NCBI GenBank assembly: GCA_964035545.1
Contig: OZ037765.1
Coordinates: 14,642,698-14,706,697 of the forward strand
DNA from: Bugula neritina
Taxonomy: Eukaryota; Animalia; Bryozoa
DNA length: 64,000 nucleotides
Direction of reading: 5' to 3'
Shown: one piece after another, positions 1 to 64,000 of the stretch
Layout: every line of letters starts with the position of its first letter
Numbering within the stretch: the first letter of the stretch is position 1
Notes under the pieces: generated by a model
The model's input: the letters and a program-made list of their open reading frames with translations, nothing else
The model's database searches: none
Told to the model about the DNA's origin: nothing
Made by a program: the position numbers and the translations under genes

Positions 1-3000
1 GTGTTATTGAGATGTTCCAGCAACGCAAGTTTGGGCTCTTCACATCTGCGGAGTATGCGTTTGACTATCTTCACAGCAGACTCTGCCTTCCCATTAGACT
101 GAGGATGATATGGAGAGCTGGTGATGTGTGTGAAATTCCATGATTGGCTGAAAGTAGAAAACTGATGTGAAGTAAACTGTGGTCCGTTGTCAGTGTGAAC
201 CTGTCTGGGTATTCCCAGGCGTCCAAAACAGCGCTTTATAGAGTTAATAACAGTCTCTGCTGTTTGGTTTTCCAGTCGGTCGTATTCAAGGTAGTCAGTC
301 GTATAGTCAAAAATAGTAATTTAATGGGTGTGGTTGTATTCAAACAAGTCAATTCCTACTTTTGTCCAGGGTTGTTGGGAAACTGTGTGGAGTAAAAGTG
401 TTTCCTTCTGTTGCCGGGGAGCATCCAGTTGACATTGTCGACAGCTAGCAGTATTGTTTTTGATTTCATTGGTGATGCCAAGCCAAAACACTGTGTGGCG
501 GGCACGTCTTAGTGTGAAGTTAATTTCGTTATGGCCAGTGTGAAGTAGTTGGAGAAACTTTCTCTGGAGTGCCTTTGGAATAATAACTCTTAGTCTTTTG
601 TAAACAATGCCATTGTCAATAGATAGTTCGTCCTGAAAGTGTTTGTACTTGTCATGAGTTGTGCAGTCGGTAGTGTTTCAGTCATGTTTAATAAGGTTTG
701 TCAGTGTCATAAGTTCATTGTCCTGTGCAGTAGCAGTCCTAATGTTGTTAATAGTTGTTGATAGTTGGAAGAGTCAAAGTATGAGTCTCCTGAGAGTAGG
801 TCAGCCGTGATCTGTTCAGCACACTTTTGCCAAGTTACCTTAATGTTGGGGTATCTTTGTAAGTGAAGAAGCATAGCCTGCAACCTCCGAGATGCCTTAT
901 GAATGGAATTCCTGAAAATAGATACAAGGGGTTTGTGGTCAGTTTGGATAGTGACAGCATGGTGACCAAAGATATACTGGTCAAAGCGTTCAGCGCCAAA
1001 CACTATGGCAAGGCCCTCAAGCTCTAGTGGTACATAGTTCTGTTCCGATTTTGTTAAACACGAGATGCATATGCTACAGGCATGCCTCCTTGTGCATGAG
1101 TGTTGCACCCACACCAGCATTTGAAGCGTCAGTTTGTATAGTTACTGGCTTGTTGCAGTCAAAGTATTGTAGAGTTTCCGAGTCAGTTAGTAAGGCCTTC
1201 AGTCTATTAAAAGCGTTCATTTGGTGGCCAGTCCAGTGAAAGTCTCGAGCATTGTTTTGTGTCAGTAAACGTCGTAATGGTTCAGATTCTGATGCTAGAT
1301 TGCTAATAAATTTTGACATGTAGGTGATGTGACCAAGGAACCGTTTTACTCCTTGTCAAGACGAGGGAGGTTTCATCTTAAGAATGGCATTTACTTTGTT
1401 AGGATCTGGTTTAAGTCCATTAGTTGTCAGTATGTGTCCAATGTAAGGTAGTTCGTCCTGAAGGAAGCGGGATTTTTCCTTGTTCAGTCTCAGTCATGTC
1501 TGTCGAGCACGTTTGAAGAGCGCTTCAAGGTTTTTATCATGCTCTTTCTTTGTCCTTCCAAAAATTAGGATGTCATCTGCAATTATGGTGATGCCATCAA
1601 AACCAGCAAGATTTTCCGTGAGCCTTCTCTGAAACTCCTCTGGCGCTGATGCAATTCAGAAGGGTAGCCTTAGGTACTTGTACTTTCCTATGGAAATCCA
1701 AAAAGTTATCAAGTCTGTAGATTCTTCAGCTAGAGGAATTTGATAGAAACCTTCTTTGGCGTCAAACAAGGAGAAAAACTTGGCACCGTTGAGTTGTGGC
1801 AAAACATCTTCCAATGTTGGCATGACAGCGTGGTTCCATTTAATTGCTTGATTGAGATTTTGCGGATCTATGCAAATGCAGATCTTTCCATTAGGCTTGC
1901 ATACTGATTGTAGATGGCTTATCCAGTCTGTAGGTGCTTCTACCTTTGTGATAATTTGGCGTTGTTCTAGTTCAAGAATAGTCTTGATGAGATCTGATTT
2001 CATCGACAAGGGCACCTTCCGCGGTCGGACTTGCACTGGTACAGCTTCAGGTCTTAGCTCTATCTTATATTCCTGTTCAAATTTTCCAAGTCCAGTAAAT
2101 ATGTCATCAAAGTCAGTCAGTAAAGTCTGAAGGTCGGGGTCAGTGGTGGCAAAGTTTACATTCTCGCTTTTGGTGCTGGGCATTTGTAATAAATCTAGGT
2201 GCAAACATGATTTCCATGACAGCAAGCTATGTTGGGTGGTTTCCACAACTAGAAATTTTAATGTAGTGTAACATCCTTGCTTGTTTAGTATCTGTATCCG
2301 TGTCCACCCTAATGGTGCACACTTTCTCTGGTCATATAAAGTTAGTACAGTATCAGTCGGTGTAAGTTTCGGTCTACCTAGTTTGCCGTAGTCGACCGTA
2401 TTCAAAGTATTGCATGATGCACCAGTGTCAAGTTGAAATTAAATGTCATAAATAGTATCTGCTTGCTTGGCAGTGAGCATGGCTAACAATTTACAATCCC
2501 CTACTGTAGTGGAGATAGTACTTACATGTTGAGAGTCACTGTCTGAGGAGTAATTCCAGGTGACTTGATTGGCTGTTTCAGTTGAGTCGTGATAATGATG
2601 CATGCGTGACCTGCAGTATGCGGCAAAGTGGTTAAGTTTCTTGCAATGATTACACTGTTTCCCATATGCTGGGCATGCTGGAGGTGGGTGGTTGCCTCCA
2701 CAGTTTCTACACCTAGAAGCACCAACTGATCTTCTGACGTTGAGCTGAGAGCGAGTGTGTTTATCAGTGTTACGAGTGTTGTCAGAGTGATATTGACGAG
2801 TCGGAGGTCTATGTTTTACCAAGTTCACTTGTTCGAGTCCATAAGTGTTATCCTTAGTCATAGTCTTGTAGTCAATAGCCGATGCTTCTTCCGTCTGCAG
2901 AGCTCAATTGCTCTGTCAAAGTCAGTCAAGTCAAACAGTTTCTTTCTAATCTTGTCACTTTCAATTCCCAGTATCAGTGCTTGTAGTATCAGTTGGTTGT

Positions 3001-3531
3001 ACATGTCTTTTAAGTCACATAGTCCTGCAATGGTATGTAGTTCAGTCAAAAATTTGTCAATAATTCTATTCCCTTGTTTACAAGTCAGTAGTGAGTGATT
3101 CTTAGCCACTAAGTTTATTCTTGGTTTGCAGTAGTCATAAAATTGCGTCACAACTTTGTCGTAGTCAGTTTTGTCATTGTTGTCAGTCCAGTTAAAAGAG
3201 TCGTATATTTGGTTGCCTCGGCAACCGATAGTTCTAAGCAGGTATGCAGTTTTCACTTTGCTTTCGGCTGTATCTTTCGATGTGGCAGTTAAAAAAAGTT
3301 CAAAGTCACGTTTAAAAATCTTCCACTCTTCAGGTAAATTCTTCTATCTGCTAATGGTTTCGGTGCTAGTAATTGCTCCATGTTGTTTCAGTGTAATATT
3401 AATAATAATTAGACTCGGGGCACCATGTTTCATGTTAATTTGTGATATTATTGCAGCTATCGTGAAAAGGAGAGAACGTACTCAAGTTAGTTGATTAACG
3501 GAAGAGGCCGCAGCCATGATTTATTATCACA
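1..3531 (-). mobile_element. Decayed Ty3/Gypsy LTR retrotransposon (gag-PR-RT-RNaseH-IN fragments); its 3' part runs off the window start
   Basis: Broken ORFs: gag-like 2858-3256 and 2439-2861 (CRNCGGNH, CNHCKKLNHFAAYC knuckles); RT 1656-2405 (FSLFDAKEGFYQIPL, YLRLPF); RNase H 707-1319 (QTDASNAGVGA, TDHKPL); integrase remnants below 600. Many stops and frameshifts. PBS-like TGGTGCCCCG at 3416-3425, followed by a possible short TG..CA LTR at 3426-3531. Confidence 0.85.
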
Positions 3532-4282
3532 ATATATATTGTGATAAACTTTTGGGTTGAATGTAACTTAGTGCAGAACAAGAGAGGTTGAGGTAGTAGA
3601 GTTAAAAAATGTTTTATTGTAGCAGAATAACTTCGACTTATTCAGGCGAGCTCCAGTAGTAGACTGAATCTTCACTGGAACGCACCTGTTTTTATACACA
3701 GAGAACAAAAGAACATGTATACAAAAGATCTTCTGTGGTCCGAAATTTGGCAGCTCCGAAATTCGGCAGAGCCGAAACTCAGACCACAAATTTCCAGTAT
3801 CAGTATTAATGCAAAACGATAAAATAGCATAACAAAAGAAAATAACTCTAGAATGCGTATTTCAGCAAAATTACATTATGCTGAAAGCTTCAACAGTAAT
3901 CACAATAATTGGGCATTAGCACGCTAGCTTACTACAATTACAGCATTCAAAACGATATGCAACAGTAATCACAATACTCACAGTTATTTCAGAACTAATA
4001 GAGGATGAGAATCTATTACATTATACAAGATAATACTAAAACTAATACAATAAGTGAGACAATTAATTATTAAGATTATGACAAAAATAGTAAAATAATA
4101 AAATTACAAATTAGAAATAAATGTTTACATAAACACCGAACAGAGGGTCTCTCTCTTGCAGTCAATCGATACGACTATCTCCCTATTCACACTTACCGTA
4201 CCGTATGCCGTAGCAGCAAATATCAGCCATTTTTAATGTGTCCGGATTGATGTTTTCAAAGTTCGCTATTATATCCAATAAA

Positions 4283-4727
4283 TGTTGTCAAATTAGAATG
4301 AACGGCAGCTCCAAGCTGCCACCGTGACCACCTACCACCCCTGCGTCACACCAAGCGCCACCTCGACTTGCCCCACACAAGCCAACGCAGTTTGGCTCTC
4401 CCAACTGCCAAGCAGAATACTCTTACGACTACACTAGTAGCCCCCCTACCAGCAACACTTCGCTGGTAGGCAACTAAACTGAAAAACTATAGATTAGATA
4501 GACTAAAGATAACTAGAGCACTAAATTACAGAAAAGAAACAACTACCTACTAATAGTAATGATTAAGTATAACGATACAACTATTCTACTAAGTGACAAA
4601 AACAGAGAAATAATCTTAAGCCAAACCACACGTCCTTTGCTGAATAATAACAACTTTCAAAAGGGCCGCTAGTAATCCAACATGGCCGCTCGCAAGTAGC
4701 GTGGTCGGTCCGAGAGGACAACTCACA
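4283..4727 (-). repeat. 3' LTR (445 bp)
   Basis: Direct repeat of 8990-9434; the polypurine tract (GGGGGAGA on the minus strand) lies immediately inside it. Confidence 0.96.
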
Positions 4728-4856
4728 TCTCCCCCAGCTTCTCATGAAGCTCTAACAAACCTGCACGACTAGCACTCATAGTCTGAGAGATAAGCAGGTT
4801 GCCGCCGCACTCGTTGCGGTCGTTCTAGTCGAACCGGCATCCGCTCTGCTGCCACC

Positions 4857-7800
4857 TCAGCTTGGTCTACTACACGGCGTTCTCCAACACCAACCGGTCG
4901 TGTGCCAACAGCCTCGAGACGCTCGGTCCCAACCCGCTCTGGGTCTCTCATCCAGCCGAGGTGCCTCTTCAACCTCACGACCAACCAGGTCAGGTGTGGC
5001 GTCTTCTGTGACCCGAGCCAGCAAAGGTTCCGAACCGAGATTGTCCTGACCAGCTGAGTCACCACATAGAATCTCGGGTTCACACCAACCGCGCTCTCGG
5101 CTTCCCTCATAGCGACGTGTTCTAACATCTCTCACATGCCGAGGCACCCCGTTCACACAGACTGTGTGCTTTGACGTGATGCCGGTGATCTGCCCAAGGG
5201 CCCACCGCCTCGTGCAAGAAGCAGGGGATGGTTTCACCCAAACGTGATCACCAACCGCGAACTTACTATCGCCTGCTGCGTCAACCTCCTGCGAGTTGAC
5301 ATCGAAAGGCACTCGCCACGGGTACCGGAACAAGACATTAGAAGGGACAGAGCTCTCATCGACATCCTTGCGAGGTGTAACATTATACCAAAATGCTGCC
5401 TCTTCTGGAGTGATGCCCCCTCTTTCCGCAATCCTCTTGATTGTCCTATGGTTTCTCTCTACAATCCCATTGCCGCTCGGGGCGTAGGCAGCTCGGAATC
5501 GAAGAGATATTCCCCACTCGTCAGCAAACCGCTCCACTGCTGCTGACCTAAACGCCATAGAATTATCCATGAGAAACTCATAGCATGGCCCTCGCTCAAC
5601 AACAATACTTCGCAGTTGAGCAACAATGTTATCTGCAGACTCTGTCTGCAGTCGTCGCCATATGGCAAACCTCGATGGACCGCAGTCCACCATTGACAAG
5701 AAAAGCCGGCCCTCGTAATGGGTCACATCAACAGCAACCCTGTGCCAATTGCCTTCCACGGACAAACTTCCGGTCGGCACGAAGTTCTCAGATCGCAAGG
5801 CCGGATCAATCCTCTGGCAAGCCTCGCAACCAGCGAGCTTGGACTTTACCTGCTCCCGGGACAGATCTCCACGGATCTGCTTAGCAAGGTATAAAGTTCT
5901 ATCGATGCCCAGGTGGTGAGGCAGATGTGCTGCCCAGACTGCATCCTCGACACTCTCGCCGGTGGCCAGCGCTGCAGTTACATCTGCACCGAGACTTCCT
6001 GTCTCTCGATGCCCGAGCCACGGCTTGGGCACCCTAGTCATGCAGTCTGCCTTGTTCTCGGCAGTTGGCACAAATCGTACTGACACATCAAGACCAAACT
6101 CAGAGATAGTGTCTCGGATCACGCCCAGCCGGCGCTTCACCAACATCTCTGCAGCACCCTTTGTCTTGACACGACTGCGTGCATCGATCGTGTTACCCAC
6201 CCAACTCACGACAGTAAGTGAGTCGACAGCCAATGTGAAAGATTTTAAGCCCCATGCGATGGCCAGGTTAATACCCCTTGCGACGGCTTCTAACTCGGCA
6301 ACATTGATGTGAGAGTGGTCCGCTTCCTTACGGAGCCAGGACGCGTCCTCTATGATGCGTCCGCCCACGTCAAGTACCACTCCGATGCCAATAGAGCTAG
6401 CATCGGTCCAAACAGTGACTGGATCACCAGAATCCACACGCCAAGGACCCCGAACTGGGTCCTCATTGCGAGCTTTGGTTAAAAGCTCTTTCGCCAGCAT
6501 GCTGACTGTCTCCCCAACAGGTGAATCCCAAGCCCCGCCACAACCCAGGCGCTTGAGGAAACTGCACTGCAGTCGCAGCCATCCTGCGACTGGGTAGTGC
6601 CCGACCAATCGACCGCACAAGGAGAATAGTTCTCGCTTAGTTAGCCTAACAAAGTCGGCGCTGATGTCAGTCAAGGGTGTGGTCCTAGACATTTGTAGAG
6701 CTCCGTGGTTATCCTGCTTTAGGGCAATTCCCAACAGACGGCCACCATCGAGGCCAAACGGCTCTTTCGTCTGGAGCCCATACTTTGCAAGATGCTGGCG
6801 CACTTCCTCAGCACTGGCGATAGTCTCTTGCACCACTATATCGTCAATATAGTGATCCGTCGCCCGACGAACACGATCGTCAAGAGACAGCACCTTGCCA
6901 AGAATGGAAGTCATGATCCTCGGAGCACACGACAGGCCAAAGCCTAGTCTCGTCAATGCGTAGTGCACCCCCTTGTATTTCACAACCTGATACTTCCACA
7001 GGTCCTTAGAAACATGGATCTGCAAATACGCAGACTTCAGATCCACCACCTTGAGCTCACCGCGCAGCTGCCTCCACTTCCTGATCTTTTCGCCACAGAC
7101 GGCAACTTTGTCGTCACCTGTATGGCACTCGACAAAGGCATTTAGCTCACGGTAGTCCATGACTGGCCGCACCTTGTCCTTTGTCGGCTGGAAAACTGCA
7201 AGCAGTGGGATTATCCCTTCGACTGGACCCTCCCACGGTTGCAGCCAGCCCTTGGAAATCCAGCTTTCTAGTTCAGCACAATAGCGCTCGTGCACCAAGG
7301 GTGTTTGAGTGCATTTATACTCAGTTACACGAGTTTGCAAACCTCTTGGAGTCTCGCCGGACCATCGCCAACTGACAGTCCACCGGCCCTTGAAAAACTT
7401 TGCCACAAAGTCAGGGTCCTGCACCTGCAGCGTCTCCGGATCACCGCTATGACTGGCAATAGCCGCATCGCCCGCAACACATGCTAGCCTTCGGTCTGTG
7501 TTCCCTTGCCGGGGAGAAGCACAGCACCCTGCGGAACTGAGCGCGCCCCAGACAACCGAATAGCCTGAGCTAGGCAATCTTTTGACCGTGACCCCTCCCA
7601 TGTGATCAATTACGTCTCCCCCAAGGAGACAGTCAACACCAAGGTTGCCCAGCTTACTCATAACCGGCGCAGTGACACTAAAACAGTGCCCCTGCAGCCC
7701 TACCACAATGCGACTCGTGCCACTCACATGAGAAGCACTGCCATCTGCTGTCAAGAGCGGCCTACCTGGCCGAAGGCCTATTCCCACCACCACCCGTGGA

Positions 7801-8060
7801 CTGACCAAAGTCCGCTCGCTTCCAGTGTCAACCAGACACAGGAAACATCGACCGTTCAAAACGGCCTGGACAACTGGCATTCGGCCTGATGTTAGTTTAA
7901 TACCAGCCGCCCTCGACAAGTCCAACCTGCCACCCGGCACACACGCACCGCTCAGCAACTCCCTCTTAGGAGAGAACTGCCCCTCTCGGTAAGCCCGGCT
8001 TACTCGATTTCCATCGGGGGAGGTACGCCGCCCCGGTCTGTACCTCCCACCAGAAAATCC
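4857..8060 (-). CDS. pol: Pol polyprotein (protease, RT, RNase H, integrase), probably made by -1 frameshift from gag
   Basis: ORF 4857-8132: LVDTGS (PR); DLKSAYLQ, GFGLSCAP, YIDD (RT); WTDASS..ELEA..VDS..NKAD (RNase H); HLPHH..CEAC zinc motif; VAVD/LMDN/IVER DDE integrase. Confidence 0.93.
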   Translation of the reverse strand, partial: GFSGGRYRPGRRTSPDGNRVSRAYREGQFSPKRELLSGACVPGGRLDLSRAAGIKLTSGRMPVVQAVLNGRCFLCLVDTGSERTLVSPRVVVGIGLRPGRPLLTADGSASHVSGTSRIVVGLQGHCFSVTAPVMSKLGNLGVDCLLGGDVIDHMGGVTVKRLPSSGYSVVWGALSSAGCCASPRQGNTDRRLACVAGDAAIASHSGDPETLQVQDPDFVAKFFKGRWTVSWRWSGETPRGLQTRVTEYKCTQTPLVHERYCAELESWISKGWLQPWEGPVEGIIPLLAVFQPTKDKVRPVMDYRELNAFVECHTGDDKVAVCGEKIRKWRQLRGELKVVDLKSAYLQIHVSKDLWKYQVVKYKGVHYALTRLGFGLSCAPRIMTSILGKVLSLDDRVRRATDHYIDDIVVQETIASAEEVRQHLAKYGLQTKEPFGLDGGRLLGIALKQDNHGALQMSRTTPLTDISADFVRLTKRELFSLCGRLVGHYPVAGWLRLQCSFLKRLGCGGAWDSPVGETVSMLAKELLTKARNEDPVRGPWRVDSGDPVTVWTDASSIGIGVVLDVGGRIIEDASWLRKEADHSHINVAELEAVARGINLAIAWGLKSFTLAVDSLTVVSWVGNTIDARSRVKTKGAAEMLVKRRLGVIRDTISEFGLDVSVRFVPTAENKADCMTRVPKPWLGHRETGSLGADVTAALATGESVEDAVWAAHLPHHLGIDRTLYLAKQIRGDLSREQVKSKLAGCEACQRIDPALRSENFVPTGSLSVEGNWHRVAVDVTHYEGRLFLSMVDCGPSRFAIWRRLQTESADNIVAQLRSIVVERGPCYEFLMDNSMAFRSAAVERFADEWGISLRFRAAYAPSGNGIVERNHRTIKRIAERGGITPEEAAFWYNVTPRKDVDESSVPSNVLFRYPWRVPFDVNSQEVDAAGDSKFAVGDHVWVKPSPASCTRRWALGQITGITSKHTVCVNGVPRHVRDVRTRRYEGSRERGWCEPEILCGDSAGQDNLGSEPLLARVTEDATPDLVGREVEEAPRLDERPRAGWDRASRGCWHTTGWCWRTPCSRPS

Positions 8061-8956
8061 TGCGCACCGACAGCTGCAGCTGCCTGCGGACAGCTGCTGA
8101 TGTAGTGCTCGATGCTTCCACACCGAAAACACCCGGACTTCCTGGGTCCCTTCGCACTAGGTGCCTTGCGCCTTGTGGTGCAGTCCTTCACTTTGTGAGG
8201 ACCACCACACCGATAGCAAGCGTTGCTACCCGGCTGCTGCCGCCCAGAGGCTGTCGCAGCAACCACACCCTGGCCTACCTTGCTACGGCTGGCCACTGCC
8301 CTCCGCGAGACCACCTTGTCTCGCACCCGTGCCAACACTGACCCAAAATCGGCCGTGTAGGCATGGTCATGGGTCACTGCCCACTCATGAATCGCGGGCG
8401 GCAAGCCCTCATAGAACTGAGCTCGAAAGCTCAGGTTATTGCAGGACATGCCAACCCTGCGGCCGAACCGCTCTAAGCGGTCCAAAAAGGTGTCAACTGT
8501 ATCGCCTTCTTCCATTCGGCTCGAGACAAACTTGCGCCATGCCTCCTGCCTTGGCATGGCATATTCGGCCAAGAGTGCCCCCTTCACAACATCCCACTGG
8601 GATGCGTCTCCCACCATCATCCTGCTGTACACGCGAGCAGCATTGCCACCCAGCATGTACACCAGGAGATCCGTCGGAGAAATATTCTCCACACGGCAGT
8701 ACCCCTCGTACCTTGCCAGCCACTCCGAGATGTCCTCACTTCCATCTCCAGTGAACGGATTCGCCAGCTGACGAATCCTGGTGAGGATCGGCCCCCTGGC
8801 CTGGTTTAGCATAGTTGCTAATAATTTTACGTCCACAAGGACTGGCGCAGTCTCAGCTGCCGAGGTTGAGGGCACAGCTACGCTAGCTGGGCCGTCAGCC
8901 TCCGAACTCTTGACCTCACTTCCAGAGTCCACACTTCCTTCTGCAGGTGAGGACAT
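8000..8956 (-). CDS. gag: Gag with two CCHC zinc knuckles
   Basis: 318 aa; FTGDGSEDISEWL capsid-like motif; CYRCGGPHKVKDC and CFRCGSIEHYISSC. Confidence 0.93.
   Translation of the reverse strand: MSSPAEGSVDSGSEVKSSEADGPASVAVPSTSAAETAPVLVDVKLLATMLNQARGPILTRIRQLANPFTGDGSEDISEWLARYEGYCRVENISPTDLLVYMLGGNAARVYSRMMVGDASQWDVVKGALLAEYAMPRQEAWRKFVSSRMEEGDTVDTFLDRLERFGRRVGMSCNNLSFRAQFYEGLPPAIHEWAVTHDHAYTADFGSVLARVRDKVVSRRAVASRSKVGQGVVAATASGRQQPGSNACYRCGGPHKVKDCTTRRKAPSAKGPRKSGCFRCGSIEHYISSCPQAAAAVGAQDFLVGGTDRGGVPPPMEIE
8017..8060 (-). promoter_or_regulatory. Predicted -1 ribosomal frameshift signal (G GAU UUU plus stem-loop)
   Basis: Heptamer GGATTTT at 8060-8054 (minus strand) converts the gag frame to the pol frame. 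It is followed about 5 nt later by a perfect 9-bp stem GGGAGGTAC/GTACCTCCC. Confidence 0.75.
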
Positions 8957-8977
8957 TTTGATTCATCAAAAGTAACA

Positions 8978-8989
8978 GCCGAAATAGCT
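8978..8989 (-). promoter_or_regulatory. Non-canonical primer-binding site complementary to nt 1-12 of tRNA-Phe(GAA)
   Basis: The minus strand directly after the 5' LTR reads AGCTATTTCGGC with no TGG. Its complement GCCGAAATAGCT is the conserved 5' end of metazoan cytosolic tRNA-Phe. Confidence 0.75.
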
Positions 8990-9434
8990 TGTTGTCAAAT
9001 TAGAATGAACGGCAGCTCCAAGCTGCCACCGTGACCACCTACCACCCCTGCGTCACACCAAGCGCCACCTCGACTTGCCCCACACAAGCCAACGCAGTTT
9101 GGCTCTCCCAACTGCCAAGCAGAATACTCTTACGACTACACTAGTAGCCCCCCTACCAGCAACACTTCGCTGGTAGGCAACTAAACTGAAAAACTATAGA
9201 TTAGATAGACTAAAGATAACTAGAGCACTAAATTACAGAAAAGAAACAACTACCTACTAATAGTAATGATTAAGTATAACGATACAACTATTCTACTAAG
9301 TGACAAAAACAGAGAAATAATCTTAAGCCAAACCACACGTCCTTTGCTGAATAATAACAACTTTCAAAAGGGCCGCTAGTAATCCAACATGGCCGCTCGC
9401 AAGTAGCGTGGTCGGTCCGAGAGGACAACTCACA
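8990..9434 (-). repeat. 5' LTR (445 bp)
   Basis: Direct repeat of 4283-4727. Confidence 0.96.
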
Positions 9435-9639
9435 ATAAATTAACGCAAGAGGTTTTTTTGTCCAATAGGAGTCCACCGCAACTTATTTGAATCAAGCAGT
9501 GCTTGATCCTACCGTACCGCAACACTGTACAGAAAGCTCAGACATTTGTAAAAATGGCTGATACTTGCTGCTACGACGTGCAGTACGGTAAACGTGAATA
9601 GGGGGTATGACTGTTTCATGGATTTGACTTAAACTTATT

Positions 9640-10440
9640 GCAGCTTTCCACGCAGCTCTGTTGTCAGCCGTCTTTCACCAGAAACTCAAGTTAATGAAAC
9701 TCCATTTCCTATTCCTCTTGGCAACATATTTAAGTCTGAGTCTAGGTTGCTTTCTATTTTGTTTGTCGTCTTTTAGCTGAGAATAGAGCAGTTGTCTTGG
9801 GAGCCGGCTATGTTCCATCCTGTGCACATGGCCTAGCCATCTCAGGTTCTTTTTGATAATTTCGAGCTTCACATCCTACTCTTGCATTAAAGTCACCGGC
9901 TATAATCAGTTTTTCTGAGATAGATATATTGTTCACCGTTTCTTTCAGCTTATTGCAGAACTCTTTTTCTTTTCCTCAGGATTTGTCATCGTTGGAGCGT
10001 AAGCACTCGCTATTGTAGCATAATGATTTTTTTCAATGGCAGTCTCATGCTTATAATTGTTTCACTTTTTGCTGTTGGTTCTTGTTCTAGATAAGGCATA
10101 ATTGTATTCCCAATAGCAAACCCCACTCCTGATTCTCTTTTTTCTCCCCCACCTCTTCCACTCCAAAACAATGTGTACCCATTATCAACAAGGCTATCAT
10201 TTAAGGCAATCCAAGTTTCACTCAAAGCTGCAATATCTATATCATATTGATTCAGCTCTTTTGCAACAAGTGCTGTTTGCCTTTCAGATCTTTTTGAATT
10301 ATTCCAGTCTAGTAATGCTTTAACATGTTATTATCCTAGTCTCAGAACTTTTCTGATTTTCCCATTTCGTCATAGCTTACTTTTCACTGGCTGCCGGAGT
10401 GAGAGGAGACTAGTGCAAACCTTATTAATCCGGGCGACGT
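9640..10440 (-). pseudogene. Decayed, internally deleted RTE-clade LINE
   Basis: APE fragment 10010-10225 (GYTLFWSG..ESGVGFAI) sits close to a C-terminal fragment 9675-9872 (LRWLGHVHRM..LPRQLLYSQL). Both resemble the intact ORF at 40298-43387; the RT core is missing. Confidence 0.8.
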
Positions 10441-10740
10441 TTGAGCTGGTAACAAGTACTGTTTCCATTGCCAGAATCTATAAAACTGCATTCAAAATGG
10501 TTAAGTGAACTTGACTTTTGCGTTACCATGTTCCCTCTTTTGGCAGGGTGTAAATGGGATCTGGTGGCAAGAACAGGTCAAGACGTGCTAGCATTTACAT
10601 CCTGCTACAGTGGCTGGCCGTTAAACATGTTTGTCTGTACACCCCTTTTGGGAACTGCCACAGATACCCACTGAAATGCTAGATTTTGTTTTTAGTTATA
10701 CATGGATGTCCAATACACCCTCTCTAATGTCAAGACTTTA

Positions 10741-12122
10741 AGGGGTATCGGTTTAGTCGCCGGCAGTCCTACCCTCTTGTAGTACTGGTTACAAGGGGGT
10801 AGGGGGTACTGGGGATATACATCCATCAGCCACGACACTCGCAACTAGTAGAAAGCCTTTTTTCTAATACATCTAGAGCATGGGAAAGTATCAGTGCAAA
10901 TAAAAAAATGAATGAAACACGTATTATATAAAAAAAAACTATTAATAATAAAATGGTACAAAATTTGGAAAGATTCTGCCATGAGACCTAAAATATCAAA
11001 GACATTACATGTCAATACGGACACGGCAAATGTCTAACATGTAATTAAACGGTCTGGCAGTACACCACATAAAAATATATAAAAAAAAAATAAAAAAATA
11101 CATATCAAGGAAATATCATGGGTATTCGGAGAAAAAATAGTTTAGAGATAACTGGGCACCTGGAGTAACAAAGCCGGTCCCTAGGATCTGCGGGACCTGT
11201 TCGTCAGACAGGATAGGGAGTCTTCAAGTTGACCCAGTTCACTAGTGGTAGCCAACAGCTGGGGCGTAAGCCTACCAAATCCAACTTCTAACTTGTGGAT
11301 ACAATGCTCCAATTTGCGGATGGGATCGATTAAGGTCAGAACCGGGGAACTAGGCATTTTTAGATTGACCTAATTTCTCATGTGCTTCCTCTGCTTCTCA
11401 TCAGATCTAGAATCCCGTGAAGGGAAGAGGGACCTGAGAGTAAAAAATTTGATTGCCATGGTATCTGCATCCATTCGGCATAGTACCGCTGGGTGTTCCG
11501 GACGAAGCTGATCAGGAGATGCTGACTTTATGCCCTCTCCGTATAGGTGGGGTTTTGGAAGCAGCCCTTTTGTGATGACCTGAGGTAAAAAAAATCTGCT
11601 AGACAGGGCAGTCAGTTTATCTGGATCATTGGTCAGTGGCCGGATAACGGCGAAAATTTTCGGGAATGTAGGCTTGTCAATGTCAAAAAGGTGCTCGTTG
11701 TAACATCCTGTGGCCTGCTGATGACATGTTATGAAGGTTCTATAATAATTGTGCTCCCCACAAAGGTCAAAAGGTCGCAGTGAAGTGTTGGGGTACGTGG
11801 TGTTTTAGGTCTTGTGGAGTGCTGAAAATCCGCTGGCACAGCCTGCAGGATGTATTATCTGAATCTCCCCAAGCAGCTCTCATCTTGCGATCAGTTACTG
11901 CATAGATCTACCCAGTGCCATCATCGACGGAGAGGAGCGGGTAGTATTTCCTCTTAAGGGTGAAGGAGACTGGTACAAGAAAAAGAAGAGGATTGTCTCT
12001 TCAGCATGAGGTCGTCGTTTTAAACAATCTCGAGTGACGATGGAGTACCTGTGAGAGCAGGTCGAGTGAGATCTAAAAATGCAGAATCAGGGTTAGATCT
12101 ACATAGATCTTTGTACTCCAAT
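10741..12122 (-). mobile_element. Old Gypsy copy A, 3' part (LTR end plus decayed ORF3); continues at 28870
   Basis: 10800-10900 resembles 34680-34780 and the PPT region at 13014-13050. The minus strand at 11640-11763 translates to CGEHNYYRTFITCHQQATGCYNEHLFDIDKPTFPKIFAVIR, homologous to ORF3. Confidence 0.75.
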
Positions 12123-12708
12123 AGACGATGTATGTTTGGTACAATTAGTACCTTGTACTAAATCTAAAACACTCACCACTATAACTTATATAAACTTCTG
12201 CAAGTTCAAATGCAAAATGCATACTTCTAGAAAATAGCTGTGCAACTTTTATTACATGCATTATTTTATTTCATATCTTAACTTTATAAACCATGAGTTC
12301 ATTTTTCAAAATGTTTAAATTAAATGCTTAAAAAATGCATTTAAAAAATGTATTCCTGCAAAAATGCCCTGGAGCAGCTTGACCACAACCCCAGCTGTTC
12401 TGGCAAAACACATTTAATGGTTTTTTTATTGACATAGTGGTGAATGAGCTAGTTGTTTTTGGCAGTTGAATATAGCCACGTTGCAGGCAATTTTATACGA
12501 TTCTGATTGGCTGGACTCTACATGACCAGCTAATGATTGTATCTGATAGGCCTAATAATGCATTTGTTTTTGAAAATGTAGAGTTTTATATGAGTTATAG
12601 TGGTGATATTTTAGAGTTGGTACACGCCCCTTTTTGGTTGAGTTTTATAGTCTGATCATGCTGTAGTCATCGATACAACACTTGAGTGTATGGGGAAATT
12701 ATTAGTAT

Positions 12709-13013
12709 TGTTATAATTTCCAGATTTAGGGTTGATGTGCTATCCAGAGAGTCTATTTATTTACTATAGAACTGCACCAGGATAAGTCGAGTGAACGAGT
12801 ATATTTTACACACAATTATACATTACAAAAACGACACATTATTTCCAAACAAGTTACACATCTAATCTATTTCACACTCTAGCTTCGACTGCGTTAGCAG
12901 CGGGAAACTACAATTGCTGCTAACTATCAACTACGCTAATTGGCTATCCATTGTTCCGGGTCAATTACGCGACCCTACATGTTGTGCTGCTGGTAGTTCC
13001 ACGAACCACCACA
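12709..13013 (-). repeat. 3' LTR (305 bp)
   Basis: TG...CA direct repeat of 19910-20214. Confidence 0.96.
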
Positions 13014-13299
13014 CCGCCCCCACCAGCAGAAAGCCATCTTTCTGATATATATAAAAAAAACATTCAATAGTAATGGCATACATCAGTGGACAAAATAATA
13101 CATAATATACAGGAAGAGACATAATAATAGACAGAGTCATTATAACGATCCGTTGCATACAAATGGCCAGCTGTAGATAGACGAGGAATACTAGCTAGCT
13201 GTGGTATTAGACAAGGAATAACCTGTCTAGCAGTTAAGCATTTGCACGATCTTGGTTCCTCACAAGTTGTGAAGTTGCGGAGTATTCTGAGTAGCCTAA

Positions 13300-14087
13300 C
13301 TAGAGTCCTTGTTGGGCACGCCTGTGCTTGGCTTGGCATGTACGCAGTTTCCGTTTCATACGGCATACGGATCCCTTTAGCTGGAAGAGTCCTGTTGTAG
13401 TGTTAAGTAGATCTGGTGCCAGCTGGGTGAACTCTTCTTGTAATCGTAGGAGGCGTTCTTCTACTGTAGCCAGGCGTACTGGGTCTGGGGACGGTGTCCG
13501 TCTGTGGCGCAAGGGTGGACTGGGGGACCTGGTTCGTCTCTTCGCCGGTGTGGGGGATATCTCTCCTTCTTCTGGATATGTAATTTCTTCGGGGGTGTAT
13601 GTAATTTGAGGACGGTCAGACACCAACGGGGATTGCTGGCGGGCGTTGTCTAACACACGTTGGAACCCCGAGGACAGAACGGCTAACAACATGGCCTTCT
13701 TCACCAGAGGTCGTATAAGTGTGAGGAACTCCGGGTATAGCTTAGCGTCGACCACGTAGTTTTCTCCAGGGAAACAGCCCGCCGCTCGGTGTCTGGTGAC
13801 GGGGTAGGGATACACATCATTGTACCCGCAGGGGCAGAATGTTAGTAGGAGATGAGCATTGACGTGTAGTTTAAGGGAGCGGTGAGAGGCGCAATCTTCA
13901 CCACAGATCTGGCATCTCGTCCGTCCTCTGGACCCCCAGGCCGTTTCTATTTCTTCCTCTGTTTGTGGAGACACCCACCGCCAACGGCGGCGTAGTGGCT
14001 CAGGCCGGTCACCACTAGCATACTCCTCCGGATACGGAGCGGGAAGTGTTCTATCCCGTACCCTGGTTGTAGCGGGTCGAGTGTAAT
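13300..14087 (-). CDS. Gypsy ORF3: C2H2 plus C2HC zinc-finger, RSP-rich and coiled-coil protein (exon 2 of a predicted spliced mRNA; exon 1 = 19878-19836)
   Basis: ORF 13300-14121 has no N-terminal ATG. Contains CQICGEDCASHRSLKLHVNAH, FCPCG-x11-H-x4-C, RRTRSPSPPLRHRRTPSP and a C-terminal heptad region. Acceptor TTTTTCAG ends at 14088. Homologues in three other copies. Confidence 0.8.
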
Positions 14088-14401
14088 CTGAAAAAGTTTC
14101 AACAGTGTTAATACAGTACACTGCTGTGTTGTCAGCTTGAACAGCTTGGCAACTCCTAATTCAGTTACCTCGTAGAGATTAATGGTAGTGAATAGTCAGA
14201 TAGAACACGTATTGCAATGAGATTATAAAAATCTCTAAGTCAAACTGAGTTCTTACTACGGTATTTCACTAACCTATCTCCAACTCGATTGACTCAGTGA
14301 GTCAGAGCTGAGCGATGCAATCTAGTTTCGTATTAAGATATAGTTAACTCACCCCACGATCTGTTGTCGTAAGACATACTGAATGTGTGAAATGGTTTGA
14401 A

Positions 14402-17400
14402 CTACTGCTTAGAAACACGTCTACTCCTGACTGCATCAGCGTATGAAAAGATCGAGCAACGTGGTTGGGGTGCGTGATTAAGACTTTGTGCACCCGGCGG
14501 ATGAATTTTGTTTCTATTTCCGCCGATACAAAAGTTGATATTTCCGTGGTGTTGACAACTCCCACATTTGCTCGATTCTTTTCTCGTACGGTTTTCCCCT
14601 AGACTTTCATGTGTGCCGCTTTTAACGCAGTCACATACGAAGTCCTTCAAGTATGCGGGGGGTTGCCTCGTACGCTGTCCCCTTTCTAGGGGGGGTGACA
14701 CGCTTGCCGGTTCGTTAGTAGGGGCCTCTAATGGCGTCTCTACTTCACCGTTAGCGGTCACCTCTTCTTGTTCTCCGGATGGAGCCCCTCCCTCCGTGGG
14801 GGTTTGCACTTCCGGAACCGGCTCGGTTTCTGGAAGTGATGGAATTAGACTTGGTGGTGGCGGACACGCTTCTGTGGGTAGAAGCTGCCGCTCCTCTCTC
14901 ACCAAGTTTTCTTCCCGCGGTATGACCACTTCGTATTCAGGTCCATGCCGCCGTCGCCCGCGCGTTGTTGTCTGCCTCCTGGGCTCTAACAACGGGGGGG
15001 GGACTTCGCCCACTCCGCCGGGGCTAGCCCAATACGGTTTCAAGCGAGACTCATTCTGGATAGATACCTGTCCTGAGCGCTCAATCTTGTACGTATGATT
15101 GGGCATAGCCTCGACAACCACGTAGGGGCCTACGAACTTAGGCTTCAGCTTATCAGCCTGTCCGCGGCGCCTACGATAATTGACCATCCACACCTTATCT
15201 CCCTTTTGATAGAGGGGTGGTTCATCGGAATCTTCGTGCCGCACCTTCCACTGCTGTTGGCGCAGTATCTCGTGTACGGCCTTCATCCGCTCCACTAGTT
15301 CACTGGCATACTCGTGGACTGAGTTATCTTGCTCTGGAACGTGATAGGTGAGATGGTCGGGGACACGAGTCTCTCTCCCGAGCATCAAGAGGTTTGGGGT
15401 CTCACCAGTACTGGTGTGTGGGGTGCTACGGTATGCACGCATGACTTGCGGCAACACCGTATCCCATTCCTCTTGACCTCGTCCAAGGAGGAGACTCCGG
15501 AGTGCATCACCTAGCATCCGGTTGTTGCGCTCCACCACCCCGTTACCTTGAGGGTGGTAGGGGGTGGTCCTGCTCTGATTTACTCCCCAGAGGTGGCAAA
15601 GGTCGCTCATCAGTTGAGACTGGAATTGAGCGCCTTGATCAGAGTGTATCTGTTCGGGAAGCCCAAAATAACAGAATACATGTTGGTCTAGCGCCCTGGC
15701 CACTGTTGGGGCTGATGCATCTGGGATAGCCAGAGCATCCGCCCACCTAGTAAAGTGGTCGGTTAGTACTAGGATCCAATTATTGCCTCTGGGGGTCAGG
15801 GGCATGGGTCCGACCAGGTCTACAGCGACTACTTGCCAGGGCCTACCAGCATATAGCCTCCGCCGTCCTGCTTCACCAGGGGGGCGGCTATGCTTACTGG
15901 CCTGGCAGATCTCACACTGTTTGACTCTGAGCCGGACGTCACGCTCCATCTGCGGCCAATACCACCGGAGTCGTAATTTGGATATCACTCGCTTGACCCC
16001 TGCGTGGGCCTGCTTGTGAGTATCCCAAATCAACTCACGGCGGATGGCTGTGGGGCAGACTACCCTCTTCCTTTCCGGGTGTCTGCCGCTGGCAGCTAGA
16101 GAGATGGTTAGCAACCCATCCTGCCCGATCCGCAGCGAGTCCCAACGCTGACAGTATAGCCGGAACTCGGCGCATCCCTGTCGTATGCGTTCCTCGCTGG
16201 GTCGTCGCCCTTCCCTTTTGGCCCGGTATATGTCTGCCACGACTCCAGGCAGCTCTTCTTGGAGCTTCTTCAGCTCTCGAACATTACCGGCCAGTACAGG
16301 GTTGGCACGGAGGTTTTGTACATCCTCCGGGGACTCATCAACTCTTTGCCTGAGTTGACCTTGATCCCAGTCAAACGGTGCTCCGTGATGAGCCAGCGTC
16401 TCCAACTCGCATCGTGGGGGACCTCCATCCCTCCTCTCGATGTTGAGACACTGTTTGCAACCTCCGTCAGGTCGGCGACTCAACCCATCCGCATTGCTGT
16501 GTCTCTTGCCCGGTCGATGTTCGATCCGGTATGAGAATTCAGCTAGGATTTCGAGCCACCGGGCGACCTGACTAGAGGGCTCTGCTCTCCTGCACAACCA
16601 GATCAGCGAGGCATGATCCGTACGCAGCCGGAACTTCCTGCCATATAGGTATGGTCTGAAGTGCTTCACTGACTTGATTACTGCCAGCAGCTCCTTGCGG
16701 GTAGTGCAGTAATTTCGTTCAGCGGGAGAGAGAGACTTGCTGTAGTAGGCTACTACTACCTCTCGGCCTTCCTGCACCTGTGACAGCACAGCGCCAACAT
16801 TCTGGTCACTGGCGTCCGTGTCTAGGATGTACTCCAGAGTGGGGTATGGGTAGGCCAAGATGGGCGCCGTTAGGAGGCAGCCCTTGAGGCGGTCGAACGC
16901 TTCTTGTTCGACTGAAGTCCACTGCCACGTCACCCCCTTTGCGGTGAGCCGGTTTAGCGGCTGGGCTATGCCCGCAAAGTCTGGTATGTATTGCCTGTAA
17001 TACCCTACCAGCCCCAAGAAAGCCCGGAGTCCGGTCAAGTCTTGGGGGGTGACCCAGTCTTCTACTGCCCGTACCTTTTCGGGATCCGTTGCCACGCCGT
17101 TTCGACCGACAACGTGCCCCAGATACTTGACCTCCGGCTGCAATAGAGCGCACTTGGAAGGTTTGAGCTTAAGACCGGCACCTCGGAGTCTCTCGAAAAC
17201 CTCCTGCAAACGACTGACATGTGTCTTGAAGTCTGGAGAGATTACGATGACATCATCGAGGTAGACCAGCAGTGTCTTCCAATGGAGTCCGCTAAGGACT
17301 TGTTCCATCAGCCTCTGGAAGGTGGCTGGGGCGGAGGTTAACCCGAAGGGCAGCACCTTCCACTTCCACAAACCATCCCGTGTGATAAACGCCGCTTTCT

Positions 17401-18976
17401 CTTGGGCGTCGGGACTCAGAGGAACCTGCCAATAGCCGCTTAGCAAGTCTAACGTACTGAAGTACTTGCTGCCGGCTAGGGCGTCCAATGACTCGTCAAT
17501 ACGAGGTAGAGGGTAGGCGTCCTGTATGGTTACGCTATTGAGTTTGCGGTAGTCCACACAGAACCGCCAACTGCCGTCTTTCTTCCGGACCAGTACGACT
17601 GGCGAGCTCCACGCACTATGGGCGGGCTCTATCAGTCCCCGGTCCAGAAGATCCCGTACTTGTCGGCTAACCTCCTTCTCTTTCTCCGGCCCCAGCCTGC
17701 GTGTGGGCTGCCGGACAGGGACTGTCCCTGCAGTCAGCGGTATTTCGTGTCTGACAATTCCAGTCAGTCCCACGTCATGCTCTCCGCTGCTGAACACATC
17801 ACCGTAGTCGCGTAGTAACTTAGCCATAGCTTGGCGTTCTTTGTTACTCGCGCAGCCGCCACTGGCTGTTTCGTATAACTCCCGGAGATGTGTTGGGACT
17901 GCCCCCCGTCCCTGAATAGGGCACTGAGGGGGTGCCTCCGTCGCATCACCCAGCGACGGGCCTACGTCTCCCTCCTGAACAGAGTGAAAACGGCCCAGCA
18001 TCGACCCAGCCGGGAGCTTGATAGGCTCGGTAAAGGGGTTGACACACTGCACTAAGATCTCCCCTTGCTCAGTCAGCTGATTCAGACTGCTGGCAAGTTG
18101 GATCTTTTCGTGCCCGCCTTCAACCACCCCGAGTCCAGAGATCCGGCTACTATTCACCCTGCAGTGAATGGTAGCCCGGGAGCGGCCTGGTATGATACGG
18201 TTGCGTACCACTTGCACACCTCCCACTAAAGGGCGGCCGAACTTGTCGACGCAGGTGAGTTCCCGCCCGGACATCATCATTGCAGATCTGCTAAAATCTA
18301 TGTGACATCCGTGCCGTTTAAGGAACGGCATCCCGAGGATAGCATCCTCCTTGAGCTGACTGACGATGAACGTCTCTTGGATCGTTTGATCACGGACTCG
18401 TCCCGTCAGCTCAATTATACCATAGAAGGGAAGGCACGACCCGTCAGCGAGGGTGCCGTATTCCCCTTCATATGCTTCCATCTCGCCCCTGACCCTAGTA
18501 CTGAGGGTGTCGAAGAGCTGGCGGCTTAAGAGGTTTGTGGTACAGCCCGAATCAATGAGGAAAGTAACAGCTTTGCCTTCCAGTTTACCGGGCAAGAAAT
18601 AGCTGTTCCCATGGGGCTGCACCTGAACTCTCCCTTCAGGCCTTACTCTCGCAGGGAGTACCTCCCTCGCTTTGGGTCGCGAAGGAGGTCTCTTAGAGCG
18701 GTGGTAGGTAGGCCTCGGAGGTGCCGAGGCTAGATTCTCAGCTACCTTTGTGGGCTCCCATCCAGATTCTTGGACTTGTAGCCCTGTGAATCTGTTGTGA
18801 AGGGGCATAGAAAAGGCAGCTGCGGGGCGAAACCCCTTGCTGGTCCGTCGTGGCTGTTGCCACTGTTGGTTGCCAGTACGCGGTACCCGTCTGGGTGACC
18901 TGCGTTTCTTCTTCCCTGGAGGTTTCATCGTCGGCCCGCGGAAGGTGGGAACATCTGCGGGCCGCGGTAGTTTAAC
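14402..18976 (-). CDS. pol: Pol polyprotein (protease, RT, RNase H, integrase with GPY/F module)
   Basis: 1544-aa ORF: LIDSGC; LDLLSGYWQ, PFGL, YLDD; LDTDASD..ELLA..TDH..NADGLSR; HKQAH..CEIC; VDLVGP/HSDQG/VVER; FVGPY. Confidence 0.97.
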   Translation of the reverse strand, partial: VKLPRPADVPTFRGPTMKPPGKKKRRSPRRVPRTGNQQWQQPRRTSKGFRPAAAFSMPLHNRFTGLQVQESGWEPTKVAENLASAPPRPTYHRSKRPPSRPKAREVLPARVRPEGRVQVQPHGNSYFLPGKLEGKAVTFLIDSGCTTNLLSRQLFDTLSTRVRGEMEAYEGEYGTLADGSCLPFYGIIELTGRVRDQTIQETFIVSQLKEDAILGMPFLKRHGCHIDFSRSAMMMSGRELTCVDKFGRPLVGGVQVVRNRIIPGRSRATIHCRVNSSRISGLGVVEGGHEKIQLASSLNQLTEQGEILVQCVNPFTEPIKLPAGSMLGRFHSVQEGDVGPSLGDATEAPPQCPIQGRGAVPTHLRELYETASGGCASNKERQAMAKLLRDYGDVFSSGEHDVGLTGIVRHEIPLTAGTVPVRQPTRRLGPEKEKEVSRQVRDLLDRGLIEPAHSAWSSPVVLVRKKDGSWRFCVDYRKLNSVTIQDAYPLPRIDESLDALAGSKYFSTLDLLSGYWQVPLSPDAQEKAAFITRDGLWKWKVLPFGLTSAPATFQRLMEQVLSGLHWKTLLVYLDDVIVISPDFKTHVSRLQEVFERLRGAGLKLKPSKCALLQPEVKYLGHVVGRNGVATDPEKVRAVEDWVTPQDLTGLRAFLGLVGYYRQYIPDFAGIAQPLNRLTAKGVTWQWTSVEQEAFDRLKGCLLTAPILAYPYPTLEYILDTDASDQNVGAVLSQVQEGREVVVAYYSKSLSPAERNYCTTRKELLAVIKSVKHFRPYLYGRKFRLRTDHASLIWLCRRAEPSSQVARWLEILAEFSYRIEHRPGKRHSNADGLSRRPDGGCKQCLNIERRDGGPPRCELETLAHHGAPFDWDQGQLRQRVDESPEDVQNLRANPVLAGNVRELKKLQEELPGVVADIYRAKREGRRPSEERIRQGCAEFRLYCQRWDSLRIGQDGLLTISLAASGRHPERKRVVCPTAIRRELIWDTHKQAHAGVKRVISKLRLRWYWPQMERDVRLRVKQCEICQASKHSRPPGEAGRRRLYAGRPWQVVAVDLVGPMPLTPRGNNWILVLTDHFTRWADALAIPDASAPTVARALDQHVFCYFGLPEQIHSDQGAQFQSQLMSDLCHLWGVNQSRTTPYHPQGNGVVERNNRMLGDALRSLLLGRGQEEWDTVLPQVMRAYRSTPHTSTGETPNLLMLGRETRVPDHLTYHVPEQDNSVHEYASELVERMKAVHEILRQQQWKVRHEDSDEPPLYQKGDKVWMVNYRRRRGQADKLKPKFVGPYVVVEAMPNHTYKIERSGQVSIQNESRLKPYWASPGGVGEVPPPLLEPRRQTTTRGRRRHGPEYEVVIPREENLVREERQLLPTEACPPPPSLIPSLPETEPVPEVQTPTEGGAPSGEQEEVTANGEVETPLEAPTNEPASVSPPLERGQRTRQPPAYLKDFVCDCVKSGTHESLGENRTRKESSKCGSCQHHGNINFCIGGNRNKIHPPGAQSLNHAPQPRCSIFSYADAVRSRRVSKQ

Positions 18977-19878
18977 CCCTGATTTAGGAAGGGACAATAT
19001 CGGCGGAAATGTCCTTGATTTCCGCACTCCCAGCAAAAACTGACTGTTTCTCCCTGTGGCGGCGCCGATGGCCGCATGGGCTCAGGGGCGGTACTCACTG
19101 GGTTTTGTGGTGTCAGTGTTGCTATCAGCTTGGCTAGCATGTCTGTCAGTTGAGTGACTTTTGATGCCGTCGCCAACTGGGACACGGCAGCCGCGGCGGG
19201 GGTTTCCTCCCCTTGTCCCGCGGCCGTGTCTGCGCGGTCTATCTCCACTTGACGGGAGCTTCCGCGACTTTTATGCATTTGATTAGCTAGGAGGTAAGCT
19301 TCCCCCTCAGTCAGAGCATCTTCAACGGTGGTGACTCCCCTAGCTAGAAACTGGTGGTGGAGACCCAGATCGTCGACAGATGCTATGAAAGCGTCGAGGG
19401 TGTACCTCTCGCGGTTGACTGGGGGCAAGTCGCTGTACGCGATCTGTGCCAGCTTCATGACCGCGGCGGCATGCTCCCGCAGCGGGGTGCGGGAATCACG
19501 CCGCAACCTCTGCAATCGGGCCCTGGCATCTGTAGCAGAGAGGCCAAAGCGGGCCCGCAGAGAAGCAAAGATATTATCAATGTCTACACCCAGCCCATAG
19601 GGCTTGGCTTTGTCCATCAATGCCATTCTAAGCTTCAGCAAGGCCACCCTAGGGGGCCACTGAGCGACGTCCATTACGTCGCTAAACTCTTGGATAAATT
19701 GTTCCACCTCCTCTTCACCCGTGAAGGTGGGCGCCTTTAACCTGTAGCGGTCTTCAGCTAGTTCTCGCGGAACCCTTCGCTCTTCTACTACATGGTTAAC
19801 AGGCATTGTCTCTACAGCATTGTCTCTACGCTCACCTTCGATTGCCGGTGGTTGAGTTCCAGCATTTTCAGTCTCCAT
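18925..19878 (-). CDS. gag: Gag with CCHC zinc knuckle
   Basis: 317 aa; APTFTGEEEVEQF capsid-like motif; CWECGNQGHFRRYC. Confidence 0.94.
   Translation of the reverse strand: METENAGTQPPAIEGERRDNAVETMPVNHVVEERRVPRELAEDRYRLKAPTFTGEEEVEQFIQEFSDVMDVAQWPPRVALLKLRMALMDKAKPYGLGVDIDNIFASLRARFGLSATDARARLQRLRRDSRTPLREHAAAVMKLAQIAYSDLPPVNRERYTLDAFIASVDDLGLHHQFLARGVTTVEDALTEGEAYLLANQMHKSRGSSRQVEIDRADTAAGQGEETPAAAAVSQLATASKVTQLTDMLAKLIATLTPQNPVSTAPEPMRPSAPPQGETVSFCWECGNQGHFRRYCPFLNQGLNYRGPQMFPPSAGRR
18932..18976 (-). promoter_or_regulatory. Predicted -1 frameshift signal (G UUA AAC plus GC-rich stem-loop)
   Basis: GTTAAAC at 18976-18970 shifts the gag frame to the pol frame. Stem CGGCCCGC/GCGGGCCG at 18964-18957 and 18939-18932. 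Confidence 0.75.
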
Positions 19879-19890
19879 CTTGGATGCACT

Positions 19891-19908
19891 ATCCCACCGC
19901 TGCCACCA
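19891..19908 (-). promoter_or_regulatory. Primer-binding site, tRNA-Leu 3' end
   Basis: TGGTGGCAGCGGTGGGAT, 1 nt from the LTR, is complementary to ATCCCACCGCTGCCA-CCA of tRNA-Leu(AAG/TAG). Confidence 0.92.
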
Positions 19909-19909
19909 C

Positions 19910-20214
19910 TGTTATAATTTCCAGATTTAGGGTTGATGTGCTATCCAGAGAGTCTATTTATTTACTATAGAACTGCACCAGGATAAGTCGAGTGAACGAG
20001 TATATTTTACACACAATTATACATTACAAAAACGACACATTATTTCCAAACAAGTTACACATCTAATCTATTTCACACTCTAGCTTCGACTGCGTTAGCA
20101 GCGGGAAACTACAATTGCTGCTAACTATCAACTACGCTAATTGGCTATCCATTGTTCCGGGTCAATTACGCGACCCTACATGTTGTGCTGCTGGTAGTTC
20201 CACGAACCACCACA
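19910..20214 (-). repeat. 5' LTR (305 bp)
   Basis: Direct repeat of 12709-13013. Confidence 0.96.
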
Positions 20215-21618
20215 GTATTACGAAATCTGTTTTGGCTTACTTTGCTATGCCAGTTTTCTGACTTGGTTTGTAAGCAACTATGTAGGCAGTTATAACTTAG
20301 GATGATTTCATCAAAGGTAGACATTACTTAGGCCTTAGAACATCAAATCAACCAGTGCTGTTACTTGGTTGTATTGTAAAGCATTATCGAGAGCATAGCG
20401 CACTAGCACAGTCACTGAGCTGCAATGGCAGTGCATGCTACACCAAACTTATCAGTTCTATTATAATATCTTATGTAAGGCACGTAAAACACTAGGCTAG
20501 TCTCTGTTAGTATGTAGAGCAGTAGCACAGTTACAGCAGTCACACCACCCTTCTCTATCCTGTCTACCTAGCACTGAGGTTGCAATAATGATAATCATTT
20601 CATGGTTTAGTTTTAAATCCATGCATACTACTAAATACATTCTCATAGTCTGGTTATTTTGTGTGCTTCAGTTTACTTTGATGTACTTATTCAAAAAATT
20701 ATTTCACACGCTCATTACAAATGCATTAGCCTAGCTATAGCCATAAATTATTTGCTTGTGTACCCAATACTATTTTATTTTAAATTTGTAGAACAGCATT
20801 TTTTTACTCCGTCACATATTCATCTGCATTGAGTTTAAATGCACAGGTATTAGCAATAGATAATGTAGACATTTTGTATAAAAATGAGTATTAGCATGTA
20901 GTGCCTTGCATGTGGGTCTATATTGTTAGTTGGTATTATCACCATGGTACCATGTTGATAACCCTTTCTTGTATACGATTTACTTAGCTAAACAGTATGA
21001 TTATTCTACAAATGTAATGACATCAGCCATGGGACAATATAGTTTAGTTTCTTTTAACTGTGAAGTAATGTTTTATGCAATTTGCCACGTTTGTATAAGT
21101 GATATTAAAGTTGAACTTCTCAGTCTCAAGTCATTGCTGGATGAAACATCTGTACTTAGCTCTGAAGCTAATGCAATAACATCAACAACTTTACTAATGA
21201 GTTTCCAATACATTTTTTAGTCAGTTGGGTAAAATACAAAGGCTTTCTCCTAATAATTTGGAATGTTAGAATAAACGGTCATTAAACATTGGGCTTGAAT
21301 ATTTTTTCATATTGTGTGATGCAACATGATAGCTACAGAGAAAATGTCGATTCCATCAAAACGAAGGCATTATATTTCAACGCTGACTGCATACAATATT
21401 GGTACTAACAGAATATTATTTATGCATAAGTTAGCATTTTATAAAATGAGTATCAAGTCTGAGCTGCCATTTACTTTCACCCAAAATCCTTCTCAACAAT
21501 CATTAAGATAAGCAGATATGACAAAAGTGTAATAATATCAGACTTTTATTTATAAAGCATAGTGGTATAGCACATACGTATACAATAGCACATAAAGAAG
21601 AATATTATTATAAAAGTG

Positions 21619-22882
21619 CTACACTTCATTGGCTACCAAAGGTGGCTGCAGATTACAGAGAGCACAGCAGACTATCATTACTTTATCTAAAAGCGGTGTC
21701 AACAGTAAGCTTACACCCCCAGGACCATTTAAAATATTAAATTTCTTTACTCGTTTTATTGCTCTTTCAACGTGGATTCGAAGGTTAGCAATCAATTTAG
21801 TTTGCAGTAACTTCGCTCTAGTCATTTGAGAATGGCCTCTCTTCCCAGGTGGCATGGCCAACTTGGCTCCAGCTCCTATTAGCTCTTCTTCAATAATAAA
21901 GCCTTTATCTGCCATGACCACATCACCTGGGTTTATGAGACCCAAGAAGCCAGAATCATTAACTATGCACTTGTCTGAGGCCCTACCTCCCATTCCAGGT
22001 GAAAGAAAGCATATAGTGCCTCTGGGTGTGATTGCAATAAGGTATTTAATTGTATTTGATTTTTTATATTCACTCCACGTCAAGGCTTGTGCCAACTTCG
22101 ACTGTGGCTTGCATATAAATATTTCTGTGCAATCAATAATGCACCTAATGTTGGGATACTGACTTTGAAAATTGAGAGGAATGTTCAATTTCTCTCTAGG
22201 GGGAAAAATAATGAGATTTTTTAATTCTTTTGCTAGAATGGTTAATGTATCTTTGAAGATTTTGCTTGCTAGCATTCTAGAAATATAAAAAAGGTCAGCA
22301 AGCATTTGAAACTGCAGACCTTGACGCAGCTTCATCAAAGCCAACAAAAGCTCATCTTGTCTTGTTAACTTTTTTCTGAGAGTAAGACACCTCATCTTTG
22401 GGCATATAAATCTATATAAAAGAATAAAAAATAAATTGACAGCTGGAAATTATATCAGTGTATGTTCAACATATATTTAATTACTCAGTTTATATTCATG
22501 TAGCTTAATCTGTGTCTAATAATTATAAAAAGAGGAATAAAAACTTTTATAGCCTCAAATATTTGTGCTAACTATCATTCCTTTATAATATTTTATGTTT
22601 AAAATATTTCATAAGTTTTGCTATTTATTTTAAACACACAACAGTAACTTTAATGCCACTGTTGCCTGTTGAGCCTTGATGCATAAAATTTTCAATTTTT
22701 GAGATGGGTAAACATATTTTTAACATCTTCGATTTACAATATTTATATTTAATGATGATTTAATTCAATATATTATATTTTTCTTCATTTTATTTATTTT
22801 TAGTGCAGTTTAATGTATGAAACTATATAGTAGGGTGTGGCATTTTTTAATAAAAAAACATATATATATATGTATATATATA

Positions 22883-22977
<95 letters not shown>

Positions 22978-23690
22978 ATATATATATGTATACGCGTGCG
23001 TGTGTGTGGTGTGTGTGTTTTTAACAGTACGGTAATAAACTTTTACCTTGCTAAAGAAAAATATAGAGATCGTGTAGGTATTCCAGTGTAAAACTTGGTT
23101 CTTTCATCTGTTGTGGTAAACGTTTTGAAAACTTTAATTTTCCTAACACCTGCCTTTTGTTTAAACTTGGAAAGTCCTGAGCTTTTTCTTGTAACTTTTG
23201 GTCCAATATTTGAAAGCCTAGGACTCTTTTTTGCATTAGCTGGCAAAGTCTCATTTTGCTCAGGTACATCTAATGAAGTTTGCCTACAAGGATGGCTGTA
23301 AGATGAATTTTGTTGCTTTACATTTGTTGAATATATTTTCTGTTCTTTTCTTTTTCCAGCTGTTCTGTCAAAACCACTGTTTTCTGTGCCTCTTGAACTA
23401 TAGGTTTTGGTGCATTTGTATCCCAAGTGAAGGGTTGGGTTTGGATTTTGCTCAGTTGGCTGACCATCCTTAAAATGTAGGGAGCAAACTCTGGATTGTT
23501 GTTTTGGAGTCCATAAATTTCCTAATTCATCCTTCCGATTTATTAAAACACACCAATCGTGACGCTGTTGCTCACTTTTTCGTGGAAACGTATAAAGAGC
23601 GAAAGGATCCAATTGTCCAGGATTGCTCTTTCGAAACTTTTGAAGTTTATACTCTCCATTATGGCAGTTTTTAACTGCGCAGATTCTCAT
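21619..23690 (-). CDS. THAP-HTH-DDE transposase, 2 exons (23690-23047, 22411-21619), predicted 478 aa
   Basis: THAP: CAVKNC..FP..W..VCSLHF. DDE_Tnp_4-like: [20 protein letters not shown]. Donor AG|GTAAAA and acceptor TTTTATATAG| join in frame. Confidence 0.9.
22860..23018. repeat. (TA)n/(TG)n microsatellite in the transposase intron
   Basis: Long TA run flanked by TG runs. Confidence 0.95.
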
Positions 23691-25117
23691 GCCGATCTGT
23701 AAAATGCCAAGCAAAATATTCGGTATTGGATTAGATTCCTACCAGAACAAAACCTGATAACTAAATGTGTGTTACAAAAGATAGTGAAAGTTTTTTCCCC
23801 AACATAAATGCTTGCATGCTGTAAAGTTAAGGAATATACCACAGATATTTTGGAATATAAGTTGTCAACACAGTTTTGTGCTAAAGCCAGTAATTAATGT
23901 TGGTAACTTTGAGTAAGTAAAAGTTGAGGAAATTTGATATAGTAGCCATTGTTGACTGAAACCTTTACCTGTTTGCAAAAGGTTGTGCATTTAATAAGAA
24001 CAGCATTTGAAAAATTGCTCACAAGCATCTCAGCCCTTCACAGTAAACTGATTGAAATAAATCTATTTTTAGCCAGATCTAGTTGGAAATGCAAAAAGTG
24101 AAAGACTAACAAATTTTTATCTATTACTAAAATACATAGACTGCATATGCTCAATAAACTTCTGTGCTTTGCTACAGAACTATCCAAATGTGGACAGAAA
24201 TAACATGTTCAGCGACTGACTTTAGTTAATTATTGTTGAAATAGTTACTCACCTTTTGTGTAGCTACTATAATCCACTAAATCTCATTATGAGGAGATGA
24301 GTATGAGTACCAGCATGCCCGAGTACGGTACAAACTAATGACATAAACATAAGTTTCTAACAGAAGGTATTTGTATTATAATATAGCAAGCAAAACATAA
24401 GTGATATCCTTAGCAGATTTTACATTTACAACATGAATGTAAATGATTGTCAGACACCCACAGTATGATTCACTCATGCTGTCGCAACAACAAATTTCTC
24501 ATTAAAATTCCTAGTTCCGATTAGATAGACTACGTCAGCAAGCTCTGTGATGTGATTCATTTGCCTTCTGTTTACTGTTGGATTTAGGGTTATACCATTA
24601 TTGTTAGGGTTACTGTCCTTATTTCCCTACCTCTGCTGGCTATGTAGCTACCTTTGGGCTATGTAGTGAATGTATACCATAGTTTAATACTCATCAGCTG
24701 CAGTAGTTTTAGAGATACAGCAAAACGCAGCTCAGTTTGAAAACTCTTCACAACTTTATTAGAACTAGCTTTTTTTGCTTTCTTATAAAAACTGCCATTA
24801 TTTGTGACCTTTGCTTTATTCAATTTTATAGAGATCTGTATACATGAGCCAACAGGTTAGTTATATTTTATACATGTTTTACTCAAAATTAATAGTTATA
24901 ATGACACACCATACCATATTGCAACAAATACTGTTTCTCTAGTAAATAATTCTATTTTCTTTCTCTGTATACTGATGCCTGTTACACATTCTTAGGTAAC
25001 TTCATTTATGTACAAATATCACTTTTTATTATGATGATCAATTTAACTTATTTTGTGTTTTTACCAGCAAACATAAAAATAAACTTGTAATATCCTGGAC
25101 CAGCTACAGTTGTGAAC

Positions 25118-27439
25118 ATGGCATTAGCAGTTTCTCCAAAAGAAAAACAATTGACAGAGACATTTGAAGAAATTTCTACATGGAAAGTAACTGCTCTAAA
25201 AGAATATCTAAAAATCAGAAACTTGCCACATAGTAAAAAAAGTAAGGTTGAGTTAATCTCTTTAGTTTATGGAGCAATGCACCTTGACTATCAGCCTGCA
25301 AAGTCGGCAATAGAGATGGAAGCACAAAGCAAACGGGAATATTTAGATCTTCTTAAAACTAATGACGGCACAGTAATACTGGATCCACTGACTATTAAAG
25401 ATTGGAGTGAAGAAAGAGACAGTATTTCAATGTGGCCAAAAGTTTTATTTAGTGATCTTGTTATGTATGTGAACGAAGCCAACACTGCTCTTTCTGCAGA
25501 AATGTATAGCAGATATAAGCAAGGAAAAGCCTATGCATATTTTGCGGATGATTGGGTTAGCACCATAAAATATTACCATGAACCTTCATCTAATGTAGCA
25601 TATTTTACAACAGTGTGTAGACCTAGTGAAAGAATTTCTGCAACCCCACATAGTGTTTGGATTGCTTGCCTTCAAATAACTGGGAAGATACTTTCTGCTT
25701 GGTGCAGCTGTACTGCAGGGTAAGCAATGACATGATATTATATTCCGGCTCTATCAAATTTTTCAAATGACTTAATGATAGTTATAAATAAGTATTGTGT
25801 GCAAATTTTGCCAGAGTATGATTTTCTGTGTTTTTAAAACATATTTACATATCATGCTGAACTAAATTTTTTATTTCAGGCTTAGCTCCTCTTGCAACCA
25901 TATAGCAGCAGTTGTTTTCAAACTTGATTATATATCCCAAAAAGAGCCATTCAAAAGAAGTTGCACTGACGGAGAGTGCAACTGGAAACGCTCCACCAAA
26001 AGTGTGTGTACACCAAGGCGTCTTGCTGACCTTCATTTTTTTAAACCAGATTATAAAAAAGGTAAGCATCAAGAATAAAGTAGAGAAAATATTTGGCTTA
26101 AATTGTTAAAGTAACTTTGTTTATGACTGTTACTTAGCGAATTTTTTACTAAAATAATAATTGAGTTAATAAATATTATTTTAACTGTTGGTAAAATAGA
26201 ATTAGGGTGCCATTTATAGTTATAACTGCTGCACTTTACTGTTTACAGGAAAAGACAGGAATTATGCCCGAATGCATAGAAAAGTGGCTACTAGTAACAA
26301 TGGAGGTGTAATTTTCAAAGAGTGGGAGGAAGAACTTAAAATCTTTGCTAGTGAGAGTACATATATTCTTGAAAAATATGGTAAAAAACCAAGCCTTGAA
26401 GAATGGCAAAAAGTTCAAGAAACCACATTATTAAAAGGTACAACACATAAGGAGTACTATGTCTGACCATCTAAATGTTCTATTTTCTGTAATACTGCAT
26501 ATGTTTGATATACACAACAAAAATTTTGTGTTGTGTATGTACATTAAGCATACATATAGATTGATAAGTTTTCTTATAGAAGTTGAACCATTTAAAGATC
26601 TGGTTATGTCAACCCTGGCAGAGAGCGCAGATAGTCCAGAGCATTTCTCTAAATTGGTCAGAACCATGTCCATAACAAGAAATCAAGTGTGGGAAATAGA
26701 AGCAGCAACAGTGAAGCAGAGTGACAGCCCCCTTTGGAAATTGCTCAGACATGGCCGAATTACTGCTTCTAATTTCTATCGTGTGAAGACACGAATGGAA
26801 TCTCAAGTTAAGGACGCACGTACTGACATGAGCAAATTAGTAAGCTCATTAATAAGCCCAGGAGACATAAGCTCTGTACCTTCCATTCAGCATGGCCGCT
26901 CAATGGAAGCTAAAGCAAAACAGACATACTTAAATTTAAACAGCCCTCATCACAAGAAACTAACTGTTAGGGACTGTGGACTGTTTTTGTCCACAGAGTT
27001 TGCATTTTTAGGTGCTTCCCCTGATGGGATAGTGAGCTGTGAGTGTCACGGGGAAGGCATTCTGGAAATTAAGTGCCCGGCTTTAGATGATCTCCCATCA
27101 TTCAATACAGTTTCCTTTCTAAAAAAATCTTTCGATGGCACAAAGTCAATCCTCAAAAAGAAACACCAATATTATGGCCAAGTACAAGGTCAGCTTAAAA
27201 TAACTAAAGCCGAATATTGTGATTTTTTTGTATTTACTGTTAGGGGAAGTGTAACTCAACGCATAACACATGACTTGAGATTCACAGAAACCATGTTCAT
27301 CAAACTGTCCAGATTTTTTAACGATTATCTCAGCCCAGCATTTTGGCTGCAGCATAATCAAACTGAGGAGCCTTCAAAAAAGCAGACCTGTTTTTCAGAA
27401 ATAGAAACAAAGCCTTTAGCTGCAGCAAAAATGGAGTGA
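25118..27439 (+). CDS. SAP-SWIM-YqaJ (lambda-type) exonuclease, 4 exons (25118-25719, 25880-26061, 26249-26437, 26580-27439), predicted 610 aa
   Basis: SAP-like WKVTALKEYLKIRNL..KVELI; SWIM CSCTAG|LSSSCNH spanning intron 1; SCTDGECNW; YqaJ motifs W..LRHGRITAS, GASPDG, EIKCP, YYGQVQGQL. All three GT-AG introns keep the frame. Confidence 0.88.
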
Positions 27440-27799
27440 AAGTTAAAATACTGAAAGTAGGTCTTTCCTTGATCTTCATTTTGGACTGAGGTTTTGTATG
27501 ACTGCCACTGATTTAATACAAATATATGCATATTTTGTTTATATACATTAACTATTTCATTTGTTTTGAAACTTATTATTTTTATACCAAGCCTTATTTT
27601 AATAAATAAATAGTTAATACAAGACTAGGTCAAATATGATCTGAAGATATTATACAAATGTAAATGCTTTTAATTCATAATAATATATAGATTTCAACAA
27701 AGAGAGCCGAAAGAAAGCTCGCGAACTCACACATATATAGATAAAAGTCTACATGCATTGTCTGTTGTTAACAACTGTTGACAAAATGCTAGGTAAAAC

Positions 27800-28867
27800 A
27801 ATTTTTTGAATAAGTACATCAAAGTAAACTGAAGCACACAAAGTAACCAGACTATGAGAATGTATTTAGTAGTATGCATGGATTTAAAACTAAACCATGA
27901 AATGATTATCATTATTGCAACCTCAGTGCTAGGTAGACAGGATAGAGAAGGGTGGTGTGACTGCTGTAACTGTGCTACTGCTCTACATACTAACAGAGAC
28001 TAGCCTAGTGTTTTACGTGCCTTACATAAGATATTATAATAGAACTGATAAGTTTGGTGTAGCATGCACTGCCATTGCAGCTCAGTGACTGTGCTAGTGC
28101 GCTATGCTCTCGATAATGCTTTACAATACAACCAAGTAACAGCACTGGTTGATTTGATGTTCTAAGGCCTAAGTAATGTCTACCTTTGATGAAATCATCC
28201 TAAGTTATAACTGCCTACATAGTTGCTTACAAACCAAGTCAGAAAACTGGCATAGCAAAGTAAGCCAAAACAGATTTCGTAATACTAATAATTTCCCCAT
28301 ACACTCAAGTGTTGTATAGATGACTACAGCATGATCAGACTATAAAACTCAACCAAAAAGGGGCGTGTACCAACTCTAAAATATCACCACTATAACTCAT
28401 ATAAAACTCTACATTTTCAAAGACAAATGCATTATTAGGCCTATCAGATACAATCATTAGCTGGTCATGTAGAGTCCAGCCAATCAGAATCGTATAAAAT
28501 TGCCTGCAACGTGGCTATATTCAACTGCCAAAAACAACTAGCTCATTCACCACTATGTCAATAAAAAAACCATTAAATGTGTTTTGCCAGAACAGCTGGG
28601 GTTGTGGTCAAGCTGCTCCAGGGCATTTTTGCAGGAATACATTTTTTAAATGCATTTTTTAAGCATTTAATTTAAACATTTTGAAAAATGAACTCATGGT
28701 TCATAAAGTTAAGATATGAAATAAAATAATGCATGTAATAAAAGTTGCACAGCTATTTTCTAGAAGTATGCATTTTACATTTGAACTTGCAGAAGTTTAT
28801 ATAAGTTATAGTGGTGAGTGTTTTAGATTTAGTACAAGGTACTAATTGTACCAAACATACATCGTCT
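27800..28867 (-). repeat. Right TIR, 1,068 bp
   Basis: Reverse complement of the reassembled left TIR. Confidence 0.93.
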
Positions 28868-28869
28868 AT

Positions 28870-30262
28870 TCATGTGAAGCTTTAGTTTGAACAGTTTGAG
28901 CATCAGTGACTCTTTTATAAGGCACTCGCAAAACAGCTGACAATTGTGTACGCTGACTGAAAGCCATGGATTCTAGTTCTACATCTTAGAGATCGTCTGT
29001 CATTGCCATGCTTTCGTCACTATTAAGAGTTGCCAGAGTCCCCAGCAAATCTAACTCAACTAAATTAATTGAGTTAGACTGAGCTCACAGCAGACCCATT
29101 TTTATATCAGTAGGAATACTAGATCTGAGTGACTTACAATTACTTCTAAACTTAGTATTTGATTTCCTATTTGAATGTTTTGAGGTAAGGTGTTGTATTT
29201 CATGAAGTGCACGTCCAGCCTTGACTACTGTTGCATATGAAAAGGCTGGGCAGCGTGATTGTTGTAAATGACTCGGGCACCGTGCTGCTGATGGATTAAT
29301 TTTGCACACTGCTTCGCCTTCACAAAAGTCACTTTAGCTTTTGAGCACACTACTCCCACACTGCCCGTGACAACTCCCTGCGATGGCTCCTGCATGACTT
29401 ATTAACTTGTCGCTTTGCAGGCAGTCACACACAAAATCTTGCAAATATGGCGAGGAATACCGTGACCGCTGACTTCTTTCCAGAATCAGCGGCGATTCCG
29501 CCCTCAGACCTTCTGGCACCGGGGGAAGGAGTTGACTGGACGGGGAGCCTATTGTGACTCCTACCTCGTCGTTGGAATTGGGACCATCCTCCGAGATGGG
29601 GGTTCCCACCTGCCAAGCCGGTTTGGGCATAGGCGGTGGTAAGGCCGGGGTCGGCTTTGATGGCTTTAGAGGCTCTGGCCTTTCCTCTTGCAGAAGGGGT
29701 GGCTGCGCCTCCCTAGACTAGTCCTTGGTCTGCTGTACAAACACCTCGTACTCCGGCTCCTGTTGCACCCTGCCCCGCGTTGCTGTCTGTCTGCTGGGCT
29801 CAAGCAGCAAGGCTGCTTCTCCTACTGCATCAAAGTTAGCCCAATGCGACTTCAAGTGAGCCTCATTTTGGATAAACACCTGTCCAGAGCGCTCAATCCT
29901 GTACGTAAGATTGGGCAGAGCCTCGACTACTAAGTAGAGCCCCAATAAATTGGGCTGTAATTTATCTGATTGTCTGCGGCGCCTACGGTAGCTGGCCATC
30001 CAGACCCAATGCTCCACTTAAAAGATGGAGGGGGGCTCCTCAAAGTCTTCTCCTAGCACCTGCCATTGCTTCACATGAAGGATGTTGTGTGTGACCCTCA
30101 TACGCTCTACTAGCTTCCCCCAAATACTCATGTATTGAACTATCATGGTCGACAATGTAGTTGGTTAGGCGGTCTTGGACCAGGGTATCTCGACCAAGCA
30201 TCAAGAAGTTGGGAATCTCTAAAGTACTGGTATGAAGTGTACTGCGGTAAAATGGGGTGGTA
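28870..30262 (-). mobile_element. Old Gypsy copy A, integrase C-terminal part (continuation of 10741-12122)
   Basis: ORF fragments 29334-30273 resemble the pol C-terminus of 14402-19036 (YRSTLHTST..PNFLMLGR; YRIERSGQVFIQNE; YLQDFVCDC). Confidence 0.8.
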
Positions 30263-33133
30263 GAAAGAAACAACAGAAGGCTGGGCGACGCTCTCTGAAG
30301 CCTCCTTTTAGGACGAAGTTAGGAAGAGTGGGACGTTCTGTTGCTACAAATCATGCAGGCATATCAAAGTACACCTTACTCTAGCACGCAAAAGATCTCG
30401 AACCTGCTGATGTTAGGCCGCAACACTAGAGTTCCTGAGCAGCTCACTTACCACGTCCCAGCTCCTGAGTTCCCGATACATGAATACGTAGGGAAATTGG
30501 TGGAAACAATGAGAAAAGCTCATCAAGCCCTGTGGGAGAAGCAGTGGGAAGTGCGGACAGAAGACTTCAAAGAGCCCCCCTTATACTGAGAAGGGGACTG
30601 GGTGTAGATGGTTAGCTATCGTAGGCATTGCGGATAGTCGGCTAAACTGCAGCCCAAGTTCGTCGGTCTCTACTGTGTAGTAGAGGTTTTACCCAACTAT
30701 TCGTATTGTGTGGAGCAGCGCTTAAAACCCTGTTACGGTAATCCGGAAGCCGCAAGACAAGCACCATCATTGCTGGAACTAACCCTCTAACCCATATCTC
30801 GCGGAAGAAGGAATCAACCTAGAGACTGGGAAATATTCATTTGCAACCCCGAAAAAATTGGCGACAACCCACAACCACAGTCCCAGAATTCACCACCAAA
30901 TCCCCTCATTCCAGATCCACCCCATGACCGCCCGAACGGAAAACCTTCCGCCACCACCAAAAGACCCAGAAGAGACACTTCCAATAGAAGACAGCCAAGG
31001 TCAGCCAGACACTTCAGCACCCAACACCCTAGAACGGGGTAGAAGAAATAGAAGTTCCCGAAATATTTAGCTGATTACCACGTAGAATGTCTGACTGGCC
31101 CTCAACCATCGAGTTATTCACTCAATACAAGTACAAACTCGACTCACAGCACCAGGCCAGCTATAAAAAACCTAGAAGCTAAAAAGAAACCGTGCCGAAA
31201 TTCGGAGGTAAACCGATACCCGGAGTTGTCAAACTTAGTTGACCAGTTGACCGGTCATGTGACCGGCGACTCCGCGAGTTTTAAATTTAAAAATCAAGAC
31301 TCGACCATTTTGACCCCAACTCTAGAACAAGAAAGACGTATTTTGAAACCAAAATTTAAATTAAGAAGTAAGATGGAACAAACCACAGCGGAGCGTATCA
31401 GAACCCCTACACAATCAGGCATTTCAATCATGCTAGAACTTCTTTTCACGGAATGTAGTAGCTCATTCGATTCATTTTCACCTGATTACCAGTTGGAAAC
31501 TGAATTGTTCAATGACAGCAAATGCCGGGTAGATGTGGGGGAGCCCCAGTCCATGACTACCTGCTAGACCAGGTGGTCGGACGGGTGACTCTCCAACTAC
31601 CACCCGACTTACCACTCTGTTAGAGGGTTCCTTATAAAGAGATGCCAAATTTCGGCGTCGGTAGAAGCGGCCACTCACGGCCTCTACTCTCTATTACAGA
31701 AGCCATGGAGTGCGAAAATGTTGGGACTAGTCATACCGACTCCCCACCCCTAGTCACCCCTGACACGGCTGCTGCCATTCCAAAGAGGGCTCTCCTGCCT
31801 GATCCCTCAATTTCTGCCCACCCAGACGAGACTACCAATCCACTAGCCAATGACTCTCTTTTTGAAGAAGACCCGCAACTGAAAGAGGAGCCTGCATACT
31901 GACAACTGGCCCTTCCTCAGGTACTGACGAAGCGCCTACATTGGACCACGGCCAAGACAAGACAAAAGATCAAGATCGACTGTGGAGAGGCAGGCAACCG
32001 CAAGTGCTGCCAGTGTGGTAGAAAGTTTTCTACTACCCGGCGACTGCGAATGCACCCTTCTCAGCACTACACGAATGTCTTCTGCCCGTGTGGCAAATTT
32101 TCATTTCAAAGAGACTATGTGTTGCGTCACCAATGCATAGCCCGCTGCCACACGAGCCAGATATTTGTAGTAGATGCTGAGACCTTCTCCGAGTTTCAGG
32201 ATCTGGTCTTGCCTCATGTCTGCGACCCCCAAAACAGGCCACGCTCGCCCGAGGGTTTCCGGCGTGCCGGCGTGTCGGCCCACACAAGACAGCACAGACA
32301 AGGAGACGATACCAACAGCTCGACCAGCGGCCACCCAGCCTCTCAGGGTCATGCTGGCCTGGGTTGACGGCACTGAAACACGGACCCCACGGGTCGCCGG
32401 ACGCAAAAGAAGGCGACAGCAAGAACAAGAATCCAGGCCTCTGGCTTCAGCTCCAGCTCCGGCCCACACACCGGCGGACAGGGTGCGGTGCCAACATAAA
32501 GGGTAAATTATCCACCTCAGGCGCCAGTTACGGTGCATAAACGATGGATGAGTTACGCTCTGTCTGCCGCCGCTTAGACAACTTAGAGCGTTCCAGGAGT
32601 GGTCGCCGCAATTAATCTAGTGTAAAATATTGCTGACAATTTACTAGATCGTGCTTACTTTATTTCATATTTCTGTTTTTTTTGTATAGTTTTTTTACAT
32701 ATTTGTACCTATCTCACCAGCTCATAAGATGTTTTTTTATATTTTTTTATTTTTCTGATCGGAAAGGGGTGCTTTCCGATGAGGGTGAGTGCAATAGAAA
32801 ATAGAGATGTTATCTAGTTATATTTTTGTTTTGTGAGTTGTATCCCCCGTCACATTTTTTTTATATTAAACGATTGGCGAGTTATGTGAGCCGAAGCTCG
32901 ACTGAGATCGGACCCCGAAGGTACAATTTTGGAAGGGTCTGTACGATTTCGGGCAGACCCTTTCTGACTTTGGCCAGCGGAACTCCGAGTCTCGGCCGAC
33001 TTTTGAACGCTCAAAGTGGCGGAAAATTTCGCTAATATATAAGGAAGAGAATTTCCAGTGTAAAATCAGTCTTACACTGGAGCTCTACGAAGACACATCT
33101 GAAAATAATAAAGGCAATTATAATAATTCAACA
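30263..33133 (+). mobile_element. Old Gypsy copy B, 3' half in the opposite orientation (integrase C-terminus, ORF3, PPT, probable LTR 32790-33133)
   Basis: 30341-30589 resembles integrase (QIMQAYQSTPYSST..LMLGR). 32000-32230 resembles the ORF3 fingers (CCQCG..H..H, FCPCGKF..H..C). Purine tract before TG at 32790. Confidence 0.78.
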
Positions 33134-33215
33134 AAATACTTCTTGTTATTCATGCGAGCATAGTATAGGCATGCAGACTGCCGAATTTATTTCATCATAA
33201 CCAACAAGTTTACTA

Positions 33216-33380
33216 CAGTGTTTTACTCAGGCAAGGAAAGTGTCAAGTCAGTCTAACTATAGACTGTATAGCTCAACTAGCTTTTTCTATTAAATGCCAA
33301 GTTTGCATAACATAAAATAGTTGCGATAATCTTGACTCTTGACTTGACAAGCCCTTGATATTATGCTTGAGTGAACACTG
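33216..33380. mobile_element. Possible degenerate MITE
   Basis: CAGTGTTTTACTCAGGCA..TGTCAAGTCA against inverted TGACTTGACA..TGCTTGAGTGAACACTG; no clear TSD. Confidence 0.4.
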
Positions 33381-34479
33381 CTCAGCTATGATAAACTATT
33401 GCTAGCAGTTGCCAGCAGTACAAAGTAGCCCAGTTGCTTTCTGGTCGCAAATTTATTTCCCAGTGTTGTGCAACAAGATATAGCTCATAGTCGATTTTGA
33501 AATTCAGTTAGCAGTCATGTAGGCTTGATTGAACTTTTTAGAGTTTAGACTGTACACAACAAAAACGAAATAGAGTATTTAAAACACAGGCTCACAGTCT
33601 AAACTTTAGTATAGTTCCAACTTACTTTAATGAGTGTTGATTATCGCATAGCCTATACTAGTGTACCAATGAGACCACAAAAGTACGAGATTTATTAGAA
33701 ACTTGCAGCAATCAAATCCTTTACTTAAACCATCTAAATTATAAGCAGTCACAAAAATTCTGCATTATTGCCCCTTGCAGCTACCAACAAAATGTCACAC
33801 ACATGATTATTTGACCTATTGTTGTAGTTTTGTACACTACTCTTGGGGTATTATTGTGTACTCAAATAATTACTGCGTATCCACTGTGTAGTGGTGGGTT
33901 TTACTGATTTTGAGTATCGTAAACTCATTGAATAATATATATATGGTAGCCTTTGGGTGAGCTTGGGGTCAGTGTACAGTTACGGGTTAATGGCTTGGCT
34001 GCGATGTAACTCCAGCTCCTGTCTGTCCGGTAAGCGTGAATTTGAGACTCCGAGTTAGAGTAGTTGGCTGGTGGTGCTCCTCAGTCTATGATCCTGGGCT
34101 AGCACTCGCTAGCGTACCCTAACACATTCTAATTGGGTCGCATACATTCTATACATTTATCCTCAATCGTTCCTCCATTCTACCATTTACTTTAGTTTTT
34201 ATAGCTACAACACTCACACAAGCCACATCCACACTATGTCCAATATTAATGTCAAACTTAGAGTTGTGCACCCCACACACATGCAACAATAAGAGATGAC
34301 AACTACACATACTTATAAATCACAATACAACAACTGCAAGGTTATGTGAAGAACCAAACCAGTTGATGTTTAATTAGAGAGCTGTATTAGTATTTCAATT
34401 ACACGCAATAAAAATTATATATAATTATAAAAGAGCAAAGAGTATAATCAGTAACTGTTGCGCAAAGTTAACACATCTA

Positions 34480-37400
34480 CTTAACTACTATCACCTAGAC
34501 TGCTTTGGGCACGAGAAGGCGTGGTTTATTTACAAGGGTTGATCTTGATTGGTTAAGATAAGGTTCCGGCGGTGTCACCATAGTGTGTCAGGCAATACCG
34601 CAAGAGACTGCAGCATGGCTAACGTAGGTGTCCATCCTTGAGACATTAGCTGCATCATAATATAATGTACATAATAGGTCGGGGGTACTGAGAGGTATAC
34701 TTCCCACAGCCACTACATCCCTTCTCCAGCAGAAAACCAACTTTCTGATACATTCCAAAACGCAGGGAAGTATCAGTAAACTCTTTAAAAAACTATAAAC
34801 AAGTATTATTATAAATCACTATGAAAACAAATAACATGATTATTTATAAAAAAAACTATTGCTATGCAATTATATAGACTAAGAGATGTTATGGTAGGAT
34901 GAAAGAATTAGTTAAGAATCACAAACACTTTGTTTTGTAACCACTACAATACATATCAGAGTGTCACAGTCTCAAAAAAGAAGCTGTCACAGCGGTTATG
35001 AGTTGCCCGTATGGGCAGCAAAAGCTCCTAGAGTTTGCTGAGTCTCCTTTTTAGGCAGGTCGCAGAATTTCAGCTGGTTCAGCCTGCTGGTGGTGGCCAA
35101 CAGTTTGGGTGCAAGCTGGCCAAACCCAGTTTGTAGTTTGTGGTTACCTTGCTCAGCTTTGTGGATGGGGTCATTGGGGGTCCGACCAAAAGACCTGGCA
35201 CTTCTTGGTCTGCCTTAATAGGCCTAGTGTCCCTTAGAGAAGAAATTTGCTGAGGAGGCGATCGTCCAGCTGGCACTGGGTTTGTTCCCACACTGCGGTG
35301 CGCCGCTGGGCAATGAGTACGAGGCTGACAAAAAGATGCTTACTGGATAATCGGTTCCGATTGATCTGGTGCTAGAATTGGTCCCTTAGTGATAGGCTGG
35401 GTAGATGTAAGTTCCTGGGACAAGGTAGCTAAGTTCCTTGGGTTGTCGATCAATGGCTTGATAATGCCGAAACACTTTGGGAACATAAGCTTGTCAACTT
35501 GGAAGATGTATCCCTCATAGCAGCCGGTGGCCCACTGGTGGCAAGTAAGAAAGTGCTCATAGTAATCGTGTACTCCGCACAGGCAAACAGTCACCATAAA
35601 GTGCCAGAGCAAGTGGCATTTCAGGTCTCTGGTAGAACTGAACGTCTTCTGGTATAACTAAAAAGACGTGTTGTTGATGTCTCCTCAGGCAGCCTGTATT
35701 TGGAAATCAGTCACTGGGTTCACTCAATGCCACTGTTCGTAAAGAGAGTCGGGTAGTTTTTCATCTCGAGGTAAAGGGAGAGGAGAGTGTGGCTGCTCCG
35801 GTACTAGGCTGTCATCCCAGATAATTTCAGGTGAAATGGAGGCACCCGCAGTAGCAGGTCGAGTGGTATCTAAAAGAGTAGAAACAGGGTTAGATCCCTG
35901 AGGATCCCAATACTCTAATTCATGTAAAACCCAACTTTATACAATCTGAGGATCACTAACTTTCTCACTACTATAACCATAACCATCTCTGACTTGCTAA
36001 AGCCAATATGTCATTTGTGTCACATTAAGAATAGCATCCCGAGGATAGCATCCTCTTTGAGCTGGCTGAGTTTGATCACAGACTCAGCCAGTCAGCTCAA
36101 TGATGCGGTAGGAGAAAATGCATGACCCCGTTCACCAACATGCCATGTACCCCTTGGGTACAGCTCCAGGCCAGCATTATCTCCAGTGCTCAGGGTGTCA
36201 AAGGGCAGGCAGCTTAAAAAGTTAGTAGTACACCCTGAATCTAACAAGAAAGTGACAGCTTTGCGGGCCACCTTGCTGGGTAAGAAATAGCTGCCGCCAT
36301 AGGGTTGTATTCATACCCTCAATTTTTGCAGGTGACACTTTTCTAGCTCCGAACTTGGGCAAGGCCTGCACTCGATGGCTGCGGGAAGGTCTTCGAGGTT
36401 GCAAAAACTTCCTGCCAGACTCTAGGTCCTGCCTCTCTCATCTCCAGACTCTGGTTCTCGCAGCCTGCCAAAGCAATTTTGAAGCGGCACAGTAAGGGTA
36501 GCAGGCTGGCCATATGGCTTGCCACTTGCTGACAACTCTCCTGCAGTTGGGTTTTTACTTCTGGCCGACGGTAGGCAGATGTACCAGCCGTGAAGATGTA
36601 ACTTTCTCCGCGTCAATGGGCACTCCTTGCGGAGGTGTCCGCGACTACCACACTCCCAACAGGTGGTAGTCCAAGCCCTCAGTGGCCTCACCGCTGGGGA
36701 CTGAGTGAGCACCTCTACATGTTTCTCCACCATATCAGCTACCTGGGCCACTTTGAAGACTGTTGGAGACTTGGAGGTGACGGCAGCCACTCCCAGGTTG
36801 TTTTCTCGGTTTTATTGGGAGTAGTTGCCAACTCCATTTTGACCTGACAGAAATTCACGCGGCTCTTGTGTAGCTAGACCACCAACAATTAAACTTTGCC
36901 CTCCTTAAGTGTGTCTTTGACCGTCTGGTCCTCCGTCGCCACAGGCTGGTGATGGAGCCCAGGTCGTTGAGCAACTGCACAAAGGCGTCGAAGGTATACT
37001 GCTCACGGTTGACCGTGCACAATCTGAACCAGCCTTTTAATTGTGGCGGCATGTTCTTGCAGTGAAGTGCGTGGGTCACACCTCAACCTTTGCAAGCGGA
37101 CTCGGCGTCTACAGCAGAAAGGCTGAATCGAGCCCTTAGTGCAGCAAGGATGCTGCTGACATTGGGTCCTAACCCATAGGGTTTGGCCCTATCTGTCAAT
37201 GTCGGCTGCAGCTGTAACAAGAACATATGTGGTAGCCACTGAGTGACAGCCACTGTGTCACTGACTTTCTGAATAAACTGTTTTACATCCTCATTGCCGG
37301 TGAAGACAGGGGCTTTCAGGCAGTATCTGTCACCAAATAACCCCTGTGAGCCTCCTCGCCCCACGGCACCGGGCTTTCAAGAATATTATAATTTGCGGGC

Positions 37401-37680
37401 TCACCTTCATCCTGCTGTTGAGGTTGTACAGGTCTTTCAACTACGAAGGGAACTTCGTCGTTAGGTTCCGCCATCATAATCCTTTTTATTGTCCGGATAG
37501 CAGTTGCATTGGCACACAAGTATCTCACGGCTGCCACCACTGTTGTAGTATTGTATTCTACAATTACCGGCACAAGGAAGGCAAGAATCTTACCCAATCA
37601 TGTTTTGTTGCCCTCAAAATGTTGTGGCACCTTGAAGAGCTACACAATACTCTGTCTCGGAAGATTGGTGCGGACTAGAA
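34480..37680 (-). mobile_element. Old Gypsy copy C, internally deleted (gag, protease and ORF3 kept; RT/RNase H/IN lost)
   Basis: PBS-like sequence at 37522-37539; gag fragments 36422-37597 (CWECGSRGHLRKEC); protease remnant 36030-36320 runs almost directly into the ORF3 homologue 35340-35612; LTR end and PPT near 34717. Confidence 0.8.
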
Positions 37681-37709
37681 GACCTAAACCTGTGAATGAC
37701 TTGGCAAAG

Positions 37710-38545
37710 CAGTATAATAATACGCAATATAGTAAGACGCAGTATAGTAATCCTTCACCTTCACCTATCCCTTGGTCGGGATGACCGTTGGGGCACCACT
37801 GTAATGTGGTGTGTCTTGGGCAAGTAAGCTTGCGGCGCCCATCCCTCTCTAAGTTTCGCAATAGGATGCTAGTAATCCTGACTTAGCGCCAACCGTTGAC
37901 TCTTCAGAGTTCTTCCATTTGCCGCAGTGGTACCAAGCCGTTGACCCCAAGGGTTCTTCGGCCAAGGTGACCATCCAATGCCTTGCTGCCGACAGTTTTA
38001 TTGTAACCCTGGCAGGAGAGATAGTGGGGTTCTGGCCTTGCTCAAGGGTATCCCAGAGTGCAGTTTAACGTCATACCCAGGACTCAGTATAGTATAATAT
38101 ACTGTGTATTACTATACTGTCTATTACTGTACTGTGTATTCATATACTGAGTATATGAATACACAATACAGTAATAGACAGTATATTAGCGCACAGTGTA
38201 CTAATGCACAGTATAGTAATGCACAGTATAGTAATGCACAGTATATTAACACACAGTCTAGTAAAACAGTATAGTAATACAATATAGTAATAAAAAGTGA
38301 ATATTACACAGTCCAGTAATACATGGTATAAAAAAAGGTACAGTAATACACGGTATAGTAATAGACAATGTAGTAATACTCAGTGTAGTAATAGGCAGTA
38401 TAGTAACACACAGTATAGTAATACACAATATATTAATACACAGTACAGCACTAGACGGTATAGTAATATGCAGTATAGTATTACAGTATGGTGATACACA
38501 AAATAGTAATACGCAGTATAGTAATACACAGTATGGTAACACACA
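37710..38545. repeat. 15-bp minisatellite (CACAGTATAGTAATA-like), interrupted at 37752-38085
   Basis: Degenerate CAGTATAGTAAT units at 37710-37751 and 38086-38545. Confidence 0.85.
37752..38085 (-). mobile_element. Probable SINE or non-autonomous retroposon with an RTE/RTEX-like tail
   Basis: The minus strand ends GTGGTGCCCCAACGGTC..GGGATAGGTGAAGGTGAAGG (short tandem tail). GC-richer insert flanked by CAGTATAGTA on both sides. Confidence 0.45.
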
Positions 38546-39304
38546 CTGGATAGTTAAGGGCATCCTTACTAAGAACATCATAAATTTAGCTCACAATGTA
38601 GTCCAGGTTCTTGCTATAATATTGTTCTGTGGGTGGCATGCGTGTTGCCTGCCTGTGTAAGTTTAGCCTGATATTAGACTATGACCAATAAACAGCAAGC
38701 TCAATTAGGGCTGCATTATATATCAACATTCCATTGTGGCTACTCTATAAATTAAATTACACACCAAGCTATTCACTAGCTTGTAGGCTAGCAGGTCTAA
38801 AATTAGTAATGGACAAGCCAATATCTTCTCATCTCTACACGTTCACTGAAGCGCGAAGTGATGCGCAATGCTTATTAGTAAAGAAAAATTATCTAATTTT
38901 CAACGTATATATTACTAATTTATAGAAAATCTATAAAAGCTATTAGAAACATTACAAAAACCGCGCTGCAGAAATATCTCAGGAATTCAACAGTGTTTCC
39001 TTTTTTCAGATATTATGTTTTCCTACTGAGATATTTTACTGGAACTGACATGATGTTTTTTCAGCTAGAAATAAGAGGAAATGAGTAGTTTTTTGTCTGT
39101 AGCTTAGCCAAAAAATGGAAAATTGAAAATTCCAAAAAACCGCGTTGAGGAAAAAAGCTATCTACAACATAGTTTTTAAATTTTGATTCTAGCATAATTA
39201 GGTAAGATTTTATTTTACGGGGACTGATTTCTTATAATTATGATAACAATGCATCATCAGCAAGGCAGTTGCAGCTAAAAGGTTGCCCTTAACTATCCTG
39301 TGTA

Positions 39305-40273
39305 ATAAGCTGAAAAGTGCCTGAATGGGCTAAAAGGTGCCATAATGCATTAAAACGCGCCCAAGAGTACTACAATGAGCTAGATACGCAATTAGTTCAC
39401 CAATGTGCTAGAAAGTGCCCAAGTATGCTAAAAGGTGCCATAATGCACTAAAACGTGCCCAAAAGTACTACAGTGAGCTAATTATGCAATTATTACGCCA
39501 ATGTGCTGAAAAGTGCCTAAATACATGTGCTGAAGGGTGCCAAAACGCACTAAAACGTGCCCAAACATGCTACAATGGGCTAAATGTGCTTTATGTGTTC
39601 CTAATGTGCTGAAAAGTGTGCCAATAGTTGCACTAATGTGCGATAAAATGTGTAATTGTGCTAAATAGCGCCATAATGCACTAAAACACAACAAGATATA
39701 CTATAATAAGCTAAATACACAATTAGTACGCATATGTGCTGAAAAAAGCCTAATTCTGCTAAAAGGTGCCATAATAGACTAAAACACGCCAACAAGTACT
39801 AGAATGAGCTAAATACCCAATTAGTTCACCAATGTGCTAAAAAGTGTTTAATTGTGCTAAAAGGTGCCATAATGCACTAAAACGCGCCCAAAAGTACTAC
39901 AATGAGCTAAATACGCAATAAGTTCACCTTTGTGCTGAAAAGTGCCTAAATGTGCTAATCGGTGCATAAATGTACTGAAACGTGCCTAAATGTGCTACAA
40001 TGGGCTAAATGTGCATTATGTGTTCCTAATGTGGTGAAAAGTGTGCCAATTGTGGCACTAATGTGCTGAAAAGTGCTTAATTGTGTTGAAGGTGCCATAA
40101 TGCACTGAAACGTGCCCAAAAATACTACAATGAGCTAAATACGCAATTAGTTCAATGATGTGATAAAAAAAGTGCCTTAATTTGCTAAAAGGTGCCATAA
40201 TGCACTGAAACGAGCCCAAAAGTACTGCAATGAGCTAAGTACGCAATTAGTTCACCAATGTGTTAAAAGTACC
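39305..40273 (+). repeat. Satellite 1, complex domain (~79-bp units built from ~20-bp subunits)
   Basis: Recurrent GTGCTAAAAGGTGCCATAATGCACTAAAAC..TACTACAATGAGCTAAATACGCAATTAG; similar block at 43880-44600. Confidence 0.9.
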
Positions 40274-43200
40274 TCATCATCATCATCATCATCATCATTA
40301 GCTGTCCTTCGTGTCCGAAGATGACTTCCGGTGAATCATGGTCCTCCATTTACATCTGTCTTTGCTGAGAGATTGCCAGCTACCAATAGGGATCTTCAGG
40401 TCTTTTAGATTGCGTTTAACGGTATCTTTGAATCTCAGTCGCGGCCTGCCAACACCACGGGTGCCTTCTTTCAGTTGTGAATAGAGAATTTGTTTAGGTA
40501 ATCTAGAGTTATCCATTCGATGCACATGACCAGCCCATCTCAGGTTTTTTTGAATGAGTAGTTCATACATGCTGGGTAGATTTGCCTGTGCTAGAGTCTC
40601 CTCATTCGAGATGAAATCCCACCACTTCACGTTCAAGATCTGGCGTAGATGTCTCATCATATAGGTGTTGAATTTGTGAGCGGCTATCCTGTATACAGGC
40701 CAGGCCTCCGCTCCATAGAGCAGAGAGGACAGGACAATGGCTCTGTACACTGTACACTTGGTCTTGAATGACAGATCCTTATTGTACCACACTTTGGTCT
40801 TTAGTCTGCCGAATGAGATTGAAGCATTGGACATCCTTGTATGAATCTCTTCATCCATCTTGTTGTTGCACATCACTGTAGACCCAAGATATTTAAACTT
40901 ATTGACGTTGGCAAGGTCTTCATTATCTATGCAGATACTGTCACCACTGTCATGGGCTCCAGGTGCCGGTTGGTAGAGCGTTTCCGTTTTCTTGATATTG
41001 ATTTTCAGACCAAAAGCTTTGGAAGCTCTGGCGAATCTGTCGACTAATTCCTGTGCATCGCCATGGCTGTGTGCAACGAAGGCAGTGTCGTCAGCAAACA
41101 TGAGTTCTCTAACCAATACTTTCTGTGTTCTTGTTGTTGACTTGTATTGGTTCACATTGAACAGATCAGCTCCAGGTCTACTTTGAATCCAGACGCCTTT
41201 ATCACAGTTTTCAAATGCGTGCTGTAGAACAGCCGATAAGAAAATAGAGAATAGCGTTGGAGCCAACACACATCCTTGTTTCACACCATTGTTGACCTGG
41301 AACGGCTCAGATAACTCCTCCTTCAGCTTGACTGAGGCCTTCATGCCAGTATGGAGAGCGCTGATAAGATTGGTGAAGTGACTGGGAAAACCGAGTTTCT
41401 GTAAGATCTTCCACAGGGTCGCCCGATCAACAGTATCGAACGCTTTGGTGAAGTCAATGAAGACCATGTACAGGGGCATATTTTGCTCGATGCATTTTTC
41501 CTGTATCTGCTTCAGTGCAAATATCATATCTGCTGTTCCCCTTCCACTACGGAATCCACACTGAGTTTCGGGTAGGAAGTTTTCTGCATATGATGTCAGT
41601 CTATTTAGAAGGACACGAGCAAAAACTTTACCGGGAATTGAGAGCAGGGAGATACCTCTGTAGTTACCGCACAGCTTCCGATCACCTTTTTTGAAGATGG
41701 TTATAAGTTGGGCATCTTTCCAATCTTGAGGGACTACAGCAGTTTTCCATGCCTCCTTTATTATCTCATGGAGAGTACTTATTAGTTTGGGCCCTCCCCT
41801 TTTGATAACCTCCGGGTGAATGCCATCAGAGCCAGGTGATTTCCCTTCACTTAGCATCGAAGTTGCCTTGATGATCTCTTCAATATCTGGGCAATCGTCC
41901 ATCCAGTCCTGAATGGGAGCTTGTCTCAGGTTCTCAATGATGTTGTCATCAATATCTGGAGTCTCGTTTAGTAGCTTGCTGAAATGCTCTGTCCATCTCG
42001 CTAGAAGATCTTGTTTTTCTGTCAGGAGTGTTGAGCTGTCACTGGCCAGGAGCTGGTCAGGATGACTCACTCTTGGACCCCAAACAGTTTTCATGCTTTG
42101 GTAAAAGCCTTTCATGTCGTTAGTGTCAGCAAACCATTGCAGTTCAGCAGCTTTTGCCAACCACCAGTCGTTCTTGAGCTCCCTGCATCTTCCTGTGAGT
42201 TTTCTGCCAGCCATTCTAAACTTTGACTTGTTCGAGCGAGTATTCCTGGTTAACATGTCTGCTCTGGCCTTGTTTCTCTTCTGGATGAGTTCTTGAAGCT
42301 CATCATTATTCTCGTCAAACCAGTCCTCATGCTTCCTGCTGACAGTGCCGAGGTGCACTTTTGACTCTGCATAAACTATCTCTTTGAATGCTCTCCACTT
42401 ACTCTCCACGCCCTCTGGAGCAGAGTTCAGTTTCCCAGCAAGGGACTTTTCCAGTTCTTGTCTTACTTCCTCATTCTTAAGTCGAGAAACGTCCAGCTTC
42501 TGGCAAGGTGTTCTCCCTTTCTTCATTTTTCTCCTCACTCTGAGCTTAGCTTTTGACCTAATCATGATGTGGTCAGTACTGCAATTCGCCCCTCTCATCG
42601 CCCTTGTGTCTAGAATGTCTGGTAGATCACGTTGTCGTGTGATAACAAAGTCGATGAGATGCCAGTTCTTGCTTCTCGGGTGCATCCAAGAAAACTTGTG
42701 AGCTGGTCTATGCTTGAAGAAGGTGTTGGTAATGCACAGTTGATGTTCACTACAGACTGAGATCAGAAGTTCACCATTGGAGTTCAGGTTTCCGCAGCCA
42801 TACTTGCCTATCACACCGGGCCAGGTTGAGTGATCTTGTCCAACCCTAGCATTGAAGTCCCCCATGAGTAAGATCTTATCAGCTGCTGGGACTGATCTTA
42901 GAGCCTGATTCAGTTGGTCATAGAATCTGTTGATGTTTTCTTGGCTGTTTGTCATCGTGGGAGCATAGACAGCTATTACAGTGCACCATCGCTCATCAGA
43001 CAGAGGAACCCTGAGTGACATCAGTCTGTCGCTTATAGCCTTTGGCTCTTCGATTAGTCTCGAAACAAGTTCGTTCCTGATAGCAAGAGCCACGCCTGAC
43101 TCACTGCGCTCAGATGCAGTTTTGCCACTCCAATAAATGGTGTAGCCTGAATCTTCACGAATGTTACCTGTATCTTTGAATCTGATTTCACTCAGTGCTG

Positions 43201-43400
43201 CAATGTCGATGCCATACTTCTGTAGTTCAGATGAAATGATTGCACTTCTTCTCTCAGGTCTTTCTGTGTTCTCCCGGTCTAGCATTGTTCGTATGTTCCA
43301 TGATGCAAGGTTGAGTTTAGAATTTTGGACCTTTTTATCCTGGGCGACGTCCTGCCAGTATGATTTCGTGTTCATTTTTCTTTTCATGATTCAATCGGAT
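40274..43400 (-). mobile_element. RTE-clade non-LTR retrotransposon with a complete ORF and (TGA)n tail
   Basis: Single APE-RT ORF; (TGA)8 tail at 40274-40297 directly after the stop codon; 5' end about 13 nt upstream of the ATG. Confidence 0.93.
40298..43387 (-). CDS. AP endonuclease-reverse transcriptase (1029 aa)
   Basis: SWNIRT, LSEIR, VYAPT, GDFNARVG, IDFV, TDH (APE); QCGFR, DFTKAFD, GVKQGCVLAP, MFADD, FKYLGS (RT); LRWAGHV. Confidence 0.96.
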   Translation of the reverse strand: MKRKMNTKSYWQDVAQDKKVQNSKLNLASWNIRTMLDRENTERPERRSAIISSELQKYGIDIAALSEIRFKDTGNIREDSGYTIYWSGKTASERSESGVALAIRNELVSRLIEEPKAISDRLMSLRVPLSDERWCTVIAVYAPTMTNSQENINRFYDQLNQALRSVPAADKILLMGDFNARVGQDHSTWPGVIGKYGCGNLNSNGELLISVCSEHQLCITNTFFKHRPAHKFSWMHPRSKNWHLIDFVITRQRDLPDILDTRAMRGANCSTDHIMIRSKAKLRVRRKMKKGRTPCQKLDVSRLKNEEVRQELEKSLAGKLNSAPEGVESKWRAFKEIVYAESKVHLGTVSRKHEDWFDENNDELQELIQKRNKARADMLTRNTRSNKSKFRMAGRKLTGRCRELKNDWWLAKAAELQWFADTNDMKGFYQSMKTVWGPRVSHPDQLLASDSSTLLTEKQDLLARWTEHFSKLLNETPDIDDNIIENLRQAPIQDWMDDCPDIEEIIKATSMLSEGKSPGSDGIHPEVIKRGGPKLISTLHEIIKEAWKTAVVPQDWKDAQLITIFKKGDRKLCGNYRGISLLSIPGKVFARVLLNRLTSYAENFLPETQCGFRSGRGTADMIFALKQIQEKCIEQNMPLYMVFIDFTKAFDTVDRATLWKILQKLGFPSHFTNLISALHTGMKASVKLKEELSEPFQVNNGVKQGCVLAPTLFSIFLSAVLQHAFENCDKGVWIQSRPGADLFNVNQYKSTTRTQKVLVRELMFADDTAFVAHSHGDAQELVDRFARASKAFGLKINIKKTETLYQPAPGAHDSGDSICIDNEDLANVNKFKYLGSTVMCNNKMDEEIHTRMSNASISFGRLKTKVWYNKDLSFKTKCTVYRAIVLSSLLYGAEAWPVYRIAAHKFNTYMMRHLRQILNVKWWDFISNEETLAQANLPSMYELLIQKNLRWAGHVHRMDNSRLPKQILYSQLKEGTRGVGRPRLRFKDTVKRNLKDLKIPIGSWQSLSKDRCKWRTMIHRKSSSDTKDS

Positions 43401-44604
43401 TATGCTGACAAGTGTCTGAATGTGCTAAAAGTGGCTAAATGTGCTAAAAAGTGCCTAAATGTGCTAAAAAGTGCCTAAAAGTGCTAAAAGTGGCTGAATG
43501 TGCTAAAAAGTGCCTCAATGTGCTAAAAAGTGCCTAAATGTGCTAAAAAGTGCTTGAATGTGCTAAAAAGTGCCTAAATGAGCCAAAAAGTGCCTAAATG
43601 TGCTAAAAAGTCACTAAATGTGCTAAAAAGTGCCTGAATGTGCTAAAAGTGGCTAAATGTGCTAAAAAGAGCCTAAATGTGCTAAGAAGTGCCTAAATGT
43701 GCTAGAAAGTGCCTAAAAGTGCTAAAAAGTGCCTAAACGTGCTAAAAAGTGACTAAATGTGCTAAAAAGTGCCTAAATCTGCTAAAAAATGCTTAAATGT
43801 GCTAAAAGTGGCTAAATGTGCTATAAAGTACCTAAATGTGTTAAAAAGTACCTAAATGTGCTAAAAAGTGCCTAAATGTGCTAAAAAGTGCCATAATGCA
43901 CTAAAACGTGCCGAAAAGTACTACAGTGAGCTAATTATGCAATTAGTACGCCAATGTGCTGAAAAGTGCCTAAATGTGCTGAAGGGTGCCAAAACGCACT
44001 AAAACGCGTCCAAATGTGCTACAGTGGGCTGAATGTGGTTTATGTGTTCCTAATGTGCTGAAAAATGTGCCAATAGTTGCACTAATGTGCAACAAAAAGT
44101 GTAATTGTGCTAAATAGCGCCATAATGCACTAAAACACAACAAAACGTACTATAATATGCTAAGTACACATTTAGTATTCCAATGTGCTGAAAAAAGCCT
44201 AATTGTGCTAAAACGTGCCATAATGCACTAAAACACGCCAAAAAGAACTACAATGAGCTAAATACGTAATTAGTTCACATATGTGCTAAAAAGTGCCTAA
44301 TTGTGCTAAAAGGTGCCATAATGCACAAAAACGAGCCCAAAAGTACTACAATGAGCTAAATACGCAATTAGTTCACAAATGTGCTAAAAAGTGCCTATAT
44401 GTGCTGAAAGGTCCAGAATGCACTAAAACGAGCCCAAAAATACTGCAATGAGCTAAATACGCAATTAGTTCACCAATGTGCTAAAAAGTGCCTAATTGTG
44501 CAAAAAGGTGCCACAATGCACCGAAACACGTCCAAAAGTACTACAATGAGCTAAATACGCAATTATTTCACCAATGTGCTAAAAAGTGCGTAATTGTGCT
44601 AAAA
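43401..44604 (+). repeat. Satellite 1, A-rich orientation: (AAATGTGCTAAAAAGTGCCT)n then complex units
   Basis: Tandem 19-20-mers at 43401-43880, then ~79-bp units. Confidence 0.93.
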
Positions 44605-47600
44605 TTTTGGCACTTTTTAGCACATTCAGGCACTCTTTAGCACATTTAGCCACTTTTAGCATATTTAAGCGCTTTTTAGCACATTTCGGCACTTTTTAGC
44701 ACATTTAGGGACTTTTTAGAAATTTAGGCACTTTCTAGCACATTTAGGCACTTTTTAGCACATTTAGTCACTTTTTAGCATGTTTAGGCACTTTTTAGCA
44801 CATTTAGCCACTTTCAGCATATTTAGGCACTTTAAAGCACATTTAGGCACTTTTTAGCACATTTAGGCACTTTCTAGCACATTTAGCAACTTTTAGCTCA
44901 TTTAAGCATTTTTTAGCACATTTAGGCACTTTTTAGCACATTTAGGCATTTTTTAGCACATTTAGACACTTTTTAGCACATTTAGGTACTTTTTAACACA
45001 TTTAGGTACTTTATAGCACATTTAGCCACTTTTAGCACATTTAAGCATTTTTTAGCAGATTTAGGCACTTTTTAGCACATTTAGTCACTTTTTAGCACGT
45101 TTAGGCACTTTTTAGCACTTTTAGGCACTTTCTAGCACATTTAGGCACTTTTTAGCACATTTAGGCTCTTTTTAGCACATTTAGCCACTTTTAGCACATT
45201 CAGGCACTTTTTAGCACATTTAGTGACTTTTTAGCACATTTAGGCACTTTTTGGCTCATTTAGGCACTTTTTAGCACATTCAAGCACTTTTTAGCACATT
45301 TAGGCACTTTTTAGCACATTGAGGCACTTTTTAGCACATTCAGCCACTTTTAGCACTTTTAGGCACTTTTTAGCACATTTAGGCACTTTTTAGCACATTT
45401 AGCCACTTTTAGCACATTCAGACACTTTTTAGCATATTTAGGCCCTTTTAAGCACATTTGGGCACTTTTTAGCACATTTAGGCACTTTTTAGCACATTTA
45501 GCAACTTTTAGCACATTTAGGTACTTTTTAGCACATTTGGGCACTTTTTAGCAGATTTAGGCACTTTTTAGCACATTTAGCAACTTTTAGCACATTTAGG
45601 CACTTTTTAGCACATTTAGGCACTATTCAGCACATTTTGCCACTTTTACCACATTTAGGCACTTTTTAGCACATTTAGGCACTTTTTAGCACATTTAGGC
45701 ACTTTTTAGCACATTTAAGCATTTTTTAGCACATTTAGGCACTTTTAGCACATTAGGGCACTTTTCAGCACATTTAGGCACTTTTTAGCATATTTAGGCA
45801 CTTTTTAGCACATTAAGGCACTATTTAGCACATTTAGCCACTTTAAGGACATTTAGGCACTTTTTAGCACATTTAGGCACTTTTAGCACATTAGGGCACT
45901 TTTTAGCACATTTAGGCACTTTTTAGCACATTTAGGCACTATTTAGCACATTTAACCGTTTTAAGCACATTTAGGCACTTTAGCAGACTTAGGCACTTTT
46001 TAGCACATTTAGGCACTTTTAGCACAGTTAGCCACTTTGAGCACTTATAGGCACTTTTTAGCACATTCAGGCATTTTCTGGCACATTAAGGCACTTTTTA
46101 GCACATTTAGCCACTCATAGCACATTTAGGCACTTTTTAGCACATTTAGGCACTTTTTAGCACATTTAGGCATTTTTTAGCCTATTTAGGCACTTTTTAG
46201 CACATTTAGGCACTTTTAGCACATTAGGGCACTTTTCAGCACATTTAGGCACTTTTTAGCACATTTAGGCACTTTTTAGCACATTTAGGCACTATTTAGC
46301 ACATTTAGCCACTTTAAGCACATTTAGGCACTTTATAGCACAGTTAGGCACTTTTTAGCACATTTAGGCACTTTTAGCACATTAAGGCACTTTTTAGCAC
46401 AATTAGGCATTATTTAGCACATTTAGGCACTTTTTAGCACATTTAGGTACTATTTAGCACATTTAGGCACTCTTTAGCACATGTAGGCACTTTTTAGCAC
46501 ATTTAGGCACTTTTTAGCACATTTAGGCACTTTTTAGCACATTTAGGCACTTTTTAGTACATTTAAGCACTTTTAGCACATTTAGGCACTTTTTAGCACA
46601 TTTAGGCACTTGCTAGCACATTTAGGCACTTTTAAGCACAATTAGGCTCTTTTTAGCACATTTAGGCGCTTTTTAGCACATTTAGCCAGTTTGAGCACAT
46701 TTAGGCACTTTTTAGCACATTTAGGCACTTTTTAGCACATTTAGGCACTTTTCCAGCACATTTAGCCACTTTTATCACATTTAGGCACTTTTTAGCACAT
46801 TTAGGCACTTTTTAGCACATTTAGGCACTTTTTAACACATTTAGGGACTTTATAGCACATTTAGCCACTTTTAGCACATTTAAGCAGTTTTTAGCACTTT
46901 TAGGCACTTTCTAGCACATTTAGGCACTTTTTAGCACATTTAGGCTCTTTTTAGCACATTTAGCCACTTTTAGCACATTCAGGCACTTTTTAGCACATTT
47001 AGTGACTTTTTAGCAAATTTAGGCACTTTTTAGCTCATTTAGGCACTTTTTAGCACATTCAAGCACTTTTTAGCACATTTAGGCACTTTTTAGCACATTG
47101 AGGCACTTTTTAGCACATTCAGCCATTTTTAGCACTTTTAGGCACTTTTTAGCACATTTAGGCACTTTTTAGCACATTTAGGCACTTTTTAGCACATTTA
47201 GGCACTTTTTAGCACATTTAGCCATTTCTTAGCACATTTAGGCACTTTTAGCACATTTAGGCACTTTTTAGCACATTCAGCCACCTTTAGCACTTTTAGG
47301 CACTTTAGGCACTTTTTAGCACATTTAGGCACTTTTTAGCACATTTAGCCATTTTTAGCACATTCAGACACTTTTTAGCATATTTAGGCCCTTTTAAGCA
47401 CATTTGGGCACTTTTTAGCACATTTAGGCACTTTTTAGCACATTTAGCAACTTTTAGCACATTTAGGTACTTTTTTAGCACATTTGGGCACTTTTTAGCA
47501 CATTTAGGCACTTTTTAGCACATTTAGCAACTTTTAGCACATTTAAGCACTTTTTAGCACATTTAGGCACTATTCAGCACATTTTGCCACTTTTACCACA

Positions 47601-50600
47601 TTTAGGCACTTTTTAGCACATTTAGGCACTTTTTAGCACATTTAGGCACTTTTTAGCACATTTAGGGACTTTATAGCACATTTAGCCACTTTTAGCACAT
47701 TTAAGCAGTTTTTTAGCACTTTTAGGCACTTTCTAGCACATTTAGGCACTTTTTAGCACATTTAGGCTCTTTTTAGCACATTTAGCCACTTTTAGCACAT
47801 TCAGGCACTTTTTAGCACATTAGTGACTTTTTAGCAAATTTAGGCACTTTTGGCTCATTTAGGCACTTTTTAGCACATTCAAGCACTTTTTAGCACATTT
47901 AGGCACTTTTTAGCACATTGAGGCACTTTTTAGCACATTCAGCCATTTTTAGCACTTTTAGGCACTTTTTAGCACATTTAGGCACTTTTTAGCACATTTA
48001 GGCACTTTTTAGCACATTTAAGGCACTTTTTAGCACATTTAGGCATTTCTTAGCACATTTAGGCACTTTTTAGCACATTTAGGCACTTTCTAGCACATTC
48101 AGGCCACTTTTAGCACTTTTAGGCACTTCAGGCACTTTTTAGCACATTTAGGCACTTTTTAGCACATTTAGCCACTTTTAGCACATTCAGACACTTTTTA
48201 GCATATTTAGGCCCTTTTAAGCACATTTGGCACTTTTTAGCACATTTAGGCACTTTTTAGCACATTTAGCAACTTTTAGCACATTTAGGTACTTTTTAGC
48301 ACATTTGGGCACTTTTTAGCAGATTTAGGCACTTTTTAGCACATTTAGCAACTTTTAGCACATTTAGCACTTTTTAGCACATTTAGGCACTATTCAGCAC
48401 ATTTTGCCACTTTTACCACATTTAGGCACTTTTTAGCACATTTAGGCACTTTTTAGCACATTTAGTGACTTTTTAGCAAATTTAGGCACTTTTTAGCTCA
48501 TTTAGGCACTTTTTAGCACATTCAAGCACTTTTAGCACATTTAGGCACTTTTTAGCACATTGAGGCACTTTTTAGCACATTCAGCCATTTTTAGCACTTT
48601 TAGGCACTTTCTAGCACATTTAGGCACTTTTTAGCACATTTAGGCTCTTTTTAGCACATTTAGCCACTTTTAGCACATTCAGGCACTTTTTAGCACATTT
48701 AGTGACTTTTAGCAAATTTAGGCACTTTTTGGCTCATTTAGGGCACTTTTTAGCACATTCAAGCACTTTTTAGCACATTTAGGCACTTTTTAGCACATTG
48801 AGGCACTTTTTAGCACATTCAGCCATTTTTAGCACTTTTAGGCACTTTTAGCACATTTAGGCACTTTTTAGCACATTTAGGCACTTTTTAGCACATTTAG
48901 GCACTTTTTAGCACATTTAGGCATTTCTTAGCACATTTAGGCACTTTTTAGCACATTTAGGCACTTTCTAGCACATTCAGCCACTTTTAGCACTTTTAGG
49001 CACTTTTAGGCACTTTTTAGCACATTTAGGCACTTTTTAGCACATTTAGCCACTTTTAGCACATTCAGACACTTTTTAGCATATTTAGGCCCCTTTTAAG
49101 CACATTTGGGCACTTTTAGCACATTTAGGCACTTTTTAGCACATTAGCAACTTTTAGCACATTTAGGTACTTTTTAGCACATTTGGGCACTTTTTAGCAG
49201 ATTTAGGCACTTTTTAGCACATTTAGCAACTTTTAGCACATTTAGGCACTTTTAGCACATTTAGCCACTTTTAGCACATTCAGACACTTTTTAGCATATT
49301 TAGGCCCTTTTAAGCACATTTGGGCACTTTTTAGCACATTTAGGCACTTTTTAGCACATTTAGCAACTTTTAGCACATTTAGGTACTTTTTAGCACATTT
49401 GGGCACTTTTTAGCAGATTTAGGCACTTTTTAGCACATTTAGCAACTTTTAGCACATTTAGGCACTTTTAGCACATTTAGGCACTATTCAGCACATTTTG
49501 CCACTTTTACCACATTTAGGCACTTTTTAGCACATTTAGGCACTTTTTAGCACATTTAGGCATTTTTTAGCATATTTAGGCACTTTTTAGCACATTTAGG
49601 CACTATTTAGCACATTTAGCCACTTTAAGCACATTTAGGCACTTTTTAGCACATTTAGGCACTTTTTGGCACATTAGGCACTTTTTAGCACATTTAGGCA
49701 CTTTTTAGCACATTTAGGCACTATTTAGCACATTTAAACCGTTTTAAGCACATTTAGGCACTTTAGCAGACTTAGGCACTTTTTAGCACATTTAGGCACT
49801 TTTTAGCACAGTTAGCCACTTTGAGCACTTTAGGCACTTTTTAGCACATTCAGGCATTTTCTGGCACATTAAGGCACTTTTTAGCACATTTAGCACTCAT
49901 AGCACATTTAGGCACTTTTAGCACATTTAGGCACTATTTAGCACATTTAGGCATTTTTTAGCCTATTTAGGCACTTTTTAGCACATTTAGGCACTTTTAG
50001 CACATTAGGGCACTTTTCAGCACATTTAGGCACTTTTAGCACATTTAGGCACTTTTTAGCACTTTTAGGCACTATTTAGCACATTTAGCCACTTTAAGCA
50101 CATTTAGGCACTTTATAGCACAGTTAGGCACTTTTTAGCACATTTAGGCACTTTTTAGCACATTTAGGCATTTCTTAGCACATTTAGGCACTTTTAGCAC
50201 ATTCAGCCACTTTTAGCACTTTTAGGCACTTTTAGGCACTTTTAGCACATTTAGGCACTTTTTAGCACATTTAGCCTCTTTAGCACATTCAGACACTTTT
50301 TAGCATATTTAGGCCCTTTTAAGCACATTTGGGCACTTTTTAGCACATTTAGGCACTTTTTTAGCACATTTAGCAACTTTTAGCACATTTAGGTACTTTT
50401 TAGCACATTTGGGCACTTTTTAGCACATTTAGGCACTTTTTAGAACATTTAGCAACTTTTAGCACATTTAGGCACTTTTTAGCACATTAGGCACTATTCA
50501 GCACATTTTGCCACTTTTACCACATTTAGGCACTTTTTAGCACATTTAGGCACTTTTTAGCACATTTAGGCACTTTTTAGCACATTTAGGGACTTTATAG

Positions 50601-52485
50601 CACATTTAGCCACTTTTAGCACATTTAAGCAGTTTTTAGCACTTTTAGGCACTTTCTAGCACATTTAGGCACTTTTTAGCACATTTAGGCTCTTTTTAGC
50701 ACATTTAGCCACTTTTAGCACATCAGGCACTTTTTAGCACATTTAGTGACTTTTTAGCAAATTTAGGCACTTTTTGGCTCATTTAGGCACTTTTTAGCAC
50801 ATTCAAGCACTTTTTAGCACATTTAGGCACTTTTTAGCACATTGAGGCACTTTTTAGCACATTCAGCCATTTTTAGCACTTTTAGGCACTTTTTAGCACA
50901 TTTAGGCACTTTTTAGCACATTTAGGCACTTTTTAGCACATTTAGGCACTTTTTAGCACATTTAGGCATTTCTTAGCACATTTAGGCACTTTTTAGCACA
51001 TTTAGGCACTTTCTAGCACATTCAGCCACTTTTAGCACTTTTAGGCACTTTTAGGCACTTTTTAGCACATTTAGGCACTTTTTAGCACATTTAGCCACTT
51101 TTAGCACATTCAGACACTTTTTAGCATATTTAGGCCCTTTTAAGCACATTTGGGCACTTTTTAGCACATTTAGGCACTTTTTAGCACATTTAGCAACTTT
51201 TAGCACATTTAGGTACTTTTTAGCACATTTGGGCACTTTTTAGCAGATTTAGGCACTTTTTAGCACATTTAGCAACTTTTAGCACATTTAGGCACTTTTT
51301 AGCACATTTAGGCACTATTCAGCACATTTTGCCACTTTTACCACATTTAGGCACTTTTTAGCACATTTAGGCACTTTTTAGCACATTTAGGCATTTTTTA
51401 GCATATTTAGGCACTTTTTAGCACATTTAGGCACTATTTAGCACACTTAGCCACTTTAAGCACATTTAGGCACTTTTTAGCACATTTAGGCACTTTTGGC
51501 ACATTAGGGCACTTTTTAGCACATTTAGGCACTTTTTAGCACATTTAGGCACTATTTAGCACATTTAACCGTTTTAAGCACATTTAGGCACTTTAGCAGA
51601 CTTAGGCACTTTTTAGCACATTTAGGCACTTTTTAGCACAGTTAGCCACTTTGAGCACTTTTAGGCACTTTTTAGCACATTCAGGCATTTTCTGGCACAT
51701 TAAGGCACTTTTTAGCACATTTAGCCACTCATAGCACATTTAGGCACTTTTTAGCACATTTAGGCACTTTTTAGCACATTTAGGCATTTTTTAGCCTATT
51801 TAGGCACTTTTTAGCACATTTAGGCACTTTTAGCACATTAGGGCACTTTTCAGCACATTTAGGCACTTTTTAGCACATTTATGCACTTTTTAGCACTTTT
51901 AGGCACTATTTAGCACATTTAGCCACTTTAAGCACATTTAGGCACTTTATAGCACAGTTAGGCACTTTTTAGCACATTTAGGCACTTTTAGCACATTAAG
52001 GCACTTTTTAGCACAATTAGGCATTATTTAGCACATTTAGGCACTTTTTAGCACATTTAGGTACTATTTAGCACATTTAGGCACTCTTTAGCACATTTAC
52101 GCACTTTTTAGCACATTTAGGACTTTTTAGCACATTTAGGCTCTTTTTAGCACATTTAGCCACTTTTAGCACATTCAGGCACTTTTTAGCACATTTAGTG
52201 ACTTTTTAGCAAATTTAGGCACTTTTTGGCTCATTTAGGCACTTTTTAGCACATTCAAGCACTTTTTAGCACATTTAGGCACTTTTTAGCACATTGAGGC
52301 ACTTCTTAGCACATTCAGCCACTTTTAGCACTTTTAGACATTTCGAGGCACTTTTTAGCATATTTAGGCACTTTTTAGCACATTTAGGCACTTTTTAGCA
52401 CATTTAGGCACTTTTTAGCACATTTAAGCATTTCTTAGCACATTTAGGCACTTTTTAGCACATTTAGGCACTTTTTGGCACACCT
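44605..52485 (-). repeat. Satellite 1, inverted orientation: (TTTAGGCACTTTTTAGCACA)n, ~7.9 kb
   Basis: Continuous 19-20-bp tandem units with recurring variant blocks. Confidence 0.97.
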
Positions 52486-55400
52486 AAAGATACGGTGATA
52501 TACTGAAAGATACTGTAACACATTGAAAAACATTGCAACATACTGAAACATGCTGTAGCACACTGAAATTCACTGCAACTCACTGAAATATAGTGTAATA
52601 TACGGAAATGTACTGCAACATACTGAAATATACTGTAACACACTGAAATATACTGTAACATACTGAAATACACTGTAACATACTGAAATATACTGCAACA
52701 TACTGAAATACACTGTAACATACTGAAACATACTGCAACATACTGAAATACACTGTAACATACTGAAATACACTGCAACATACTGCAACATACTGAAATA
52801 TAATGCAAGATACTGCAACATACTGAAATACACTGTGACATACTGAAATACACTGTAACATATTGAAAAACACTGCAACACTTTGGAATATACAGCAACA
52901 TATCGAAATAATTATATGGTAACCTACTGAAATATGTTGCAAACCACTTAAATATACTGCAAAATACTGCAACATAATGAAATACACTGGAACATATTGA
53001 AATACACTGCAACACATTGAAATATACTGCAACACAATGAAACATACGGCAACATTCTGAAACATAGTGCGACACAATGAAATATACTGCAACATACTGA
53101 AAGATGCTGTAGCGTACTGAAATACACTGCAACACATTGAAGTATACTGTAATATACAGAAATGTACTGTAACATACTGAAACATACGTCAACATACTGA
53201 AATGTACTGCAACATGCTGAACTATACTGCAACATACTGAAATACACTGTAACATACTGAATTAAACTGCAACATACTGCAACATACTGAAGTAAGCTGT
53301 AGCATACTGAAATACATTGCAGCACACTGAAGCGTCCTGTAATATGCAGAAACGTACTGCAACATACTGAAATATACTGCAACAAACCGAAATTTATGGT
53401 ATACTGAAATATGTTGCAAACTAGTAAAATATACTGCAACATACCGAAAAATACTGCAACTGTGCAATATAATGAAATATACTGGAAAAATACTGAAATA
53501 TACTGCAACAATTTGAAAGTTACTGTATGATACTGAAATATACTGAAACACACTGAAACATACTGCAAGAGACTGCAACATACTGAAATACACTATAACA
53601 TATTGAAATACACTGCAACACATTGAAATATACTGCAACACAACGAAACAGACGGCAACATACTGAAACATAGTGCGACACATTGAAATATACTGCAACA
53701 TACTGAAACACGCTGTAGCATACTGAAATACACTGCAACACATTGAAGTATACTGTAATACAAAGAAATGTACTGTAACATACTGAAACATACGTCAACA
53801 TACTGAAATGTACTGCAACATGCTGAACTATACTGCAACATACTGAAATACACTGTAATATACTGAATTAAACTGCAACATACTGCAACATACTAAAATA
53901 AGCTGTAACATACTGAAATACATTGCAGCACACTGAAGCGTCCTGTAATATGCAGAAACGTACTGCAACATACTGAAATATACCGCAACAAACCGAAATT
54001 TATGGTATACTGAAATATGTTGCAAATTAGTAAAATATACTGCAACATACCAAGAAATACTGCAACTGTGCAATATAATGAAATATACGGCAAAAATACT
54101 GAAATATACTGCAAAAATTTGAAAGTTACTGTATGATACTGAAATATACTGAAACACACTGAAAATTACAGCAAGATACTGCAACATACTGAAATACACT
54201 ATAACATACTGAAATACACTGCAACATACTGCAACATACTGAATTACACTGTAACATATTGAAATACACTGCAATACATTGGAATTTACTGCAACACACT
54301 GAAATATACTGCAACATATTGAAATGTGCTGTAGGACACTGAAATTCACTGCAACTTACTGAAATATAGTGTAATATACGGAAATGTACTGTAACATACT
54401 GAAATACACTGCAACATACTGCAACTTACCGAAATACACTGGAACATATTGAAATACACTACAACATATTGAAATATACTGCAACACACTGAAACATACA
54501 GCAACATACTGAAATATACTGCGACACATTGAGATATACTGCAACATAGTTAAATATAATGCAAGATACTGCAGCATACTGAAATACACTGTGACATACT
54601 GAAATACACTGCAACATACTGCAACATAGGGCAACATACTGAAATACAATGCAACGCATTGAAATAAACCACAACATACCTAAATATACGGAAATATACT
54701 GAAATATACTGTAACACATTGAAAAACATTGCAACATACTGAAACATGCTGTAGCACACTGAAATACACTGTGACATACTGAGATACATTGCAACATACT
54801 GCAACATACTGCAACATACTGAAATACACTGCAACATATTGAAATACACTGCAACACATTGAAATATACTGCAACACAATGAAACATACGGCAACATTCT
54901 GAAACATAGTGCGACACAATGAAATATACTGCAACATACTGAAAGATGCTGTAGCGTACTGAAATACACTGCAACACATTGAAGTATACTGTAATATACA
55001 GAAATGTACTGTAACATACTGAAACATACGTCAACATACTGAAATGTACTGCAACATGCTGAACTATACTGCAACATGCTGAAATACACTGTAATATACT
55101 GAATTAAACTGCAACATACTGCAACATACTGAAGTAAGCTGTAGCATACTGAAATACATTGCAGCACACTGAAACGTCCTGTAATATGCAGAAACGTACT
55201 GCAACATACTGAAGTATACCGCAACAAACCGAAATTTATGGTATACTGAAATATGTTGCAAACTAGTAAAATATACTGCAACATACCGAAAAATACTGCA
55301 ACTGTGCAATATAATGAAATATACTGGAAAAATACTGAAATATACTGCAACAATTTGAAAGTTACTGTATGATACTGAAATATACTGAAACACACTGAAA

Positions 55401-58400
55401 CATACTGCAAGATACTGCAACATACTGAAATACACTATAACATACTGAAATACACTGCAACATACTGCGACATACTGCAACATACTGAATTACACTGTAA
55501 CATATTGAAATACACTGCAATACATTGAAATTTACTGCAACACACTGAAACATACTGCAACATACTGAAATATACTGCAACATATCGAAGTATATTGTAA
55601 TATACGGACATGTACTGTAACATACTGAAACATACTGAAACATGCTGAAATATACTTCAACATACTGAAATATACTGCAACATACTGCAACATACTGAAA
55701 TACACTGTAACATACTGAAATAAACTGCAACACATCGGAATAAACTGCAACATACCTAAATATACGGTAATGTCCTGAAATATACTGTTCACATTGAAAA
55801 ACACTGCAACATACTGAATTACACTGTAACATACTGAAATACACTGCAACATACTGCAACATACTGAAATACATTGGAACATATTGAAACACACTCCAAC
55901 ACATTGAAATATACTGCAACACACTGAAACATACAGCAACATACTGAAATATACTGCGACACATTGAAATATACTGCAACATAGTTAACTATAATGCAAG
56001 ATACTGCAACATTCTGAAATACACTGTGACATACTGAAACACACTGCAACATACTGCAACATACTGCAACATACTGCAACATACTGAAATACACTGTAAC
56101 ATATTGAAATACACTGCAACGCATTGAAATATACTGCAACACAATGAAACATACGGCAACATACTGAAGCATAGTGTGACACATTGAAATATACTGCAAC
56201 TTACCGAAACATGCTGTAGCATACTGAAATACACTGCAACACATTGAAGTATACTGTAATATACAGAAATGTACTGTAACATACTGAAACATACGTCAAC
56301 ATACTGAAATGTACTGCAACATGCTGAACTATACTGCAACATACTGAAATATACTGCAACATGTCGAAGTATATTGTAATATACGGACATGTACTGTAAC
56401 ATACTGAAACATACTGAAACATACTGAAATATACACCAACATACTGAAATATACTGCAACATACCGCAACATACTGAAATACACTGTAACTTACTGAAAC
56501 AAACCGCAACACATTGAAACAAACTGCAACATACCTAAATATACTGCAAAACATTGAAATATACTGCTACATACTGAAACATTCTGTAGCATACTGACAT
56601 ACACTGCAACACACTGAAGTATACTGTAATATACTGAAATACACTGTAAAATACTGAAATACACTGCAACATACTGAAATACACTGTAACCTACTGAAAT
56701 ACACTGCAACATACTACAACATACTGAAATACACTGTAACATTATGAATTACACTGCAAAACATTGAAATAAACTGCAACATCTCGAAATATATGGTAAA
56801 CAACTGAAATATACTGCAAAAATACTGAAATATACTGTAACATACTGAAAGATACTGCAACATACTGAAATACACCGTAACATACTGAAATACACGGCAA
56901 CATACTGCAACATACTGTATTACACTGTAACATCTTGAAATACACTGCAACACATTGAAAGTTACTGCAACATACTGAAACATACTGCAACATACTGAAA
57001 TATACTGCAACATATCGAAGTATATCGTAATATACAGACATGCACTGTAACATACTGAAACATACTGAAACATACTGAAACATACTGAAATATACTGGAA
57101 CATACCGAAATATACTTCAACATACTAAAATATACTGCAACATACCGCAACATACTGAAATACACTGCAACACATTGAAGTATACTGTAATATACAGAAA
57201 TGTACTGTAACATACTGAAACATACGTCAACATACTGAAATGTACTCCAACATGCTGAACTATACTGCAACATACTGAAATACACTGTAATATACTGAAT
57301 TAAACTGCAAGTCATTGTAATATACTGCAACATACTGAATCATACAGCAACATACTGAAATATACTGCAACACATTGAAATATACTGCAACATACTGCAA
57401 TATGCTGTAGCATACTGAAGTACATTGCAACACACTGAAGTATACTGTGATATGCAGAAACGTACAGCAACATACTGACATATTCCGCAACAAACCGAAA
57501 TTTATGGTATACTGAAATTTGTTGCAAACTAGTAAAATATACGGCAACATACAGAAAAATACTGCAACTGTGCAATATAATGAAATATACTGCAAAAATA
57601 CTGAAATATACTGCAACAATTTGAAAGTTACTGTATGATACTGAAAAATACTGAAACATACTGAGACATACTGCAACATACTGAAACATACTGCAACATA
57701 CTGAAATATACTGCAAGATACTGCAACATACTGAAATACACTGTAACATACTGAAATACACTGCAACATACTGCAACATACTGAAATACACTGGAACATG
57801 TTGAAATACACTACAACACATTGAAATATACTGCAACACACTGAAACATACAGCAATATGCTGAAATATACTGCGACACATTGAAATATACTGCAACATA
57901 GTTAACTAAAATGCAAGATACTGCAACATTCTGAAATACACTGTGACATACTGAAATACACTGCAACATACTGCAACATACTGCAACATACTGCAACATA
58001 CTGAAATACACTGTAACATACTGAAATACAAGGCAACATACTGCAACATACTGAAATACACTGCAACACATTGAAATAAACTGCAACATACCTAAATATA
58101 CGGAATATACCGAAATATACTGTAACACATTGAAAAACATTGCAACATACTGAAACATGCTGTAGCACACTGAAATACACTGTGACATACTGAGAAACAC
58201 TGCAACATACTGCAACATACTGCAACACACTGAAATACACTGTAACATATTGAAATACACTGCAACACATTGAAATATACTGCAACACAACGAAACAGAC
58301 GGCAACATACTGAAACATAGTGCGACACATTGAAATATACTGCAACATACTGAACCATGCTGTAGCATACTGAAATACACTGCAACACATTGAAGTATAC

Positions 58401-61400
58401 TGTAATACAAAGAAATGTACTGTAACATACTGAAACATACGTCAACATACTGAAATGTACTGCAACATGCTGAACTATACTGCAACATACTGAAATACAC
58501 TGTAATATACTGAATTAAACTGCAACATACTGCAACATACTAAAATAAGCTGTAACATACTGAAATACATTGCAGCACACTGAAGCGTCCTGTAATATGC
58601 AGAAACGTACTGCAACATACTGAAATATACCGCAACAAACCGAAATTTATGGTATACTGAAATATGTTGCAAACTAGTAAAATATACTGCAACATACCAA
58701 GAAATACTGCAACTGTGCAATATAATGAAATATACGGCAAAAATACTGAAATATACTGCAAAAATTTGAAAGTTACTGTATGATACTGAAATATACTGAA
58801 ACACACTGAAAATTACTGCAAGATACTGCAACATACTGAAATACACTATAACATACTGAAATACACTGCAACATACTGCAACATACTGAATTACACTGTA
58901 ACATTATGAAATACACTGCAATACATTGGAATTTACTGCAACACACTGAAATATACTGCAACACATTGAAATGTGCTGTAGGACACTGAAATTCACTGCA
59001 ACTTACTGAAATATAGTGTAATATACGGAAATGTACTGTAACATACTGAAATACACTGCAACATACTGCAACTTACCGAAATACACTGGAACTTATTGAA
59101 ATACACTACAACACATTGAAATATACTGCAACACACTGAAACATACAGCAACATACTGAAATATACTGCGACACATTGAGATATACTGCAACATAGTTAA
59201 ATATAATGCAAGATACTGCAGCATACTGAAATACACTGTGACATACTGAAATACACTGCAACATACTGCAACATAGGGCAACATACTGTAATACACTGCA
59301 ACGCATTGAAATAAACCGCAACATACCTAAATATACGGAAATAGACTGAAATATACTGTAACACATTGAAAAACATTGCAGTATACTGAAACATGCTGTA
59401 GCACACTGAAATACACTGTGACATACTGAGATACACTGCAACATACTGCAACATACTGCAACATAATGGAATACACTGTAACATATTGAAATACACTGCA
59501 ACACATTGAAATATACTGCAACACAATGAAACATACGGCAACATTCTGAAACATAGTGCGATACAATGAAATATACTGCAACATACTGAAAGATGCTGTA
59601 GCATACTGAAATACACTGCAACACATTGAAGTATACTGTAATATACAGAAATGTACTGTAACATACTGAAACATACGTCAACATACTGAAATGTACTGCA
59701 ACATGCTGAACTATACTGCAACATACTGAAATACACTGTAATATACTGAATTAAACTGCAACATACTGCAACATACTGAAATAAGCTGTAGCATACTGAA
59801 ATACATTGCAGCACACTGAAGCGTCCTGTAATATGCAGAAACGTACTGCAACATACTGAAATAAACCGCAACAAACCGAAATTTATGGTATACTGAAATA
59901 TGTTGCAAACTAGTAAAATATACTGCAACATACCGAAAAATACTGCAACTGTGCAATATAATGAAATATACTGGAAAAATACTGAAATATACTGCAACAA
60001 TTTGAAAGTTACTGTATGATACTGAAATATACTGAAACACACTGAAACATACTGCAAGATACTGCAACATACTGAAATACACTATAACATACTGAAATAC
60101 ACTGCAACATACTGCAACATACTGCAACATACTGAATTACACTGTAACATATTGAAATACACTGCAATACATTGAAATTTACTGCAACACGCTGAAACAT
60201 AGAGCAACATGCTGAAATATACTGCGACACATTGAAATATACTGCAACATAGTTAACTATAATGCAAGATACCGCAACATACTGAAATATGCTGTAGCAC
60301 ACTGAAATACAGTGCAACTCACTGAAATATAGTGTAATATACAGAAATGTACTGTAACATACTGAAATATACTGTAACATACTGAAATATACTGCAAAAT
60401 ACTGAAGTACACTGCAACATACTTCAACATACTGAAATACACTGGAACATATTGAAATACACTACAACACATTGAAATATACTGCAACACACTGAAACAT
60501 ACAGCAACATACTGACATATACTGCGACACATTGAGATATACTGCAACATAGTTAAATATAATGCAAGATAATGCAACATACTGAAATACACTGTGACAT
60601 ACTGAAATACACTGCAACATGCTGCAACATACTGCAACATACTGAAATACACTGCAACACATTGAAATGAACCGCAACATACCTAACTATACGGAAATAT
60701 ACTGAAATATACTGTAACACATTGAAAAACATTGCAACATACTGAAACATGCTGTAGCACACTGAAATACACTGTGACATACTGAGATACACTGCAACAT
60801 ACTGCAACATACTGCAACATACTGAAATACACTGTAACATATCGAAATATACTGCAACACAATGAAACATACGGCAACATACTGAAATATACTGCAAAAC
60901 ATTGAAATATACTGCTACATACTGAAACATGCTGTAGCATACTGAAATACACTTCAACACACTGAAGTTTACTGTAATATACAGAAATGTACTGTAACAT
61001 ACTGAAACATACGTCAACATACTGAAATGTACTCCAACATGCTGAACTATACTGCAACATACTGAAATACACTGTAATATACTGAATTAAACTGCAAGAC
61101 ATTGTAATATACTGCAACATACTGAATCATACGGCAACATACTGAAATATACTGCAACACATTGAAATATACTGCAACATATTGAAATATGCTGTAACAC
61201 ACTGAAATTCACTGCAACTTACTGAAATATAGTGTAATATACGGAAATGTACTGAAACATACTGATATATACTGTAACACACTGAAATATACTGTCACAT
61301 ACTGAAATATACTGTAAATTACTAGAATTATACTGCAACATTTTGCGACATACTGAAATACACTGTAACCTACTGAAATACACTGCAATATACTACAACA

Positions 61401-64000
61401 TACTGAAATACACTGTAACATATTGAAATACGCTGCAACACATTGAAATATACTGCAACATACCGAAATATATAATAAACTACTGAAATATACTCTAACA
61501 CATCGAAAAATACTGCAACATACTGAAATATACTGTAACACACTGAAATATACTGCAACATACTGAAATACATTGTAACATACTGAAATATACTGCAACA
61601 TACGGCAACATACTGAAATACACTGTAACATACTGAAATACACTGCAACATACTGCAACATACTGAAATATACTTCAACATACTGAAATATACTGCAACA
61701 TACTGCAACATACTGAAATACACTGTAACATACTGAAACACACTGCAACACATTGAAACAAACTGCAACATACCTAAATATACAGTAATATACTGAAATA
61801 TACTGTAACACATTGAAAAACACTGCAAGATACTGAAATATGCTGTAGCACACTGAAATACACTGCAACATGCTGAAATACACTGTAAAATACTGAAATA
61901 CACTGCAACATACTGAAATAAACTGTAACCTACTGAAATACACTGCAACATACTACAACATACTGAAACATACTGAAATATACTGCAACATATTGAAATA
62001 TACTACAACATACTAAAATATACTGCAAAATTCTGAAATATACTGTAACATACTGAGATATACGGTAACACGTTGAAATAAACTGCAACAGACTGAAATA
62101 CACTGCAACACAGTGTAATATACTGCAACATACTGAATCATACGGCATATTACTGAAATATACTGCAACACATTGAAATATACTGCAACATACTGCAATA
62201 TGCTGTAGCATACTGAAGTACATTGCAACACACTGAAGTATACTGTGATATGCAGAAACGTACAGCAACATACTGACATATTCCGCAACAAACCGAAATT
62301 TATGGTATACTGAAATTTGTTGCAAACTAGTAAAATATACGGCAACATACAGAAAAATACTGCAACTGTGCAATATAATGAAATATACTGCAAAAATACT
62401 GAAATATACTGCAACAATTTGAAAGTTACTGTATGATACTGAAAAATACTGAAACATACTGAGACATACTGCAACATACTGAAACATACTGCAACATACT
62501 GAAATATACTGCAAGATACTGCAACATACTGAAATACACTGTAACATACTGAAATACACTGCAACATACTGCAACATACTGAAATACACTGCAACATATT
62601 GAAATACACTGCAACACATTGAAATATACTGCAACACAATGAAACATACGGCAACATTCTGAAACATAGTGCGACACAATGAAATATACTGCAACATACT
62701 GAAAGATGCTGTAGCGTACTGAAATACACTGCAACACATTGAAGTATACTGTAATATACAGAAATGTACTGTAACATACTGAAACATACGTCAACATACT
62801 GAAATGTACAGCAACATGCTGAACTATACTGCAACATACTGAAATACACTGTAATATACTGAATTAAACTGCAACATACTGCAACATACTGAAGTAAGCT
62901 GTAGCATACTGAAATACATTGCAGCACACTGAAACGTCCTGTAATATGCAGAAACGTACTGCAACATACTGAAGTATACCGCAACAAACCGAAATTTATG
63001 GTATACTGAAATATGTTGCAAACTAGTAAAATATACTGCAACATACCGAAAAATACTGCAACTGTGCAATATAATGAAATATACTGGAAAAATACTGAAA
63101 TATACTGCAACAATTTGAAAGTTACTGTATGATACTGAAATATACTGAAACACACTGAAACATACTGCAAGATACTGCAACATACTGAAATACACTATAA
63201 CATACTGAAATACACTGCAACATACTGCGACATACTGCAACATACTGAATTACACTGTAACATATTGAAATACACTGCAATACATTGAAATTTACTGCAA
63301 CACACTGAAACATACTGCAACATACTGAAATATACTGCAACATATCGAAGTATATTGTAATATACGGACATGTACTGTAACATACTGAAACATACTGAAA
63401 CATACTGAAATATACTTCAACATACTGAAATATACTGCAACATACTGCAACATACTGAAATACACTGTAACATACTGAAATACACTGCAACACATCGGAA
63501 TAAACTGCAACATACCTAAATATACGGTAATGTCCTGAAATATACTGTTCACATTGAAAAACACTGCAACATACTGAATTACACTGTAACATACTGAAAT
63601 ACACTGCAACATACTGCAACATACTGAAATACATTGGAACATATTGAAACACACTCCAACACATTGAAATATACTGCAACACACTGAAACATACAGCAAC
63701 ATACTGAAATATACTGCGACACATTGAAATATACTGCAACATAGTTAACTATAATGCAAGATACTGCAACATTCTGAAATACACTGTGACATACTGAAAC
63801 ACACTGCAACATACTGCAACATACTGCAACATACTGCAACATACTGCAACATACTGAAATACACTGTAACATATTGAAATACACTGCAACACATTGAAAT
63901 ATACTGCAACACAATGAAACATACGGCAACATACTGAAACATAGTGTGACACATTGAAATATACTGCAACTTACCGAAACATGCTGTAGCATACTGAAAT
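52486..64000. repeat. Satellite 2: 10-bp units (ATACTGCAAC / ATACTGAAAT / ACACTGTAAC) with higher-order repeats, more than 11.5 kb
   Basis: Strict 10-bp period. The landmark AAACCGAAATTTATGGTATAC recurs near 53385, 53990, 55227, 57492, 58637, 59874, 62291 and 62987. Confidence 0.97.

What the first reader, a model, noticed from the sequence alone, without database searches (positions are those of the whole stretch)
13300..19878. Gypsy family with a spliced, non-env zinc-finger accessory gene in the env position
Seen: a third ORF between pol and the 3' LTR has no N-terminal ATG but a strong acceptor (TTTTTCAG|AT, 14088/14087). A donor GAAG|GTGAGC lies 43 nt into gag (19836/19835). Both are phase 1, giving an in-frame 276-aa protein METENAGTQPPAIE-DYTRPA... 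It has a C2H2 finger, a CxC-x12-H-x4-C finger, a basic RSPSP/TPSP tract and a coiled coil, with no obvious signal peptide or transmembrane segment. Known: errantivirus env is made from a similarly spliced subgenomic RNA. Inference: this is a 'complex' retrotransposon encoding a nuclear nucleic-acid-binding regulator, for example a transactivator, RNA export/splicing factor or anti-silencing protein.
Basis: partly seen in the sequence, partly recalled or inferred. Interest (0 to 1): 0.85.

Follow-up and report, generated by a model that had tools for sequence, protein, structure and literature searches.

The report
Spliced zinc-finger gene in Gypsy retrotransposon
A freshly inserted Gypsy-type jumping gene carries, where retroviruses keep their envelope gene, a conserved extra gene for an unnamed two-zinc-finger protein; a relative exists in the already-spliced form, and the protein likely helps the element get its own unspliced RNA out of the nucleus, a job shown so far for one unrelated worm element among those I could find.

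Summary
Confirmed. An intact Ty3/Gypsy element (identical 305-nt LTRs, 4-nt target duplication) has a third gene after pol whose first Met is at codon 132, so it needs the 43-nt gag leader. Splicing is strongly supported without RNA reads: one database homolog has a gag's exact first 14 residues joined to ORF3 at the predicted junction; donor codons are kept in 55 of 57 gag N-termini; acceptor-compatible residues in 20 of 20 genomic-type homologs; a decayed relative in the window keeps both sites in phase. ORF3 variants are 12 of 16 synonymous (5.0 expected). The product has a conserved, unnamed C2H2+C2HC domain (model pLDDT >90) and a coiled coil; no env features. The RSPSP tract is not conserved. 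The domain also occurs fused to integrase, and in annotated bryozoan genes. Function is untested: CERV/Rev-like RNA export 0.40, transcriptional activator or anti-silencer 0.33. Closest precedent is CERV of nematode Cer1: same layout, different domains. The scan noted a similar-sounding gene earlier in a sea-urchin element (homology untested).

The parts
19910..20214 (-). 5' LTR, 305 nt, TG...CA
   Evidence: 100% identical to 12709-13013 by blastn
19891..19908 (-). Primer binding site (tRNA-Leu-like; assignment recalled, from no call); upstream of the donor, so kept in the spliced RNA
19836..19878 (-). Coding part of exon 1 (gag codons 1-14 plus one base), ending at the donor GAAG|GTGAGC
   Evidence: donor codons conserved in 55 of 57 gag N-termini
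18925..19878 (-). gag, 317 aa, one CCHC knuckle seen by eye
14402..19081 (-). pol (PR-RT-RNaseH-IN), 1559 codons stop to stop, -1 frame to gag
14088..14401 (-). Non-coding spacer, 3' end of the intron, with acceptor TTTTCAG; likely a decayed coding linker
13300..14087 (-). Exon 2 / ORF3
13636..14004 (-). Conserved folded domain: W-x4-T-x3-I helix, C2H2 finger (13852-13914), C2HC finger (13774-13836), VD-F element
13309..13482 (-). C-terminal coiled coil with a basic end
13014..13030 (-). Purine-rich tract before the 3' LTR
12709..13013 (-). 3' LTR
20215..20218 (-). Target-site duplication ATAC (other copy 12705-12708; the empty site with one ATAC lies in the sister repeat near 28280)
34700..37550 (-). 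Decayed, internally deleted relative B: gag ATG 37474, donor GAAG|GTGAGC at 37405 (phase 1), acceptor TTTTAG|AT at 35869, broken ORF3
30251..32800 (+). Decayed relative C: integrase, linker with RVPYK motif, acceptor-like TTACAG|AA at 31700 in frame, broken ORF3
10850..12119 (-). Decayed relative D: acceptor TTTTAG|AT at 12072, broken ORF3; apparently the 3' part of the element whose integrase end and linker lie at 28871-30249 (E), split by a DNA transposon

Best explanation
An intact young Ty3/Gypsy retrotransposon carries a third, conserved, non-envelope gene for a two-zinc-finger, coiled-coil protein, most likely made by splicing the first 14 gag codons to it, and this protein likely acts like CERV or Rev by binding the element's unspliced RNA in the nucleus and getting it exported. 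Shown: the element, the gene, purifying selection, conserved splice signals, and a joined form in a relative. Predicted: the fold. Inferred: (1) the LTR transcript is spliced by default at the one consensus donor and makes the 276-aa protein first; (2) the basic tail takes it to the nucleus and the coiled coil oligomerises it; (3) the fingers bind the intron-containing RNA or block its splicing, so that full-length gag-pol/genomic RNA leaves the nucleus.
For: Joined form: P0026 residues 1-14 are identical to residues 1-14 of gag P0130 and continue with the Asp that begins exon 2; its longest contig is 5,320 nt, shorter than the 5.75-kb intron here. Donor: [GSRC][EKD] at the donor codons in 55 of 57 gag N-termini (57 of the 121 gag sequences examined have one), Glu16 in 57 of 57, though the leader is 10-17 residues long and variable. 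Acceptor: 21 of 72 homologs reach this position; 20 have [FL][SL] before it, the other is P0026. Relative B, 32% identical in ORF3, keeps both sites in phase 1. Selection: 12 of 16 listed ORF3 variants are synonymous against 5.0 expected, P about 4e-4. Layout as in Cer1: spliced, shares the gag N-terminus, env slot, Cys finger, oligomerising helices (PMC10309623 sections 9, 15). P0346 has the domain in one frame with RNaseH-IN (leave-out HMM E 2e-18), as CERV exon 5 is in the polyprotein frame. 29 of 45 homologs with a long tail have 5 or more K/R in 8 residues.
Against: No call tests location, binding or export. The best profile and fold look-alikes of the first finger are DNA-binding Kruppel fingers (SALL3 E 1e-5, HIC2 E 2e-4; Foldseek E 1 or worse). 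No standout RNA element: the spacer folds with z -2.3, but its hairpin is not among the top 12 of 477 windows of the element. Some retroviruses export unspliced RNA through an RNA structure and no protein of their own (PMC10309623 section 15), so the need for such a factor is not forced. The domains differ from those described for CERV. Many relatives have an in-frame Met near the acceptor and may not depend on the leader.
Confidence: 0.4

Rival explanations
1. The spliced protein is a dimeric DNA-binding regulator: it binds the LTR or internal DNA and activates transcription or shields the element from chromatin silencing (Tas-, Tax- or VANC-like; these comparisons are recalled).
For: First finger matches DNA-binding C2H2 fingers (Pfam zf-C2H2_4 in 7 of 68 members); basic recognition helix (R/K at 69 and 72); fingers plus basic coiled coil is a common transcription-factor build; annotated bryozoan genes carry tandem copies.
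Against: Only about 22 residues match; the link between the fingers is 5 hydrophobic residues, not TGEKP. The LTR has no repeat, long palindrome or motif shared with the spacer or 3' UTR beyond chance (98-186 of 200 shuffles as good).
Confidence: 0.33
2. It is a protein-binding accessory factor: a chromatin tether for integration, a particle component, or an inhibitor of a host piRNA or silencing protein.
For: In P0346 the domain sits at the C-terminal end of the integrase-containing frame, where chromodomains sit in other Gypsy elements (recalled); packed double fingers often bind proteins (recalled).
Against: Here it is a separate gene in another frame from pol; a linker of about 500 residues separates it from IN in P0346.
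Confidence: 0.2
3. It is an envelope remnant or small fusogen.
For: Position and splicing match env; it has a long heptad helix.
Against: No signal peptide-like N-terminus; highest hydropathy 1.51; 1 of 67 homologs above 2.0; eight zinc ligands conserved; no env family in Pfam.
Confidence: 0.02
4. The splice is a coincidence and P0026 is a DNA deletion; ORF3 is made some other way or is a passenger.
For: In-frame internal deletions occur in the family (P0079; relative B). P0026's DNA could not be fetched, so its junction is known only to the residue.
Against: The junction hits both predicted sites at once; both signals are conserved across diverged lineages; ORF3 is under purifying selection; no usable ATG here before codon 132.
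Confidence: 0.05

Closest known systems
CERV of Cer1, C. elegans Ty3/Gypsy (PMC10309623: abstract, passages, sections 9 and 15; PMC3315495: passages)
   Same: Non-env ORF between pol and 3' LTR, made from a spliced mRNA sharing the gag N-terminus; Cys-rich finger, helical oligomerisation part, basic signal; last exon can lie in the polyprotein frame (as in P0346).
   Different: CERV is 517 aa from 5 exons with H, M (C4-type loop) and G-protein-like domains, and the paper found no homolog outside nematodes. This product is 276 aa from 2 exons with C2H2+C2HC fingers and a C-terminal coil. No direct sequence comparison was run.
Errantivirus env (PMC13524379, passages)
   Same: Third ORF after pol in a Ty3/Gypsy element; subgenomic splicing from a gag-proximal donor (recalled).
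   Different: No signal peptide, transmembrane anchor or env family match.
Non-env ORF3s of bdelloid rotifer LTR elements (PMC5408684, passages)
   Same: Family-specific non-env ORF3s, said there to be typically expressed from spliced messages.
   Different: Those are GDSL, DEDDy, coiled-coil or transmembrane proteins; 'zinc' has 0 occurrences in the main text.
HIV Rev / HERV-K Rec (passages in PMC10309623, PMC3315495, PMC13269885)
   Same: Small spliced basic oligomeric regulators of unspliced RNA export; the functional model.
   Different: Vertebrate retroviruses; no zinc fingers (recalled); no sequence relation shown.
sORF1/sORF2 of Drosophila MDG1-group elements (PMC11952523, passages)
   Same: Non-env accessory genes of Ty3/Gypsy elements under selection.
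   Different: Upstream of gag, no splicing seen, fusogen-like.

Membership tests
Ty3/Gypsy LTR retrotransposon | LTRs, PBS, purine tract, target duplication | tested here: met
Ty3/Gypsy LTR retrotransposon | pol order PR-RT-RH-IN with RT nearest Ty3 | tested here: met
   best PDB match Ty3 RT E 1e-98 against 1e-34 to 1e-40 for retroviruses
Named Gypsy clade | Placement in an RT tree with reference elements | not testable with these tools
   no named reference set on hand
Errantivirus (env-bearing) | ORF3 with signal peptide and transmembrane anchor | tested here: not met
   hydropathy maximum 1.51, polar leader; hydropathy only
Errantivirus (env-bearing) | Homology to F- or gB-type fusion proteins | tested here: inconclusive
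   no Pfam or viral fold match; absence does not exclude
CERV | Spliced, gag-sharing, non-env gene in the env slot | tested here: met
   (comparative; no junction reads)
CERV | H-M-G domain build with G-protein-like domain | tested here: not met
   model has one ~120-residue zinc domain and one long helix
CERV | Nuclear, needed for genomic RNA export | not testable with these tools
   needs experiments
Kruppel-type tandem C2H2 DNA-binding proteins | C-x2-C-x12-H-x3-H finger | tested here: met
Kruppel-type tandem C2H2 DNA-binding proteins | TGEKP-type linker between canonical fingers | tested here: not met
   five-residue hydrophobic link, second finger C-x-C...H...C

The most novel reading that the evidence does not exclude
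An old, diverse group of invertebrate Gypsy elements are 'complex' retroelements with their own independently evolved Rev/Tat-like regulator, an undescribed zinc-finger family that ranges from integrase-fused to a strictly spliced gene and has been co-opted as host genes in bryozoans.
Probability: 0.3. Interest if true: 0.8.

Novelty: new variant of a known kind. Interest (0 to 1): 0.63.

Why it matters
How LTR retrotransposons export intron-containing genomic RNA and control their own expression is known for few elements; CERV was the only element-encoded Ty3/Gypsy export factor my searches turned up. A second, differently built spliced regulator would show that the complex-retrovirus strategy arose more than once among invertebrate Gypsy elements. 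It gives a small, well-folded, unnamed domain with a deep alignment that can be tested directly. The spliced RNA keeps PBS and purine tract, so it may itself be copied into the genome (a likely origin of P0026) and seed host genes.

Tried and rejected
RNA evidence: one RNA run (X1, contigs, 24 laid, one of 219 nt in ORF3) had no cover at the donor; no 14087/19836 joint among the 15 of 56 joints shown and no joint. Uninformative either way. DNA of homologs: two metagenome scans and one viral scan found no locus; no genome is held; the A2 scan of prokaryote genomes did not run. Pfam gave no family above cut-off for ORF3. First model (A1) was poor, pLDDT 66. Foldseek on both models: nothing at E<=0.001 in PDB or BFVD; the wide structural search returned only coiled coils, so the zinc domain was barely tested. 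Rfam: none. RRE-like hairpin: strongest of 78 windows in relative E (z -6.0) but not among the top 12 of 477 in this element; kept as a weak lead. LTR palindromes or shared motifs: chance level. No dimer prediction was obtained. Earlier-findings look-ups by sequence and place: nothing. In one search my hand-set 3' LTR bounds were off by one (234 mismatches); blastn in the same call gave the right bounds. Domain tree (70 domains, 8 rows dropped for lacking the pattern, 3 as duplicates): too few columns and no root to tell capture from domestication.
Full report
THE ELEMENT. The finding lies in a complete Ty3/Gypsy element on the minus strand, 20214 to 12709. Its 305-nt LTRs are identical. It is flanked by an ATAC duplication, and the empty site survives in a sister repeat in the window, so the insertion is recent. 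gag (317 aa) and pol (PR-RT-RH-IN, nearest solved RT Ty3, E 1e-98) are open. Run X2 laid 6,254 contigs on it at a range of identities, so the family is multi-copy; X2 may be the window's own source. The only named homologs of ORF3 are from the bryozoans Bugula neritina and Watersipora subatra, so the host is likely a bryozoan (inference).

The donor is the only AG|GTRAG in the interior. Exon 2 has no Met before codon 132, which lies after both fingers.

IS IT SPLICED? No junction read was found, but the one RNA run did not cover the donor. Four comparative lines carry the case. (1) P0026, an ORF3 homolog 54% identical to this one, starts with 14 residues identical to the start of gag P0130 and then continues at the Asp that opens exon 2. 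Its contig (5,320 nt) is shorter than the intron here, and neighbouring database proteins begin at arbitrary GTG/ATG codons as intron-blind gene callers give (inference), so the join is likely in the contig itself: a cDNA or a retro-copied spliced RNA, which keeps PBS and purine tract. I could not read its DNA. Deletions do occur in the family, but hitting both predicted sites is unlikely by chance. (2) Of 121 gag sequences examined, 57 have an N-terminus; 55 of 57 have donor-compatible residues at codons 15-16 and 57 of 57 keep Glu16, while the leader varies from 10 to 17 residues. This is protein-level compatibility, not DNA. (3) Of 72 ORF3 homologs, 21 reach the acceptor; 20 have [FL][SL] before it, as a pyrimidine tract plus AG would give. 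(4) Decayed relative B in the window, 32% identical in ORF3, has the same GAAG|GTGAGC at phase 1 and TTTTAG|AT in frame; D has the same acceptor and C an in-frame look-alike. I put splicing at about 0.93. Against strict dependence across the family: many relatives have their own Met close to the acceptor.

IS IT FUNCTIONAL? 72 homologs at 44-98% identity and 122 representatives of 50% clusters. Among 16 ORF3 variants listed at 10% share or more, 12 are synonymous against 5.0 expected with the observed transition share, P about 4e-4; pol gave 17 of 28 from a list cut to 40 of 434 rows.

THE PROTEIN. A 68-sequence alignment reaching 17% identity keeps C58, C61, H74, H78, C84, C86, H99 and C104 in 55-68 of 68 rows, with W37, T42, I46, F83, G87, V112 and D113. 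AlphaFold2 models residues 31-150 at block pLDDT 92-98 and one helix at 202-259 (mean 83, pTM 0.58). No Pfam family passes its cut-off for ORF3; the ESM Atlas places the domain with unnamed clusters of 57-104 members at 0.95-0.96. Only the first finger resembles solved C2H2 fingers; fold searches are weak or filled by coiled coils. Hydropathy gives no membrane segment. The RSPSP tract is not kept in close homologs; 29 of 45 homologs with long tails have a strongly basic patch and 10 of 45 an RS-type motif.

LINKAGE. The domain is tied to Gypsy elements across its diversity: this element, B, C and D/E in the window, and P0346, one frame with RNaseH, integrase, a long linker and the domain (E 2e-18 at a database size of 1e9 with its two nearest rows left out of the profile). 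These element-borne members fall on both sides of the midpoint of the domain tree (few columns, no root). For most database homologs the context is unknown. An RVPYK linker motif shared by C, E, P0346 and four others suggests a series from pol-fused to separate spliced gene (inference).

MECHANISM. Inferred, not shown. The layout here is the same and the consensus donor must be skipped to make gag-pol RNA; I give this 0.40. A DNA-binding activator or anti-silencer gets 0.33: the finger resembles Kruppel fingers, but the link is non-canonical and the LTR shows no repeated site (a test suggested by e1-9358293). A protein-binding role gets 0.20, env 0.02, coincidence 0.05. No clear response element was found.

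WHAT IS KNOWN. Nine literature searches (listings only, except as follows) showed no description of this domain or of a zinc-finger ORF3 in bryozoan Gypsy elements. Term look-ups found 'zinc' 0 times in the mollusc, annelid and rotifer LTR surveys (PMC6238403, PMC8556966, PMC8220671, PMC5408684) and 'zinc finger' 0 times in the errantivirus survey (PMC13524379). PMC3315495, PMC11952523 and PMC13269885 were seen as passages. No supplements were read; they, Repbase, Dfam and subscription papers may hold such elements.

VERDICT. A real, selected, almost certainly spliced non-env accessory gene of an unnamed zinc-finger family. The kind is known from Cer1; this build was not found in print. New variant of a known kind; interest 0.63.

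Noticed in passing
window 12120-28870: A 16.7-kb DNA transposon with ~1.08-kb terminal inverted repeats, AT on both sides, and DDE_Tnp_4, THAP and YqaJ genes; ISL2EU/Harbinger-like (label recalled). The studied element sits in one of its inverted repeats, and it splits an older relative (D/E).
   Followed up: partly
window 28928 (-) and 31624 (+); P0246, P0248, P0252, P0346: A conserved RVPYK-type motif lies upstream of the acceptor in distant lineages, in frame with ORF3 in C and the database proteins and in the pol frame in E: a longer form may exist there, and this element's spacer looks like its decayed remnant.
   Followed up: partly
window 14275-14320 and 29038-29085 (-): Hairpins at a similar place in the spacer/linker of two lineages; strong in E, ordinary here.
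   Followed up: partly
P0225, P0341, P0272, P0343, P0347: Annotated Watersipora subatra and Bugula neritina proteins carry the domain, some in two copies; possible host co-option or mis-annotated elements.
   Followed up: partly
window 4270-9440 (-): A second LTR element with open gag (8000-8962) and pol (4857-8156) frames, short RT-IN with DUF7047, no third ORF seen.
   Followed up: no
window 1-3400 (-): A decayed Gypsy of another lineage, about 29% identical in RT.
   Followed up: no
window 40298-43390 (-) and 43400-64000: An APE-RT LINE frame of 1030 codons beside a long 10-nt-period satellite.
   Followed up: no
P0079: A close relative with gag fused in frame to the RT-RNaseH region, an internal deletion.
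   Followed up: partly
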